Positions 1 to 64,000 of a stretch of 64,000 bases of DNA are shown one piece after another. Origin of the DNA: Bugula neritina (taxonomy: Eukaryota > Animalia > Bryozoa); NCBI GenBank assembly GCA_964035545.1, contig OZ037769.1:3763929-3827928 (forward strand), given 5' to 3'. The position numbers were made by a program, and so were the translations under genes. The notes under the pieces are model-generated. The model was not told the DNA's origin, ran no database searches, and was given only the letters and a program-made list of their open reading frames with translations. How positions within the stretch are numbered: the first letter of the stretch is position 1; the number at the start of each line of letters is the position of its first letter.

Positions 1-159
1 TACTAACTTATATTTTTGTGTTGTAAATAATTTTTGGTGTAGTTATAGCAAATGATAAGCTAACATTTAAAAACCTACAAGGATTTTTTATATTTTAGAT
101 AAAACTATTATATGTGAAAAGAAAATGGTCAATTTGTTACAGTTTTCACTCTTCTTTAG

Positions 160-2067
160 GATTTCAGTATTCAGCCATGCAGAACGGTGCGGAATGTTAC
201 TGCTCCAGGGATTATGGCCGACACGGTAGTGTTCCAATGGATGAGTGCAATGTGAAGTGTCCCAGTAACCAGTAGAGTGATTGTGGAGGGGTTTTGAGGA
301 ATTCAGTCTACAGAACAGCCTACATAGGTATGACTCATACGTCTCAACACTGAAGAGAAACAGGAAACTTTACACCATGCTTCAGTTTGGCAAGAGATTA
401 CTTACCAGTTATTAATATGTTGCACTTCTTTATACTGACTAATGCCCATTTCAAAATAATGTACATCTTTTCAGTGTTTTTCAATGAAAGTTGTGTACAG
501 TGCAAAGTTAGCATAGGTATTTCATTGACAGTGTTACTGAAAATTATCATCAACTTTCTGTAAAGGATTTCAATAGTTTTTTACACATCCATTTGAGCAT
601 TTGTTTAATTTTTTAGGGTGCTTTATGGACGATGCGGACAACAGGGCTCTGAACTATTCAGCTTCATTCAACTCTAGTGTTACTTTACTCTCTTGTGCCG
701 TCAAGTGTATGGAGAAAGGTTAGTGTGTTTGCCCAAACCTGGGCCTACTACTTTTAGCCTTATTATATATAAAATCACTAATGACTTTTTATACTAAAGA
801 TGGGATTCATGGAAACATTTTGACATTTTTTCAATTTTAAAATAGCACCCATATAACTCAAAATTTCTGCTATAAATTTTCTATGGGCCAATAATTAAAT
901 TATTGCTCAGTAATCCATATATGATAAAATTGATGCAGGGTATGCTATTGCATGTTTGTGCTTTTAATTAAGTGCAAATATACTTATACTTAGTATTCAT
1001 TTGATTAAATATTACACATAATTTAAGTGATAAGTGAAAAATTTATATTTAATGAGTTGAATTTTGTTGTAAATGCTCATAAAATTAAGTAAATGGCAAT
1101 GTTATTCATTTAAAGGGATACTAGCGGTAGAGCTGCTTTAGAATTTATCTGGTTGTTTTGAGATTGCTATTTTGAACAACAAAAATAATATGAAAGTGTA
1201 AAGGAACAGGAATCAACTACATTTGCAAACTGGAGTAAATATGGTCTACATGTATTGGGTGACAACTCCCTAATGTTGTGGAGTTGTCATTCTATAGCAT
1301 TGGTAAGATTGAATTTGCTGTAATTGAGATCTAAGATACATCTTTATAAATTGTCTTTTACAAAGTGATCCAAGGGTTGAAAAATGCAAAACGATCAGCG
1401 ATCCGAAATAGTTTATCCGCAGTGTAAATTAATTTTGCCCCCACTGCAATAGGAATCGAACCCGAGACCTCTGGCTTGCAAGCAAGTGTGCTAACCATTA
1501 CACCACGGAGACCACTGGGTAAACTCAACACTACATGCAAAATTTGTTGCTTTCATATATTATAGTTTATAATACAGCAAACTGTAACAATTAACTGTCA
1601 AACACTATATTTAAAAATTAATACAAGTATTTGCATATTGAAGTAATTGGTTTTTGGAAGAATTGTGATAAAATTTATAATTGCCTATCAAATTATTTTG
1701 TTACGATATGAAATAATAAAAAATGCTTCGAAAGTACGATAAAATCACTTTATCATTTGTATAGTTGTACTTTTTGCTTAAATAATTTATAATGTAAACA
1801 AACCTTAACATACTATTTTATGAAGCATTTCAAATAGAGAAGACAACTCTAATAATTCTCATATAAAATTAACACCTGTGTACAGGTTATTTCTTTACCG
1901 GGATACAAAATGGAGACAAGTGCTACTGTGGATATGATGTTAACAGGTACAGACAGGTGGCTGATGAAGAGTGTGACATACCCTGTATTGGTGACTCAGA
2001 GGTGATGTGTGGAGGCCATCTTAGAAACTCTGTATACAAAACTCATCAAGATCAAATTATTTTATAA
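160..2067 (+). pseudogene. 3' end of a multi-WSC gene (gene 0); exons 160-327, 617-718, 1886-2067; in-frame TAG at 273-275
   Basis: AG/GT-bounded phase-1 exons translate GFQYSAMQNGAECYCSRDYGRHGSVPMDECNVKCPSNQ*SDCGGVLRNSVYRTAYI / GCFMDDADNRALN...SCAVKCMEK / GYFFTGIQNGDKCYCG...ECDIPCIGDSEVMCGGHLRNSVYKTHQDQIIL*. The WSC cysteine pattern and exon layout match WSC3b-WSC4 of genes A-C. The 5' part lies outside the window. Confidence 0.75.
1433..1535 (-). mobile_element. Short tRNA(Ala-like)-derived interspersed element, family 1
   Basis: Reverse strand reads tgtagtgttgagtttacc-cagtggtctccg-TGGTGTAATGG (A box)...cttgcaag...GGTTCGATTCC (B box)...cagtgggggcaaaa. Related copies at 39557, 41619 and 52210. 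Confidence 0.65.
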
Positions 2068-2570
2068 AAATGAAACCTCAAAAAATATTTATAATTTTGC
2101 ATCAATTACTAAATACCACTAACACCTATTATAGTATTATTGTTTTTTACAATTAGGGCTCATTTGAAAAAATCGCACATTACATGTATTAATTTTTGAT
2201 AAATTTATTAACGTTGTATTACTATATTTTTATGTACAATATGTAAATAATCTTAATTTATTATTTTACCTTATTTTTATACCTTCCGATATACTTTGGG
2301 ATCAAATTTTTTTATTGAACATGAAGTTATATTTAAAAAGCATTCTATTTCAGTAGCATTATTGCATAAAGCAGTAATCAGCAATTCTTTTGGTTGTCTT
2401 TCAAAACGAAATTAATCAGCACAACAAATTGCACCTGAGCATTCTGGTCTCTACTTCGCTTAAAGTCATGAGATGAAGCTTTTCAGTCTGACCCAATCAC
2501 AGCTTTTGTTATTGTTATTATAACAAATTCACAACTCAATTTTATTATAGAAAAAGCATATTATGCTCTG

Positions 2571-3687
2571 TGTAAAGTTATCACATATACTCTAGAGCAT
2601 AATTATTTCAAGTTGTAAAAGCAGAATAACCGAATGAATATTCAACAGTTTATTAAGCATTCAACGTTGCGCTTAGCGCAACGTTCTACTCAAATAGATG
2701 ATCACGTCACGTGATTCTTGCCTATACACGCAATGCAACGACTGCAATAGTTGTCAATTCATTAATTAGATAACAGCACGCCCTCGCCCATTGGCTGTAG
2801 CCTTACGTCTTGGCAGCCCGGATGTTTCAGTGCAGACGTTGACCCTACAGTTAGTAGAATAGTAGCACGCTGGCAATGCAAGTTCCATCGCATAAATAAC
2901 AATAAATTTTAATGATATAATTAGCAAAATATAAATGAATTTGAATTGGAATTAACTTCAAGAGGCACAGGTTAGTTTTGTTTTTCAGTATTTGTATGAT
3001 TTGAAGCTTTCCTTAAGTATTGATTATCTATTTCAACTTAATAATAAATATTTGGTTTATTTAACATGTTTAGGAGTTTAACAAGTTTGAAATACCAGTG
3101 TGGTGGGTGCATGATGAAATTCATGGCTATGTGTTTACTTTATATTAGATTTCTCATAAAATTACAATTTCTTAAGACAGGCTCTCCAGTTATTGATCAG
3201 ATTGTCACAAGATAGAATCCTAATTTGTAGCTTAAAGTTTTACTTTTACTCATATCAGTAATTTACTGCAACTAATAATTCAAGTCAACTTTTAATACAA
3301 GTTCAATCTTTGTTTATGTTACATATGCACTAATACTTGTCTTAACTGATAATTAATTAACTTTGTCTATGGCAGTTATCATTTGTTGTCATTTTTATTA
3401 TAAACTTTAATATTTTTAGTAGACCTACAATGTCATTTCCTAGAGTCAAACTCACCCTAGCTAGCCACTAAAAGAAGGCAAGAGGTGATTAATCTAAAAT
3501 CCGCATATATGTTTGAATACTTTACAATGTCATAAATAATTTTTGTTTGTTAATTGTTTTAAAAACCTATTATAATTGTATATATTAACCTACTTTTATA
3601 GTTTCTTACGGCAGTTGGAATACGTAAAAATAAAGTTACGAAAACCAACACCAGTACAACTCATCTATAGTTAGTGGCGACGCTACA
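2571..3687 (+). repeat. 5' LTR
   Basis: TG...CA termini; no difference from 5733-6849 found by eye. Confidence 0.92.
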
Positions 3688-4325
3688 GTAAGAAACTCAA
3701 CCATCTGTGAGACAAAAGCTAAAGAATTCAATAGAGGCCTGTCCTGAGAAATTTTAGCAAACCACCAGGAAGTTTCAGCAATCAACTCCTTAGAGAGGCA
3801 GCTGAGTACCCCTGCTCCATATATCATACAGTATTAGCTGATAAGGCTAGTTGACTGTAAAGTCCAAGTGACAGTTTTAAATGAGGAATTAATTAAAAGG
3901 TCATTTTAATTGTTTTGCCCTAGCTCTTATGAAAGAGCAATTTACTATCCTAAGTTATTATTAAAATATTTGATGAGCTGATTTAAAATATTTGAATAGA
4001 GTCACTCTGAATATTGTTTGTTTTTGATAAAATAGTGTGCTACTTTTCATACCTATTGTAAGTGGGAAACTGATCAATTAACAGGGAGCTTGCAATGTCA
4101 CCATAACTAAACAAACTAGTAGGTAAACAGCACTCGCAGTGCATTGTAGTTCTGCAATTCACATATCCTTGAATTTGCCTTGTGCATAGATCACACTGTG
4201 TGCCTGTGATTTTTCCCTTCGCATTGTAGTCAGGTTTTTGTTGCAGCCTCACTAGGTACTTATTCAGTGTTTTCTATTGTTTACAGTAAAATTAGTATCT
4301 CTGTCATACTGAATTGAAAATAACC

Positions 4326-5693
4326 ATGAATAGGTTACATGCCGATCAAGATTATCTCGTACAAACAATGGAAAGACAACTTTACTTAAAGACCCATAAT
4401 GTTCATTTTGGAACAAATAAATTTAGTTCTATAAACAAAGCAGATAAATCCTCTAGGCGACTGCGACAAGCTGCTGCCAATGCTGAGGCTAAGATAATTG
4501 AGTTACAGGCTAAACTAGAAGCTGAAAAGAAAAATGAAGAGCTAGAAATCCAAGAGTAAGAACTTGCATCCAAGAAGCGGCAAGTCAGTCAAAGGAAGCT
4601 AATGCTGAAAATCGAAGCTGAGAGACAGAAATCTAAACTTCTCAACAATGAAGCAAAGAAGCGGGAAAGTGAGAACAGTCTCTTTCTGACACCCTCAAAA
4701 CAACAAACATCTCTTCAACAAGATTTCATATTTGATGAAACACTATTATACGACAACATAAATCTCAAGCCCAATTCAACTGAAGTGCCAGTGGCAGTGG
4801 CTATATCAGCTGAACAAGCATCTGAAGTTTCTCCACCACCCGAAAATAGGTTAACAAGTCATCCCAAGACATCTGCAAAAACAATAACTGAATCCATGAA
4901 AACAACTAAAACTCCTACAGCAGAACCAACAGTCTTTGATGGTGATTCTCTAAAGTATAACAAGCGAAAGCACAGTTTCAATGCTCCAATGGTGTGCAAG
5001 GCTATATGTAATGAAGAAAAACTGAGTTATTTACCCAAATACATCTCACCAGTAGTTGAGGAAACCATGTCTGTACAAACACCTCTTGACTGGAACATTG
5101 TAGGTCAAGTAAATAAGAGAAACCTAAAACATAAACCCCAAAGAACTCACTTTAAATCTAAGAACAAGTCCCCATCCTGCAAGATCATATATTCTCTTGA
5201 AAAAGACTCTGAGAACACTAAAGACACCACACAGAATACTCTCTCTCAGGGTGATAATAAATTGATGAATATCACTCATGACGGCATCAAACGAGAAAAT
5301 GGAATCTACACTATTTTTCTAACCTTGAAGCCGAAGCTGGACACATCCAATACTAAATTGATCCCACAAAAAAGGTTCCGCTTGTTAAAACAAAAATCAT
5401 CAAAGCAGCCAGAAATCATGCAAGAGTATACAGCTTTCACAAATGACGCCATACTATGTAAAGGCCACCCTGAGACAATCCCAGACGAGAAATCTAACAT
5501 CCTGCTACAGGAAACAAGCTGCAAACACCGTGTTGGTTTACGCCCGCCGAGAAAACGTTGGCGGCAGGTCCGAAAGGGTAAACTACTCTTAGCTGACGGC
5601 AGTCTAGATAAGAACGGGAAACTGAAATCTAACTTTAGCTACCTGGAGAGACCAAGTCACTCTATAGTAGTAATTCAAAGGGCGCAGTATTAG
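4326..5693 (+). pseudogene. Deleted Bel/Pao gag-pol remnant (ORFs 4314-4559 and 4602-5693 share one frame, separated by one TAA)
   Basis: Collinear fragments: coiled coil; PTAEPTVFDGDSLKY...EEKLSYLPKYI (gag DUF1759-like); VQTPLDWNIVG (post-protease motif); KRFRLLKQK...EYTAFTNDAI (pre-RT); RKRWRQV+RKGKLLLADGSLDKNGK...LERP (post-integrase DUF5641-like). No RT, RNase H or integrase core is visible. Confidence 0.75.
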
Positions 5694-5732
5694 GTTTTGA
5701 TTCGCCAATTTAGGACGAATCAAAGGGGGGAG

Positions 5733-6849
5733 TGTAAAGTTATCACATATACTCTAGAGCATAATTATTTCAAGTTGTAAAAGCAGAATAACCGAATGAA
5801 TATTCAACAGTTTATTAAGCATTCAACGTTGCGCTTAGCGCAACGTTCTACTCAAATAGATGATCACGTCACGTGATTCTTGCCTATACACGCAATGCAA
5901 CGACTGCAATAGTTGTCAATTCATTAATTAGATAACAGCACGCCCTCGCCCATTGGCTGTAGCCTTACGTCTTGGCAGCCCGGATGTTTCAGTGCAGACG
6001 TTGACCCTACAGTTAGTAGAATAGTAGCACGCTGGCAATGCAAGTTCCATCGCATAAATAACAATAAATTTTAATGATATAATTAGCAAAATATAAATGA
6101 ATTTGAATTGGAATTAACTTCAAGAGGCACAGGTTAGTTTTGTTTTTCAGTATTTGTATGATTTGAAGCTTTCCTTAAGTATTGATTATCTATTTCAACT
6201 TAATAATAAATATTTGGTTTATTTAACATGTTTAGGAGTTTAACAAGTTTGAAATACCAGTGTGGTGGGTGCATGATGAAATTCATGGCTATGTGTTTAC
6301 TTTATATTAGATTTCTCATAAAATTACAATTTCTTAAGACAGGCTCTCCAGTTATTGATCAGATTGTCACAAGATAGAATCCTAATTTGTAGCTTAAAGT
6401 TTTACTTTTACTCATATCAGTAATTTACTGCAACTAATAATTCAAGTCAACTTTTAATACAAGTTCAATCTTTGTTTATGTTACATATGCACTAATACTT
6501 GTCTTAACTGATAATTAATTAACTTTGTCTATGGCAGTTATCATTTGTTGTCATTTTTATTATAAACTTTAATATTTTTAGTAGACCTACAATGTCATTT
6601 CCTAGAGTCAAACTCACCCTAGCTAGCCACTAAAAGAAGGCAAGAGGTGATTAATCTAAAATCCGCATATATGTTTGAATACTTTACAATGTCATAAATA
6701 ATTTTTGTTTGTTAATTGTTTTAAAAACCTATTATAATTGTATATATTAACCTACTTTTATAGTTTCTTACGGCAGTTGGAATACGTAAAAATAAAGTTA
6801 CGAAAACCAACACCAGTACAACTCATCTATAGTTAGTGGCGACGCTACA
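5733..6849 (+). repeat. 3' LTR
   Basis: Follows the PPT, ends ...GACGCTACA, then TSD CTCTG. Confidence 0.92.
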
Positions 6850-7481
6850 CTCTGCAAAGCATCGTATAAATGACTGCATTAAAGGAATAGACAAATTAAA
6901 ATAACTTAGGTGAAGCTATAGAAAATATGTTGATCATAATTTGATCAGTATAATATGTTTGAATAGGTAGGCTTTGCATTCAATTCCTTTGTACAAAAGA
7001 ACTGGTTGCACGGCATAATTGTCCTGTGTATTGATTTATTACGTCATTCATATTATTGTGTAACACGGCATCAGTTTGCAATATAGACTGCAGCTACAGG
7101 CAAGTATGTCTAAACTTATTGCTTGGCTACTAGTATAGGAGTTGAAAAGTAGAATGAATTATTACCATAAGATTGACTATACAAATGTGTTAGGCCTTCA
7201 AAGCATCAGCCCTGTTAGATGGTTATAGCTGATGAGAAACTGTTACAAACTATAATTAGGTAATGTAATATTTGTAAACTTTTTTAAAACAGATCATTTA
7301 GTGTAAAAGTAGAAATAGTTTTCATCGTTAAACTGCACGTATTGTTACTAGAGCTTTCCTAGGCAGCTTATAGAATTCGAATACAATACATTTAACATCT
7401 CACTATAGTATGTCATCATTCATCTTCCCAGTCACTTGTCAGGTATTGGATATCTTATTATAGGGACACTAGAGTGGCAAA

Positions 7482-10400
7482 ATGACTGAAACAGAAATGA
7501 ACGAATATGCAGCTATTAAAGACCAGAATAATTATCAGGGTTTATCAGCACCTCAGCCTGTGGGAAACATACCAACACATGCATTAAACCCTCAGCCTGG
7601 TCAACCCTCTCCAGGTTACCAACAGCAGTTTGTACCCCAACAAGGATATGCCCCTAATATGCAGCCTCCACCTGGATATGCCCCTCATCCACAACAGCAG
7701 CCTGGATATGCCCCTCATCTACAACAGCAGCCTGGATATGCCCCTCAGATGTACATGCCACCTGAATATGCCCAACACACATACTTCACGAAAAACACAA
7801 ATGTTCACCAACCAAATAACAACCAATTAGCTTCTATCCCTCAGCCAGTATTTGCCACTCCTAGTTCTGGAGTAGCACCTGCACAAGCACCTGCTTATAA
7901 TGGACATGGCACTGGCCAGCAGGTGGTGACACAGACGACTCAGTCTCTTCTAAATGTGAGTTTCTATATATCTATCCCATAGTTATATATGTATTTTTGT
8001 TATTAGATTTGCATATATATAATAAGACAATAATTATTATGAATATTATACAAAAAATGCAGTTATGGCTTGGAAGTTTCAATATAAGTTGATATCAAAT
8101 GTGCTCACATGCACAAATATTCTTAGTTTAATGTAAACAATGCTTTACATAATATTATTCTTACTGTATTAGGGTCTTTAATCGCCTAAAATTATTTAAC
8201 AACTTAGTTTAGACTTTAGAGTAAGTATAATAATCATATTAAAAATTACAGTATAAGTTAAATAGCATGTTTTTCTGTAGGTAACAGACACAGGTTCAAC
8301 ATGCTGGATGGTTGTTGGAATTCTGACGGCCATATTGTGCTGCCTGCCACTGGGAATTGCTGGTGCTGTCATGGCATTTTTATCTGGTGAAGATGCTAGA
8401 GGAGGAAATGCTGCTTCCTACAAGACAAAGATCTGTCAGTCTAAAGCTCTGACACTCACAGGACTAGGAATTGGGTTGGCGATAATTATAGCTGCAGTAA
8501 CTGTGGTGGGTAATTGTTGAAATACTTTTTCTAAACAAACAGTATGCATGTGATGCACTATAAAAAGTTTTACGGTATAATCAATATATTCCTAAGCAAG
8601 ATATTCAAAACTGAATCTAAAAACTTAATCAATGCCTTTAAATTGATTAAAAACTAACATAGGTAACTCTAGTACTTTTTCCAAAAAGCTAAGCTAGTTA
8701 TTTGAATTGATGACTAATTGCATGATAAGTTTATATAATAGGCTCGCTGCTAAGAAGCCAAAACATGTGTCTAAAGTTTTCAGCTGAATATAGACACGAT
8801 TGAATTAGCAAAGAAGACTGTCAAGTTTTATTTTTATAACTATAATAAATGGGTTTCAATACAGGAATAAAAAATGAATGCATTGCATTGTATACGTTCA
8901 CTTCAGTATTGTATAATCTCTATTTCTATGCTATATTGTAGTACGTATTGCATATCTGTGTTTATATATATATACATGGTATTACTCTACTGTTTTATAT
9001 CTGTGTATATAACATTAATTGCAGGTCTTATATACAAATGTCTATAGTAATAATATCTAGAATATAACGTGGGTATATTTTCATGATTGTAATGTATATG
9101 TGTTTAGATATAGGTATATAGTAGTCTACACTGCATAAATACTGTATATAATATATACTTATGTCTAAATGATCAATTTAAAAGGAAATACTATGTTAAA
9201 TTTGTTTGGTAAGCTCTCTTTATAATTCATTTTATCTAACTTATTGTATTAATTTTCAAATTTTATGGTTTTAATTTTTAGGGTTTGGTAGCAATAAACA
9301 ACGATTACATTAGTTATGATGTCATAACTCCTGAATATTATACTCAACAATGGACAAGTAAGTATTATGCTGAATAGTAGATAAATGCTCAGTCACTTAA
9401 TTATAGGTACATAGGATTGTGAAATGATTTAATTAGATGACTTTTGGTGTTTATTGATTCGCATATGATCAAAAATGAATATATAATATTATCCAATCTG
9501 AGTTATTTAATTAAATATTTTATATAAAAATAAATTTATTATCAAAAAGCAGATAAAATTTCATACAAGTAAAAGTCAAAAATTAAAATGATTATGTCAA
9601 TTGTTAACGTATAATTTTTTTATTTATCTTATAAAAATATTATATATTTCAGCATTTTTGTTTGGTTAAAAGATGAATATTTTCTTTAATCAAACAACGT
9701 AAAAGATTACAATAAGTAAAACCAAATAACATACAATACATCTTTGTCGTTACATTATAGCTGAAGCCATTTACATGGGATGCTATGAGGATGATATCAT
9801 ATTCCGAGATCTTGATGGAGATTTCTATGACTTTGGAACAGACAACTCCGTCTCAAAGTGTAGCAGTTACTGCTCTGAAAGAGGTAAAAGAAGTTGCTGT
9901 TTAGTTTTAAATTCCGACATTGTTGAATATAAGCCCTCTTCATGTGAGAAGATGAAATCTTCACTTTATGTTGCTTTTAATAATTTACTATTCTAGATAA
10001 AACTTATTCTTAATAATATGAACTAGAATAAATTTACTTCCAGTCAAAAGTAAAATAATTTTCTTTTAAAGTTACCTATTTTGTTTGACAGAAATTTTGC
10101 AAAATGCATCATCAATAAAGAAAAGTTCAAATATGTGCATAGCTACAAATTGTAGCCACAGAAACAAATTACCTTCCCTGTCATTATTCCCACAGTTATT
10201 TTTATCCTGTAATATGGCAATAGCTTCGTTAGCATATAGCAATTGTTTTGTAAACTTGTATTCATTGTCCATCAATTATAGTTGGATTAAACATTGATAA
10301 GTGTCTATAAGTTCAATACATTGTATTCTAAATTATATGTAAAAAAGTATTTTTTCAGGTTACAAATATGCAGGCCTGCAGGAAGGAAACCTGTGCTACT

Positions 10401-13400
10401 GCGGATACTTTTTTGGCTCAATTTCTCCGTTGGATCAGACTCAATGCGACTCTCGCTGCCCTGCTGATAACAGAGAATGTGGAGGGTATCTCATCAACTC
10501 TGTGTACAGAACAAACTATCTTGGTGAGTATCTTTAATATATCACTTTCTTGACTTATAATTCTTGTAGTGCTTAGTACATATGTTGGTTTGAGCTTATA
10601 GTTTTAATTCTGGTTTGTATTTGTATTTCAGTAGTATCTAGGGTAAAATAAACCTATCGGCATAAGCTAATGCTTTGAAGTGATGTGTGTCAGCTTTGTT
10701 TAGTTTCTTATGATAGGTCACATGACAGGTTTTGATGTAGCTGAGTAAATTACCAATCTTATAGATTATTATAAACTAGTACTTGTAACATATATGTACA
10801 CATTCTAGTTTAGTATTACTTTTGATTTGTATTTTAAACCCAATCCTAATTATTACCAAGAAATCTGATCATACTAATTGTTATTGGTCAGCACACAATA
10901 AAGGTTGGTTACAGAGCTGTTTAAGTTGTTTAATAATTCCTTTTTTCAAATTTATTTGCTTGATTTTTTTCCAAATACAAGTATATGCTTTATTAAATTC
11001 AATAAACTACATATACACATAAATGTAAGCTAAAATATTTTTAACTATTTTAGCAGAAAACTTCCACTAACGGTGCATAGCGTACTTACAAAAAAATTAA
11101 ATATGATTGCCAGAGATCTGTCAAAATAGTTTCTGTCATTTGGGCATAATTTTCTGTCATTTGGTTATAATTTTTACTATATCATGCACAATGATGTCTC
11201 CAGAAATTTTGTGCCAACTTAAAATAAAAAAGCATTTGTTTTCCAGCAGGACTGTCAAACTGCTTAGCGCAATGACTAAATATTTATATATCACTACGAG
11301 AACTATACAGCTTTCTTGTAAACAGCACTTCAGCATTGAAAACTAAGCCAAAGATTATACATTAATTAGCAATTTATACACTAATATTATGTAATTGCAC
11401 AAATTTATTTGCAGGTTGCTTTAAGGACATCAGTTTCGATGTATCTTTAGATTCCCAATACTATTTAGACTACTTTGACGCTGTACCACAGGTCTGCACA
11501 TCAAAGTGTGGTGATAAAGGTAAGTGAAATGCATTATTATTTTCTTTTGGTATACAAAACTATACGTGAAACTCGCAATAGTTATCATCAGTTTCAGATT
11601 TGGAGCTCAACAAATATTGACAACAATTATAAGAAATGACTCTAAATCGAAATGGAAATTAATTGCAAAGACTAATTGATGGAATACTCAAACGACTGAG
11701 TAGTGATCAGATAGTTTAGTATTATGCCACATAGTAATGCAGAAACGCTAAAGTATACTTTTTCATTGCACATATTATAATGCTATGTTTGAAAACCTGC
11801 AAAGGTGGGCATCTGCTTAAAAAGTCTTAAAATAAAAATCACGGCAAAGTTTCAAATTTTCAACACCTTCTCAATGAAATGTGTTTTAGGATTAAAGTTT
11901 GCGGCACTAAGTGGTAGGTACTGCTACTGTAGCAATGACCCAAACAGATATGGTGAAGTTTCCTATGAAGATTGTGATGTGAAATGTAGTTCCAACAGTG
12001 AACTTCTGTGTGGTGGTAGTAGCGAGAATTCAGTGTTCAAAACTGATGCTAATAGTAAGCCCCTACCTATATAATATTCAGGAAATATTGTAGAAAGCTC
12101 AGTCTACTTTTAATAGCATATACGATTACATCACACAGCAAAATTTCGATAATATGCCTATATAATAAAACATACACCAATATATCAAATGAAAATAACA
12201 ATATATTTGCTTAAAATCATTTTGCTGATGTGTACAGTTTATTTATAATTGCATTATTATAAAACTATGACGCTGGCCACAGTTTTGATAAAAGTAATTA
12301 TTGCTGAATTGAAATATTTAGTTGTTGCAATTATGTTTATTGAGATTTACTTCCTTCAAAACTGACCTAAGATAATCAACTTTGCAAGATAAAGAGCCAT
12401 TGCCGTAAACAAAAGTAAAAATGTCCATCCAGGATTACAGATAATGGAAAACCAGCTACGCATACCGGGCATGTTTTACTTCGGAGGCTGAAGTTTTTAA
12501 GTACCCTTAGAGTACTATAGTTTTTCAAATTAACCAAGTACACTTTAGGCTTTTGAATAAAGTTAAAAATAATTAAAAGCTTCAATATACTAAATAATTA
12601 TGAAATTCTTTTACCTTATAGCTCTAATCAAACAAACAAAACTAAAACTCTCACATGTATAAACTATTGCTTTAGGTGATAAAACATATCACTATCTTGG
12701 CTGCTACAAAGATTCTACTTTTACAGATGAACTACCAGAGTATATATACTCTTTGGACAACAGCCCCAGTTGGTGCGCATCTACATGTTCAACTAGAGGT
12801 AAGTAAGTCGTGCTACGAGTCATACTTTGGTTGCTAAAAATACTTCGAGAGTTGAAGAGAGTTTTTATTAAAACAAAATAGCTGCTGGTATTTACAATTA
12901 ACAATTTACAGTTGATAGGTAACTATTAAGCTTGACCATATAGAGTAGTTATATTAACCTATGTCTGATAGTCAGGTTATAGGATGCCATCTTCAACTGT
13001 ATAATTCTAAATTAGTTGCTGGAAAAATAAACATCATGCACTTTGATAAAAACATGAATTTAAACTAAAGCTAAATCACAAAATTAAACGTTTAGTTTTT
13101 TCAGTGTGCACAAAAGCATGGTTAAATAGTAGTATATATTAGTAGCTAGTTTATTGCAAAATTTTAGTTGTCATGGTTTTTAGTTGAATTAGTAAAAAGT
13201 TAGCTCAATATATTAATTTAATGAGTTTATTATTACCAGGTTACAGATATGCTGGACTACAATCAGGGACTGAGTGTTACTGTGGACAGTCTTACGGTTC
13301 GTATGGTGAGTCATATGATTGTTACTCAAATTGTCCAGTTGGAAATGAATTCTGTGGAGGACCATCATCCAACTCTATCTACAAAACAGACTACTTCGGT

Positions 13401-14360
13401 AAGAGAACATTTAAAGTTATTCATCTTAGTTTTATTCAACAATTTAAAATTTGAATTAAAGCCATATTTTCAAGCTGAAATTTGTTAGGGCGCTTTCAAA
13501 TTTTCTCAGTGTAGCCCACTGGGCTCATCGATGAATCCGAAAGCGCCCTTAATTGTGAAAATTTGAAAAGTCTCAACAGAGAAAGCAATTTGAGTTTTAA
13601 CATAATTTAATGCTAATTATTTGCTCTAATTTATAAAAAAAATTCAAGTATATATTAGAATAGGTTAAATTGAATTTCAACTGTTTTTAGGCTGTTTTAA
13701 AGATGATTTCTCAATTGAGGCCATGAACGTCTCTGTCTTCATGTCAAATTATGAGTTGTCTCCTACCGAATGTAAGAGGAGATGCAGAGATCAAGGTGAG
13801 AGGATATTACATCATGTTATTCATCATGTGCTTAAAGCATTACTATAATATTTTCGATTACATCAAAAAGTATAACACCAAAAGCTAATAAGGTCTATTT
13901 TAATTCAATACTTATCAACTATAAGTTTGGCCGTAAACGTTTTGCAGTTATATTTTCTGTAACAAGTAAAATTTATGAATTGCTGTTAAAGAAATATACT
14001 TGAACTGCTGGAATAGGTTCAAATAGTCAGCAACGTGTTTTGCATATAGAGCAAGATGTAATTTATAAGCTCAAATATTTACATTAAATCACACTTTTGA
14101 ACAAAGTATTAAAGGCAAGATTTATTACTATAAACAGAATTTATATTATTATAAATAATTATTTTACATTTTTGGCACACTTTTTTGTAGGTTACTTGTT
14201 TGCTGGAATTGGACAACCAAATGGATGTCGTTGCAGTCACGATTTCAACAAATACTATCAGGTTTCGGATTCGGAGTGTGATGAATTGTGTACTTCAGAC
14301 TACGAGAGTACATGTGGTGGTTACAGCACACTGGCAGTGTTCGAGACAGGCTTGAGTTAG
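7482..14360 (+). CDS. Gene A: Pro/Gln-rich + CD225/dispanin + 4x WSC membrane protein, ~629 aa; exons 7482-7955, 8281-8505, 9282-9357, 9761-9883, 10359-10523, 11415-11519, 11890-12054, 12676-12798, 13240-13398, 13691-13795, 14191-14360
   Basis: All introns are GT-AG with compatible phases (0, 0, then all 1); spliced length is 1890 nt with no internal stop. Exon 2 (WMVVGILTAILCCLPLGIAGAVMAFLS...GN...SKALTLTGLGIG) fits the CD225 pattern. Exon pairs give YxGCY/F...C...C..GYxYAGLQ..CYCG...C...C...CGG...NSVY four times. Genes B and C have the same structure. Confidence 0.85.
13488..13548. mobile_element. Tiny PIF/Harbinger-like MITE in gene A intron 9
   Basis: TIRs GGGCGCTTTC / GAAAGCGCCC flanked by TTA on both sides; GC-rich patch not seen in the homologous introns of B and C. 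Confidence 0.5.
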
Positions 14361-17300
14361 GCATCAACTCAGTAAATGCTGTTTTGATAGATGCTGTCTT
14401 GCAATGGTTGCATTTATACAAATTTGGTCCGTAATTGTATTTTTCACCTGTCACTATATTATATTTTTGAAATCAAAAACCATGGATTTATAAAAACATA
14501 GAGTGCTGCCTGGGTTATATATATATTCAAAGGAAACTTTATATATATGTAGTTGTATATATATATTGCATTCAAATGGTATATATATCCACTGTTGTAC
14601 TATATTTTATGGGTTGAAAGGATACATAAAATTGTGCGAATGCTGAAATTTGAAGCCGTTATCTTTTCTACGAACCTTTTTACTCAAAATTAAGCTCGAA
14701 TTGCTTACAAAAATCTTTATGCTTCAGATCATATTTTTTATTTTACACATCTTTAATACTTTTACTAGCGTTCAGATTTTTAAAAATATATTTTGCACAA
14801 TATATAAACTTTTTAAAATAATAATGCCTTGAAATCTCTTAACAAATCTAAAAGATTTACATGTGACACTTTTCTTCAACTGTTAGAATTGTATGCTATA
14901 CAAGAGGTACCTAAATATAGTAGACATAAGTAGAAATAGTATAGAAATCAGGTCACATATGTTCTAATTTTTTACATTAGCTCCGTGTTTCCAATAGCTA
15001 TCGCAAAATAAACACATATGGCTGTAGTCTTCATGCATACACTGGACCATGTGCTTATGTAAGTGCCAGCAACATATGTTATGTTTAAAAGATTGTCAAA
15101 GGCATCGGGCAGCTAATGTGTTTGGTAGTCTTAATCTTTTTGCAATTTATAACTGCATCTTGGGAATAATTTGATTTCTTTTTGTTAGTGCAGAGCAGTT
15201 TACCTGTTTTAAATCATAATGAAAATTGTAAAAATTTCAGCTTTACTGCTAACTTTTAGCAACATCCAATAATATTGCAATATATCTGCAGCTTTGTTTA
15301 AATAAAATCTGTCATTAAAGTATGTAATATCTAGCACCGCAAAGAAATATAAAAACACAATTATAAATTATTGTTTAAATATTATAGTTTATTATTTTTA
15401 TTTTTCTGTAATTATTATACTGATCAGCTATGATCACAATTTTACTCGGAAAGTAGAGAGAGATATTTTCATGGGGATATAACACTTTCCATTGTTTTCA
15501 TAGAATATGTATGGAATTAATCAAAACAATTAAGATAACTCCAAACTGCAATATCTAAAGATTTATTTTTAGAAAACTGCCAACAATCACACATTCTTTG
15601 TTGAATGCAACAATCAAGATAATTGATGACATCACCGATTGTTGTGTACATTTATAAACAGCACTGCAGCTATTAGTCAGGTATTCAAAGTTAATTTTAG
15701 TTCATTCAATATGATTATTATTGAAAGTATAATTGCATCATATTATCTTGCAAGACTAATATCACTTTCATATAATACTTGAAATATACAAAAGCTAGTC
15801 TCTGATAGCAATCAGTTGAAACCCGTGGTAAGTCAAAATCTATCACACATAATTTGAATTTGTTCTTGACACACTCTTGACTTAAAATTGGGCTAAATAG
15901 ATTTTATCTTAAAACATTATGAATAATTGGTTGTAGTTATATAATATTACATACTTTACGCAAATTCACATGCTTATGTTATTTATGAAACTCTTAAACT
16001 TTTGTCTAAATTGTACCAAACTAGTACTTAAACTATTTGATATGTCAATAGCATTATACTTTGATGATCAACAGTTTTGTTTTATGTTGAATATATTGTG
16101 GATTCCCATAAAAAAGTTAAAAAACTAATTTGAACTATATTATACAACTTTTATCAATATTTACTAACAAAGGCAAAATAATATATTGTCTCTGGCTTAA
16201 GCTTTCATATGCAAAATGTTTTAGGCGGTGTTTAAAGAAGAACTTTAGAATAGTACGTGATGATCAGATGAGAAAACAACTATTTTATAGAAAAAGATAA
16301 ATTGAGCTCGGTGTCATCACTGGTCAGTAAGTTGTAATCTATAAAAATGCCTATTGACTCATGTCAATTCATTCATGGCAATTCATTTAAATAAATTTTC
16401 TCTCTGATATTTTTATTAATTATGGTAATATTTGTAGTGATGATAATAAGCAAGTTGGTGAATTTATCGATGAATTTTAAAGATATTTCAACAGCAAAGG
16501 GTATATGGAGATGCTTTTATTAAGATGACAACCATTAGTATAAAGAGTTGAGCCCCTGATGTTGAAATCTGGTTATGGTAACCAACAATTATAAAGAAGG
16601 AAAAGTAATTATTCTGCTGTCTTGTATGTATGTTCATGCAGAAGTTAGTGCAAATCAAATTAAACAGGTTGAACAATTAGATATATTTAATTAACATTGA
16701 ATATGCATTATCTTGTTGCCTGTCAACAATCTTTCACTATTCCGCAGTAATATATATATAATATACTATTCTTTAAAACCTGCTCCACACATTTTCACGC
16801 AAAATATTTCCCTATATGTTTTGCTAAAGGAAAATCTCTATCATGGCTGTAAGAGTGTGCTTTTTTATTCATAAATATATGACATAAGGTTTTTTTATTC
16901 ATTAATTATAGCAAAATGTTAACTAAAAGCCTTTGATGATAATGTTATCAGTTTACAAATAACGTTGAAGTTCATGTGCTGTGGTTAAAAAAATGGTAAT
17001 TTCAAATGCACCAGATATTGTGAAGACCATGTTTGTGGTGAGTTGCAACATCATTTAATACTTAGTCCAAACTAATGATCTTTTAAAATATAGTTTATAA
17101 TTCGAGTGAAAGCTATAAGAAGTTGAAATATATATCCACTGCCATAACTGTTTGATATATATATAGTCATGCAAGTATAGTATACATATTGTATATGCTG
17201 TATAAACAAGAATCAATATATCTGTAAGATCTTATAGTACAGCTAGCTGCTGTAACAATTCTTTGCATAGGATGAGATTCTATTACACTGAGATTTCTAA

Positions 17301-17424
17301 GGTAGCTGCAGAGAATTGATCATTGTTTGAGGAATTATATAAAGATATTGTTTACAGAACATGGAAGCTTCCTAACTATAATGATATAATCTTGTAGTGA
17401 TCTTTCCTTTCCGGTATAGTGTTT

Positions 17425-18840
17425 CAATTACTAGTTTTTTAAACATGTCTGGCATTGAGCCAGGAGTGAATGTGTTACAATCTGATTTGTTTGAGTCTAT
17501 GAATTGTTTGTAATAACTTAAGTAGAATATATCTGGCATTGAACAGAATGTGATGCCATTTCGTATTTCATTGAAGACAGGGCGTACATGAAGTTGGCTA
17601 TCTGACTGGGATCTACAAGGTAGTTGTGTAGCAGTGTTATCAGGTGGGGTGTAGGCTTTGAATTGAGGAGTGGTTATCGAAGTTGTCTTCTTCCAATAAA
17701 TACATTGAGCGATGCAGGAGTAAATGTGTTGCCTGTAAAAGTTAAATTAAATAAAATATTTCATGCATTGAACATAGCTGCTGGTAGTATATTGCGCATG
17801 AGGTGGAATTTTACCACAAAGTTAAGATCTGTAAGGTAGTTGCGTAACACTAAAGTTGAGTTTACACCTTCATGCTACTTTTTTCAGCAGAGGTATAAAC
17901 GAAACTTTATTATAGCCTGCTTGTAAGACTATAAATATTGAAATAATTTGTAGTAAAAAAAGTTTTCTAATTATGCATGCTGCGATAATTTTTTTTTGTT
18001 TAAATGATGTTGTTTGTGCTTTTGGCACTATTTTCATAATATAGAAATAATATGATAAATATATTTATAGCATGAATGCATATATTGCTTAGATATAATT
18101 TAGTTGTACAGGAAGAGTGAATCTATATCAAATACAGAAATCTGCTTTTGGTAGTATTTCAGAGCTTCTTCTCTGAAGGTTGTATAGTAGCAATGCTCTC
18201 TAAAACAAAACTTAATATATACTTAATTGTTTTGCAAAAGTTCAGGAGAATAATTATCTTCTTCTTTTGCAGAGCAGACAACCCTAACTTTATTGTTTTG
18301 TGGGTGTTTGTAAAAAGAGTTCACAGTTTGAATAAAATAAGAGGCTAAATGCTCTTTCTCTTGTTTTATTTTGCAAATATAGTTTTTGGAAGTCATTACA
18401 ATTTATAGTCCTGCAGTAAAAGTGTTGCAATCTGATTTCCTTGTGTCTATATGGAATACTTGTAAAAACTGAGGTAGAATAATTCTGGCTCTGTAGCTCT
18501 TTGGTTCGGTATGATGGAAGCACAAATTTCTGACATTGGGCTGCTGGTGAAAGAAGTGATGTTTGTTGCTGAGGAAGAAGGAATAGTGTTGTTATTTTTT
18601 ATCTTTTTCTTATAGCAGCTGAAATCGGATATGTCTGGCATTGAGCCAAGAGTGAATGTGTTACCATCTGATCTGTTTGAGTCTATGAATTGTTTGTAAA
18701 AACTTAAGTAGAATATATCTGGCATTGAACAGAATGCGATGCTATTGCATATTTCATTGAAGACAGGACGTGTATAAAGTTGGCTATCTGACTGAGATCT
18801 ATAAGGTAGTCGTGTAGCAGTGTTATCAGGTGTATATTGG
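17425..18840 (-). pseudogene. Two degenerate copies of the last exon of orphan gene X
   Basis: The minus strand encodes TTPQFKAYTPPDNTATQLPCRSQSD...SMPDIFYLS (about 17732-17425) and a second copy, ORF 18447-18725 (MPDIFYLSFYKQFIDSNRSD...), both homologous to 33679-34408. Confidence 0.65.
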
Positions 18841-19700
18841 CTTTAATATTTTGACTTTCTGTCCTCTTCCAACAACAGTAATTGTGTTGTATCTAATTTA
18901 CCTGTTTCTATAAACTAGCTATAAAATCTAAAATTTGAAATAAAATGTTTTGAATAAAGACTGAAAGAAAATTTAAAATCAATTAACATACGTCTATTTA
19001 AAATAAAAGTGCCATAAGAGCATAATTCTTCAAAGTTTTTATAGTAATACAAAATATTTTATTTATTTTCATGCGAAGAGGAGTTTTACAAACTAAAAGT
19101 TTTTTAAACTTTTACTCACCAATTGGTCAAAGGATCAAGTTAAGCAGATTTTTTCTTTATTAATTTTCTATTTTAAATACAAACAAAATTTGGCATCAAA
19201 AAACTTCTTTTTTAGCAACAGCACATGAACAACCTATGCATGTTTTTCGATAAGCTGTAATCTGGTAAACTGAAATAGTTTGTCTTATAATTATATTAAT
19301 AATTTTTTCTGCATGTTTTACTAATTCACAAGTTGTCAGACTGATAAACTTTGTGTTTTTATTTAGTTATAAACCATTTTTTGTTTAAATTAATTAATGT
19401 TGTAACGATCAATTTTGTGCAGAAATAAAATTCAATTATAAAGCCAAATTCTTATAGCTTATTTTATTTCTTAAAATCTAACTTAATGGATTATATAGGC
19501 AAGAATGTATAAATACAATAAAATGTTAATAATATACCTATAACTGGAATATAACCAATATAAAGTTACACACTATCTGCATATAACTAACTCTTGACTA
19601 AACACTGGAAATTATACTAAACAGTTTCCAGAAACAATATAATGAATGCCTGAGTGATGCTAAAACTGCATCAAATTGAACATATACTTATGAGGCTATT

Positions 19701-19919
19701 AAGGAGCAGCTGTGGTTTAGGGGTTAAAGCGTTTGCTTAGTAAGCACAAAGGTCATGGGTTCAAGCCCAGACAAATGCCATTGGTGATGTTAGGAAGAGC
19801 ATCCAGTCATAATTGCTCCTGCGCCTCATCTTAATAAGTCCTTAGCCCGTTTTAACAAAAACCCCTTTTATCAGGAGTTTTCTCACAGGGATAAAGATTA
19901 TAAACCTGTGTGAGTTTTT
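19701..19919 (+). mobile_element. tRNA-derived SINE, family 2
   Basis: A box TGGTTTAGGGG, B box GGTTCAAGCCC, body motif GGTGATGTTAGGAAGAGCATCCAG; 13-bp TSD TTATGAGGCTATT at 19688-19700 and 19920-19932; second copy at 25572-25783. Confidence 0.8.
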
Positions 19920-20442
19920 TTATGAGGCTATTTACAGCGCTGTAACATATAGCTATATATTAGCCACATGAACCTCGTTTTTTCAGCAGGTATTTGGAAT
20001 TTGCAGTTTGATCTAACGTAACTTTTAGACAGCAGTTTTATCATTGACTTTTGACGAAACCAATCAATATTTCAGTCTATAACAACTATTATTTATACAA
20101 ATTATATATCAAAAAAAAGCAGTAGGGCTTTGGTAAAATAACCAGTACACCAAAAGAGTATGCTTTGAGACTCCCTGAAGTCATAAATAAATATTCCACA
20201 CTGTTAACAGTTTAATATACTTTTCACTCAACAACCTGGCCTATCGGTATCAATAAATGCTTTTGTAGTCCAATATGAACATGGTAACCGAAACAAAATA
20301 TATACTTGCTGCTAAATATTCATGAACTTGGTTGGCTATAGCTATATTGTTTAAGCGATGTTTTATATAAACATAACACTGAGTGAAACTCTCCTGTTGG
20401 AATAAGCTGCTAACACACAGAAGTAGAGCAAGTTACCTAAAC

Positions 20443-22088
20443 ATGAAGGTCTTGTATTTGCAAACACTTTGCATTTTTGCTTGCATTGCTTCTATCAAAA
20501 CTGAACGAGGTATGTTCAAGAATTTACTATCTTAATCTTCAATCCTTTTTACAAACTTTGACAGCTAACTTGTTAACAAATTATTTAAAATCATTGCCTT
20601 ATTTTGCTATATTTGCTAAATTAAATCATTTGTCTATTCCAGCATATTTCATGCTTAAAGTTACAACTTTGATTACATGTAAACTAAGTTCTACAAGCTT
20701 ATACTTTCATTTTGACAATACTAGTGTTGTTATAATATATTTAATTGTTAATTGTTATAATAATATCACGCTATAAGTGTTTTAAAGAAAAAGCTTGGAA
20801 ACCACAGCTAAAAGATTTAAGAGTGATAATATTTCAGATTAGTGTTGCACAAAATTATAGAAATTTACACGTTTCCAGTTGAAAGCTAATGCTATACATA
20901 TGTATAGTATTGTTTTAAGGTTGGCAAACTGAAATTCAAAAGATTTTTCTGTAACACCATTATAGCAATTTGGCATTTGTTAAACAAATCCGAAGTTGTC
21001 AGCAGTATTACACTTGTTTATGTAAGCAGGCTTGCATAGAGTTTAATGAAATTAATTTAAGACTGAAAACTGCTTATTTTACTTTAAATATAAATGCAAG
21101 GAGGGCAGAGGGGAAAAAATAAACACATTTATCTAGCTTGATTCCTTTCCTAAGTTTTAGCATATGATACAAACTTGATAGGAAAGAGGCTATACAATAT
21201 ATAGAAGCTTTTTACCAGTTTTGTCGTGAGAAGACAATTCCCTACTTATTTTGAAAAGCTCTTATATATACCACATTCTCAGTGTATACATATGAAACAC
21301 ATTATCTAAAAAGAGCAACTTTTTAACTTGCGATTTCATCAGCAAAAGTTGTCACTTGTTTTGAATTTTCTAAAATGTGAATTATAGTGATTGGATACAG
21401 AGGGTGTTATAGAGATGAAAGCAACAGGGATTTACCTTATAAAACTGATTTTACAGACAACTCTGTAAGGAAATGTATTAGCCACTGTCAACAAAATGGT
21501 AAACAATTGCTTTTAATACTATGATATTTCTTACTCTTGAAGTGTCACTAATCTTAGTTTCTACATATGGTGCCTAATACTGCTTATATATATAGTACAA
21601 CTGAGAAAACCTATGGCAGACCTCAACACTGTACAAAACTGTATTAGCTATACTGTCAAACACAAGGTAAACAGCTATTACAGTAGTGTGGCCTTGCTCA
21701 CTCTTGAAGCATCACTAGGATTAGTCTTTATAATAACCTGTTGATTATATTATATAACTGAGAGAGAATATTTATGGCTTACTTCATATAGTATTCATTT
21801 AGGAAGAAAAATTACTTCATAGGCATTTTAAATTATCAGATCTGAAGCTGAATTTAAGTGACAATTTTTTTTAATTTTGTAGGCTATGACTATGCAGGTA
21901 TGCAAAGCTCTAATCAATGTTTTTGTGGAAACCGATATGGCAGATATGGAAGGCTTGATGAGGCAGAGTGCAATAGATCATGCAGGGGTGATTATAGTAG
22001 TGAGATATGTGGGGGTCATTATGCTAATTCTGTGTACGTTGTGCCTAAATGTTCATGCATTGGGTCTCAAAATATTAATGAAAATTAA
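20443..22088 (+). CDS. S1: secreted single-WSC protein, 127 aa; exons 20443-20509, 21388-21498, 21883-22088
   Basis: Signal-like [22 protein letters not shown], then [17 protein letters not shown]...[25 protein letters not shown]...[30 protein letters not shown]; phase-1 GT-AG introns. Confidence 0.88.
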
Positions 22089-23521
22089 TGATCGTTGAAT
22101 ATTTGATTTTGTATAAACACTGCAACAATACCTGATCACAGTTTAAGTAAAATAGTTCATTCGAGAAAAGATATAATGTTTTTATTTTCTAGTTGTACTG
22201 CAATTGTCACTTTTGTTATATTTAGAAACTTGAATAACCAAGAGTTTTAACTAAATTTGCACAATATTTTTATCATTTTACTAGTAGGTTATCTGACTGA
22301 GACCTATAAGGTAGTTGTGTAGCAGTGTTAGCATGCAGGTGGAGTGCATATTATAGGCTTAATTGATATTTTAAATTCTTGTCTTGTTCCAGTAACAGTA
22401 ATTGTATTGCCACTTGGGGCATCTGTTTTTATGATATGCTCGTAAAAATTGAAATAAATTATTTTGGATAAAAGTTTAAAGAAGGGTGAAGTTTAGAATG
22501 TATGAGCATAATAAAACTACCAGCACATATGCATATTTAAAATAAAAGTGTTGAAAGTGAAAATAGTTCTTAAAAGTTTTTGCAGTAATGCAAGAATATT
22601 CCATTAGTTTTGTTGCAAGGAGGGATCTCAAAAACCAGATATTTTTAAACTTTTATTCGATAAAGAAGTACAGTTAATAATTTGAGCAGATTAAACCTGG
22701 TATTCTTATCAGCACAAAGCAATAACTCGTTACTTAGAACACTCCTATTTTTAGTAACAGTGCACGAACAACCAATTTCTTTGATGAGCTTTAATTGCAG
22801 GTAGGTTAATATGGTTTGCTTTTTTGATCAACTACTTCTGTTGTATTTAATGCAGGTTTTTTAACTAATAAATTTAATTTTTTTGATCAATGAATGCTAT
22901 AAAATAAAATTTGTACCCAAAAATAAAAATAAAATATGACGAATGCTTAAATCTTGCTAAAAATGCATCAAAGTGAGCACACATATACTTATGCAAAACT
23001 TATTAACGGTACCATTACATAGCTACTATAGCTTCATGAATTTTGTTTGTTTAGCAAATATATGGAATTTGCAGTTTAATTTAACCTAACATTCAAACAA
23101 CATCTCTATAATTGACTTTTGCTGAAGCAAATCAATATTTCCGACTAAAAAGGCTATAATACAATTCACAGAAGTTATAATATATTAAAAATCTAATACT
23201 AGGATTTGGCAAAGAATCAATTAATAGACTAAAAGAGTTATATGCTTTGAGACTCCCTGAAGTTATGAATTTATACCCATACCTTTGCTATAGCAGTTTA
23301 TTATACCCTTTCACTCAATAACCTCATCTATATGTTCACATGATATTGCAATCTAACCAACCTAGTAACAGAAATGAAAGATATTTGTTAACTATTCATG
23401 AATTCATAAATTAGTCATCACCTTAATCTTTAAAGCAATGTCTTCTATGAACCTGACACTGAATGAAACTCTTCTGTTGGAATCAGCTGCTAACACACAG
23501 AAATAGAACAAGATACCTAAA

Positions 23522-25028
23522 ATGAAGGTCTTGTATTTGCAAACACTTTGCATTCTTGCTTGCATTGCTTCTATCAAAACTGAACGAGGTATGTGTAAAT
23601 ACTGATTTTTAAAACCTAGACTGCATATATGAGAGTCATAAGTTCAAATATTACAAACTTTGTTTGACAGCTAATTTACTAACAACCTATTTAGGGCAAC
23701 TGGGTCAATTTTTTTTATTTGTTAAAATAAATTAGTTTAGTAACTAGCTAAGTAACTTACTAAAAACGTATTAGAGCAGTTGCATCATTTTGCTATTTGC
23801 TAAAATGAGTTTATCTATAATTCTAGCATATTTCTTGCTGCAAAATTACAAATTAGATTATGTGTAAACTTAGTTCAACAACCATATCTTTTATTTAAAT
23901 TATATGAGTGATTATGATGATGATTCAATTCATAGATGATTTATATTAGAAGCATTCTAAAGAAGACAGGAAATTGCAACTAAATTTTTTTAGAACTGCA
24001 TGCTTGAATATATTTCAGGTTTGATGAATTGTTACACGTTGAGATATATGTTTCTAGTTGGTGACGAAAACTGCTTTTATATGCGCTATCAATTGAGTTT
24101 GACAAACGAAAAACAAAAATGTTTTTCCTAATAATGTTTTAGGGATAGCATAATATTATGTTAAGCAAACCAAATTATCAGCACTTTATAACTTGCTTAT
24201 GTACTGTACATGCAGGCTTATATACAGTGTAATATAGTGAATTGAGGATTGAATTTTTTATTTTAAACACAAATGCAAGTAGAGAAAAGTGAAAATAATA
24301 AGAAGCACATTTATCTAGTTTAATTATTGTCTTAGTTTCTAGCACATGATGAATCACTTGATATGAAAGAGGCTGCAATAGGAGCGCTTCACCAGTTTTG
24401 TTATAAGAAGACAACTCCCAATTTCATTTTGCACATTGTCAGCAATTTATCAAAGTATACATGAAACTTATTGCTTAAAATGCACAATATATTGTAGTTT
24501 GTGATTTCATTCGCAAGATATATTATGTTACCGATGTTGATTTGTAACGTAAATTACAGTGATTGGATACAGAGGGTGTTATAGAGATAACAGAAGCAAC
24601 AGGGATTTACCTTATTTTACTGCTTTTGAAGACAACTCTGTAAAGAAATGTATTAGCCACTGTCAAAAACAAGGTACAAAAGCCTTAAAAATAGTTTCTA
24701 TTGCATATAACTGCTTATATCGGGAGTGGGGAAGTCTGCAATTTACTTAACGCAAAATTACAAAGAAAAACTGATTTCATAGACACTTTAAACTTTCAGA
24801 TATGAAGCTAGATTTAAGTGACAGTTATAGTTTTATTTTGTAGGCTATGACTATGCAGGTATGCAATACTCTTCACAATGCTTTTGTGGAAACGGATATG
24901 GTAGATATGGAAGGCTTGAGGAAACAAGTTGCAATAAACCATGCAACGGTAATAGTGATGAAATGTGTGGCGGCTATTTAGCTATTTCAGTGTACGTTGT
25001 ACCCAAATGCTCATGCAACATACCTTAA
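23522..25028 (+). CDS. S2: secreted single-WSC protein, 121 aa; exons 23522-23588, 24560-24673, 24844-25028
   Basis: Paralog of S1 with an intact frame; ends ...[20 protein letters not shown]. Confidence 0.88.
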
Positions 25029-25571
25029 AATATAATTAAAAATTGGTGATCATTTTTCATTTGATTTATATAAATGATGCAATGATACTCGACTACAGTT
25101 CAAATAAAATATTCCATACAAGTTGAACTGAAAAACAAAAACAAGGTATAATCTTATATTCTATAAATAGACTGCAATTTTTCTTATATTTATAAACTTG
25201 AATAACCAAGAGTTTCAAACAAAACCACACAACTGCACGTTCATTTAAATTACACAATATTTTTATTATTTTACTATAGTTGGCTATCTGACTGAGACCT
25301 ATAAGATAGTTGTATAGCTTTGTTATTAGGTGGGGTTTAGGCTTTGAAATTGAATATTCTTGTATGCATGTCTTTTTCCAAAAATTATAATTGTATTGCC
25401 ATCTGTTGTATCTACATGTTTCTATATGAATTGCCTGTAAAAGTTAAAATAAATTATTTTGAATGGAAATTTCAAGAAAGCTGAAGTTTAAAATGAATGA
25501 ACATAGTAAAACTATCATGCAGCATGTTATACTTATTTAAAATAAAAGTGTTAAAAGCATTAGTAATGCAA

Positions 25572-25783
25572 AATCTCACAAAAGTTTATAGGCGCTACCC
25601 CTGTGAGAAAGGGTTGTTTGTTTTATCGGTTAAGGATTTATTCAGATGAGGCACAATAGCAATTATAACTGGATGCTCTTCCTAACATCACCAATAACTT
25701 TTGTCACAGTTCGAACCCATGACTCCGTGCTTAAACTATAGAAAAATGATCTATAACCCTTTATAGACCACGGCTGCTCCCTT
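25572..25783 (-). mobile_element. tRNA-derived SINE, family 2 (second copy)
   Basis: Reverse-complement homolog of 19701-19919; TSD TTAG(T/C)AATGCAA at 25560-25571 and 25784-25795; the paralogous site near 22580 is empty. Confidence 0.75.
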
Positions 25784-26904
25784 TTAGCAATGCAATAGTA
25801 TTCTATTTATTTTATATGCAAGGAGGAATCCCACAAACCAAGATTTTTCAAACTTTCATTCACCTAAAAAAATTTATTTATCGATTTGCGAAGATTTAAT
25901 CTGCCATTCTTTATTTAAACATGATGCAACACTTGACGTAGGAAATTCTTATCTTTAGCAACAGCACACAAACAACCAATAATTTCTTTGATGAGCTATA
26001 ATCTGATAAATTGAAATAGTCTGCTTCCGTGCATAATCAATTATTTCTTTTGTTTTTATTGCAGATTTTTTAACTAATAAATTGTTTAATTTTTAGTTAG
26101 TCAAGCTATCTCTAGTATTTTCTTTTAAATAATTAATGCTATAAATAAAAAAAAAATATAAAGCAAAATTTAAAAAATTTAAATTATATCAGAGACAAGA
26201 ATCTATTATGAATAGTGCGAAAAATTCTCTGATATGGTAGCCTACCATATAATCAATATAAAGTTGTCTGTATAACTAAAGCTGTTAATTAAATATTGGA
26301 AATATTATTAAGCGTTCGTAATAAATATATAACAAATACTTAAGTCTTGCTAAAATGTTTCAAAATGAGCACATATATACTTATGAGACTTGCACAGCAC
26401 TATCACATAGGCAATTGCTGTATAAATTTGGCTTTTAAATTCAGCAGATATAGCATGAAGTTGGCAATGTCATTTAACACAACTTCCAGGCAGCATTTTT
26501 TATAACTAGCTTTTGCTGAAACAAATCAATATTTCAGTCTATAACAACTATCATTCATACAACTTATATATTAAATATAAAGCGATACGTCTTTTGCAAA
26601 ATATCTGCAGCAGCTCAAAAGAGTTTGCTTAGGGAGTCTCTGAAGTTATGAATATAAACTATAATAATACTCACCTTTGTTAACAGTTTAATATACGTTT
26701 TCACTCAATAACCTCATTTACCTGTTTCATGTGCCTTTGTAATCTTATCAACAGGGTAAAAATACAAAACATACTTTCCAATTATTTATGATTCTAGTTT
26801 GCTGTATTCTCTGTTGGTTAAACAATATTTTCTATAAACACTTAATGAAGCTCTTCTGTTAGAATAAGTTGCTAACACACAGAAGTAGAGCAAGTTATCT
26901 AAAC

Positions 26905-28077
26905 ATGAAGGTCTTGTATTTGCAAACACTTTGCATTCTTGCTTGCATTGCTTCTATCAAAACTGAACGAGGTATGTCTAAATATTCATTTTCAAAGTTT
27001 TATATGAGTGTTATAAAAGTGGAAATGCATGGAAATTACAGCTAAAAAGTTCAAAATTGTTTGATATACTGTTTCCACGTTGTAGTTGAAGTTGATATTT
27101 GAGTCTAAAAAACCCGAAAAAAAATATTTTGCTCAAAACTGTTTTAGCAATGGCATATGTTAAGCACACAATGTCAACAGCTGAAGTATATTACATTTAT
27201 TTATGTATGCAGGCTTTCAATTTGATAAAAATGAATTTAAAACTGAATTGCTCATTTTATCTTAAATTTAAATACAAGCAGGACCGAGGCAAAAATCTCA
27301 TTTATCTAGTTTAATTCCTGTCTAAGGTTTCAGCATATGGTGAAACACTTAATAGGAAAGAAGCTGCAATATATGAGCCCTGCACCAGTTGTGTTATAAG
27401 AAGACAACTCCCAATTTCATTAAAAACTTATCATCACATTCTCAAAGTATATACAATATACATGAAACACATTGCCTAAGGTGGAAATATATTGTAATTT
27501 GTGATTCGTTCTATTATAATAGTAAAAAATTGTCACTGCCATTAAAATTTCTAAAATGTAAATTACAGTGATTGGATACAGAGGGTGTTATAGAGATGAA
27601 GGCAACAGGGATCTGCCTCATCGGGCCTCTTATCACGGAGATGGTTCTGTAAAGAACTGTATTGACTATTGTCAGCAAAAAGGTAAACAAGCTATCAGTG
27701 TGAGCTTTTTCACCCTTAAAGTGTGACTAATTTTAGTTTTTATAACTTAATATTTTTATAATACTGCGGCTGAGAAAATCTATGGTTTATATAGTATCAA
27801 ATTATAGCAAGAAAAAACAATTTTATTATAGACAGTTTAATTTATCAGGTCTAAAGCTAGATTTAGGAGACAATTTTAATTTAATTTTGTAGGTTTTGAC
27901 TATGCAGGATTGCAGCATTCTGGAGAATGCTTTTGTGGAAACCGATATGGCAGATATGGAAGGCTTGATGAGGCAGAGTGCGATAGATCATGCAGGGGTG
28001 ATAGTAGTGAGATATGTGGGGGTCATTATGCTAATTCTGTGTACGTTGTGCCTAAATGTTCATGCAACATATCTTAA
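26905..28077 (+). CDS. S3: secreted single-WSC protein, 121 aa; exons 26905-26971, 27569-27682, 27893-28077
   Basis: Intact frame: ...RDLPHRASYHGDGSVKNCIDYC...AGLQHSGECFCG...[28 protein letters not shown]. Confidence 0.88.
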
Positions 28078-29276
28078 AATATTAATGAAAATTGGATACT
28101 CATGTTCAATAAATTGTTCTGCATAAATAATACTTCACGACAGCTTAATTAAAGATTGCAATTTAAACTGAAACACTAAGAAAAGATGTTTTAAATTTTT
28201 TATATTATAAATGAACAGAAGTTGTCATTTTTACTTTATTTTGAAATTTTATAGTATTATAGACAATTATATTTTAATTATTTTATGCACTGTATGTCTG
28301 TTATATAATAATGATAAAATGCTTCACCTGATTACGACCCCCTGCAGAAAGTTGAGAAAGTTCAACCTTGCTAACACTGCCTATACACTAATAAAAATAA
28401 ATCAATATGAAACTAAATCTGTGATGTTTTACTGTATATAGCAAAAATAAACAATAGAATGACACAAATTTTCATATGCTGCAGGCATACAAATATAAAA
28501 CCCAAGAGAGTTAGATATTATAAAATACTTTATTTATTTATTAAGCTATTACAGTATCATTCAATTGGTCAATAATGTACCTAAATTGAGTTTGAAACAT
28601 ATAAGCCAACAATATTCACAAGCTTATCATAATATGTTTGTGTTAGAGAATTAGAATTTATAGTAGGCATCCATCAGTCAGTCCGATTATGGGTGACACA
28701 TCCTGTGGTGGGGAGTCTTGCTAAAAATGCATCAAAGTAAGCATATATACTTATATATAAGATATAGTAACGGTACCATCACAAATATAGCTATACTAGC
28801 TGCATGAATTCTGTTTGTTTAGCAAATATATGGAATTTGCAGTTTAATTTAACATAACATTCAGACAACATCTCTATAATTGATTTTTGCTGAAGCAAAT
28901 CAATATTTCGGTCTAAAAACTACAATTCACACAAGTCATATATTAAACAAATAATACTATAGGATTTGGTAAAGAATCAATAGACTAAAAGAGTTATATG
29001 CTTTAAGAAACTCCCTAAAGTCATGAATAAATACTCACCTTTGTTAGCAGTTTATTATACGCTTTCACTCAATAAACTCATCTATCTGTTTTTGCATGCC
29101 TTTGTAATCTAATCAACAGGGTAAAAATACAAAACATACTTTCTAAATATTTATGATTTTTAGCTGTATAGCCTTTGTTTTTAATTAAACAATATTTTTT
29201 ATAAACGTAGCATTTAATGCAACTCTCCTGTTAGAATTAGCTGATAACACACAGAAGTAGAGCAAGTTATCTAAAC

Positions 29277-30736
29277 ATGAAGGTCTTGTATTTGCAAACA
29301 CTTTGCATTCTTGCTTGCATTGCTTCTATTAAAACTGAACGAGGTATGTTCAAATATTCATTTTTAAAACCTATATAAAGTAGATTGCTAATTTGAGAGC
29401 CATCAGTTCAAATTTCACAAATTTTGTTTGACAGCTAGCTTACTAACAACCTATCTAGGACAGCTGGCTTATTTTGCTATTAATTGTTAAAATAAGTTTG
29501 TCTATTCTAACATGTTTCTTGATGCAAACTTACTGCTTTGATTATGTGTAACTTAGTTCAACAATTATAGCATATCTTTTATTTAAATTATATTAGTGAT
29601 TACGATGATGATTCAATCCATCAATGATTTATATTGGAAGCATTTTAAAGAAAAAAGGAAATTGCAGCTCTAAAATTTTTAGAATTGCTTGAAAATGTTC
29701 TAGGTTTGATAAGTTTTTATACATTGAGATATATATTTTTCTAGTTGATAACGAAAACTGCTTTTATATGCACTATCTTGAGTTTGACAAACGAAAAACG
29801 AAAATGTTTTTCCTAATAACGTTTTAGGGATAACATAATATTATGTTAGGCAGAAAATGTTATCAGCGGTATTATATAACTTGCTGGTGTATTGTGCAGG
29901 CTCACGTACAGTGTAATGAAGTGAATTTAAGACTGAATTTTTATTTTAAATACAAATGCAAGCTGGAAAAAATTGAAAATAATAAGAAGCACATTTATCT
30001 AGTTTGATCTCTGCCTTAGGTTTTAGCATATGATAAAACACTTGATATGGAAGAGTCTGCTATAGGAGCTCTTCACTAGTTTTTTTATAAGAAGACAACT
30101 TCCAATTTTATTTAGAACATTGTCAACAGATTATCAAAGTATACATGAAACTAATTGCTTATAGAATGCACAATATATTGTAGTTTGTGATTTCATTCGC
30201 AAGATAATGATTTCTAATGTAAATTACAGTGATTGGATACAGAGGGTGTTATAGAGATGAAAGCAGCAACAGGGATTTACCTTATAGAACTGACTTTAAA
30301 GACAACTCTGTAAAGAAATGTATTAGCCATTGTCAAGAACAAGGTAAACAAGCTATTAGTGTGACTTTTCTCACTCTTAAAGTGTGATCACTAATGTTAG
30401 TTTCTAGTGCCTAATACTGTTCATAGTACAACGGAGAGATAATATCTGGCTTACTTATACAATCATGAAGAAAAAATGATTTCATAGACACTTTAAATTG
30501 TCAGATCTGAAGCTAGGTTATTATAGGGACAATTCTAATTTAATTTTGTAGGCTATGACTATGCAGGTATGCAATACTCTTACGAATGTCGTTGTGGAAA
30601 CCGATATGGTAGATATGGAAGGCTTGAGGAAACAAGTTGCAATAGGTCATGCAACGGCAATAGTAATGAAATGTGTGGCGGCTCACTGGCTAATTCAGTG
30701 TACGTTGTACCCAAATGCTCATGCAACATATCCTAA
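29277..30736 (+). CDS. S4: secreted single-WSC protein, 121 aa; exons 29277-29343, 30230-30343, 30552-30736
   Basis: Intact frame: ...AGMQYSYECRCG...[20 protein letters not shown]. Confidence 0.88.
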
Positions 30737-31685
30737 AATGTTAATGGAAATTGAATGTTCGTGTTCAATAAATTGTTCTGCATAAATTATAATACTTCAT
30801 CACAGCTTAATTAAAGAGTGCAATTTGAACTAAAAAACTAAGAAAATATGTTCTTTTTTAAATAAAATATGTAACTGTCATGTTTGCTCTATTTCCAAAA
30901 CTGAATATAAGCAAGAGTTTTACATTGTACTAGACAATATTTTTAATATCCGGTAATAATTATTTAATGCTTCACATAATTTATATGACCATTGTGATAA
31001 CTTGACGTAGCTTTATTATAACACTGCCTATATAAGTGAACAAATATAAATAAATTATTATAAAACTAAAATGTGACTTTCTCTGTATGATAAAAATAAA
31101 TGATAAAATGATGCAACTACGCATATAATACATTACAGACTAACATATCTGTAAGTGCAACACCCAGGAGAGTTAGATATTACAAAATACTTCATTTATT
31201 TATTAAGCTATTGCAGTATCAAATTAGTCAATAATGTACTCAAACTGAGTTTGAAATATATACTAGCCACTTATGTTAGAAAGTTGGGTTACACAGCCTT
31301 TATACATGCACAGAAACTTAGCCCAAGCACTAAGGCCTATATTGATAGCTGATGTTATGGCTAAAAGTTCTAGTTGTTATAAATTGCTTTGGCCTTAAGC
31401 TATGCTACTATTGAGTTTACTAAATGGCTTCCATGTGAACTAAATAATCAGTTTTAAATTAGCAGCTTCAATTGTTTCATGAGGGTGAAGAATGACTTTA
31501 GTTTGAGGTCTCAAGTTTATAGAGTTAGGTCCCAACTATGAACTTCACCCCTAATTTGGAGAACCCTTGAACACTACCTCAACACAATGCATGTTGAGCT
31601 AGGGCTTTTGGTTTTTTTAAATTATATAAACATTGATTGTATATATTAAATCATTAAAATTTGTTGTAGAGCGAAAGCTTTATAG

Positions 31686-31906
31686 CAGGGGTGGACAACT
31701 TTGTTTGCTCCGATGGCTAAGTTTAGAAGTCAGCCACATGATTGTACACATAATGAATTTAATTATAATGGAGTATAGTTTGAACTTATACTGTGCTTAT
31801 CAGAATAACTATGACAGTTTTTACTTATGTCTTCAGCATTAAAAGAGCCACTAGAAAATGGGCAAAGGGCCACAGGGGACCTTAGGGCCCCAATTATCCA
31901 CCCCTG
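31686..31906. mobile_element. hAT (Charlie-like) MITE
   Basis: TIRs CAGGGGTGGACAA / TTATCCACCCCTG; degenerate 8-bp TSD CTTTATAG / TTCTATAG. Confidence 0.65.
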
Positions 31907-32270
31907 TTCTATAGCAACATTTAGCATTGCTTTAAATTCTACATTCTATTATGATAACAAATGCGTTAGCCTTTAAAGATTAAATTAATAATGCATATTT
32001 AGGCTGCACATTCTTTAACTTTTGGAAATTTGCCAATAATTATATTTCTGTATATAATAAATTTGTAACAATGAGAGTTGATGACATCATTTCATTGTTG
32101 AACACATCTCAAAGCATCTATTCTGATTCTCAAATGATCAAAGCTAGTTTTCATGCTAATAATATTTTCTGAAGATTTCTGTATAATTTGTTAGATTTAG
32201 TGTTACTTAAACTCTGTATACTGAGGTGTATACTGAAGTATCTGTAGTTCTCAACCCTGACGTCATTATC

Positions 32271-34408
32271 ATGGTGAGTATCACTCAGTCTAAATATTTC
32301 TGTTGTGATGGTCAAACTGTACACATTACTGTTCCAACAGTAATAGTGACTATAATAGTATTATTACTGTATTAGTTTTAGTATTAGTTTTAGTATATTA
32401 CTAAATAATAGTTTAGATGACAGTAGTGGAAATTAATAGTCACTATAATAATTACTATGCCAATAGTAATAGTTACTTCTATTAGTACTATATAGTATTA
32501 GTGTTAGTGTTAGTACTATAATATTGCTAATGCAATTTAGACATTTCAGTATATTTTTGTAATCTTCCATTTTCTAATTAATTATTCACGAATTTGTTTA
32601 CTGGGAGGTGATGAAAAAAAAGGTTATAGTAAGATTTAGTTTGATGGAATGTAACCATGATTGAATAAGAGCCTCTTTTATATTAGATTACAATTGAATA
32701 ACAACTTATATGCTTCTAGAGTAATTAATAATAATATAATATAACATATATTATATATATATAGGGTGGGATTGGACAAATTCTCCCGATAGTAATGATG
32801 TTAGGACTATCAGCACGTCAAAGAAAAATTAATGAGTAAGTATTTTGAGTTTGTCTTATATTTTTGTGAGGTGCAGTACTTTTTCATTTATGTTAACTTA
32901 ATTAAAAATTAGAAATACATGTATCGATAATCTTAATATACAGTGACGCTCAAGGAAGTAGTGGAAATAGCCGTAGTCGAAGGAGTAATGGCAGAAGAAA
33001 CTGTGATGACTTAAACTCTTCACAGCAGTCTCGATCTACATCTAGTGGTACACCTACTTCAAGGACAGCTAATAAAAAGGAAAAGTAAGTTGCTAACTTA
33101 GCGTTTCAAATTTTTATAGCTGAATATTTTGAGATCGTATCAAACATTAGTTAATGCATGCTTTAATTGTGAACTGGTGATAAAGGCTCCATAACTTATG
33201 AACAATGTCTACGTGTTATAAATTGTGACATTATAATATATTTTGAACCAGTTATTAAAATGTTTGCAGACAATGTACCAGTACAACAGGCAATGTGCCT
33301 TCTCATTCATTTGAAAAATGTTCAGCACCTGCACAAAATGATGGAGAACAAAGGACTGGTGTGAATATCATGTTTGGATCTTTTGCGGAAAGCTCTAATT
33401 CTCGTAGCGGTGATCAAGGAGAAGCTACCAGATCTATCAACAGAAGAAACATAGGGTATTGCGATAGTGTCTTAAATCATAGATAATAGAAAAGTGTAAC
33501 AGCATGGTTTTATGATGTTACTTGTACATGGTTTTCAGTAAGTTAATTAGTGAACAAACACAATATTCAAATCATGCATGTATTTTAGTAACTGTTGAGT
33601 TGTTGTTTAACTGGTCTCAAATTTTTTGAAACATTTGTAAGATCCACAAAATTAAATGTATAACCTGTTTTTCTATAGGTTACCACCAGTACAGCCAAAC
33701 TTCAGAGTTTCTTCCAGCTCTTCTGGGCGTGATGAGACTACCAGGAGTTTTCCTAACATGTTTGTTCCACAGTTTGGGCGACTAGCAGCCGATATTCACA
33801 AAGACCAAAGTATAAATTTCACAACCACTCCTCAATTCAAAGCCTACACCCCACCTGAAAACACTGCTACACAACTACCTTGTAGATCTCAGTCAGATGG
33901 CCAACTTCATGTACGCCCTGTCTTCAATGAAATACGAAATGACATCACATTCTGTTCAATGCCAGATATATTCTACTTAAGTTTTTACAAACAGTTCATA
34001 GACTCAAACAGATCAGATTGTAACACATTCACTCCTGGATCAATGCCAGACATATCCGATTTCAGCCGCTATCAGAAAAAGATAAAAAACAACAACACTA
34101 TTCCATCTTCCTCAGCAACAAACATCACTTCTTTTACCACTAGTCCAATACCAGAAATTTCTGCTTCCATCATGCCTAACCAAAGAACTACAGAGCCCGC
34201 CAGATCAAACTTATCCGCAACTGATGTAACCAGCAATGACCTCACTGCAGCTTCAGCAACTTATCCACTAGCATCTGGAAACTCTGCCAACCCTCCACCT
34301 GCTCCAATTTCACTTTCAGCTCTTTTCAGTAGCTTCTGTCGTCTCACCAACACTATTGTTACCTGGTCATGTCGTTGGCTCCGCCTCATGTTCCACTGGC
34401 TTCTCTAA
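32271..34408 (+). CDS. Orphan gene X1: Ser/Thr-rich low-complexity protein, ~376 aa; exons 32271-32273 (ATG), 32765-32835, 32944-33084, 33270-33455, 33679-34408
   Basis: GT-AG sites and phases (0,2,2,2) are conserved in copy X2. Three exon-2 differences from X2 are synonymous in this frame (CCG/CCA, GCA/GCT, AGA/AGG). Starts MGGIGQILPIVMMLGLSARQRK; no recognisable domain. Confidence 0.6.
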
Positions 34409-35807
34409 GTACTAACATTTTCAAAAATTCTTCTCTTCTTTAGAAGTGTATGAGCACGTCAATATTTTCATTACTGTTCAATTATTTTGGTTCTAAGTGC
34501 TTACGTGCGCACTGCTATACTTTTTTAGAAATATTGTTTAGAACACTACTGTTTTATTTTTAGTGTAAGTCATTCTAACTAAATTTTTTCTTCAAAATAT
34601 TTTAATCCATTCATTCTTAGTTCTTATTACATTCTTCAGAGTGGTCAAACATCAAATATTGATTGCTATTTTTTATTCTTCTCACAACAAGATGGTCAGA
34701 TATAGCATCAATTTCTTTAACTAAACATAGCTATATGATCTGTCAAAATACTGACAGCCCTGCCATATTATGAAAAATATTTTTTGTTAAAAAATTATTT
34801 TATCAGCAACAGGATTTCAGGTTGGTTAATCCTGATATTCCTTTCATTCTTTTTCTTAAAAGTTTTTGTGAGCTTATTTGTTATCAGCTTCTTAAATTTT
34901 AAAAATAAACTGTTGTAAATGCATGATTTGATTATAATACATGATGTAACATGTTATACATTTATTATCAAAATACTTTTAGTTCACATGAAACAAAAGC
35001 TATTTAATTGGAAGCTTATCATAGCTTTGCTTCTAGAAGCTTACCAGTGAATATTTACACAACAAAGTAAAAACAAGAAAGAAGCAGCATTCATTTGAAA
35101 TAAAATAAAGTATAGTTTGCATGTAATCCGTGTGGGCATCTCCACGGATTTATTCACTTGCATGGAAACGCAATGAGTATGGCAAAAAGTGAGATCAACT
35201 TCTATTTTTGTCAGAGCATAGTTTTACAGTATCTAATTTTCAGACATAATCTTATATGTTCCAATCCAAGATTATACATCACATCAAAAATATATGTTGT
35301 GTCTGCCCCAGACTCAACATTTTTATTATGTAATAAGTACCAACATCCTCAGCATGATAATCTAATCTAGAACCAGTTTTATATTTGTTGTAGACCAACA
35401 TATTACAGCAAACGCATCAGCTTACATCGCTGATGCCAAAAAACATAAAGCTTATGTATTCTACAATTTACATTTGTAACAAATGGATAGCTTACTTCTA
35501 AACTTTCAGATAGTTTATTATAGAAGGCTGTCTCTAATCAATGCTGTTTCAAATGTCTCAAACGGAGAATGATAAATTACATGGGTGATGAAATATTAAA
35601 TGCGTGTTTTCAATGAAGCCATAGCTATACGAATGAATGCTTTCAGTCTATTTTTAGGTTTTTCACACTCCAAATGTTTTAAGTTGATAGGGCTATAGAT
35701 TTACATTGGACTGGGCTGTTATACATTAAAAATCACCTCATTTTTTTCAAAGAATTTTCTTTGCTTAACCTACCACAACGTTTATTTGAACTGCTTATAA
35801 GCTATAC

Positions 35808-35925
<118 letters not shown>

Positions 35926-36328
35926 GATGCAGCATATATGCTTTGGCAGACGGTTTATCATTCAATATATTCTCAAATTTTATTATATCTGAAAGATCAC
36001 CAAAAGACTCACAACTAAAAAATTTCTAAAAATATAATGAATTTGGCACAAAAAGTTTGTATTCAAATCTGACACTAATTAAAAAATGTTAAAACAATGT
36101 GCAGAGTATAACAATAGAAGAGTAAATAAATCTGAAGCTCATAACAAAAATGACATAATATGACATAATTTTCAATTATGGTTTTATACCTAGAACTTGT
36201 AAGTTACAAAACATGATATTATATAGTTGCAGAAGTAAACTTAAATTAAATTATAATCTACATAATTTTTTATTGGTATGTAACCAAAGCAACACTTTCA
36301 AAACATTTTTTTATTGAGTAGTTTATGC

Positions 36329-38736
36329 CTAACTCAAGCCTGTCTCAAACACTGCCAGTGTGCTGTAACCACCACATGTACTCTCGTAGTCTGAAGTACA
36401 CAATTCATCACACTCAGAATCTGATACTTGATAGTATCTGTTAAAATCGTGACTGCAATAACATCCATTTGGTTGTCCAATTCCAGCAAATAGGTAGCCT
36501 ACAATAATAAATGTGATTTATAGTTATCAGTCAATAAAATAGTGCAAATATATTATCAGGCTTTGAGTTAAATTTAATATTATTTATTTTATTCTTTTTG
36601 TGAGTTACAATTCATATTCATTTGACATTAAAGAGGCATATAATCAACCTCATATGTTCTCATGTTGTGCCAAGTTGCTAAGCTTTAATTTATTTATATA
36701 AGACAATAAATGCAATACATATAACACCAGATATAACAAATTGCTTGTTTAAAAGCAAATAAATTTTGCAAAACAGTGAATAATTGTGCTTTATAAGTGA
36801 TATTCTTTTTTAAAATTGTTGCAAAAACTAAATCTTATTCTGACTAATTTATCATAAATTCAGCAGATTGTTAGATTGTCATATTCTCTCACCTTCATCT
36901 TTACATTCACTCTTACACAGTGTAGGAGTCAAGTCATAATCTGAGATGTAAATAGAGACATTCATGGCTCTGTTTGAAAAATAATCTTGATAGCAGCCTA
37001 AAAATACAGTTGGAATCTAAGTTTAGTCATCAGCTTACACTTTATAAGCAGTATGTCAAAATATTTATTTGTTTTTATGAAAGTGTTTAAATCATTACCA
37101 TTAAAAACATAATATTATACTTGGTGTTCGATTGTAAGCTGAAAATTTGATATATGGCATGGCTTTAAGAATAATCGTGAATGTTTTCTCACCCAAATAG
37201 TCTGTTTTGTAGATAGAGTTGGATAAAAATCCTCCACAGTTCTCATTCCCAACTGGACAATCAAGGTTACAAAAATACGATTCACCATATGAACCGTAAG
37301 ACTGTCCACAGTGACATTCAGTCTCTGATTGTAGTCCAGCATACCTGTAACCTAACAATTGTAAACTTATTAAATTATTCCTGCACAAAAGTTTTGTGTA
37401 ATGTTTTGGCTCAATTTGATTAAAAAAACAAAACTGAGCAGGCATAGTTGTTAGTTTTTACACACTAAAGTAGAGCCCGAAAATTTATATGCCGCTTTTA
37501 TAATTTCAATCTGGCCTATTTGCTACTTTTAGAAATCTTCAGTTATAGCTAAAAAAAAGAGTACTTCATGAATAATCAGCAACTGTTTGGTCAACTAGAG
37601 AGCTGTATTTCACACAAGGCAATAGTAGACTAAAAACACAGCTGTAATTATAATATGTTTAGAAATTAAAAGTCTTGGAGGTATACTCACACTGACTAAA
37701 AATAAAAATTAACAATTTTTTTTTGATTTGTCAGATTCAAATTAGTTTAGTTACAATGGGTTGATATTTCACATTACTTTTACTTTTACGTTATGTAATC
37801 ATGCCTAAAATTTAACTTTTCAATTGTTTCCAACTCCCAGCTTTTCTAGCAATTATATTGAGACTCGTATAGCAATGTTTTGCCTACCTTTGTTTGAACA
37901 CGTAGAAACACACTGGCTGGGGTTGTTGTCCCAAAAGTATGTTAACACTGGTAGGTCATTTGTCCAAAGAGAATCTTGGTAGCAGCCAAGATAGTGATAC
38001 TTCTGGTCTTCTACAGCATTGTTTTATTATACATAAAAGGTTTCACACAAATATATGTTCATCAAAATGTGTATATTATTTTTCAAACCTTGATAGTACA
38101 AAATTAAAACTACCATTTTTGAAGTAAAACTAGAAGCAAAAGAAAGTTATATTTATTTAATAATCACTGGCAAATTAGTAAAACGAAATTAAAAAATATC
38201 AATTTTAATTGCATTTTGATTTTAATAATCAGCTTAAAACATTCTCAATAAATCAGACCTAATAATAGTATATTGAAAGTCTTTAAACTTAGACTTAAAA
38301 TTATTTAAACCAGAGCCTATAATTGAGCTCATTCATTTGAATATTATTATAAATTGACACTTTTTATTCACCGCTATACTACAGCACCTATACAAGTATA
38401 GCTTTAGATTAAATAGATAAAAGCAACCTCAGGTTTTCAAATGATAGTAGAAAACTGTTGGTTTATAAATATACATTAGTATATTTTGATTTTACTTCAA
38501 CTGCATTCAGGTAATGTTTAAAAATAGAATTTGACATCTGCATAGATCATCAAATGTCTTTTTTAAACAACATTTAAAAGTTATAGAGTTAAAAGATAGG
38601 ATATTTTATGCTTTCAATTTAATATGCTTTAGTAAAACTATAAGTTTTACTATTGCGAAGGTGTGGGCCATGGTACTCTGTTCTGTGCTGATGAGGGGAC
38701 AAATCCCGAAACAGCTGCTGTCCACAGATTGAGATA

Positions 38737-38796
<60 letters not shown>

Positions 38797-41700
38797 ATGG
38801 GCAACTTGGTTATTTATATATGTTTTACATGTTGTGTAAATTTTTAGCCCATGTAGTTTACAAATATCTAAAGCTTAATGCAACAGTTACTTGCATACAC
38901 TTACTATTGGCATCAGTTTTAAACACTGAGTTGAAGTTGTCTCCCCCACATGTGAGGTCGCTGTAGTAGTCACAAGCTTCATCACAAGATTGTCGGAGAG
39001 ATTCGCTATATCTGTTTGGGTCGTTGCCACAGTAACAGTTCCTGCCACTCAAACCAGCGAACTCATATCCTGCAACGAACTTGATAAATAAACAAACCCA
39101 AGCTTATGTGGTGGTTTGTAGAGTAGATATATTTGAAAAGTGTTTTTATATTTGAAGCTCTTATAACCCATTATATAGTTTATCTACTTAAGATAATTCT
39201 AGAAGATGTTGTAATTTTATATTAAATGTTGTATATTGCAATTTTGAATGCAATTTATTGCAACAGTATTTTTCTTTCAGCATATCAAATATATAATATA
39301 TAATATGATATAAAGAGAAAATTATACATTATTATATATTATATACAACAAATGAGCATAAACCTAGGCTATTTACTGTTTGAATTTAGCATTTTTACTT
39401 CAATGACTTTTTTCTTATTAGCTGAGAAAATTTAGACTGTTTTTATCTTGAAAACTATTAAAACCGAAAGAAACAATATAATAGAGTATAGAGGTTGTTG
39501 CAAGCACTTTATAATATACAAAATTTGTGTAAACTGAATAAAGAAGGTGTAGTAACTGTAGTATTAAGATTAGCCAGTGGTGTAATGGTATAGTGCATGC
39601 ATGCAAGCCGGGAAGGTTTCGAGTTTGAATCCCAGTGGGGGCAAAAGTTTGATAGTATCTCACTTACCATCGTCACCACACCGAGATGTGCAGGTTTGTG
39701 GAGTAGCATCATAGTAACCCAAATAGTAGGAGGTATCATCTAAAGCTGATGAGAATGTAGAATCAGCAAAGCAACCTACAAATACATTTAGATAGTCAGC
39801 TAGTTCTCCGTAAATATTATGGAATTCATCACTTCGTTTTGTGCAACGATGCCATGTTTTGACAAATTTAGTACTATATATATACAGTGATTTAACCTAT
39901 CTCACAGTCTCAGTTCTCACAAGAAAGCTTAGACCTCCCCCCCCCCCTCTTTTGTGGCTTATGCATGTGTATATATTAGAACAAAATGAGAAAAATTGAC
40001 AAATCCATGAGTTAAATCTGATAATGAGGTTTCTAGACCTGCAGCTCAGTGAGATACAGAGAGAGCACTACGCATTAATATTCATGTTTTGTGCCAATCA
40101 ATGTAGCGCAGGTCGTTATTCGTCAGTCAAATTCTTATAATTCTACAATATCTATAATAAACTTTAATGAGCCTAAAGAAATGTTATTTGTATGCACGTT
40201 ACATTTGAAGGATGCGATTTATAATAGCAGATCAAATGATAGTATTGAACTGCATTTCTAAAGAATTTAATCAGTTGTATAGAATTTTGTTTATTTTATA
40301 TGTCTATATAAACTATAAAGTTGCAAAAAATATAATATATACTGCATCAAAAAAACTAATTGGCAAGCTTAAGTTCAATAGATTAAAAGAAAATTAGCTT
40401 TCAATCATTATATTTTTATTATAAAAGTTATCAAATATATACTATTGTTTTATTGTACAATATTTAAAGAATTTTGCAATAAGTATAATAAATCCTTTTA
40501 CACAAACTAAAATTTAAATATTGATTAGTTTGTTCATGTGTAATAAACTGATAACCAGAAATAAAACTATAAGCTTAAATAAACATATGTACTGAGCATT
40601 ACAAGAATTATAAGTCAAACAAGTGATGACACAGATACTCACCAAGATAGTTTGTTCTGTAAACCGAGTTGATATAACTTCCCCCACATTCTCTGTTGTC
40701 AGCAGGACAAACAGAGTTGCAATCACTTTGATCTAACTCAGAATATGAGCCATAAGATGAGCCACAGTAGCAGAGATATTCGTCCTGCAGGCCTGCATAT
40801 TTGTAACCTGAGAAAAACGCAATTAATTCAATTTAATTTAATTTGATTGTTTTAATAAAAGATATTTTAAAAAACACTGGTTATTATTTGTAAATAGTAT
40901 TTGCTAGCAGCTTATATTTTATTCAATTAAGTTCCTCTTGTAATAATTCATATTAATTTAATCTAACGGTATTGCTACAATATATGGCAGTTTGAAAGAA
41001 TTTTTTGTACAACAAAAAACACAAAGTTGTTCAATTATTTTGAAAAATAAAATAATTCTTAGAATCATTAAAACTACTTTCAGTGAAGTTATAACGTGTG
41101 AAGTGTGAAGCTCAGTCAAATTTTAAAAATTTATTGCAAAATAATGAAAATTGTTACAAATCTTGTTTAAAATTTATTGATATTGCAATAATATCTCAAT
41201 TTAATACTTAACAGTGCTGCAACTCACCTCTTTCAGAGCAGTAACCGCTACACTTTGAGACGGAGTTGTCTGTTCCAAAGTTGTAATAGTCACCATCAAG
41301 GTCTCTTATAAATGCGCTATCATCATAGCATCCCATGTAAATTGGTTCGGCTAATAATTAACAAGAAAAAAAATTTGTACAAGCTTTTCTTAAACATTGA
41401 TAAAATTCACAACATTTAAAATACTTTGTCTTAATAATCTATATAAGGAATAAAAATGTACAAAATAATTTCTCTTTTTTGGCTTCAATATATACAATGG
41501 CTTTTTTATTAGCAAATACTTTGTTAAATAGAGTACAGCAAAAATAGTTAAATTTAGTAATTATTTGATTATATGCAAGGCTTACAAACAAACATGCACC
41601 TATAATATTTGTAAAATAATTGCCACCACTGGGAATCAAACCCAAATCCTCTGGCTTGCAAGCAAGTGTGCTACCATTACACCACAGAGGCCACAAGGCA

Positions 41701-43208
41701 AACTCAACACTACAATATTATAACTGTTAGATATAATACTTACTTGTCCATTCCTGCGTGGTGTATTCAGGAGTTAAGTCACTCCCACTACCGACACCAA
41801 ATATGATTACCACAACCTGTAAAGTTCAACAAAATATATATAAAACTTTTGCAGTTCGAGCTAAATAAATATACATAAATTACTAGACTTATAGAACTAT
41901 CTAGGAAGCTATTTTAGTCCAATTTTTGCAAATTAAATATCATATATAATAACTAAGTAGCCTAATACAATAGACATAAGTATATATAATACTTTAGTAA
42001 TGTCATAGACATATAGGTATATAATATATACGTACACGTAGGTAAACAATATATTATACTGAAGTAATACCATAGACATAAGTATGGGGTGCTAAAATAA
42101 TATCATTTTCAGAAATTTGAATTTTTAGACTGAATTACATTTTCCAATGCATCTCGTGCATATTCTTGCAATAATACTGTACATACACAGAGAATATTTG
42201 AACAGCTACCTACCACAGTTACTGCAGCTATAATTATCAACAACCCAATTCCTAGTCCTGTGAGTGAGAGAGATTTAGACTGGCAGATCCTTGTCTTGTG
42301 GGCAGCAGCATTTCCTCGTCTAGCATCTTCACCAGATAAATATGCCATGACAGCACCAGCAATTCCCAGTGGCAGGCAAAGTATGGCTGTCAGAATTCCA
42401 ACAACCATCCAGCATGTTGAACCTGTGTCTGTTACCTACAGATAAACATGGTATTTAATTTATACTTTAATTTTTAATATGATGATTACTTACATTAAAC
42501 TAAGTTGTTAAGTAATTTTTAATAAAAAAAAAACTGTGATGCAGTAAAACTTGTGAAATACTTTTTTTGCTTTAAATTAAGAATATTCTTGTAAGCTCAA
42601 TCTAATAATAATTAGCTTTAACTTTAGCTACAACTTATATTGAGCGCTTCTACATTACCTGTATTTTTTATTTATTTACACTGTTACACTATATTTATAG
42701 AAATACATATATGCAAAAAAATCATACATGAGCTCATGACTGAATGAGGCTGAGTTACCTGTGTCACCACCTGCTGGCCAGTGCCATGTCCATAAGCAGG
42801 TGCTTGTCCAGGTGCTACTCCAGAACTAGGAGTGGCAAATACTGGCTGAGTGGCAGGTGCTACTTTATTATTACTTAGACCATTTTGTGAGAAATGGCCA
42901 TGGTGAGCATATCCAGGTGGTGGCTGTGTTTGAGGGGCATATCCAGGTGGTGGCTGTGTTTGAGAGGCATATCCATGCGGTGGTGGCTGTGTTTGAGAGG
43001 CATATCCAGGTGGAGGGGCATTCCCTTGTTGGGGTACAAACTGCTGTTGGTAACCTGGAGAGGGTTGACCAGGCTGAGGGTTTAAAAGATGTGTTGGTGC
43101 ATTTCCCACAGGCTGTGCCTCAACTGGCTGTGGTGCTGGAACACACTGCTCGTTACCATAATTCTGGACTCCATTATTAACATAATCTTTCATTTCCATT
43201 TCTGCCAT
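36329..43208 (-). CDS. Gene B: PPxY-rich + CD225 + 4x WSC, ~620 aa; exons 43208-42759, 42435-42214, 41816-41744, 41350-41228, 40807-40643, 39775-39668, 39069-38905, 38010-37888, 37351-37193, 36997-36893, 36498-36329
   Basis: Exon-for-exon paralog of A; spliced 1863 nt is open. The intron-1 donor is inferred at a shifted CAG|GTAACT site. Confidence 0.82.
38735..38792. repeat. (TA)n microsatellite in gene B intron 7
   Basis: Direct dinucleotide run. Confidence 0.95.
39557..39646 (+). mobile_element. tRNA-derived element family 1 (gene B intron 6)
   Basis: TGGTGTAATGG A box, GAGTTTGAATCCC B-box-like, ends CAGTGGGGGCAAAA; same position as the copy in gene C. Confidence 0.6.
41619..41714 (-). 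mobile_element. tRNA-derived element family 1 (gene B intron 3)
   Basis: Closely similar to 1433-1535; not seen in gene C intron 3. Confidence 0.65.
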
Positions 43209-43294
43209 TGTCCTACTGAAGTGACCCTAAAAAATGATGATTATTTTTGAAGAAGAATAGTATTATACTTGGAACATCGGTTAACTACAAATTA

Positions 43295-43576
43295 CCCCCT
43301 ATTCACACTTACCGTAACAGCAAATATCAGCCATTATTAATGGCTGCAGTTTTCAAAGTCTGCAATTAGGTACGATCTATGACACTTCATTGGACAATTA
43401 TATCTAATGAATTAACGCAAAAGTTTTTCTGTTCAATAGGAGTCCGCCGCAACTTATTTGAATCAAGCAGTGCTTGATCCTACCGTACCGCAACACCGTA
43501 CAGGAAGCTCAGACATTTGTAAAAATAGCTGATATTTGCTGTTACGGCGTATAATACAGTAAGTGTGAATAGGGAG
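43295..43576. mobile_element. PIF/Harbinger-type MITE upstream of the gene B ATG
   Basis: TIRs CCCCCTATTCACACTTAC(..)CGTAACAGCAAATATCAGC and its reverse complement; TTA TSD at 43292-43294 and 43577-43579; absent at the homologous site in gene C (about 55810). Confidence 0.8.
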
Positions 43577-45037
43577 TTATATTCTGACAATAAAACTCGA
43601 TATATGTAGTAGATAGCAAGTTGATATGAGTTTAAAGCTATAAAGCTGCAGTTTTTCTTTTAGAGAAGATAAACAGTTGAACAATGATTATTCTTTCAAT
43701 ATTTATTTTAGTGAATTAGTTTTTTAAAAATATAATTAAACCTAATCACACAAGCATCACTAATTATAATGTATTGCTTAAGATTGTAAATCATGGGCTA
43801 TACGTTTTATGCTGGTTTAAACTCAACGTAGTAACTAAGCAGTTAGTTTATGCTTACCTGCAAGTAGCAGCAACCTATATTGTGTAGTACTGATACCGTG
43901 TTACACAAGAATGTGAATGCCTTAATAAATCAATACGTAAAACAATTATGCAATTATGTTATGCTAAACATTGCTTTTGTGGAGACAAAGAACTCAAAAA
44001 CGCAATTAACGTATTAAAAAGTTGTGCCGAGTTACAGTCAACAAAGTATCTATTGTTCAACTATGCTATTCAAATATATTTGTTTCCTAAAAAATCAATA
44101 GCACAATAGCCGCCATAGTATTAATTTGTTTTTACGTGATTAGCCTTTTAATAAAATTAGACTAAGGTTTGCGATGTCAGCACGGTAATGAACAGTGAGA
44201 TAAAAACAAGGCGATAGAAGTTGTTTCATTTTGTGACTGAAGTAGAAACATTGGTTCACGATGATTTTGACCGACTAATTTTATTCAGGGGAAAGACTAA
44301 ATAATAACATATTATACATATTTAGTCTAGCTGACCTTACAATGATAAGACGTAAAACACAATGATCCTAATAGTAATAGTGACAGCTAGCTCAGTTTTA
44401 GCTGTAACGTGATTATATATGCTAACTCAGGAAAAATATTACTGAAGGCAACAGTATTGGTTTTAGAGTTTCTTTTGTCCTGAAAAATATGGTATAAGTA
44501 ATTTTTTTTTAAATATTTATTTAAAATGAAATCCAAAATATTGCATCATAACATAATAACAAAATATATAGTAATTTTATTTATGAAGCAAGCTAACAGT
44601 TGCATATAATATTATAGTGTTATACTGCATGCTAGTTACGCAACAAATCAATAACCATGAAATAATGAAAATCCATTTGATTATAATGTCTAACGAGGAA
44701 TGTTTATTCAAACTGTTGACCATTGGTATAATATATTAACACTGTCAGAAATTTTCATAGATCTTTATGCTAATTTAACAGTTAGTTTCATGTTATCTGA
44801 CCACTTTGTTCTGAGAAGATATCAATTAGTAAGCAATAATAAATGTTTGGTGACTCTGAAGGATACAATAAGAAAAAAGAACAGATAAACAGGAACATTC
44901 TAGTAATAAGCCTTATAGCTAGAACGACAAAATTATATGTAGTATAGATGAAGAAAGCAATAGTGTTCAATGTTTCATAATACTGAGAAAAAGGACAGCC
45001 AGAACAAGTCACGGCATGCAATAAGCAAGTGTGTTGA

Positions 45038-46101
45038 CTCTCTACAACAGGTGACAGTAGTGTAGAGACTAGACACTATCTAACAGGTGACAGTAGTGTA
45101 CAGACTAGACATTCTATAACAACAGGTGACAGTAGTGTAGAGACTAGACACTATCTAACAGGTGACAGTGGTGTACAGACTAGACACTCTATAACAACAG
45201 GTGACAGTGGTGTCTAGACTAGACACTATCTAACAGGTGACAGTGGTGTACAGACTAGACACTCTATAACAACAGGTGACAGTAGTGTAGAGACTAGACA
45301 CTATCTAACAGGTGACAGTGGTGTACAGACTAGACACTCTATAACAACAGGTGACAGTGGTGTCTAGACTAGACACTATCTAACAGGTGACAGTGGTGTA
45401 TAGACTAGACACTCTACAACAGGTGACAGTGGTGTACAGACTAGACACTCTATAACAACAGGTGACAGTGGTGTCTAGACTAGACACTATCTAACAGGTG
45501 ACAGTGGTGTATAGACTAGACACTCTACAACAGGTGACAGTGGTGTAGAGATTAGACACTCTACAACATGTGACAGTAGTGTAGAGACTAGACACTATCT
45601 AACAGGTGACAGTGGTGTACAGACTAGACACTCTACAACAGGTGACAGTGGTGTAGAGATTAGACACTATCTAACAGGTGACAGTGGTGTATAGACTAGA
45701 CACTATCTAACAGGTGACAGTGGTGTACAGACTAGACACTCTATAACAACAGGTGACAGTGGTGTCTAGACTAGACACTATCTAACAGGTGACAGTGGTG
45801 TATAGACTAGACACTCTACAACAGGTGACAGTGGTGTAGAGATTAGACACTCTACAACATGTGACAGTAGTGTAGAGACTAGACACTATCTAACAGGTGA
45901 CAGTGGTGTACAGACTAGACACTCTATAACAACAGGTGACAGTGGCGTATAGACTAGACACTATCTAACAGGTGACAGTGGTGTACAGACTAGACACTCT
46001 ATAACAACAGGTGACAGTGGTGTATAGACTAGACACTATCTAACAGGTGACAGTGGTGTATAGACTAGACACTATCTAACAGGTGACAGTGGTGTATAGA
46101 C
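45038..46101. repeat. 36/39-bp minisatellite, roughly 28-29 units
   Basis: Unit AACAGGTGACAGTGGTGTAYAGACTAGACACT(ATCT|CTAC|CTATAAC), with a 75-bp dimer higher-order pattern. Confidence 0.95.
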
Positions 46102-46121
46102 ACATGTAGAGAAGTTAGTAG

Positions 46122-48130
46122 TTAGAGAAGCCAGTGGAACATGAAACGGAGCCAACGACATGACCAGGTAACAATAGTGTTGGTGAGACGACAGAAGCTA
46201 CTGAAGAGAGCTGAAAGTGAATATGGAGCAGGTGGTGGGTTGGCAGAGTTTCTAGATGGGAGAGAATAAGTTGCTGAAACTGCAGTGAGTTCATTCCTGG
46301 TGACATCAGTTGAGGATAAGTTTGATCTGGCGGGCTCTGTAGTTCTTTGGTTAGGTATGATGGAAGCAGAGATTTCTGACATTGGACTATTGGTAAAAGA
46401 AGTGATGTTTGTTGCTGAGGAAGAAGGAATAGTGTTGTTGTTTTTTATCTTTTTCTGATAGCGGCTGAAATCGGATATGTCTGGCATTGAGCCAGCAGTG
46501 AATGTGTTACAATCTGATCTGTTTGAGTCTATGAACTGTTTGTAAAAACTATTGCGGATTTCATTGAAGACAGGGCGTACATGAAGTTGGCCATCTGACT
46601 GAGATCTATAAAGTAGTTGTGTAGCAGTGTTTTCAGGTGGGGTGTAGGCTTTAAACTGAGGAGTGGTTGTGAAATTTATACTTTGGTCTTTGTGAATATT
46701 GGCTGCTGGTTGCCCAAGCTGTGGAACAAACATGTCAGGAAAACTCCTGGTAGTCTCATCACATCCAGAAGAGCTGGAAGGAACTCTAAAGTTTTGTGGC
46801 ACTGGAGGTAGCCTATAGAAAAACAGATTAATAATTTAATTTTGAGGATCTTACAACTGTTTCAAAAGATTTGAAATGACAAACAACAATTTAACAGTTA
46901 CTAAAATACATCCATGGTTTGAATATTGTGTTTTCACTTATTGAAAACCATGTTCAAGTAATATCAGGAAATTGTTACACTTTTCTATTATCTTCAAGAC
47001 ATTATCGTACTATACCTTCTATTTCTATTATTGATAGATCTGGTAGCTTCTCCTTGATCACTGCCACGAGAATTAGAGCCTTCTGCAAAAGATCCAAACA
47101 TGATATTCACACCACTCCTTTGCTTGCCGCCATTTGGTACAGGTGCTGGACATTTTTTAGTTGAATGAGAAGCCACATTGCCTGTTGCACTGGTATATTG
47201 TCTGTAAACATGTTAATAACTGATTTAATATATATATAATGTCACAATATAGCATATGGGCATTGTTCACAAGTTATGCAGTCTTTAGCAACTGTTCACA
47301 ATTAAAGCATGCATTTATAACTAATTAATGTTTGATACGATCACAAAGTATTAAGCTATGAAAATGAGAAAAGCTAAATTAGCTACTTACTTTTTCTTGT
47401 TATTAGCTGTCCTTGAAGTAGGTGTACCACTTGGGGTAGACTGAGACTGCTGTGGAGAGTTTAAGTCATCACAGTTTCTGCTGCCATTACTCCTTTGACT
47501 ACGGCTATTTCCACTACTTCCTTGAGCCTCCCTACATCGGGATTATCAGTAGGCTACATGCATGTATTTAAAATTCCCAATTAAATTATCCTTTTAAAAC
47601 AAACTACAACTTATAAAAGGCAAAGCAAATCAAAATACTTACTCTTTGTTTTTCCTTTGACGAGCTGATAGTCCTAACATCATTACTATTGGGAGAATTT
47701 GTCCAATCCCACCCTGTATAATTATACAAAATTTATGTTATAATTATATATTATTATCTATTATTCTAGAAGCATATAAATAAGTATAAAGGAGAATCTT
47801 ATTTAATCATCATTACATATTACTGCTTAATAAATTTTGCTTTTTGACTACCACAATTGTTTCCCAGTTTTTCAAACCATTGCAGTAGAATGAGCAAAAC
47901 CTATCACTAGTTATTCTTATTAACTTTTAGTAAAAAATTTTATGAATCATACATTAAGAGCTAGAAGGTTGCAGAAGACTGCTGACATCTATAAATTAGA
48001 ATAGTTATACTAAAACTAATACTAAAACTAATACAGTAATAATACTATTAGTCACTATTACTATTGGAACAGTATTGTGTATAGTTTGATTCTCACAACA
48101 GAAATATGTAGAATGAGTGATACTCACCAT
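46122..48130 (-). CDS. Orphan gene X2, ~363 aa; exons 48130-48128, 47713-47643, 47531-47391, 47201-47016, 46812-46122
   Basis: Inverted paralog of X1 with identical exon sizes except a 39-nt in-frame deletion in the last exon. Confidence 0.6.
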
Positions 48131-49437
48131 GATAATGACGTTAGAGTTGAGAACTACAGATACCTCGGTATATACACCTCAGTATACAGAGTATAAGTAA
48201 CACTAAATCTAACAAATTATACAGAAATCTTCAGAAAATATTAGATTGAAAACTAGCTTTGATCATTTGAGAATCAGAATAGATGCTTTGAGATGTGTTC
48301 AACAATGGGATGATGTCATCCAATCTCATTGTTACAAATCTTTTTATATACAGAAATATAATTATTGGCAACTTTCCAATAGTTCAAACAAACAAAATGT
48401 TAAAATAATATGCAGTTATTAAATAATTTTCAAAGTCTAATTTTAAAATTCAGTATAACTGTTTGATAAATATTAATACTAACAACAAGCTTCGTGGAGT
48501 TTTGTCATATGCTTATAGTGCGATATATTTTTAGCATTATACATCATGTTAAAGACACCAGATTAGTTCATAAGTATCCTTTATGACTTCAGTATGATCT
48601 CATCCAACAGTACTATAGTTTTTCAGTAAGTTAGCCCTTCTGTTATAATCTTCCATTTTATATGATCAACAAATAATACGCTGACTGCCAACCATTCATA
48701 GCTCGCTGCCTCGACTAGCTGCAGTTCTACTGCACTATGGGCCTTGTCATTTTGTTTATTTTTCTCAACTGTATGTATTTTTTCCGTCTGCGACAAAATA
48801 AAACAATTAACAAACAAACAAACATTTTGCTATTTATAAAATAATGTAACTTTATATATAAAATAATATGTTTACTGTCACTGCCTCTGTTAAAAATTTA
48901 TGTATAATTAGAATCATAGCTTTGCCACATTGAAATCTGTAAATGGTCAAGTCTTCACATTTATATATTTGAAAACTTTTTTTAAGCAGTTCAGAAAAAT
49001 AATATTTTTTTGAATATATAATTTATTTATATAAAGCAGTTGCATTAAAGTCTAATAAATATTATCATATTAGGGTCAAAGTAGAAAATGAGAAATTGTA
49101 AAAATATATTGAGTATATAAATCAATGCACAAGCAATTATATAAACATATAATATGCTAAATATATGTTTTTAGTTTTGAAGTAACAGTCTGCTGAAAAT
49201 GAATCACTCAACTTTTATAAATATAACTTGTATGGGTGAATTTGTGGTTGTGGTTTGCATGAACTTATGATTGTGGATTCATTTGATGCAACTGTTTCGA
49301 AACCTCGACTGAAAATGCGTAGCTTGAAAACACAGTGATAGTGACAGGTATAAAATACAATTATGAACCTAATCTACATGGAGCTACGAAGCAGTTCTAT
49401 TAAATTGTTATTTTTTTCCAAGCATAATAAGTTTCAA

Positions 49438-52400
49438 CTAATTCAAGCCTGTCTCAAACACTGCCAGTCTCTTGTAACCACCACAAGTACTCTTGTAGTC
49501 TGAGGTACACAACTCATCACACTCGGAATCTGATACTTGATAGTATCTGTTGAAATCGTGACTGCAATGACATCTAAATGGGTAGCTTATTCCAGCAAAC
49601 AAGTAGCCTACAATAATAAATACAATTTGCAATTATTTTTTAATACATTATTAGTGCATATATTATCAGACTTTGAGTTATTGTAATTTTTATTTGAAAC
49701 CTTTTGCTGTGCGTAATTCATTACATATGCATATGCTCAGACTCATGTTTCATGTATTATTTTCATTGCATAGTAATATAAACAGCTTGCGAAGTTTAAA
49801 TTTATTTATGTAAGATAATAAATGCAATACTATAACACTAGAAATAACAAATAAATTTTTAAATAAGAAAGCAAATCTTTAAACAATGAATAAGCGCTCT
49901 TAGTGATATCTTTATTTAAAGTTTTTGGAAAAACTCAATCTTATTCTAACTAATTTATCATAAATTCAGCAGATAGCATATGATTGTCATATTCTCTCAC
50001 CTTCATCTTTACATTCACTCTTACACAGTGTAGGAGTCAAGTCATAATCTGAGATGGAAATAGAGACATTCATGGCTCTGTTTGAAAAGTCATCTTCATA
50101 ACAGCCTAAAAATACAGTTGGAATCTGCCATCAACTAGCATTGCATTCTATTACATTGGATTGTTTGTATGAGAATTTTTAAAATTATTACTATTACAAA
50201 AATAAAGTACTATATTATACTTAGCGTTTAATTTTTAGCTGAAAAACTTGATATGGCATGTCTTTAAGAACAATTGTGAATGTTTTCTTACCCAAATAGT
50301 CTGTTTTGTAGATAGAGTTGGATGAATATCCTCCACATTTCTCATTTCCAACTGGACAATCCGTGTTACAATCATATGACTCACCATACGAACCATAAGA
50401 CTGTCCACAGTAACACTCAGTCCCTGATTGTAGTCCAGCATATCTGTAACCTGGTAATTGTAAACTTATTAAATTATTTTCTGCTAAGTTCCTACATAAT
50501 GTTTTAACTCAGTTTGATCAAAAAACATCACTGAGCTTGGCTATTAGTTTTTATATACTAAAGTAAAACTTGCAAATATATGCCACTGCATGTAATTTCA
50601 ATCTAGCCTATTTACTACTTTTGGAAATCTTCAGTAGCTGAAAAGAGCATTTTGTTTAAATAGAGAGCTGTAGTTACACATGACAGTTTTAGACTGAAAA
50701 TATGGCTATATTTATGTTTACAAACTGAAAATCTTGAAAGTATACTCACACTGATTGAAAATAAATAAACGGACACTATAAAAAGACACAATTGCTTTTG
50801 ATTGGTTAGATTCAAATTAGATAAGCTACTTAATAAATATTTTATATTACTTTACCTTTATATTATGCAATTATAACTAAAAATGCAATCTTTAATTGCA
50901 GTCAACTCACACTTTTATAACAACTATATGTTATGACTTGTAGCAATGCTTACCTCTGTTTGAACATGTAGAAGTACACTGGCTGGGATTGTTGTCCAAT
51001 GACAATGTATATCCTGGTAGGTCACGTGTCCAAAGAGAGTCGTGGTAGCAGCCGAGATAGTGATACTTTTGGTCTTCTACAGCATTGTTTTATATATACA
51101 TAAAAATTTTCTCCCAAATATATTATTTTCATTAAACGAAAAACTCATCTTATTATAGATTGATGCTTTTCATTCCTTACAGCTACACTGTTGCTCTTGT
51201 ACGAGTAGCTTTAGATTCAATAGATAAAATTGACCTGGTAGAAAACTGTCGGTTTATAAGTATACATTAGTATTTTGATTTCGATTCTACTGCATTCAGG
51301 TAAGGTTTAGAAATAAAATACACATCTACATAAGTCATCAAATATGTCCTTGTTTGAATATGTTTCAAAATGTATAGAAATAAACAAATATAATATTTTA
51401 TGCTATTAATTTAATAGGCAATATAAATATACAATATATAATGAGTAACTTGATAATATGTATATGTTTTACATGTTATTGTGTGAATTATCAGCCCATG
51501 CAGTTTACAAATATCTAGCGCATAATGCCACAGTTACTTGCATAGACTTACTATTGGCATCAGTTTTAAACACTGAGTTGAAGTTGTCTCCTCCACATGC
51601 AAGGTCGCTGTAGTAGTAACAAGCTTCATCACAAGATTGTCGAAGAGACTCGCTATATCTGTTTGGGTCGTTGCCACAGTAACAATCCCTGCCACTCAAA
51701 CCAGCGAACTCATATCCTACAACGAACTTGATAAATAAACAAATCTACAATTAAGTTGTGATTTTTGTGTTATATATTTTACCTGCTAAAAAACTAGAAA
51801 CTAGAGTAATTTTGTAAGTTTTCTAGTACTTTGAACTTTTATGCTCTAAAATATAGTTCATATGCTTAAAAATAATTTTAAAAAATACATATTACAAATA
51901 TTGCAATTTGTTGCAACAATTTAGCTCATTTATCATGTTAAATCACCACCTATATCTAGTGATACAAAGAGAAAATCCTACGCTATTGTAATATACATGA
52001 TATGCAAGTACAAACCTAGGCTAGCAACTGTTTGAATTTAACATCTTTGCTTCAGCGACTTTTTATTATTAGCTGTGCAAGTTTAGAATGTTTTTATTTT
52101 TAAAAACATGGAAACTGAAGCCAACAATATAAAAGGCTATATAGAAGATATTTTAAGAGCTGTACATCATAAAAAAGTGTGTAAATCTGAATGGAAAAAG
52201 TAATTTATCTGTAGTATTGAGATTACCTAGTGGCCCCTGTGGTTTAATGGTAGTGCGTTAGCTTGCGAGCCGGAAAGGTTTCGAGTTTGAATCTCAGTGA
52301 GGGCAAAAGTTTGATAGTATCTTACTTACCATCTTCACCACACAGAGATGTGCAGGTTTGTGGGGAAGCATCAAAGTAACCCAAATAGTAGGAGGTATCA

Positions 52401-55400
52401 CCTAAAGCTGAGGGTGATGTGGAATCGGCAAAGCAACCTATAAATACATTTAGGCAGTCTTATAGTTATTAATAAACATTGTGGAATTCACCACTTCATT
52501 TTGTGCAAAGGTGCCATGTTTTGACAACATTTAATACAATATATAAAAATAATTATCTTTTGTGCCAAACAATGTAGCATAGGTCATTGTGCTATACTAA
52601 AAGCATATTCTGCATAATTTAAACTCCTGTATTTATACATTTTTTACAAACCTTTTATGTTTGGAAGATCTGATTTATAATATAGCAGGTTAAATGATAA
52701 TATTAAACATTTCTAAATACTTAAAAGTGTTATATAAAATTTTATCTATGTTATATTTTTATAAACTCTAAAGTTGTAAAAAATATAGTATATACTGCAA
52801 AAGACTAATTAGCAAACTTAAGTTGAAAAGATTAAAAAAAAATTTTCAATCATAAAAATAATTAAATATATACTATTGTTTTATTGTACAAAAGTGTACA
52901 ATTTTTGCAATAAATCATAAACCATTTGGTTCAAACTAAAATTTAACTTTGAGTAGTTTAATAAAGTGTAATAAATTGACATGGTTCAAACATAAAAACT
53001 AACCCCAAACCAACATGTGCTAATTAGGCTAAACAAAAGTTATAACTCAAAAATTAAAAACACAGTTGCTCACCAAGATAGTTTGTTCTGTACACAGAGT
53101 TGATGCGATATCCTCCACATTCTCTGTTGTCAGCAGGACAAACAGAGTTGCAATCACTTTGATCTAACTCAGAATATGCACCATAAGATGATCCACAGTA
53201 ACAGAGATATTCGTCCTGGAGGCCTGCATACTTGTAGCCTGAAGGAAAACACAATTAATCTAAATAATTTAAAATAAGCTGATAATTATATTCTCTTTAA
53301 ATGGTACCTGCTAGCCACTTTTATTTTATTCAGCTAATTAGCTCCTCTATTATTAATTGTAATAACTCATATTAATTTAACTTTATAATTTACAAACAAC
53401 TCCCTGATTAATAAAACGCTGATTAGATATTGTTGTGATATGGCAATTTGAAAAGTTTGTTATGCAAAAAATACACAAAATTATTTAACTAGTTAGAAGA
53501 ATAAAATAATTTTTAAAATTATTAAAACTACTTTCAGTGAATTTTAAAAGCTAAAGTGTAAACTTTAGTCAAATTCTAAACAATTATTACAAAATAAAAA
53601 GAATAATTTATTTTCTAAATCTTATTGTTTAACATTTATCTGTATAGCAACAATGACTTAATTTGAAACTATACACAGTGCTACAACCCACCTCTTTCAG
53701 AGCAGTAACTGCTACACTCTGAGATGGAGTTATCTATTCCAAAATCATAGAAATCTCCATCAAGATCTCGGAATATGATATCATCCTCATAGCATCCCAT
53801 GTAAATGGCTTCAGCTAGTAATTAGCAAAAAAACAATTTTGTAAAAATTTTGTTGTCCTCTGACAAAATACTTTATCCTAATAATCTATATATAGGGAAT
53901 AAAAATGTACAAAATAATTTATCTTTTTTTTGCTTCAAAACACAGACATTAAACCATGATTAGTTCTTATTTGTAAATATTTTAGTGAATAGACTGCAGC
54001 AAAAACAAATAAATTAGGTAATTTTTCGACTCTGTGCAAGTCTACAAAAACATTAATTAATTACATTCCAATTGTTGCATATATATACTTACTTGTCCAG
54101 TCCTGTGTATATTCAGGAGTTGTGTTTATTATTAGCACAACCTATAAAGTTCAAAAAGAAATATAAAAATATTGCTGTGCAAGCTAGGCAAAAATATATA
54201 AATTAATGAACTAATGAACCGCATTAATGTATTTCTCTCAACATTAACAACATATGATAACTGAGTAATACCATAAATATAGATATATAATACTGGAATA
54301 ATACAGTAAATATAAGTATAGGATACTGGATTAATAATATAGATACCATCGACATATATAGCATACTAAAGTAATGTCATTGGTATTTTAAGAAATTTAG
54401 ATTTGTGGACTGAATTACATTTTCCAATGAATCTCGTGCATATTCTTGCAATAATACTGTACATACACAAGAAATATATGTACAGCCACCTACCACAGTT
54501 ACTGCAGCTATAATTATCGCCAACCCAATTCCTAGTCCTGTGAGTGTGAGAGATTTAGACTGACAGATCTTTCTCTTGTAGGCAGCAGCATTTCCTCTTT
54601 TAGCATCTTCTCCAGATAAATGCGCCATGACAGCACCACCAACTCCCAGTGGCAGACAAAGAAATATAGCTGTCAGAATTCCAACAACCATCCAGCATGT
54701 TGAACTTGTGTCTGTTACCTTCAGATCAACATTTTATTTTATTTATATACTGTGAGAATTTATATAGTCATTACTTACTCTGAACTGATTTGTTAAGTAA
54801 TGTTTGACAAGAACAGACTGTAATGCAGAATAATTTGTAACAACCTTTGTTTTGCCTTAAATTAAGAACATTCCTGTAAGCTCCTTCTAATAATCGCTCT
54901 CTATAATTTAACAATTCCAAGCTAAAACCTGTATTTTGGGTATATAGATTTATATATTGTCTTAAAATTACATCTACTCACACATATATATATGAAAAAA
55001 AAGGAACCATATTTGAACTCACGGCTGAATGAGACTGGGTAGTCTGCGTCACCACCTGCTGGCCAGTGCCATCTCCATGAGCAGGTGCTTGAGCAGGTGC
55101 TTGAGCAGGTGCTACTCCAGAACTAGGAGTGGCAAATACTGGCTGAGTGGCAGGTGCTACTTTATTATTACTTAGACCATTTTGTGCGAAATGGCCATGG
55201 TGAGCATATCCAGGTGGTGGCTGTGTTTGAGAGGCATATCCATGCGGTGGTGGCTGTGTTTGATGGGCATATCCAGGTGGTGGCTGTGTTTGAGAGGCAT
55301 ATCCATGCGGTGGTGGCTGTGTTTGATGGGCATATCCATGCGGTGGTGGCTGTGTTTGAGGGGCATATCCAGGTGGTGGCTGTGTTTGAGAGGCATATCC

Positions 55401-55730
55401 ATGCGGTGGTGGCTGTGTTTGATGGGCATATCCATGCGGTGGTGGCTGTGTTTGAGGGGCATATCCATGTGGTGGTGGCTGTGTTTGAGAGGCATATCCA
55501 GGTGGTGGCTGCGTTTGAGGGGCATACCCAGGTGGTGGGGCATTCCCTTGTTGGGGTACGAACTGCTGTTGGTAACCTGGAGAGGGTTGACCAGGCTGAG
55601 GGTTTAAAGCATGCGTTGGTGTGTTGCTCAGAAGTTGTGTCTCAACCGGCCGAGATGCTGGAACACACTGTCCATTACCATAATTCTGGTCTCCATTATC
55701 AACGTAGTCTGTCATTTCTAATTCTGTCAT
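49438..55730 (-). CDS. Gene C: PPxY-repeat + CD225 + 4x WSC, ~699 aa; exons 55730-55023, 54718-54494, 54141-54093, 53814-53692, 53238-53074, 52437-52330, 51716-51552, 51076-50954, 50450-50292, 50105-50001, 49607-49438
   Basis: Exon-for-exon paralog of A and B; spliced 2100 nt is open; all introns GT-AG. Confidence 0.85.
52210..52308 (+). mobile_element. tRNA-derived element family 1 (gene C intron 6)
   Basis: Same position as 39557-39646, so it predates the B/C duplication. Confidence 0.6.
55200..55545 (-). repeat. Coding VNTR (30/33-bp units, PPP(H)GYAxQTQ x11) in gene C exon 1
   Basis: Plus-strand unit GGCATATCCA(TGC)GGTGGTGGCTGTGTTTGA...; gene B has 4 units. Confidence 0.95.
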
Positions 55731-57120
55731 TGTGCTGCTGGAATTACCCTAAATGAGTAATGATCATTTTTGAAGGTAAATAATTTTATGTTTATAGCAG
55801 CTATTAACTAAGCTGTAGTCTGACAATGAAAACCTAGTATTAGATAGTAGGGTAATCTGGGTCTAAATCTCAGTTGAACTTTTCTGTTTAAAGATTAGTT
55901 AGGCAATTGAACAACAATTATTTACTTTAGTTAATTAATTTCTTAAAACACAGTTTTATGCAATCACACAAGTATCACTAGTAATGATGTATTGCTTAAG
56001 ATTGTAAATCTTGGGCAATACTATTTATGCTGCTTTCTACTCAAAGTAATAATAATAAGTTTAGATTTACCTGCTTGTAGCTGGAGCCTATACCGTATAC
56101 TGATACAAGAAGATATAAATACCTCAATAAATCAATACATGGAACAATTATGCAACATTGTTGTCGTAGGCAGAAAGGAATCGAAAACACAATTTTAGCT
56201 TATTAGAAAATTGTACTGAGTAATATTAAACAAAAGGTCTATTGTTTTACTTATGCTATTAGAATATCTTTGTTTTCTAAAAATAATCAATTGCACAATG
56301 GTCGATATAGCATTATTCTGTTTTTACATGACTGATTATATTGTAAGAAATTAGATTAAGATTTGCATATTAGCATAATAATGAACAGTGAGATGGAAAT
56401 AAGGGAAAGGACAGTTTCATCTTGTGACTAAAGTAACAACATTGGTTCACGGCTGCAGATAATTTTGACAGATTAAATTTGTTTTGGAAGTAGACTAAAG
56501 ATTGAGATATATATATTTGGAATGTAGCTGACCTAAAATGATATGACATAAAGTATTATGACTAATAGCAGTCATAACAGCTCAGTTTTAGCTGCCATGT
56601 GATTATACTATTATATTACGCTAACTTGGAAGTAACGCTACTGGGTCAGCGATGCTCTTTTTAGAGTTCATATATGTCCTGAAAAACATATATGATGTAG
56701 GTAATTTTTTCTAAAATATTTATTCAAATTAGAATTTAAAATATCCCGTTATACAATAACAATTTTTTTCTAAAGTATTAATTATTTAATTAAATAAATG
56801 AAAAAATTATAATAAATTAGAATCTGAAATATTGCATTATACAACAACAAAAGTTGTAGTAATTTTATTTATGAGGCAAGCTAACAGTTACACATATTAT
56901 GGTGTTATACTATATTATACTATAGTTCTGTAGCAAATCAATAAGCATGAAAATAATGAAAATCCTGTCGCTTATAAGTGTAACCAGAATAAATTTACTC
57001 AAACTGTTAAACATTGGCAATATTGTAATTTGTAACACTGTCAGAAATTTTCATAGATCTATATGCTTGAAATCTAAAAGCTAGTTTCATGTTATCTGAC
57101 CACTTTGTTCTGAGAAGATA

Positions 57121-57495
57121 TCAATTAAGAGCTACTTGATTATTGCTTATGTGGTTAAAGTTTATACTTTGTGTGAAATATCCATGGTGAGCGTATATCC
57201 AAGCGGTGGCTGCATGTGTATGGTGGGCATTCCCAGGTGGAGGCTGTGTATGAGGGGCATTCCCAGGTGGAGGTTGTGTATGAGGGGCATTTCCTTGTTG
57301 AGGTACAAACTGCTGCTGGTTCCCTGAAGACTGTTGTTCATACAGAGACTGACTTTGTGGAGGTTGACCAGGCTGAGGGTTTAAAACACTGGTTGGTATG
57401 TTTCTCACAGGCTGTGCCTCAACCGGCCAAGGTGGTGTTAAACTATCACTCTGGTCTTTTTTAGTAGCATATTCATTCATTTCTGCTTCAGCCAT
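57121..57495 (-). pseudogene. Gene D: truncated exon-1-only paralog of genes A-C
   Basis: MAEAEMNEY...LNPQPGQP...QQQFVPQQGNAP...PPPGN. A short frame disturbance is followed by an abrupt loss of homology at about 57128; no CD225 exon occurs before gene C. Confidence 0.75.
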
Positions 57496-59104
57496 TGTGC
57501 CACTAGAGTGACCCTAAATTCGTGATGATTATTTTTGAAAGAGAATGATGATAATAATAGACTAGTAAGATGTTACCTATACTGTCTTCTAATCTTGAAC
57601 AGCCTAGTAATAGTCAACTGTGTGTCTGAAGTAAAATTATGGTTTAAATTTTGCCCACAAGTTATACGTATAAATTCGCACTATTTCTAATTTCAAGTTT
57701 CAACAATTATAGTAACATAACATAATCATTACTTGTAACAGCTTCTCATCAGCTATTTGCCGTACAGACGTTTTGCTTTAAAACTAATACATTTATATCG
57801 CATTTATTAAGCGCTCGCTACAACTTGTGCTAATTTAAACTAAAACTAGTAACAAAGCATTAGGTTTAAACTTACCTGAGCGTAGCGGCAGTCTATATCA
57901 TACACTGATACCAGGTTACACAAGAATATAAATGATTTAATAAATTAATACACTGAACAATGCACTCTGTTAAACATCATTTCTGTATACAAAAAAATTG
58001 AAAACTTATAAGCCAGCTTATTCAAACAATGTGTTGGTTTACAGAAATTCTATAGCTTCAACTATGCTTTGTTAATATTTATTTTTTAAACTTGATGCTT
58101 CGACAAGGTCTTTAAACGTAATAATATATTTTTGAACATTAGGTATTTCAGTAAAATTGGACTAAGGTTTGACTAACGGCACAATAATAAAAGTTCACAA
58201 TAAAACACTAATGTGCAGCTGCAGTTAGTCTTGGCCAACTGAGTGTATTTTAAAAGACCACTAACGATGTATTTGTCTTATAGCCATCTTTGAATTTTAG
58301 CTTTCGTGTGTGGGAATTTGTCAACAAAAACTTACAGATATGTGATAACCTGTATAAAATATAGTCCTAGTATTTAGCTCTATAGCTGTTACTTAATAAG
58401 CTTTTTCAAACGTTTAAACAAACTTGAGATGCCAGTAAAATTTAAGAGCAATTGAAATTTATGTAGCTACTGGTGAACATTAGAGGCGTTATAGAAAATA
58501 TTCAGTGATGCATACTGCAAAATGGAATTTAATCTCCAAACATTTCTTAATTTAGTGGTACTATATAGAAGCATACTAAATGTCTTATAAAGGTCTTTTA
58601 AAGATATTATAGAAATGAACAGACTAACAACTTTTGATTTATCTTCACCATGTTTTGATAGGGTGAATAAAAGCTTTAACTAACGAAGATTATTATTTTA
58701 GGCAAAATATGAAAACTTGAAAAATTATAAGTCAGCTGTTGGCACACCTTGTAGTGTCTCACAGAAACTTGTCGCAAAATAAAGGACATTGCCTTTCATG
58801 AATTCAACGTTGTTTTAAACTTTGAAAGTTTCAAATAAAGCTGTTCAAGTTTACAGCAAAACATTCCTCTATTTTCAGCAAAGATAAAAATAGTTCTTTT
58901 AGCAAATTATGCATAATATTTATTTTTTAAAAAACAAGCATTTTAAGAAAAATAAATTTGCTACATTTTAAATTTTTTTATAAATCAACTAAAGCCAAAA
59001 TCATAACTATTTTGAAAAAAGTAAGCTGAACTATCTGTTATCATCATATATTTTAGTTCTTACTGAAAAATAATTTGACATAAAAGCCAACGAAAGGATG
59101 ATGT

Positions 59105-59954
59105 TTAATCATGACAAGCACATGGGTGCAAGTAGTATGACACGCTGTACACAGAAATGGTCCAGGTTCCACCGCATATTTTCTCTTGATTACCTGTACA
59201 TGGTTTGTTACACCGATACTCATCTACTTCTCCGTATTTCCCATATCCATTGTCACAGAAACACTCATTAGAGTTCTGTAGTCCAGCGTACAGATAACCT
59301 GTTAGTAGTAAACAGGAGTTTTTGTCACTGAAGAATTACAAAAATTGAATTTGAATTATGATCTTTTGGAATAAAAAATTAATAGTTTGTTTAAAAACTT
59401 CATTAAGTACTGAATAGCATGCAGTAAATTTTTTTTATAATTATTATTTTTGTAGTACTTGCAATAATAAACATGTTATTATATAAAAACTGTAATGGGT
59501 TTCATTATACCTGCATCAAAACATATATTCACACACTTCTGGATGCCGTTTTCTGTTCCGGAATAAATTAGTTTAGTGAGGTCTCTATTAGAAAAGTCTT
59601 GAAAACATCCATATAACCTTGATTTTCTACAAATTAATATCTTATTATATAGTGAAGACATTATTAATTGATACTTATTGTCACAGTTATAACTTGTATT
59701 ATAGAATGCTAATTTCACTAATATGATTATAAATACTAATTTTAGTCAGCTTTGAAACATAAATAATTTGCATATAATTATGAACAATGCTATATTTTAT
59801 AGTTTAAATGGTGTTTACAAACCTAGCAAAGAATTGGAGTAAAATAAAAGATTAAAATAAAAAGAAACTTACCTTGGTCATTATCACTATAATAGCTGGC
59901 ATAACAAAAAGCAGAGAAATTTATAACTATAAGAAAATATGTTATTAGTCTCAT
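59105..59954 (-). pseudogene. S6: divergent secreted single-WSC gene with an apparent 1-bp frameshift; exons 59954-59873, 59626-59511, 59298-59105
   Basis: Signal-like MRLITYFLIVINFSAFCYA; WSC GCFQDFSNRDL...KCVNICFDAGYLYAGLQNSNECFCD...CGGTWTISVY...HPCACHD*. Exon 1 ends in phase 1 but exon 2 is one base short near 59610. Confidence 0.7.
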
Positions 59955-60682
59955 ATTTGCCAACCTAGGGTCACTATTTAATGCAGTACGTTTCAAACTG
60001 ACATCCAAATAGTGTTGCCATGCAGTAAGTATGTGTATAGTACGTAATAGCACATGCTATATGTGTACACATGAAACATAAATTATTCTAAAAGCTATAC
60101 AGAGATTGTTAAATCTATGCTCAGCATTTTTCGATAATCGATTTTTATTCATAGGTTATGTAAAACTAAATTTAATATTATTTTAAATTATTCACTTATA
60201 TTTAGGTTCTCAAACTGGAAATGTGAATGGCTAGCCTGTATTTCAAGCCCTTAGGAGACCTTTCTTACACTGCATGAAGATTAAGTAATAATTTGTTAAT
60301 GTGATTAGATTTTATTCAATGACTGAACTTATATGATTAAATTAACATCAAACCTTTTCATTATTGAGTTGGATTTTATACAAAAGTGATATAAGCTTGA
60401 CCTATTAAATAGTTTGAAATTTGCTGCAATAACATAATTTAGTCAGATAAGAAAAATCAGCTAAAAGTACATTTAAAGTTGTTGAAGTTTAAAAACAATG
60501 AAACAACTTTAGCTAATATGTATAGCAGAATGCACCAGTTCATCATTTGCATCGCTTTTTCTAAATATTTTTGCAAAATTTACTTTAAATTCTTACTTAA
60601 AAAAGTATTATATATTACTAAAATTATTGTAATATGCACACTATTTTCTCACCTCTATAGACATTTGAAAGTCAGTGAAGAA

Positions 60683-60902
60683 ATCATTATAATTCTGATG
60701 TAAAATATTAGTAAATGTTAGGTGGTATCATTATAATTCTGATGTAAAATATTAGTAAATGTTAGGTGGTATCATTATAATTCTGATGTAAAATATTAGT
60801 AAATGTTAGGTGGTATCATTATAATTCTGATGTAAAATATTAGTAAATGTTAGGTGGTATCATTATAATTCTGATGTAAAATATTAGTAAATGTTAGGTG
60901 GT
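60683..60902. repeat. 44-bp perfect tandem repeat x5
   Basis: ATCATTATAATTCTGATGTAAAATATTAGTAAATGTTAGGTGGT repeated five times. Confidence 0.95.
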
Positions 60903-61919
60903 ACTCATTTAAAAAGTTGCTTAAAAAGATATAATGGGATAATCTTTTTAATTTTTAAGATAAGGCACAGAGATTGGAATTTAGAAAAAATGTTAGCAAA
61001 TTTTTATTAGGATACAATGTGAGATTTAGAGCGCTGTTAAGTATTAATAAAGCTTCATGCAACATTAAATTTTAATGTTGAATGCATGGCGCTTTATAGA
61101 GGCCATAACAAGGACATTCTAACAAATGTCTTTTTGTAAATAAATTACTAAATTATCATTAAAATAAACAGCCAGTTTAAACCTGATTGCATGATCAACT
61201 GCGATAATAAATTATAAGATTATATGTTTGCATTTATACAACTGCAAAGTTGAGTATCTGAATTCACCAGCTATAATTGGCTAGTCCTGGGTCATGTAAC
61301 TTACAGCAGAAAATGTAAGTATACAGGAAACAATAACTGATATCTTCTAATTATAAAAATCAAAACATCGCAGCAGCTTTGATCGTGATTTGTTAGCTAT
61401 TTTGATGAACAAGATTATTTAAGACAGTTATTTATTATTGCATATTTTCAGCTTTCAAATGTGATTTTAGTCGAGCTGTTTCACATTACCAAATACCTTT
61501 CTCTAATTTTTTTGTTTGCTATAGTTGAAGACAAAAACATTTTAATATCTACAAATATGGTAAGTCTTCTTGAAGCATTATATCATATATATATAGTAAT
61601 AATACTAATCATATTAATCACACTAACTGAAATGGCATATTTCCAAGTGTGAACACAGTTATATCATTTGATAATGCTTTTAGGCTTGATTTCCATTTAT
61701 GTGTTTTTAAAAAAAGGCATCAGCTTACCATATATAGACTATAAGCATGGTGCTACAAATCTAGCTTCAAATGTGATGCCATTTAAAATTACTCGGCAGT
61801 TCTAGAGGCCTGTTGTTATAATAGTCTGGGGCAATAAAGTTATAAGCAAATATATTATCAAATGCTTGCAGGAATTTCAGTTATAACTAAACCTGGCTAA
61901 GCTTTTGTTTACGTATAAA

Positions 61920-62120
61920 AGCTGTGTTATAAGCCGCCTTTCTGACTGTCTAGCACAAATAATTATTATCGACTTTTGTGTACTATAGCGGTTTATATCT
62001 TTTAAACTCAATCTAGATACATCATTGACTAATTTGTATACCTAGGTATATAATTATTTGTGCTAGACAGTCAGAAAGACGGCTTATAACACAGCTATTG
62101 CAGTAGCTACTGCAATAGCT
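61920..62120. repeat. 47-bp inverted repeat with nested perfect palindromes
   Basis: Arms 61920-61966 and 62050-62096 (1 mismatch); palindromes at 62037-62050 (14 bp) and 62093-62120 (28 bp). Confidence 0.9.
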
Positions 62121-62623
62121 TGATAAATACATAACACATTTTATATTATCTATATAACTCCCCTGGGTGTTATACTTATTTAGGTCTGTTAAGCTGTTAT
62201 AATATAAGATGAGTTACATCATTTTATCATTTATTTTCATCATACAGTAATACGTCGCAGATTTAGGTTTATTAATTTTTTTGTATTTGTGTATAGACAT
62301 TAAACAGCATATGTATTAAGAAAATTTCTCAACGGTACAATAGTTAAATGCAGCGCTGAATCATTTTATTAGATATATATAATGTTTCAAATATTAAAAA
62401 TACGATCTAATGGTATTTAAAACTCTTGGTTATTCAATCTTACAAATAAAGCATAACATTACAACTGCAGCCTATCCAGAAAATATAAAGAAAATTGTAA
62501 TATATTTTTTATGTTTCAGTTCAACGTAATTGAATAACTTTGGATAAAGTATAGTTGCTTATTATTGCAGCTTGCTTATGCAACATAAATCATTGAATAT
62601 AATCATAAATTTCCATTAATAAT

Positions 62624-63720
62624 CTAAGATTCATTGCATGAGCATTTGGGTACAACGTACACTGAATTAGCCCAAGAACCACCACACCTCTCTTCACTAT
62701 TACCGTTGCATGACCTATTGCAACTTGTTTCATCAAGCCTTCCATATCTACCATATCGGTTTCCACAAAAGCAATACCTAGACCATTGCATACCTGCATA
62801 GTCATAGCCTACAAAATTAAATTAGAATTGTCCCTATAATAACCTAGCTTCAGATCTGACAATTTAAAGTGTTTATGAAATCATTTTTTCTTCATAATAT
62901 AGTATAAGTAAGCCAGATATTATCTCTCCGTTGTACTATGAACAGTATTAGGCACTAGAAACTAACATTAGTGATCATACTTTAAGAGTGAGAACAGTCA
63001 CACTATATAAAAGCTTTTGTACCTTGTTCTTGACAGTGGCTAATACATTTCCTTACAGAGTTGTCTTCAAAGTCAGTTTTATAAGGTAAATCCCTGTTGC
63101 CTTCATCTCTATAACACCCTCTGTATCCAATCACTATAATTTACATTAGAAATTTCAATAGCAAAAACAACTTTTACTAATGATTAGTTACAATATCTCA
63201 TTGATTCTGGAAATGTGCTTTATGTAGTCTAAGAATGTGATGACAATTTTTTATTAAATCAGGAGTTGTCTTGACACATTTCTATGCAACAATTTATCAA
63301 ATCTGAAATATTGTCAAACAATTCTAAGCATTTTAGTTGCAATTCCCACTCTAAAATACTTATAATATAAAGTGCTGTTAATGAATTATCAATTAATCAA
63401 ATCTTCATCATAATCACTCATATAATTTAAATAAAAGATAAGCTTGTTGAACTAAGTTCACACATAATCAAAGCTGTAAGTTTGCAGCAGGAAATAATAT
63501 GTTGGAATAGACAAACTTACTATATAACAAAATATATAGCAAAACGACACAACTGTCCTATAAATAGGAATTGTTAATAAGTTAACTATCAAACACAACT
63601 TGTAAAAGCCCTCAAGAAAATAAATATATTTGAACATATATATATATATATACCTCGCTCAGTTTTCATGGAAGCAATGCAAGCAAGAATGCAAAGTGTT
63701 TGCAAATACAAGACCTTCAT
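62624..63720 (-). CDS. S5: secreted single-WSC protein, 120 aa; exons 63720-63654, 63133-63023, 62808-62624
   Basis: [22 protein letters not shown]...AGMQWSRYCFCG...[20 protein letters not shown]; intact frame. Confidence 0.88.
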
Positions 63721-64000
63721 TTCAGGTAAAAAGCCTTACTTCTGTGTGTTAGCAGCTTATTCCAACAGGAGAGCTTCATTCAGTGTCATGTTTATAAAAA
63801 AAGTTGCTTGAACAAAAAGGCTATAGCTAAATTAAATCATGAATAATTAGCAAGTATCTTTTATTTCTGTTCCTAAGTTGATTAGATTTTAAAGGCATGT
63901 AAAACAGATAGGTGGGGCTATTGAGTGAAAATGTATAATAAACTGCGCTAACAAAGGTGGGTATTTATTCATGACTTTAGAGAGTCCCAAAGCATACTCT

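Follow-up and report, generated by a model that had tools for sequence, protein, structure and literature searches.

The locus raises two questions: whether a CD225/dispanin membrane module and an array of WSC domains are encoded as one protein in Bugula neritina, and what such a protein would do. The window, a stretch of 64,000 nucleotides taken as a whole, corresponds to contig C5 (OZ037769.1):3763929-3827928 of an assembly of 216 Mb in 321 contigs; the published B. neritina draft assembly has 214 Mb (PMC7576161).

Three genes (A, B and C) of a common plan were modelled in the window, in which a Pro/Gln tail is followed by a CD225 module, a linker and four WSC domains of eight cysteines each, with GT-AG introns. 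The spliced model of gene A comprises 629 aa in 11 coding exons (7482-14360, + strand; exons 7482-7955, 8281-8505, 9282-9357, 9761-9883, 10359-10523, 11415-11519, 11890-12054, 12676-12798, 13240-13398, 13691-13795 and 14191-14360) with 0 internal stops, and its introns are GT-AG throughout, of phase 0 at the first two positions and of phase 1 at every later one. Linker exon 3 measures 76, 73 and 49 nt in A, B and C, each 1 mod 3. The earlier note had proposed that the exons of all three genes splice in frame with conserved phases, and this was borne out by three open 11-exon models with GT-AG introns. The features are as follows:

7482..7955, + strand: gene A exon 1, cytosolic Pro/Gln/Tyr-rich N-terminus of 158 aa, without signal peptide, with two PPxY motifs
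8281..8505, + strand: gene A exon 2, CD225/dispanin module with the Cys-Cys-bearing intramembrane helix, the basic loop and most of the TM helix
9282..9357, + strand: gene A exon 3, end of the TM helix and Tyr/Asp linker; phase 0-to-1 adapter
9761..10523, + strand: gene A WSC1 (exons 9761-9883 and 10359-10523)
11415..12054, + strand: gene A WSC2 (exons 11415-11519 and 11890-12054)
12676..13398, + strand: gene A WSC3 (exons 12676-12798 and 13240-13398)
13691..14360, + strand: gene A WSC4 (exons 13691-13795 and 14191-14360), stop within
36329..43208, - strand: gene B, 11 exons, 620 aa, open; CD225 exon 42435-42214, linker 41816-41744
49438..55730, - strand: gene C, 11 exons, 699 aa, open; CD225 exon 54718-54494, linker 54141-54093
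1..2064, + strand: 3' end of a fourth CD225-4xWSC paralogue starting upstream of the window, with an in-frame TAA at about 273-275 in WSC3
57124..57495, - strand: orphan copy of the Pro/Gln exon 1, no CD225 exon downstream

The exon-1 donor of gene B at 42759 is a best guess. Database searches and folds were performed with single exons or with natural database paralogues (P0015, P0154) standing in for A, B and C, and the joined models were used for frame, motif, local self-match and dN/dS checks.

The CD225 assignment, made before from the letters alone, stands by E-value for gene A (3e-5 against PF04505) and for all 18 aligned paralogous CD225 exons (E<0.1, best E 5.6e-10), but not by the gathering score for gene A, which reached 24.5 bits where 27.1 are required; several paralogues exceed this cut-off, among them P0154 (36.2), P0004 (37.5) and P0167 (29.2). 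ESM Atlas searches with the CD225 exon returned CD225 clusters only, and the best PDB sequence match of the paralogue CD225 profile was PRRT1 (9zks_M, E 1.2e-5). The WSC assignment was confirmed: the half-exons match PF01822 and pass Pfam, and 12/12 domains of A, B and C carry eight cysteines and a CGG motif, each domain being split over two exons. With 12-18 aromatic residues per domain they would be compatible with glucan binding, and the closest solved WSC by sequence is that of Kremen1 (E 2.4e-9). On the natural paralogues, Pfam detected CD225 and WSC and nothing else.

For a joined transcript, the search of public runs gave no RNA run containing genes A, B or C, and the direct evidence comes from a paralogue. 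In a profile search of 1.84 billion representatives, a 358-aa protein with CD225 and two WSC domains (P0015) was found on a 1314-nt Logan contig (L041) of run SRR4020085. Over its whole length this contig aligns, at 88.6% identity, to the paralogue at C5:3613766-3618145, the most divergent member of the family, of which it covers seven exons; all six GT-AG introns are absent from it, and it contains the linker exon and follows the phase-0 donor, both of which had been predicted beforehand. Two runs neighbouring SRR4020085 look like DNA, and the contig may be a cDNA or a processed copy; as both origins require a spliced fused mRNA, transcription of the CD225-WSC fusion is shown for this one paralogue. 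In this assembly the same paralogue is one base shorter than L041 in its first WSC, owing to either a broken allele or an assembly error.

An independent run (X1) covers the stretch under study, and one contig links exon 3 of gene A to the end of its exon 2. Because of its even intron coverage and its lack of splice joints it was classified as DNA; its coding indels are 3 nt long or sum to 3 nt, and include an in-frame 3-nt allele in exon 3. These data bear on the alternative that the join in A, B and C is a modelling artefact and that a short CD225-only protein adjoins a separate WSC gene. A GT lies 4 nt downstream of the modelled donor in all three genes and would lead to a stop 9-10 codons into exon 3, and the RNA search, as described, found nothing covering these genes. 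We nevertheless hold an artefact to be highly improbable, since the +4 donor scores 1.7-4.3 against 10.0 (with a matrix trained partly on the WSC exons of these same genes), no conserved start or signal-peptide exon was found before WSC1, the exon-3 indels preserve the fused frame, and the spliced contig of the paralogue has the fused form. A CD225-only product from the +4 donor may exist as a minor isoform of A, B and C.

The family is far larger than the three copies counted before: contig C5 carries two clusters that together hold about 22 CD225 genes, most of them with WSC exons downstream. Profiles built from the window exons located 19 CD225 exons at C5:3.594-3.857 Mb. Behind 16 of these, one to four WSC domains lie on the same strand; the other three look truncated. 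Three further CD225 exons with WSC exons behind them form the second cluster (243-275 kb); two of these three genes can be read on a public B. neritina contig, the first with four WSCs and the second with at least three. In each of the 19 main-cluster genes, the highest-scoring donor behind the CD225 exon is of phase 0, and the linker exon is of phase 0-to-1 wherever one could be picked out. As the same order recurs about 19 times in 220 kb and the phase-0 donor is found in all 19 cases, the exon pattern is not due to chance. Several paralogues appear truncated or broken.

The earlier note knew of no described protein with this architecture. This holds for the searchable papers, where neither CD225 or dispanin with WSC, nor bryozoa with the WSC domain, were found to co-occur and run SRR4020085 is not cited, but not for NCBI and UniProt, where the automatic B. 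neritina models KAF6022027.1, KAF6029935.1 and KAF6041684.1 contain both domains; the architecture is therefore already in databases, yet undescribed. KAF6029935.1 is named KREMEN1, which is a misannotation. The NCBI models of this species match the window paralogues at 77-100% per exon, and orthologous DNA of the public draft is 80-84% identical to this assembly over long intron-containing stretches, so that the window derives from B. neritina or from a sibling within its species complex. Among the best 150 of 1286 CD225 matches in the profile search of the 1.84 billion representatives, the median tail length is 9 aa and WSC domains occur in Bugula proteins only. Homologue searches, bounded by word and length limits, and Atlas clusters, also of limited sensitivity, gave no CD225+WSC protein outside Bugula. 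Two candidates were rejected: VDH99158.1 from Mytilus, with two CD225 domains and a long Cys-rich tail, has no Pfam WSC match and a type I-like C-terminal TM, and resembles merged genes; P0005, considered as coming from a second species, is the orthologue of the gene at C5:260020. We conclude that the fusion of CD225 and WSC is a real, lineage-specific new domain architecture.

As to its origin, the nearest CD225 clade is that of the short-tailed bryozoan dispanins (Watersipora and relatives on contig C4; support 93/68). Of the WSC-fused rows, 20/22 form one clade (support 97/90), and the AU test does not reject one common origin for every WSC-fused CD225 exon (p 0.56). The short-tailed proteins (Watersipora subatra XP_067934123.1 and kin; a seven-gene cluster on C4) share with the fused family a Tyr/Asp-rich tail exon and the intron after the TM helix; in the two scored genes of Watersipora this intron is of phase 0. 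Unlike the fused family, the short-tailed proteins end in a tail of about 20-120 aa with no WSC domain. The WSC modules of the family are flanked by phase-1 introns. The simplest origin, in which we have moderate confidence, would start from a bryozoan short-tailed PRRT1-like dispanin with a Pro-rich exon, a CD225 exon and a short lumenal tail exon; the tail exon would have gained a phase-1 splice donor and then captured phase 1-1 WSC modules by exon shuffling, after which the fused gene would have expanded to about 22 copies. The family would provide a clean case of exon shuffling, with the linker exon as a phase 0-to-1 adapter. For A, B and C, dN/dS of the WSC exons is 0.33-0.43 with intervals <0.6, which indicates purifying selection, and no domain-wide positive selection was found. 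dS amounts to 0.07-0.12 for the CD225 exon versus 0.26-0.50 for the WSC exons, and the exon identities among the three genes form a patchwork, which together suggests that gene conversion keeps the anchor uniform.

The topology was assessed from hydropathy and charge. Exon 1 of gene A has a maximum 19-aa hydropathy of -0.3 and encodes no signal peptide, and only two hydrophobic segments were found, an intramembrane helix and a TM helix separated by a basic loop. Three to four Lys/Arg precede the TM helix and none follow it, and the approximately 370-390 residues C-terminal to it carry the four folded domains. The lack of a signal peptide, the two hydrophobic segments and the charge distribution fit a type II topology, which is that of dispanins (PMC11798926). 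We therefore strongly favour the prediction of a type II membrane protein with the N-terminus inside and the WSCs outside; that the array would face outwards without a signal peptide had been proposed before, and is now also predicted from hydropathy, positive-inside charge and the C-terminal position of the disulfide domains. In an AF2 model of the natural paralogue P0154 (residues 50-335, pLDDT 82.9), the CD225 part forms three helices, and a flexible linker leads to two WSC folds, which match Kremen1 (E 4e-8, rmsd 1.2-1.7 Å) and yeast Wsc1; a single-sequence fold was poor apart from the CD225 helices. The cytosolic tails of A, B and C contain two, three and five PPxY motifs, above shuffles in each case (gene A 2 vs 0.29, P=0.03), with the excess in B and C partly due to tandem repeats. 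YxxPhi motifs are not enriched.

For the comparison with characterised CD225 proteins, the IFITM3 residue register in the family alignment was set through PRRT1. The two conserved palmitoylatable cysteines of CD225 proteins (PMC11798926) are kept as Cys-Cys in A, while B and C have one Cys and some paralogues none. At the position of IFITM3 R85, the R-SNARE-like central arginine (PMC11730294), A, B and C have Gly, two genomic paralogues Arg and seven Lys. The GxxxG oligomerisation motif, G91-G95 in IFITM3 (PMC7665892), is GxxxS in A and GxxxA in B and C, that is small-xxx-small, and is strictly kept in one genomic paralogue; a Gly equivalent to G91 is found in 21/22 rows. With PRRT1/SynDIG4 and PRRT2 the family shares a long Pro-rich cytosolic N-terminus, an intramembrane helix (with the Cys pair in A), a basic loop, one TM and the predicted type II orientation, but it differs from them in the approximately 370 aa with four folded domains after the TM and, in A, B and C, in lacking the R-SNARE Arg and the second Gly. 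With IFITM3 it shares the CD225 fold and a PPxY in the N-terminus, which in IFITM3 is linked to NEDD4; unlike IFITM3, it has a large ectodomain and no enrichment of YxxPhi. As judged by sequence, the CD225 part resembles PRRT1 more than IFITM3.

The earlier note had also suggested an IFITM-like role in restriction or fusion, and this suggestion is weakened. It would make the proteins regulators of membrane fusion in the manner of IFITM or PRRT2, acting in antiviral restriction or SNARE control and aimed by the WSCs at particular cargo. The CD225 fold and the near-universal G91 equivalent are in keeping with it, and roughly half of the paralogues carry Arg or Lys at the R-layer position; yet A, B and C have Gly in place of R85 and Ser or Ala in place of G95, both of which IFITM3 needs for its activity (PMC11730294, PMC7665892), and PRRT1 is the nearest solved relative. 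Since A, B and C have neither the R-SNARE arginine nor a strict GxxxG, fusion restriction of the IFITM type is unsupported, and we regard it as improbable.

Among animal WSC proteins, WSCD1/WSCD2 and the invertebrate xylosyltransferases (Atlas rows) are Golgi type II proteins, so that a signal-anchor in front of WSC domains has precedent. They differ from the Bugula family in combining a simple anchor with a catalytic domain; the Bugula proteins have a CD225 hairpin and a long Pro/Gln tail instead, and lack an enzyme part. Kremen1/2 are single-pass membrane proteins as well and have the WSC closest in sequence and fold among solved ones, but are of type I, have a signal peptide and combine a single WSC with Kringle and CUB, whereas the Bugula proteins are predicted to be of type II, with WSC domains only and a CD225 anchor. 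The fungal lectin SiWsc3 and yeast Wsc1, the latter matched by the modelled fold, likewise have tandem 8-Cys WSCs with the CGG motif and many aromatics; SiWsc3 is however a secreted wall protein, and Wsc1 a type I protein with a Ser/Thr stalk (PMC9024836). Three tandem WSCs form the beta-1,3-glucan site of SiWsc3 (PMC9024836), and by analogy glycan binding by the WSC array is plausible.

The reading that we prefer, at a probability of roughly one half, is that exon shuffling gave rise, in the Bugula lineage, to a family of type II single-pass membrane proteins that act as binding receptors in capture or uptake. The CD225 TM helix would serve as signal-anchor and display, on the cell surface or inside the lumen of endosomes, one to four or more disulfide-bonded, acidic WSC domains (PAN/apple-fold) for multivalent binding of an external ligand; among ligand classes, a polysaccharide from microbes or algae is tentatively the single most likely. 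PPxY motifs recruit WW-domain ubiquitin ligases, and the palmitoylatable CD225 hairpin and the PPxY tail could, still more as a suggestion than a prediction, control membrane sorting and ubiquitin-dependent uptake; the protein would then work in capture or uptake with no enzymatic signalling domain. Against this reading stand the negative RNA search for A, B and C, with the spliced contig deriving from the most divergent paralogue, the purifying rather than domain-wide positive selection, and the truncated or broken paralogues; moreover, the WSC of Kremen is cited for contacts between proteins, and a lone WSC has no obvious glycan pocket (PMC9024836).

The last point leads to the possibility that the array binds proteins, as a Kremen-like co-receptor or as a molecule of colony adhesion, self/non-self recognition or symbiont contact. 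It accords with Kremen1 as the closest solved WSC (E 2.4e-9; fold E 4e-8), cited for protein-protein interaction (PMC9024836), and with a multi-copy, allelically variable cluster with exon-level patchwork identities. The family has, however, no Kringle, CUB or signalling tail, and its WSCs are under purifying selection; we consider protein binding possible, if unlikely.

A third role would be that of a structural anchor: the strongly acidic array would fasten the epithelium to the calcified wall or to polysaccharide of the cuticle, or would bind calcium, rather than sense foreign ligands. The net charge of the WSC domains in A, B and C is -3 to -12 per domain, compared with 0 to +2 for the secreted WSC proteins nearby and +1 to -8 for WSCs unrelated to them, and Bugula has a calcified exoskeleton. 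But rapid birth-and-death, broken copies and the gene-conversion-like patchwork fit recognition families better, the PPxY repeats suggest turnover, and the likewise calcified Watersipora gave no CD225-WSC fusion in these searches, which makes this role a poor candidate.

Turning back to the capture receptor, a more specific version would have pattern- or symbiont-recognition receptors whose diversified WSC lectin arrays capture microbes or glycans while CD225 actively steers the cargo through endosomal fusion. This version we find rather doubtful; if true, it would be the first case of a dispanin coupled to its own ligand-binding ectodomain. Descriptions of CD225 proteins make them small modulators of membranes, with next to nothing on the lumenal side. 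Here, the CD225 module is predicted to anchor a large folded ectodomain and has been amplified about twenty-fold in one lineage, and the long part C-terminal to the TM helix is a novel trait among CD225 proteins, the known members of which have a very short lumenal tail (PMC7665892). The family is a candidate receptor family for the handling of microbes, food particles or symbionts in B. neritina, although the narrow range in which it was found reduces its weight. This species hosts a bryostatin-producing symbiont, and to our knowledge its immune repertoire has barely been described. Inside the cluster sit five secreted single-WSC genes, the WSC modules of which are also flanked by phase-1 introns.

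Within the cluster of CD225+WSC genes, which fuse a CD225/dispanin membrane anchor to WSC domains, lie five genes predicted to encode secreted single-WSC proteins, each composed of a signal-peptide exon and two WSC half-exons, together with an additional pair of WSC exons (window positions):

20443-22090, plus strand, small secreted single-WSC gene
23522-25028, plus strand, small secreted single-WSC gene
26905-28074, plus strand, small secreted single-WSC gene
29277-30733, plus strand, small secreted single-WSC gene
63720-62627, minus strand, fifth small secreted single-WSC gene
59108-59745, minus strand, pair of WSC exons with the orphan Pro/Gln exon (a copy of the family's exon 1) on one side and the fifth gene on the other

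The five products comprise about 120-127 residues with 10 cysteines and a neutral to basic charge, and their signal exon was found nowhere else in the genome. They may represent soluble counterparts of the membrane-anchored family.

WSC domains are broadly expanded in the B. neritina genome, with at least 149 matches genome-wide. No CD225 match was found near either of two large WSC exon arrays, and short-tailed CD225 genes are clustered at a separate locus:

G000:C3:15.15-15.90 Mb, large WSC exon array
G000:C4:23.06-23.12 Mb, large WSC exon array
G000:C4:17284410-17308519, seven short-tailed CD225 genes (L013-L019)

The latter seven cluster with proteins of the bryozoan Watersipora and are likely to represent the ancestral form of the family's anchor. 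Outside Bugula, a Mytilus galloprovincialis protein model (P0092, VDH99158.1) was rejected as a CD225+WSC protein. It has two CD225 modules, a Cys-rich region after them and a transmembrane helix at the C-terminus, but no Pfam WSC match, and probably derives from merged genes.

The window also contains several repeats:

2571-6849, LTR-type insertion upstream of gene A, some 630 bp from its ATG
32706-34416 and 47779-46114, 1.7-kb inverted repeat, copies 85% identical
45036-46101, minisatellite array, roughly 1 kb long, in the interval separating gene B from gene C

The insertion is recent and of LTR type: its two 1117-bp repeats are identical, with TG...CA ends, a 5-bp target duplication (CTCTG) and a polypurine tract preceding the 3' repeat. 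No pol was seen in it, and its internal open frame (4560-5690, 377 residues) gave no Pfam matches. The inverted repeat contains open frames rich in Ser, Thr and Pro, 250 and 237 residues long, for which no Pfam match was convincing. It is probably a mobile element; fragments of it occur at 17.4-18.8 kb.
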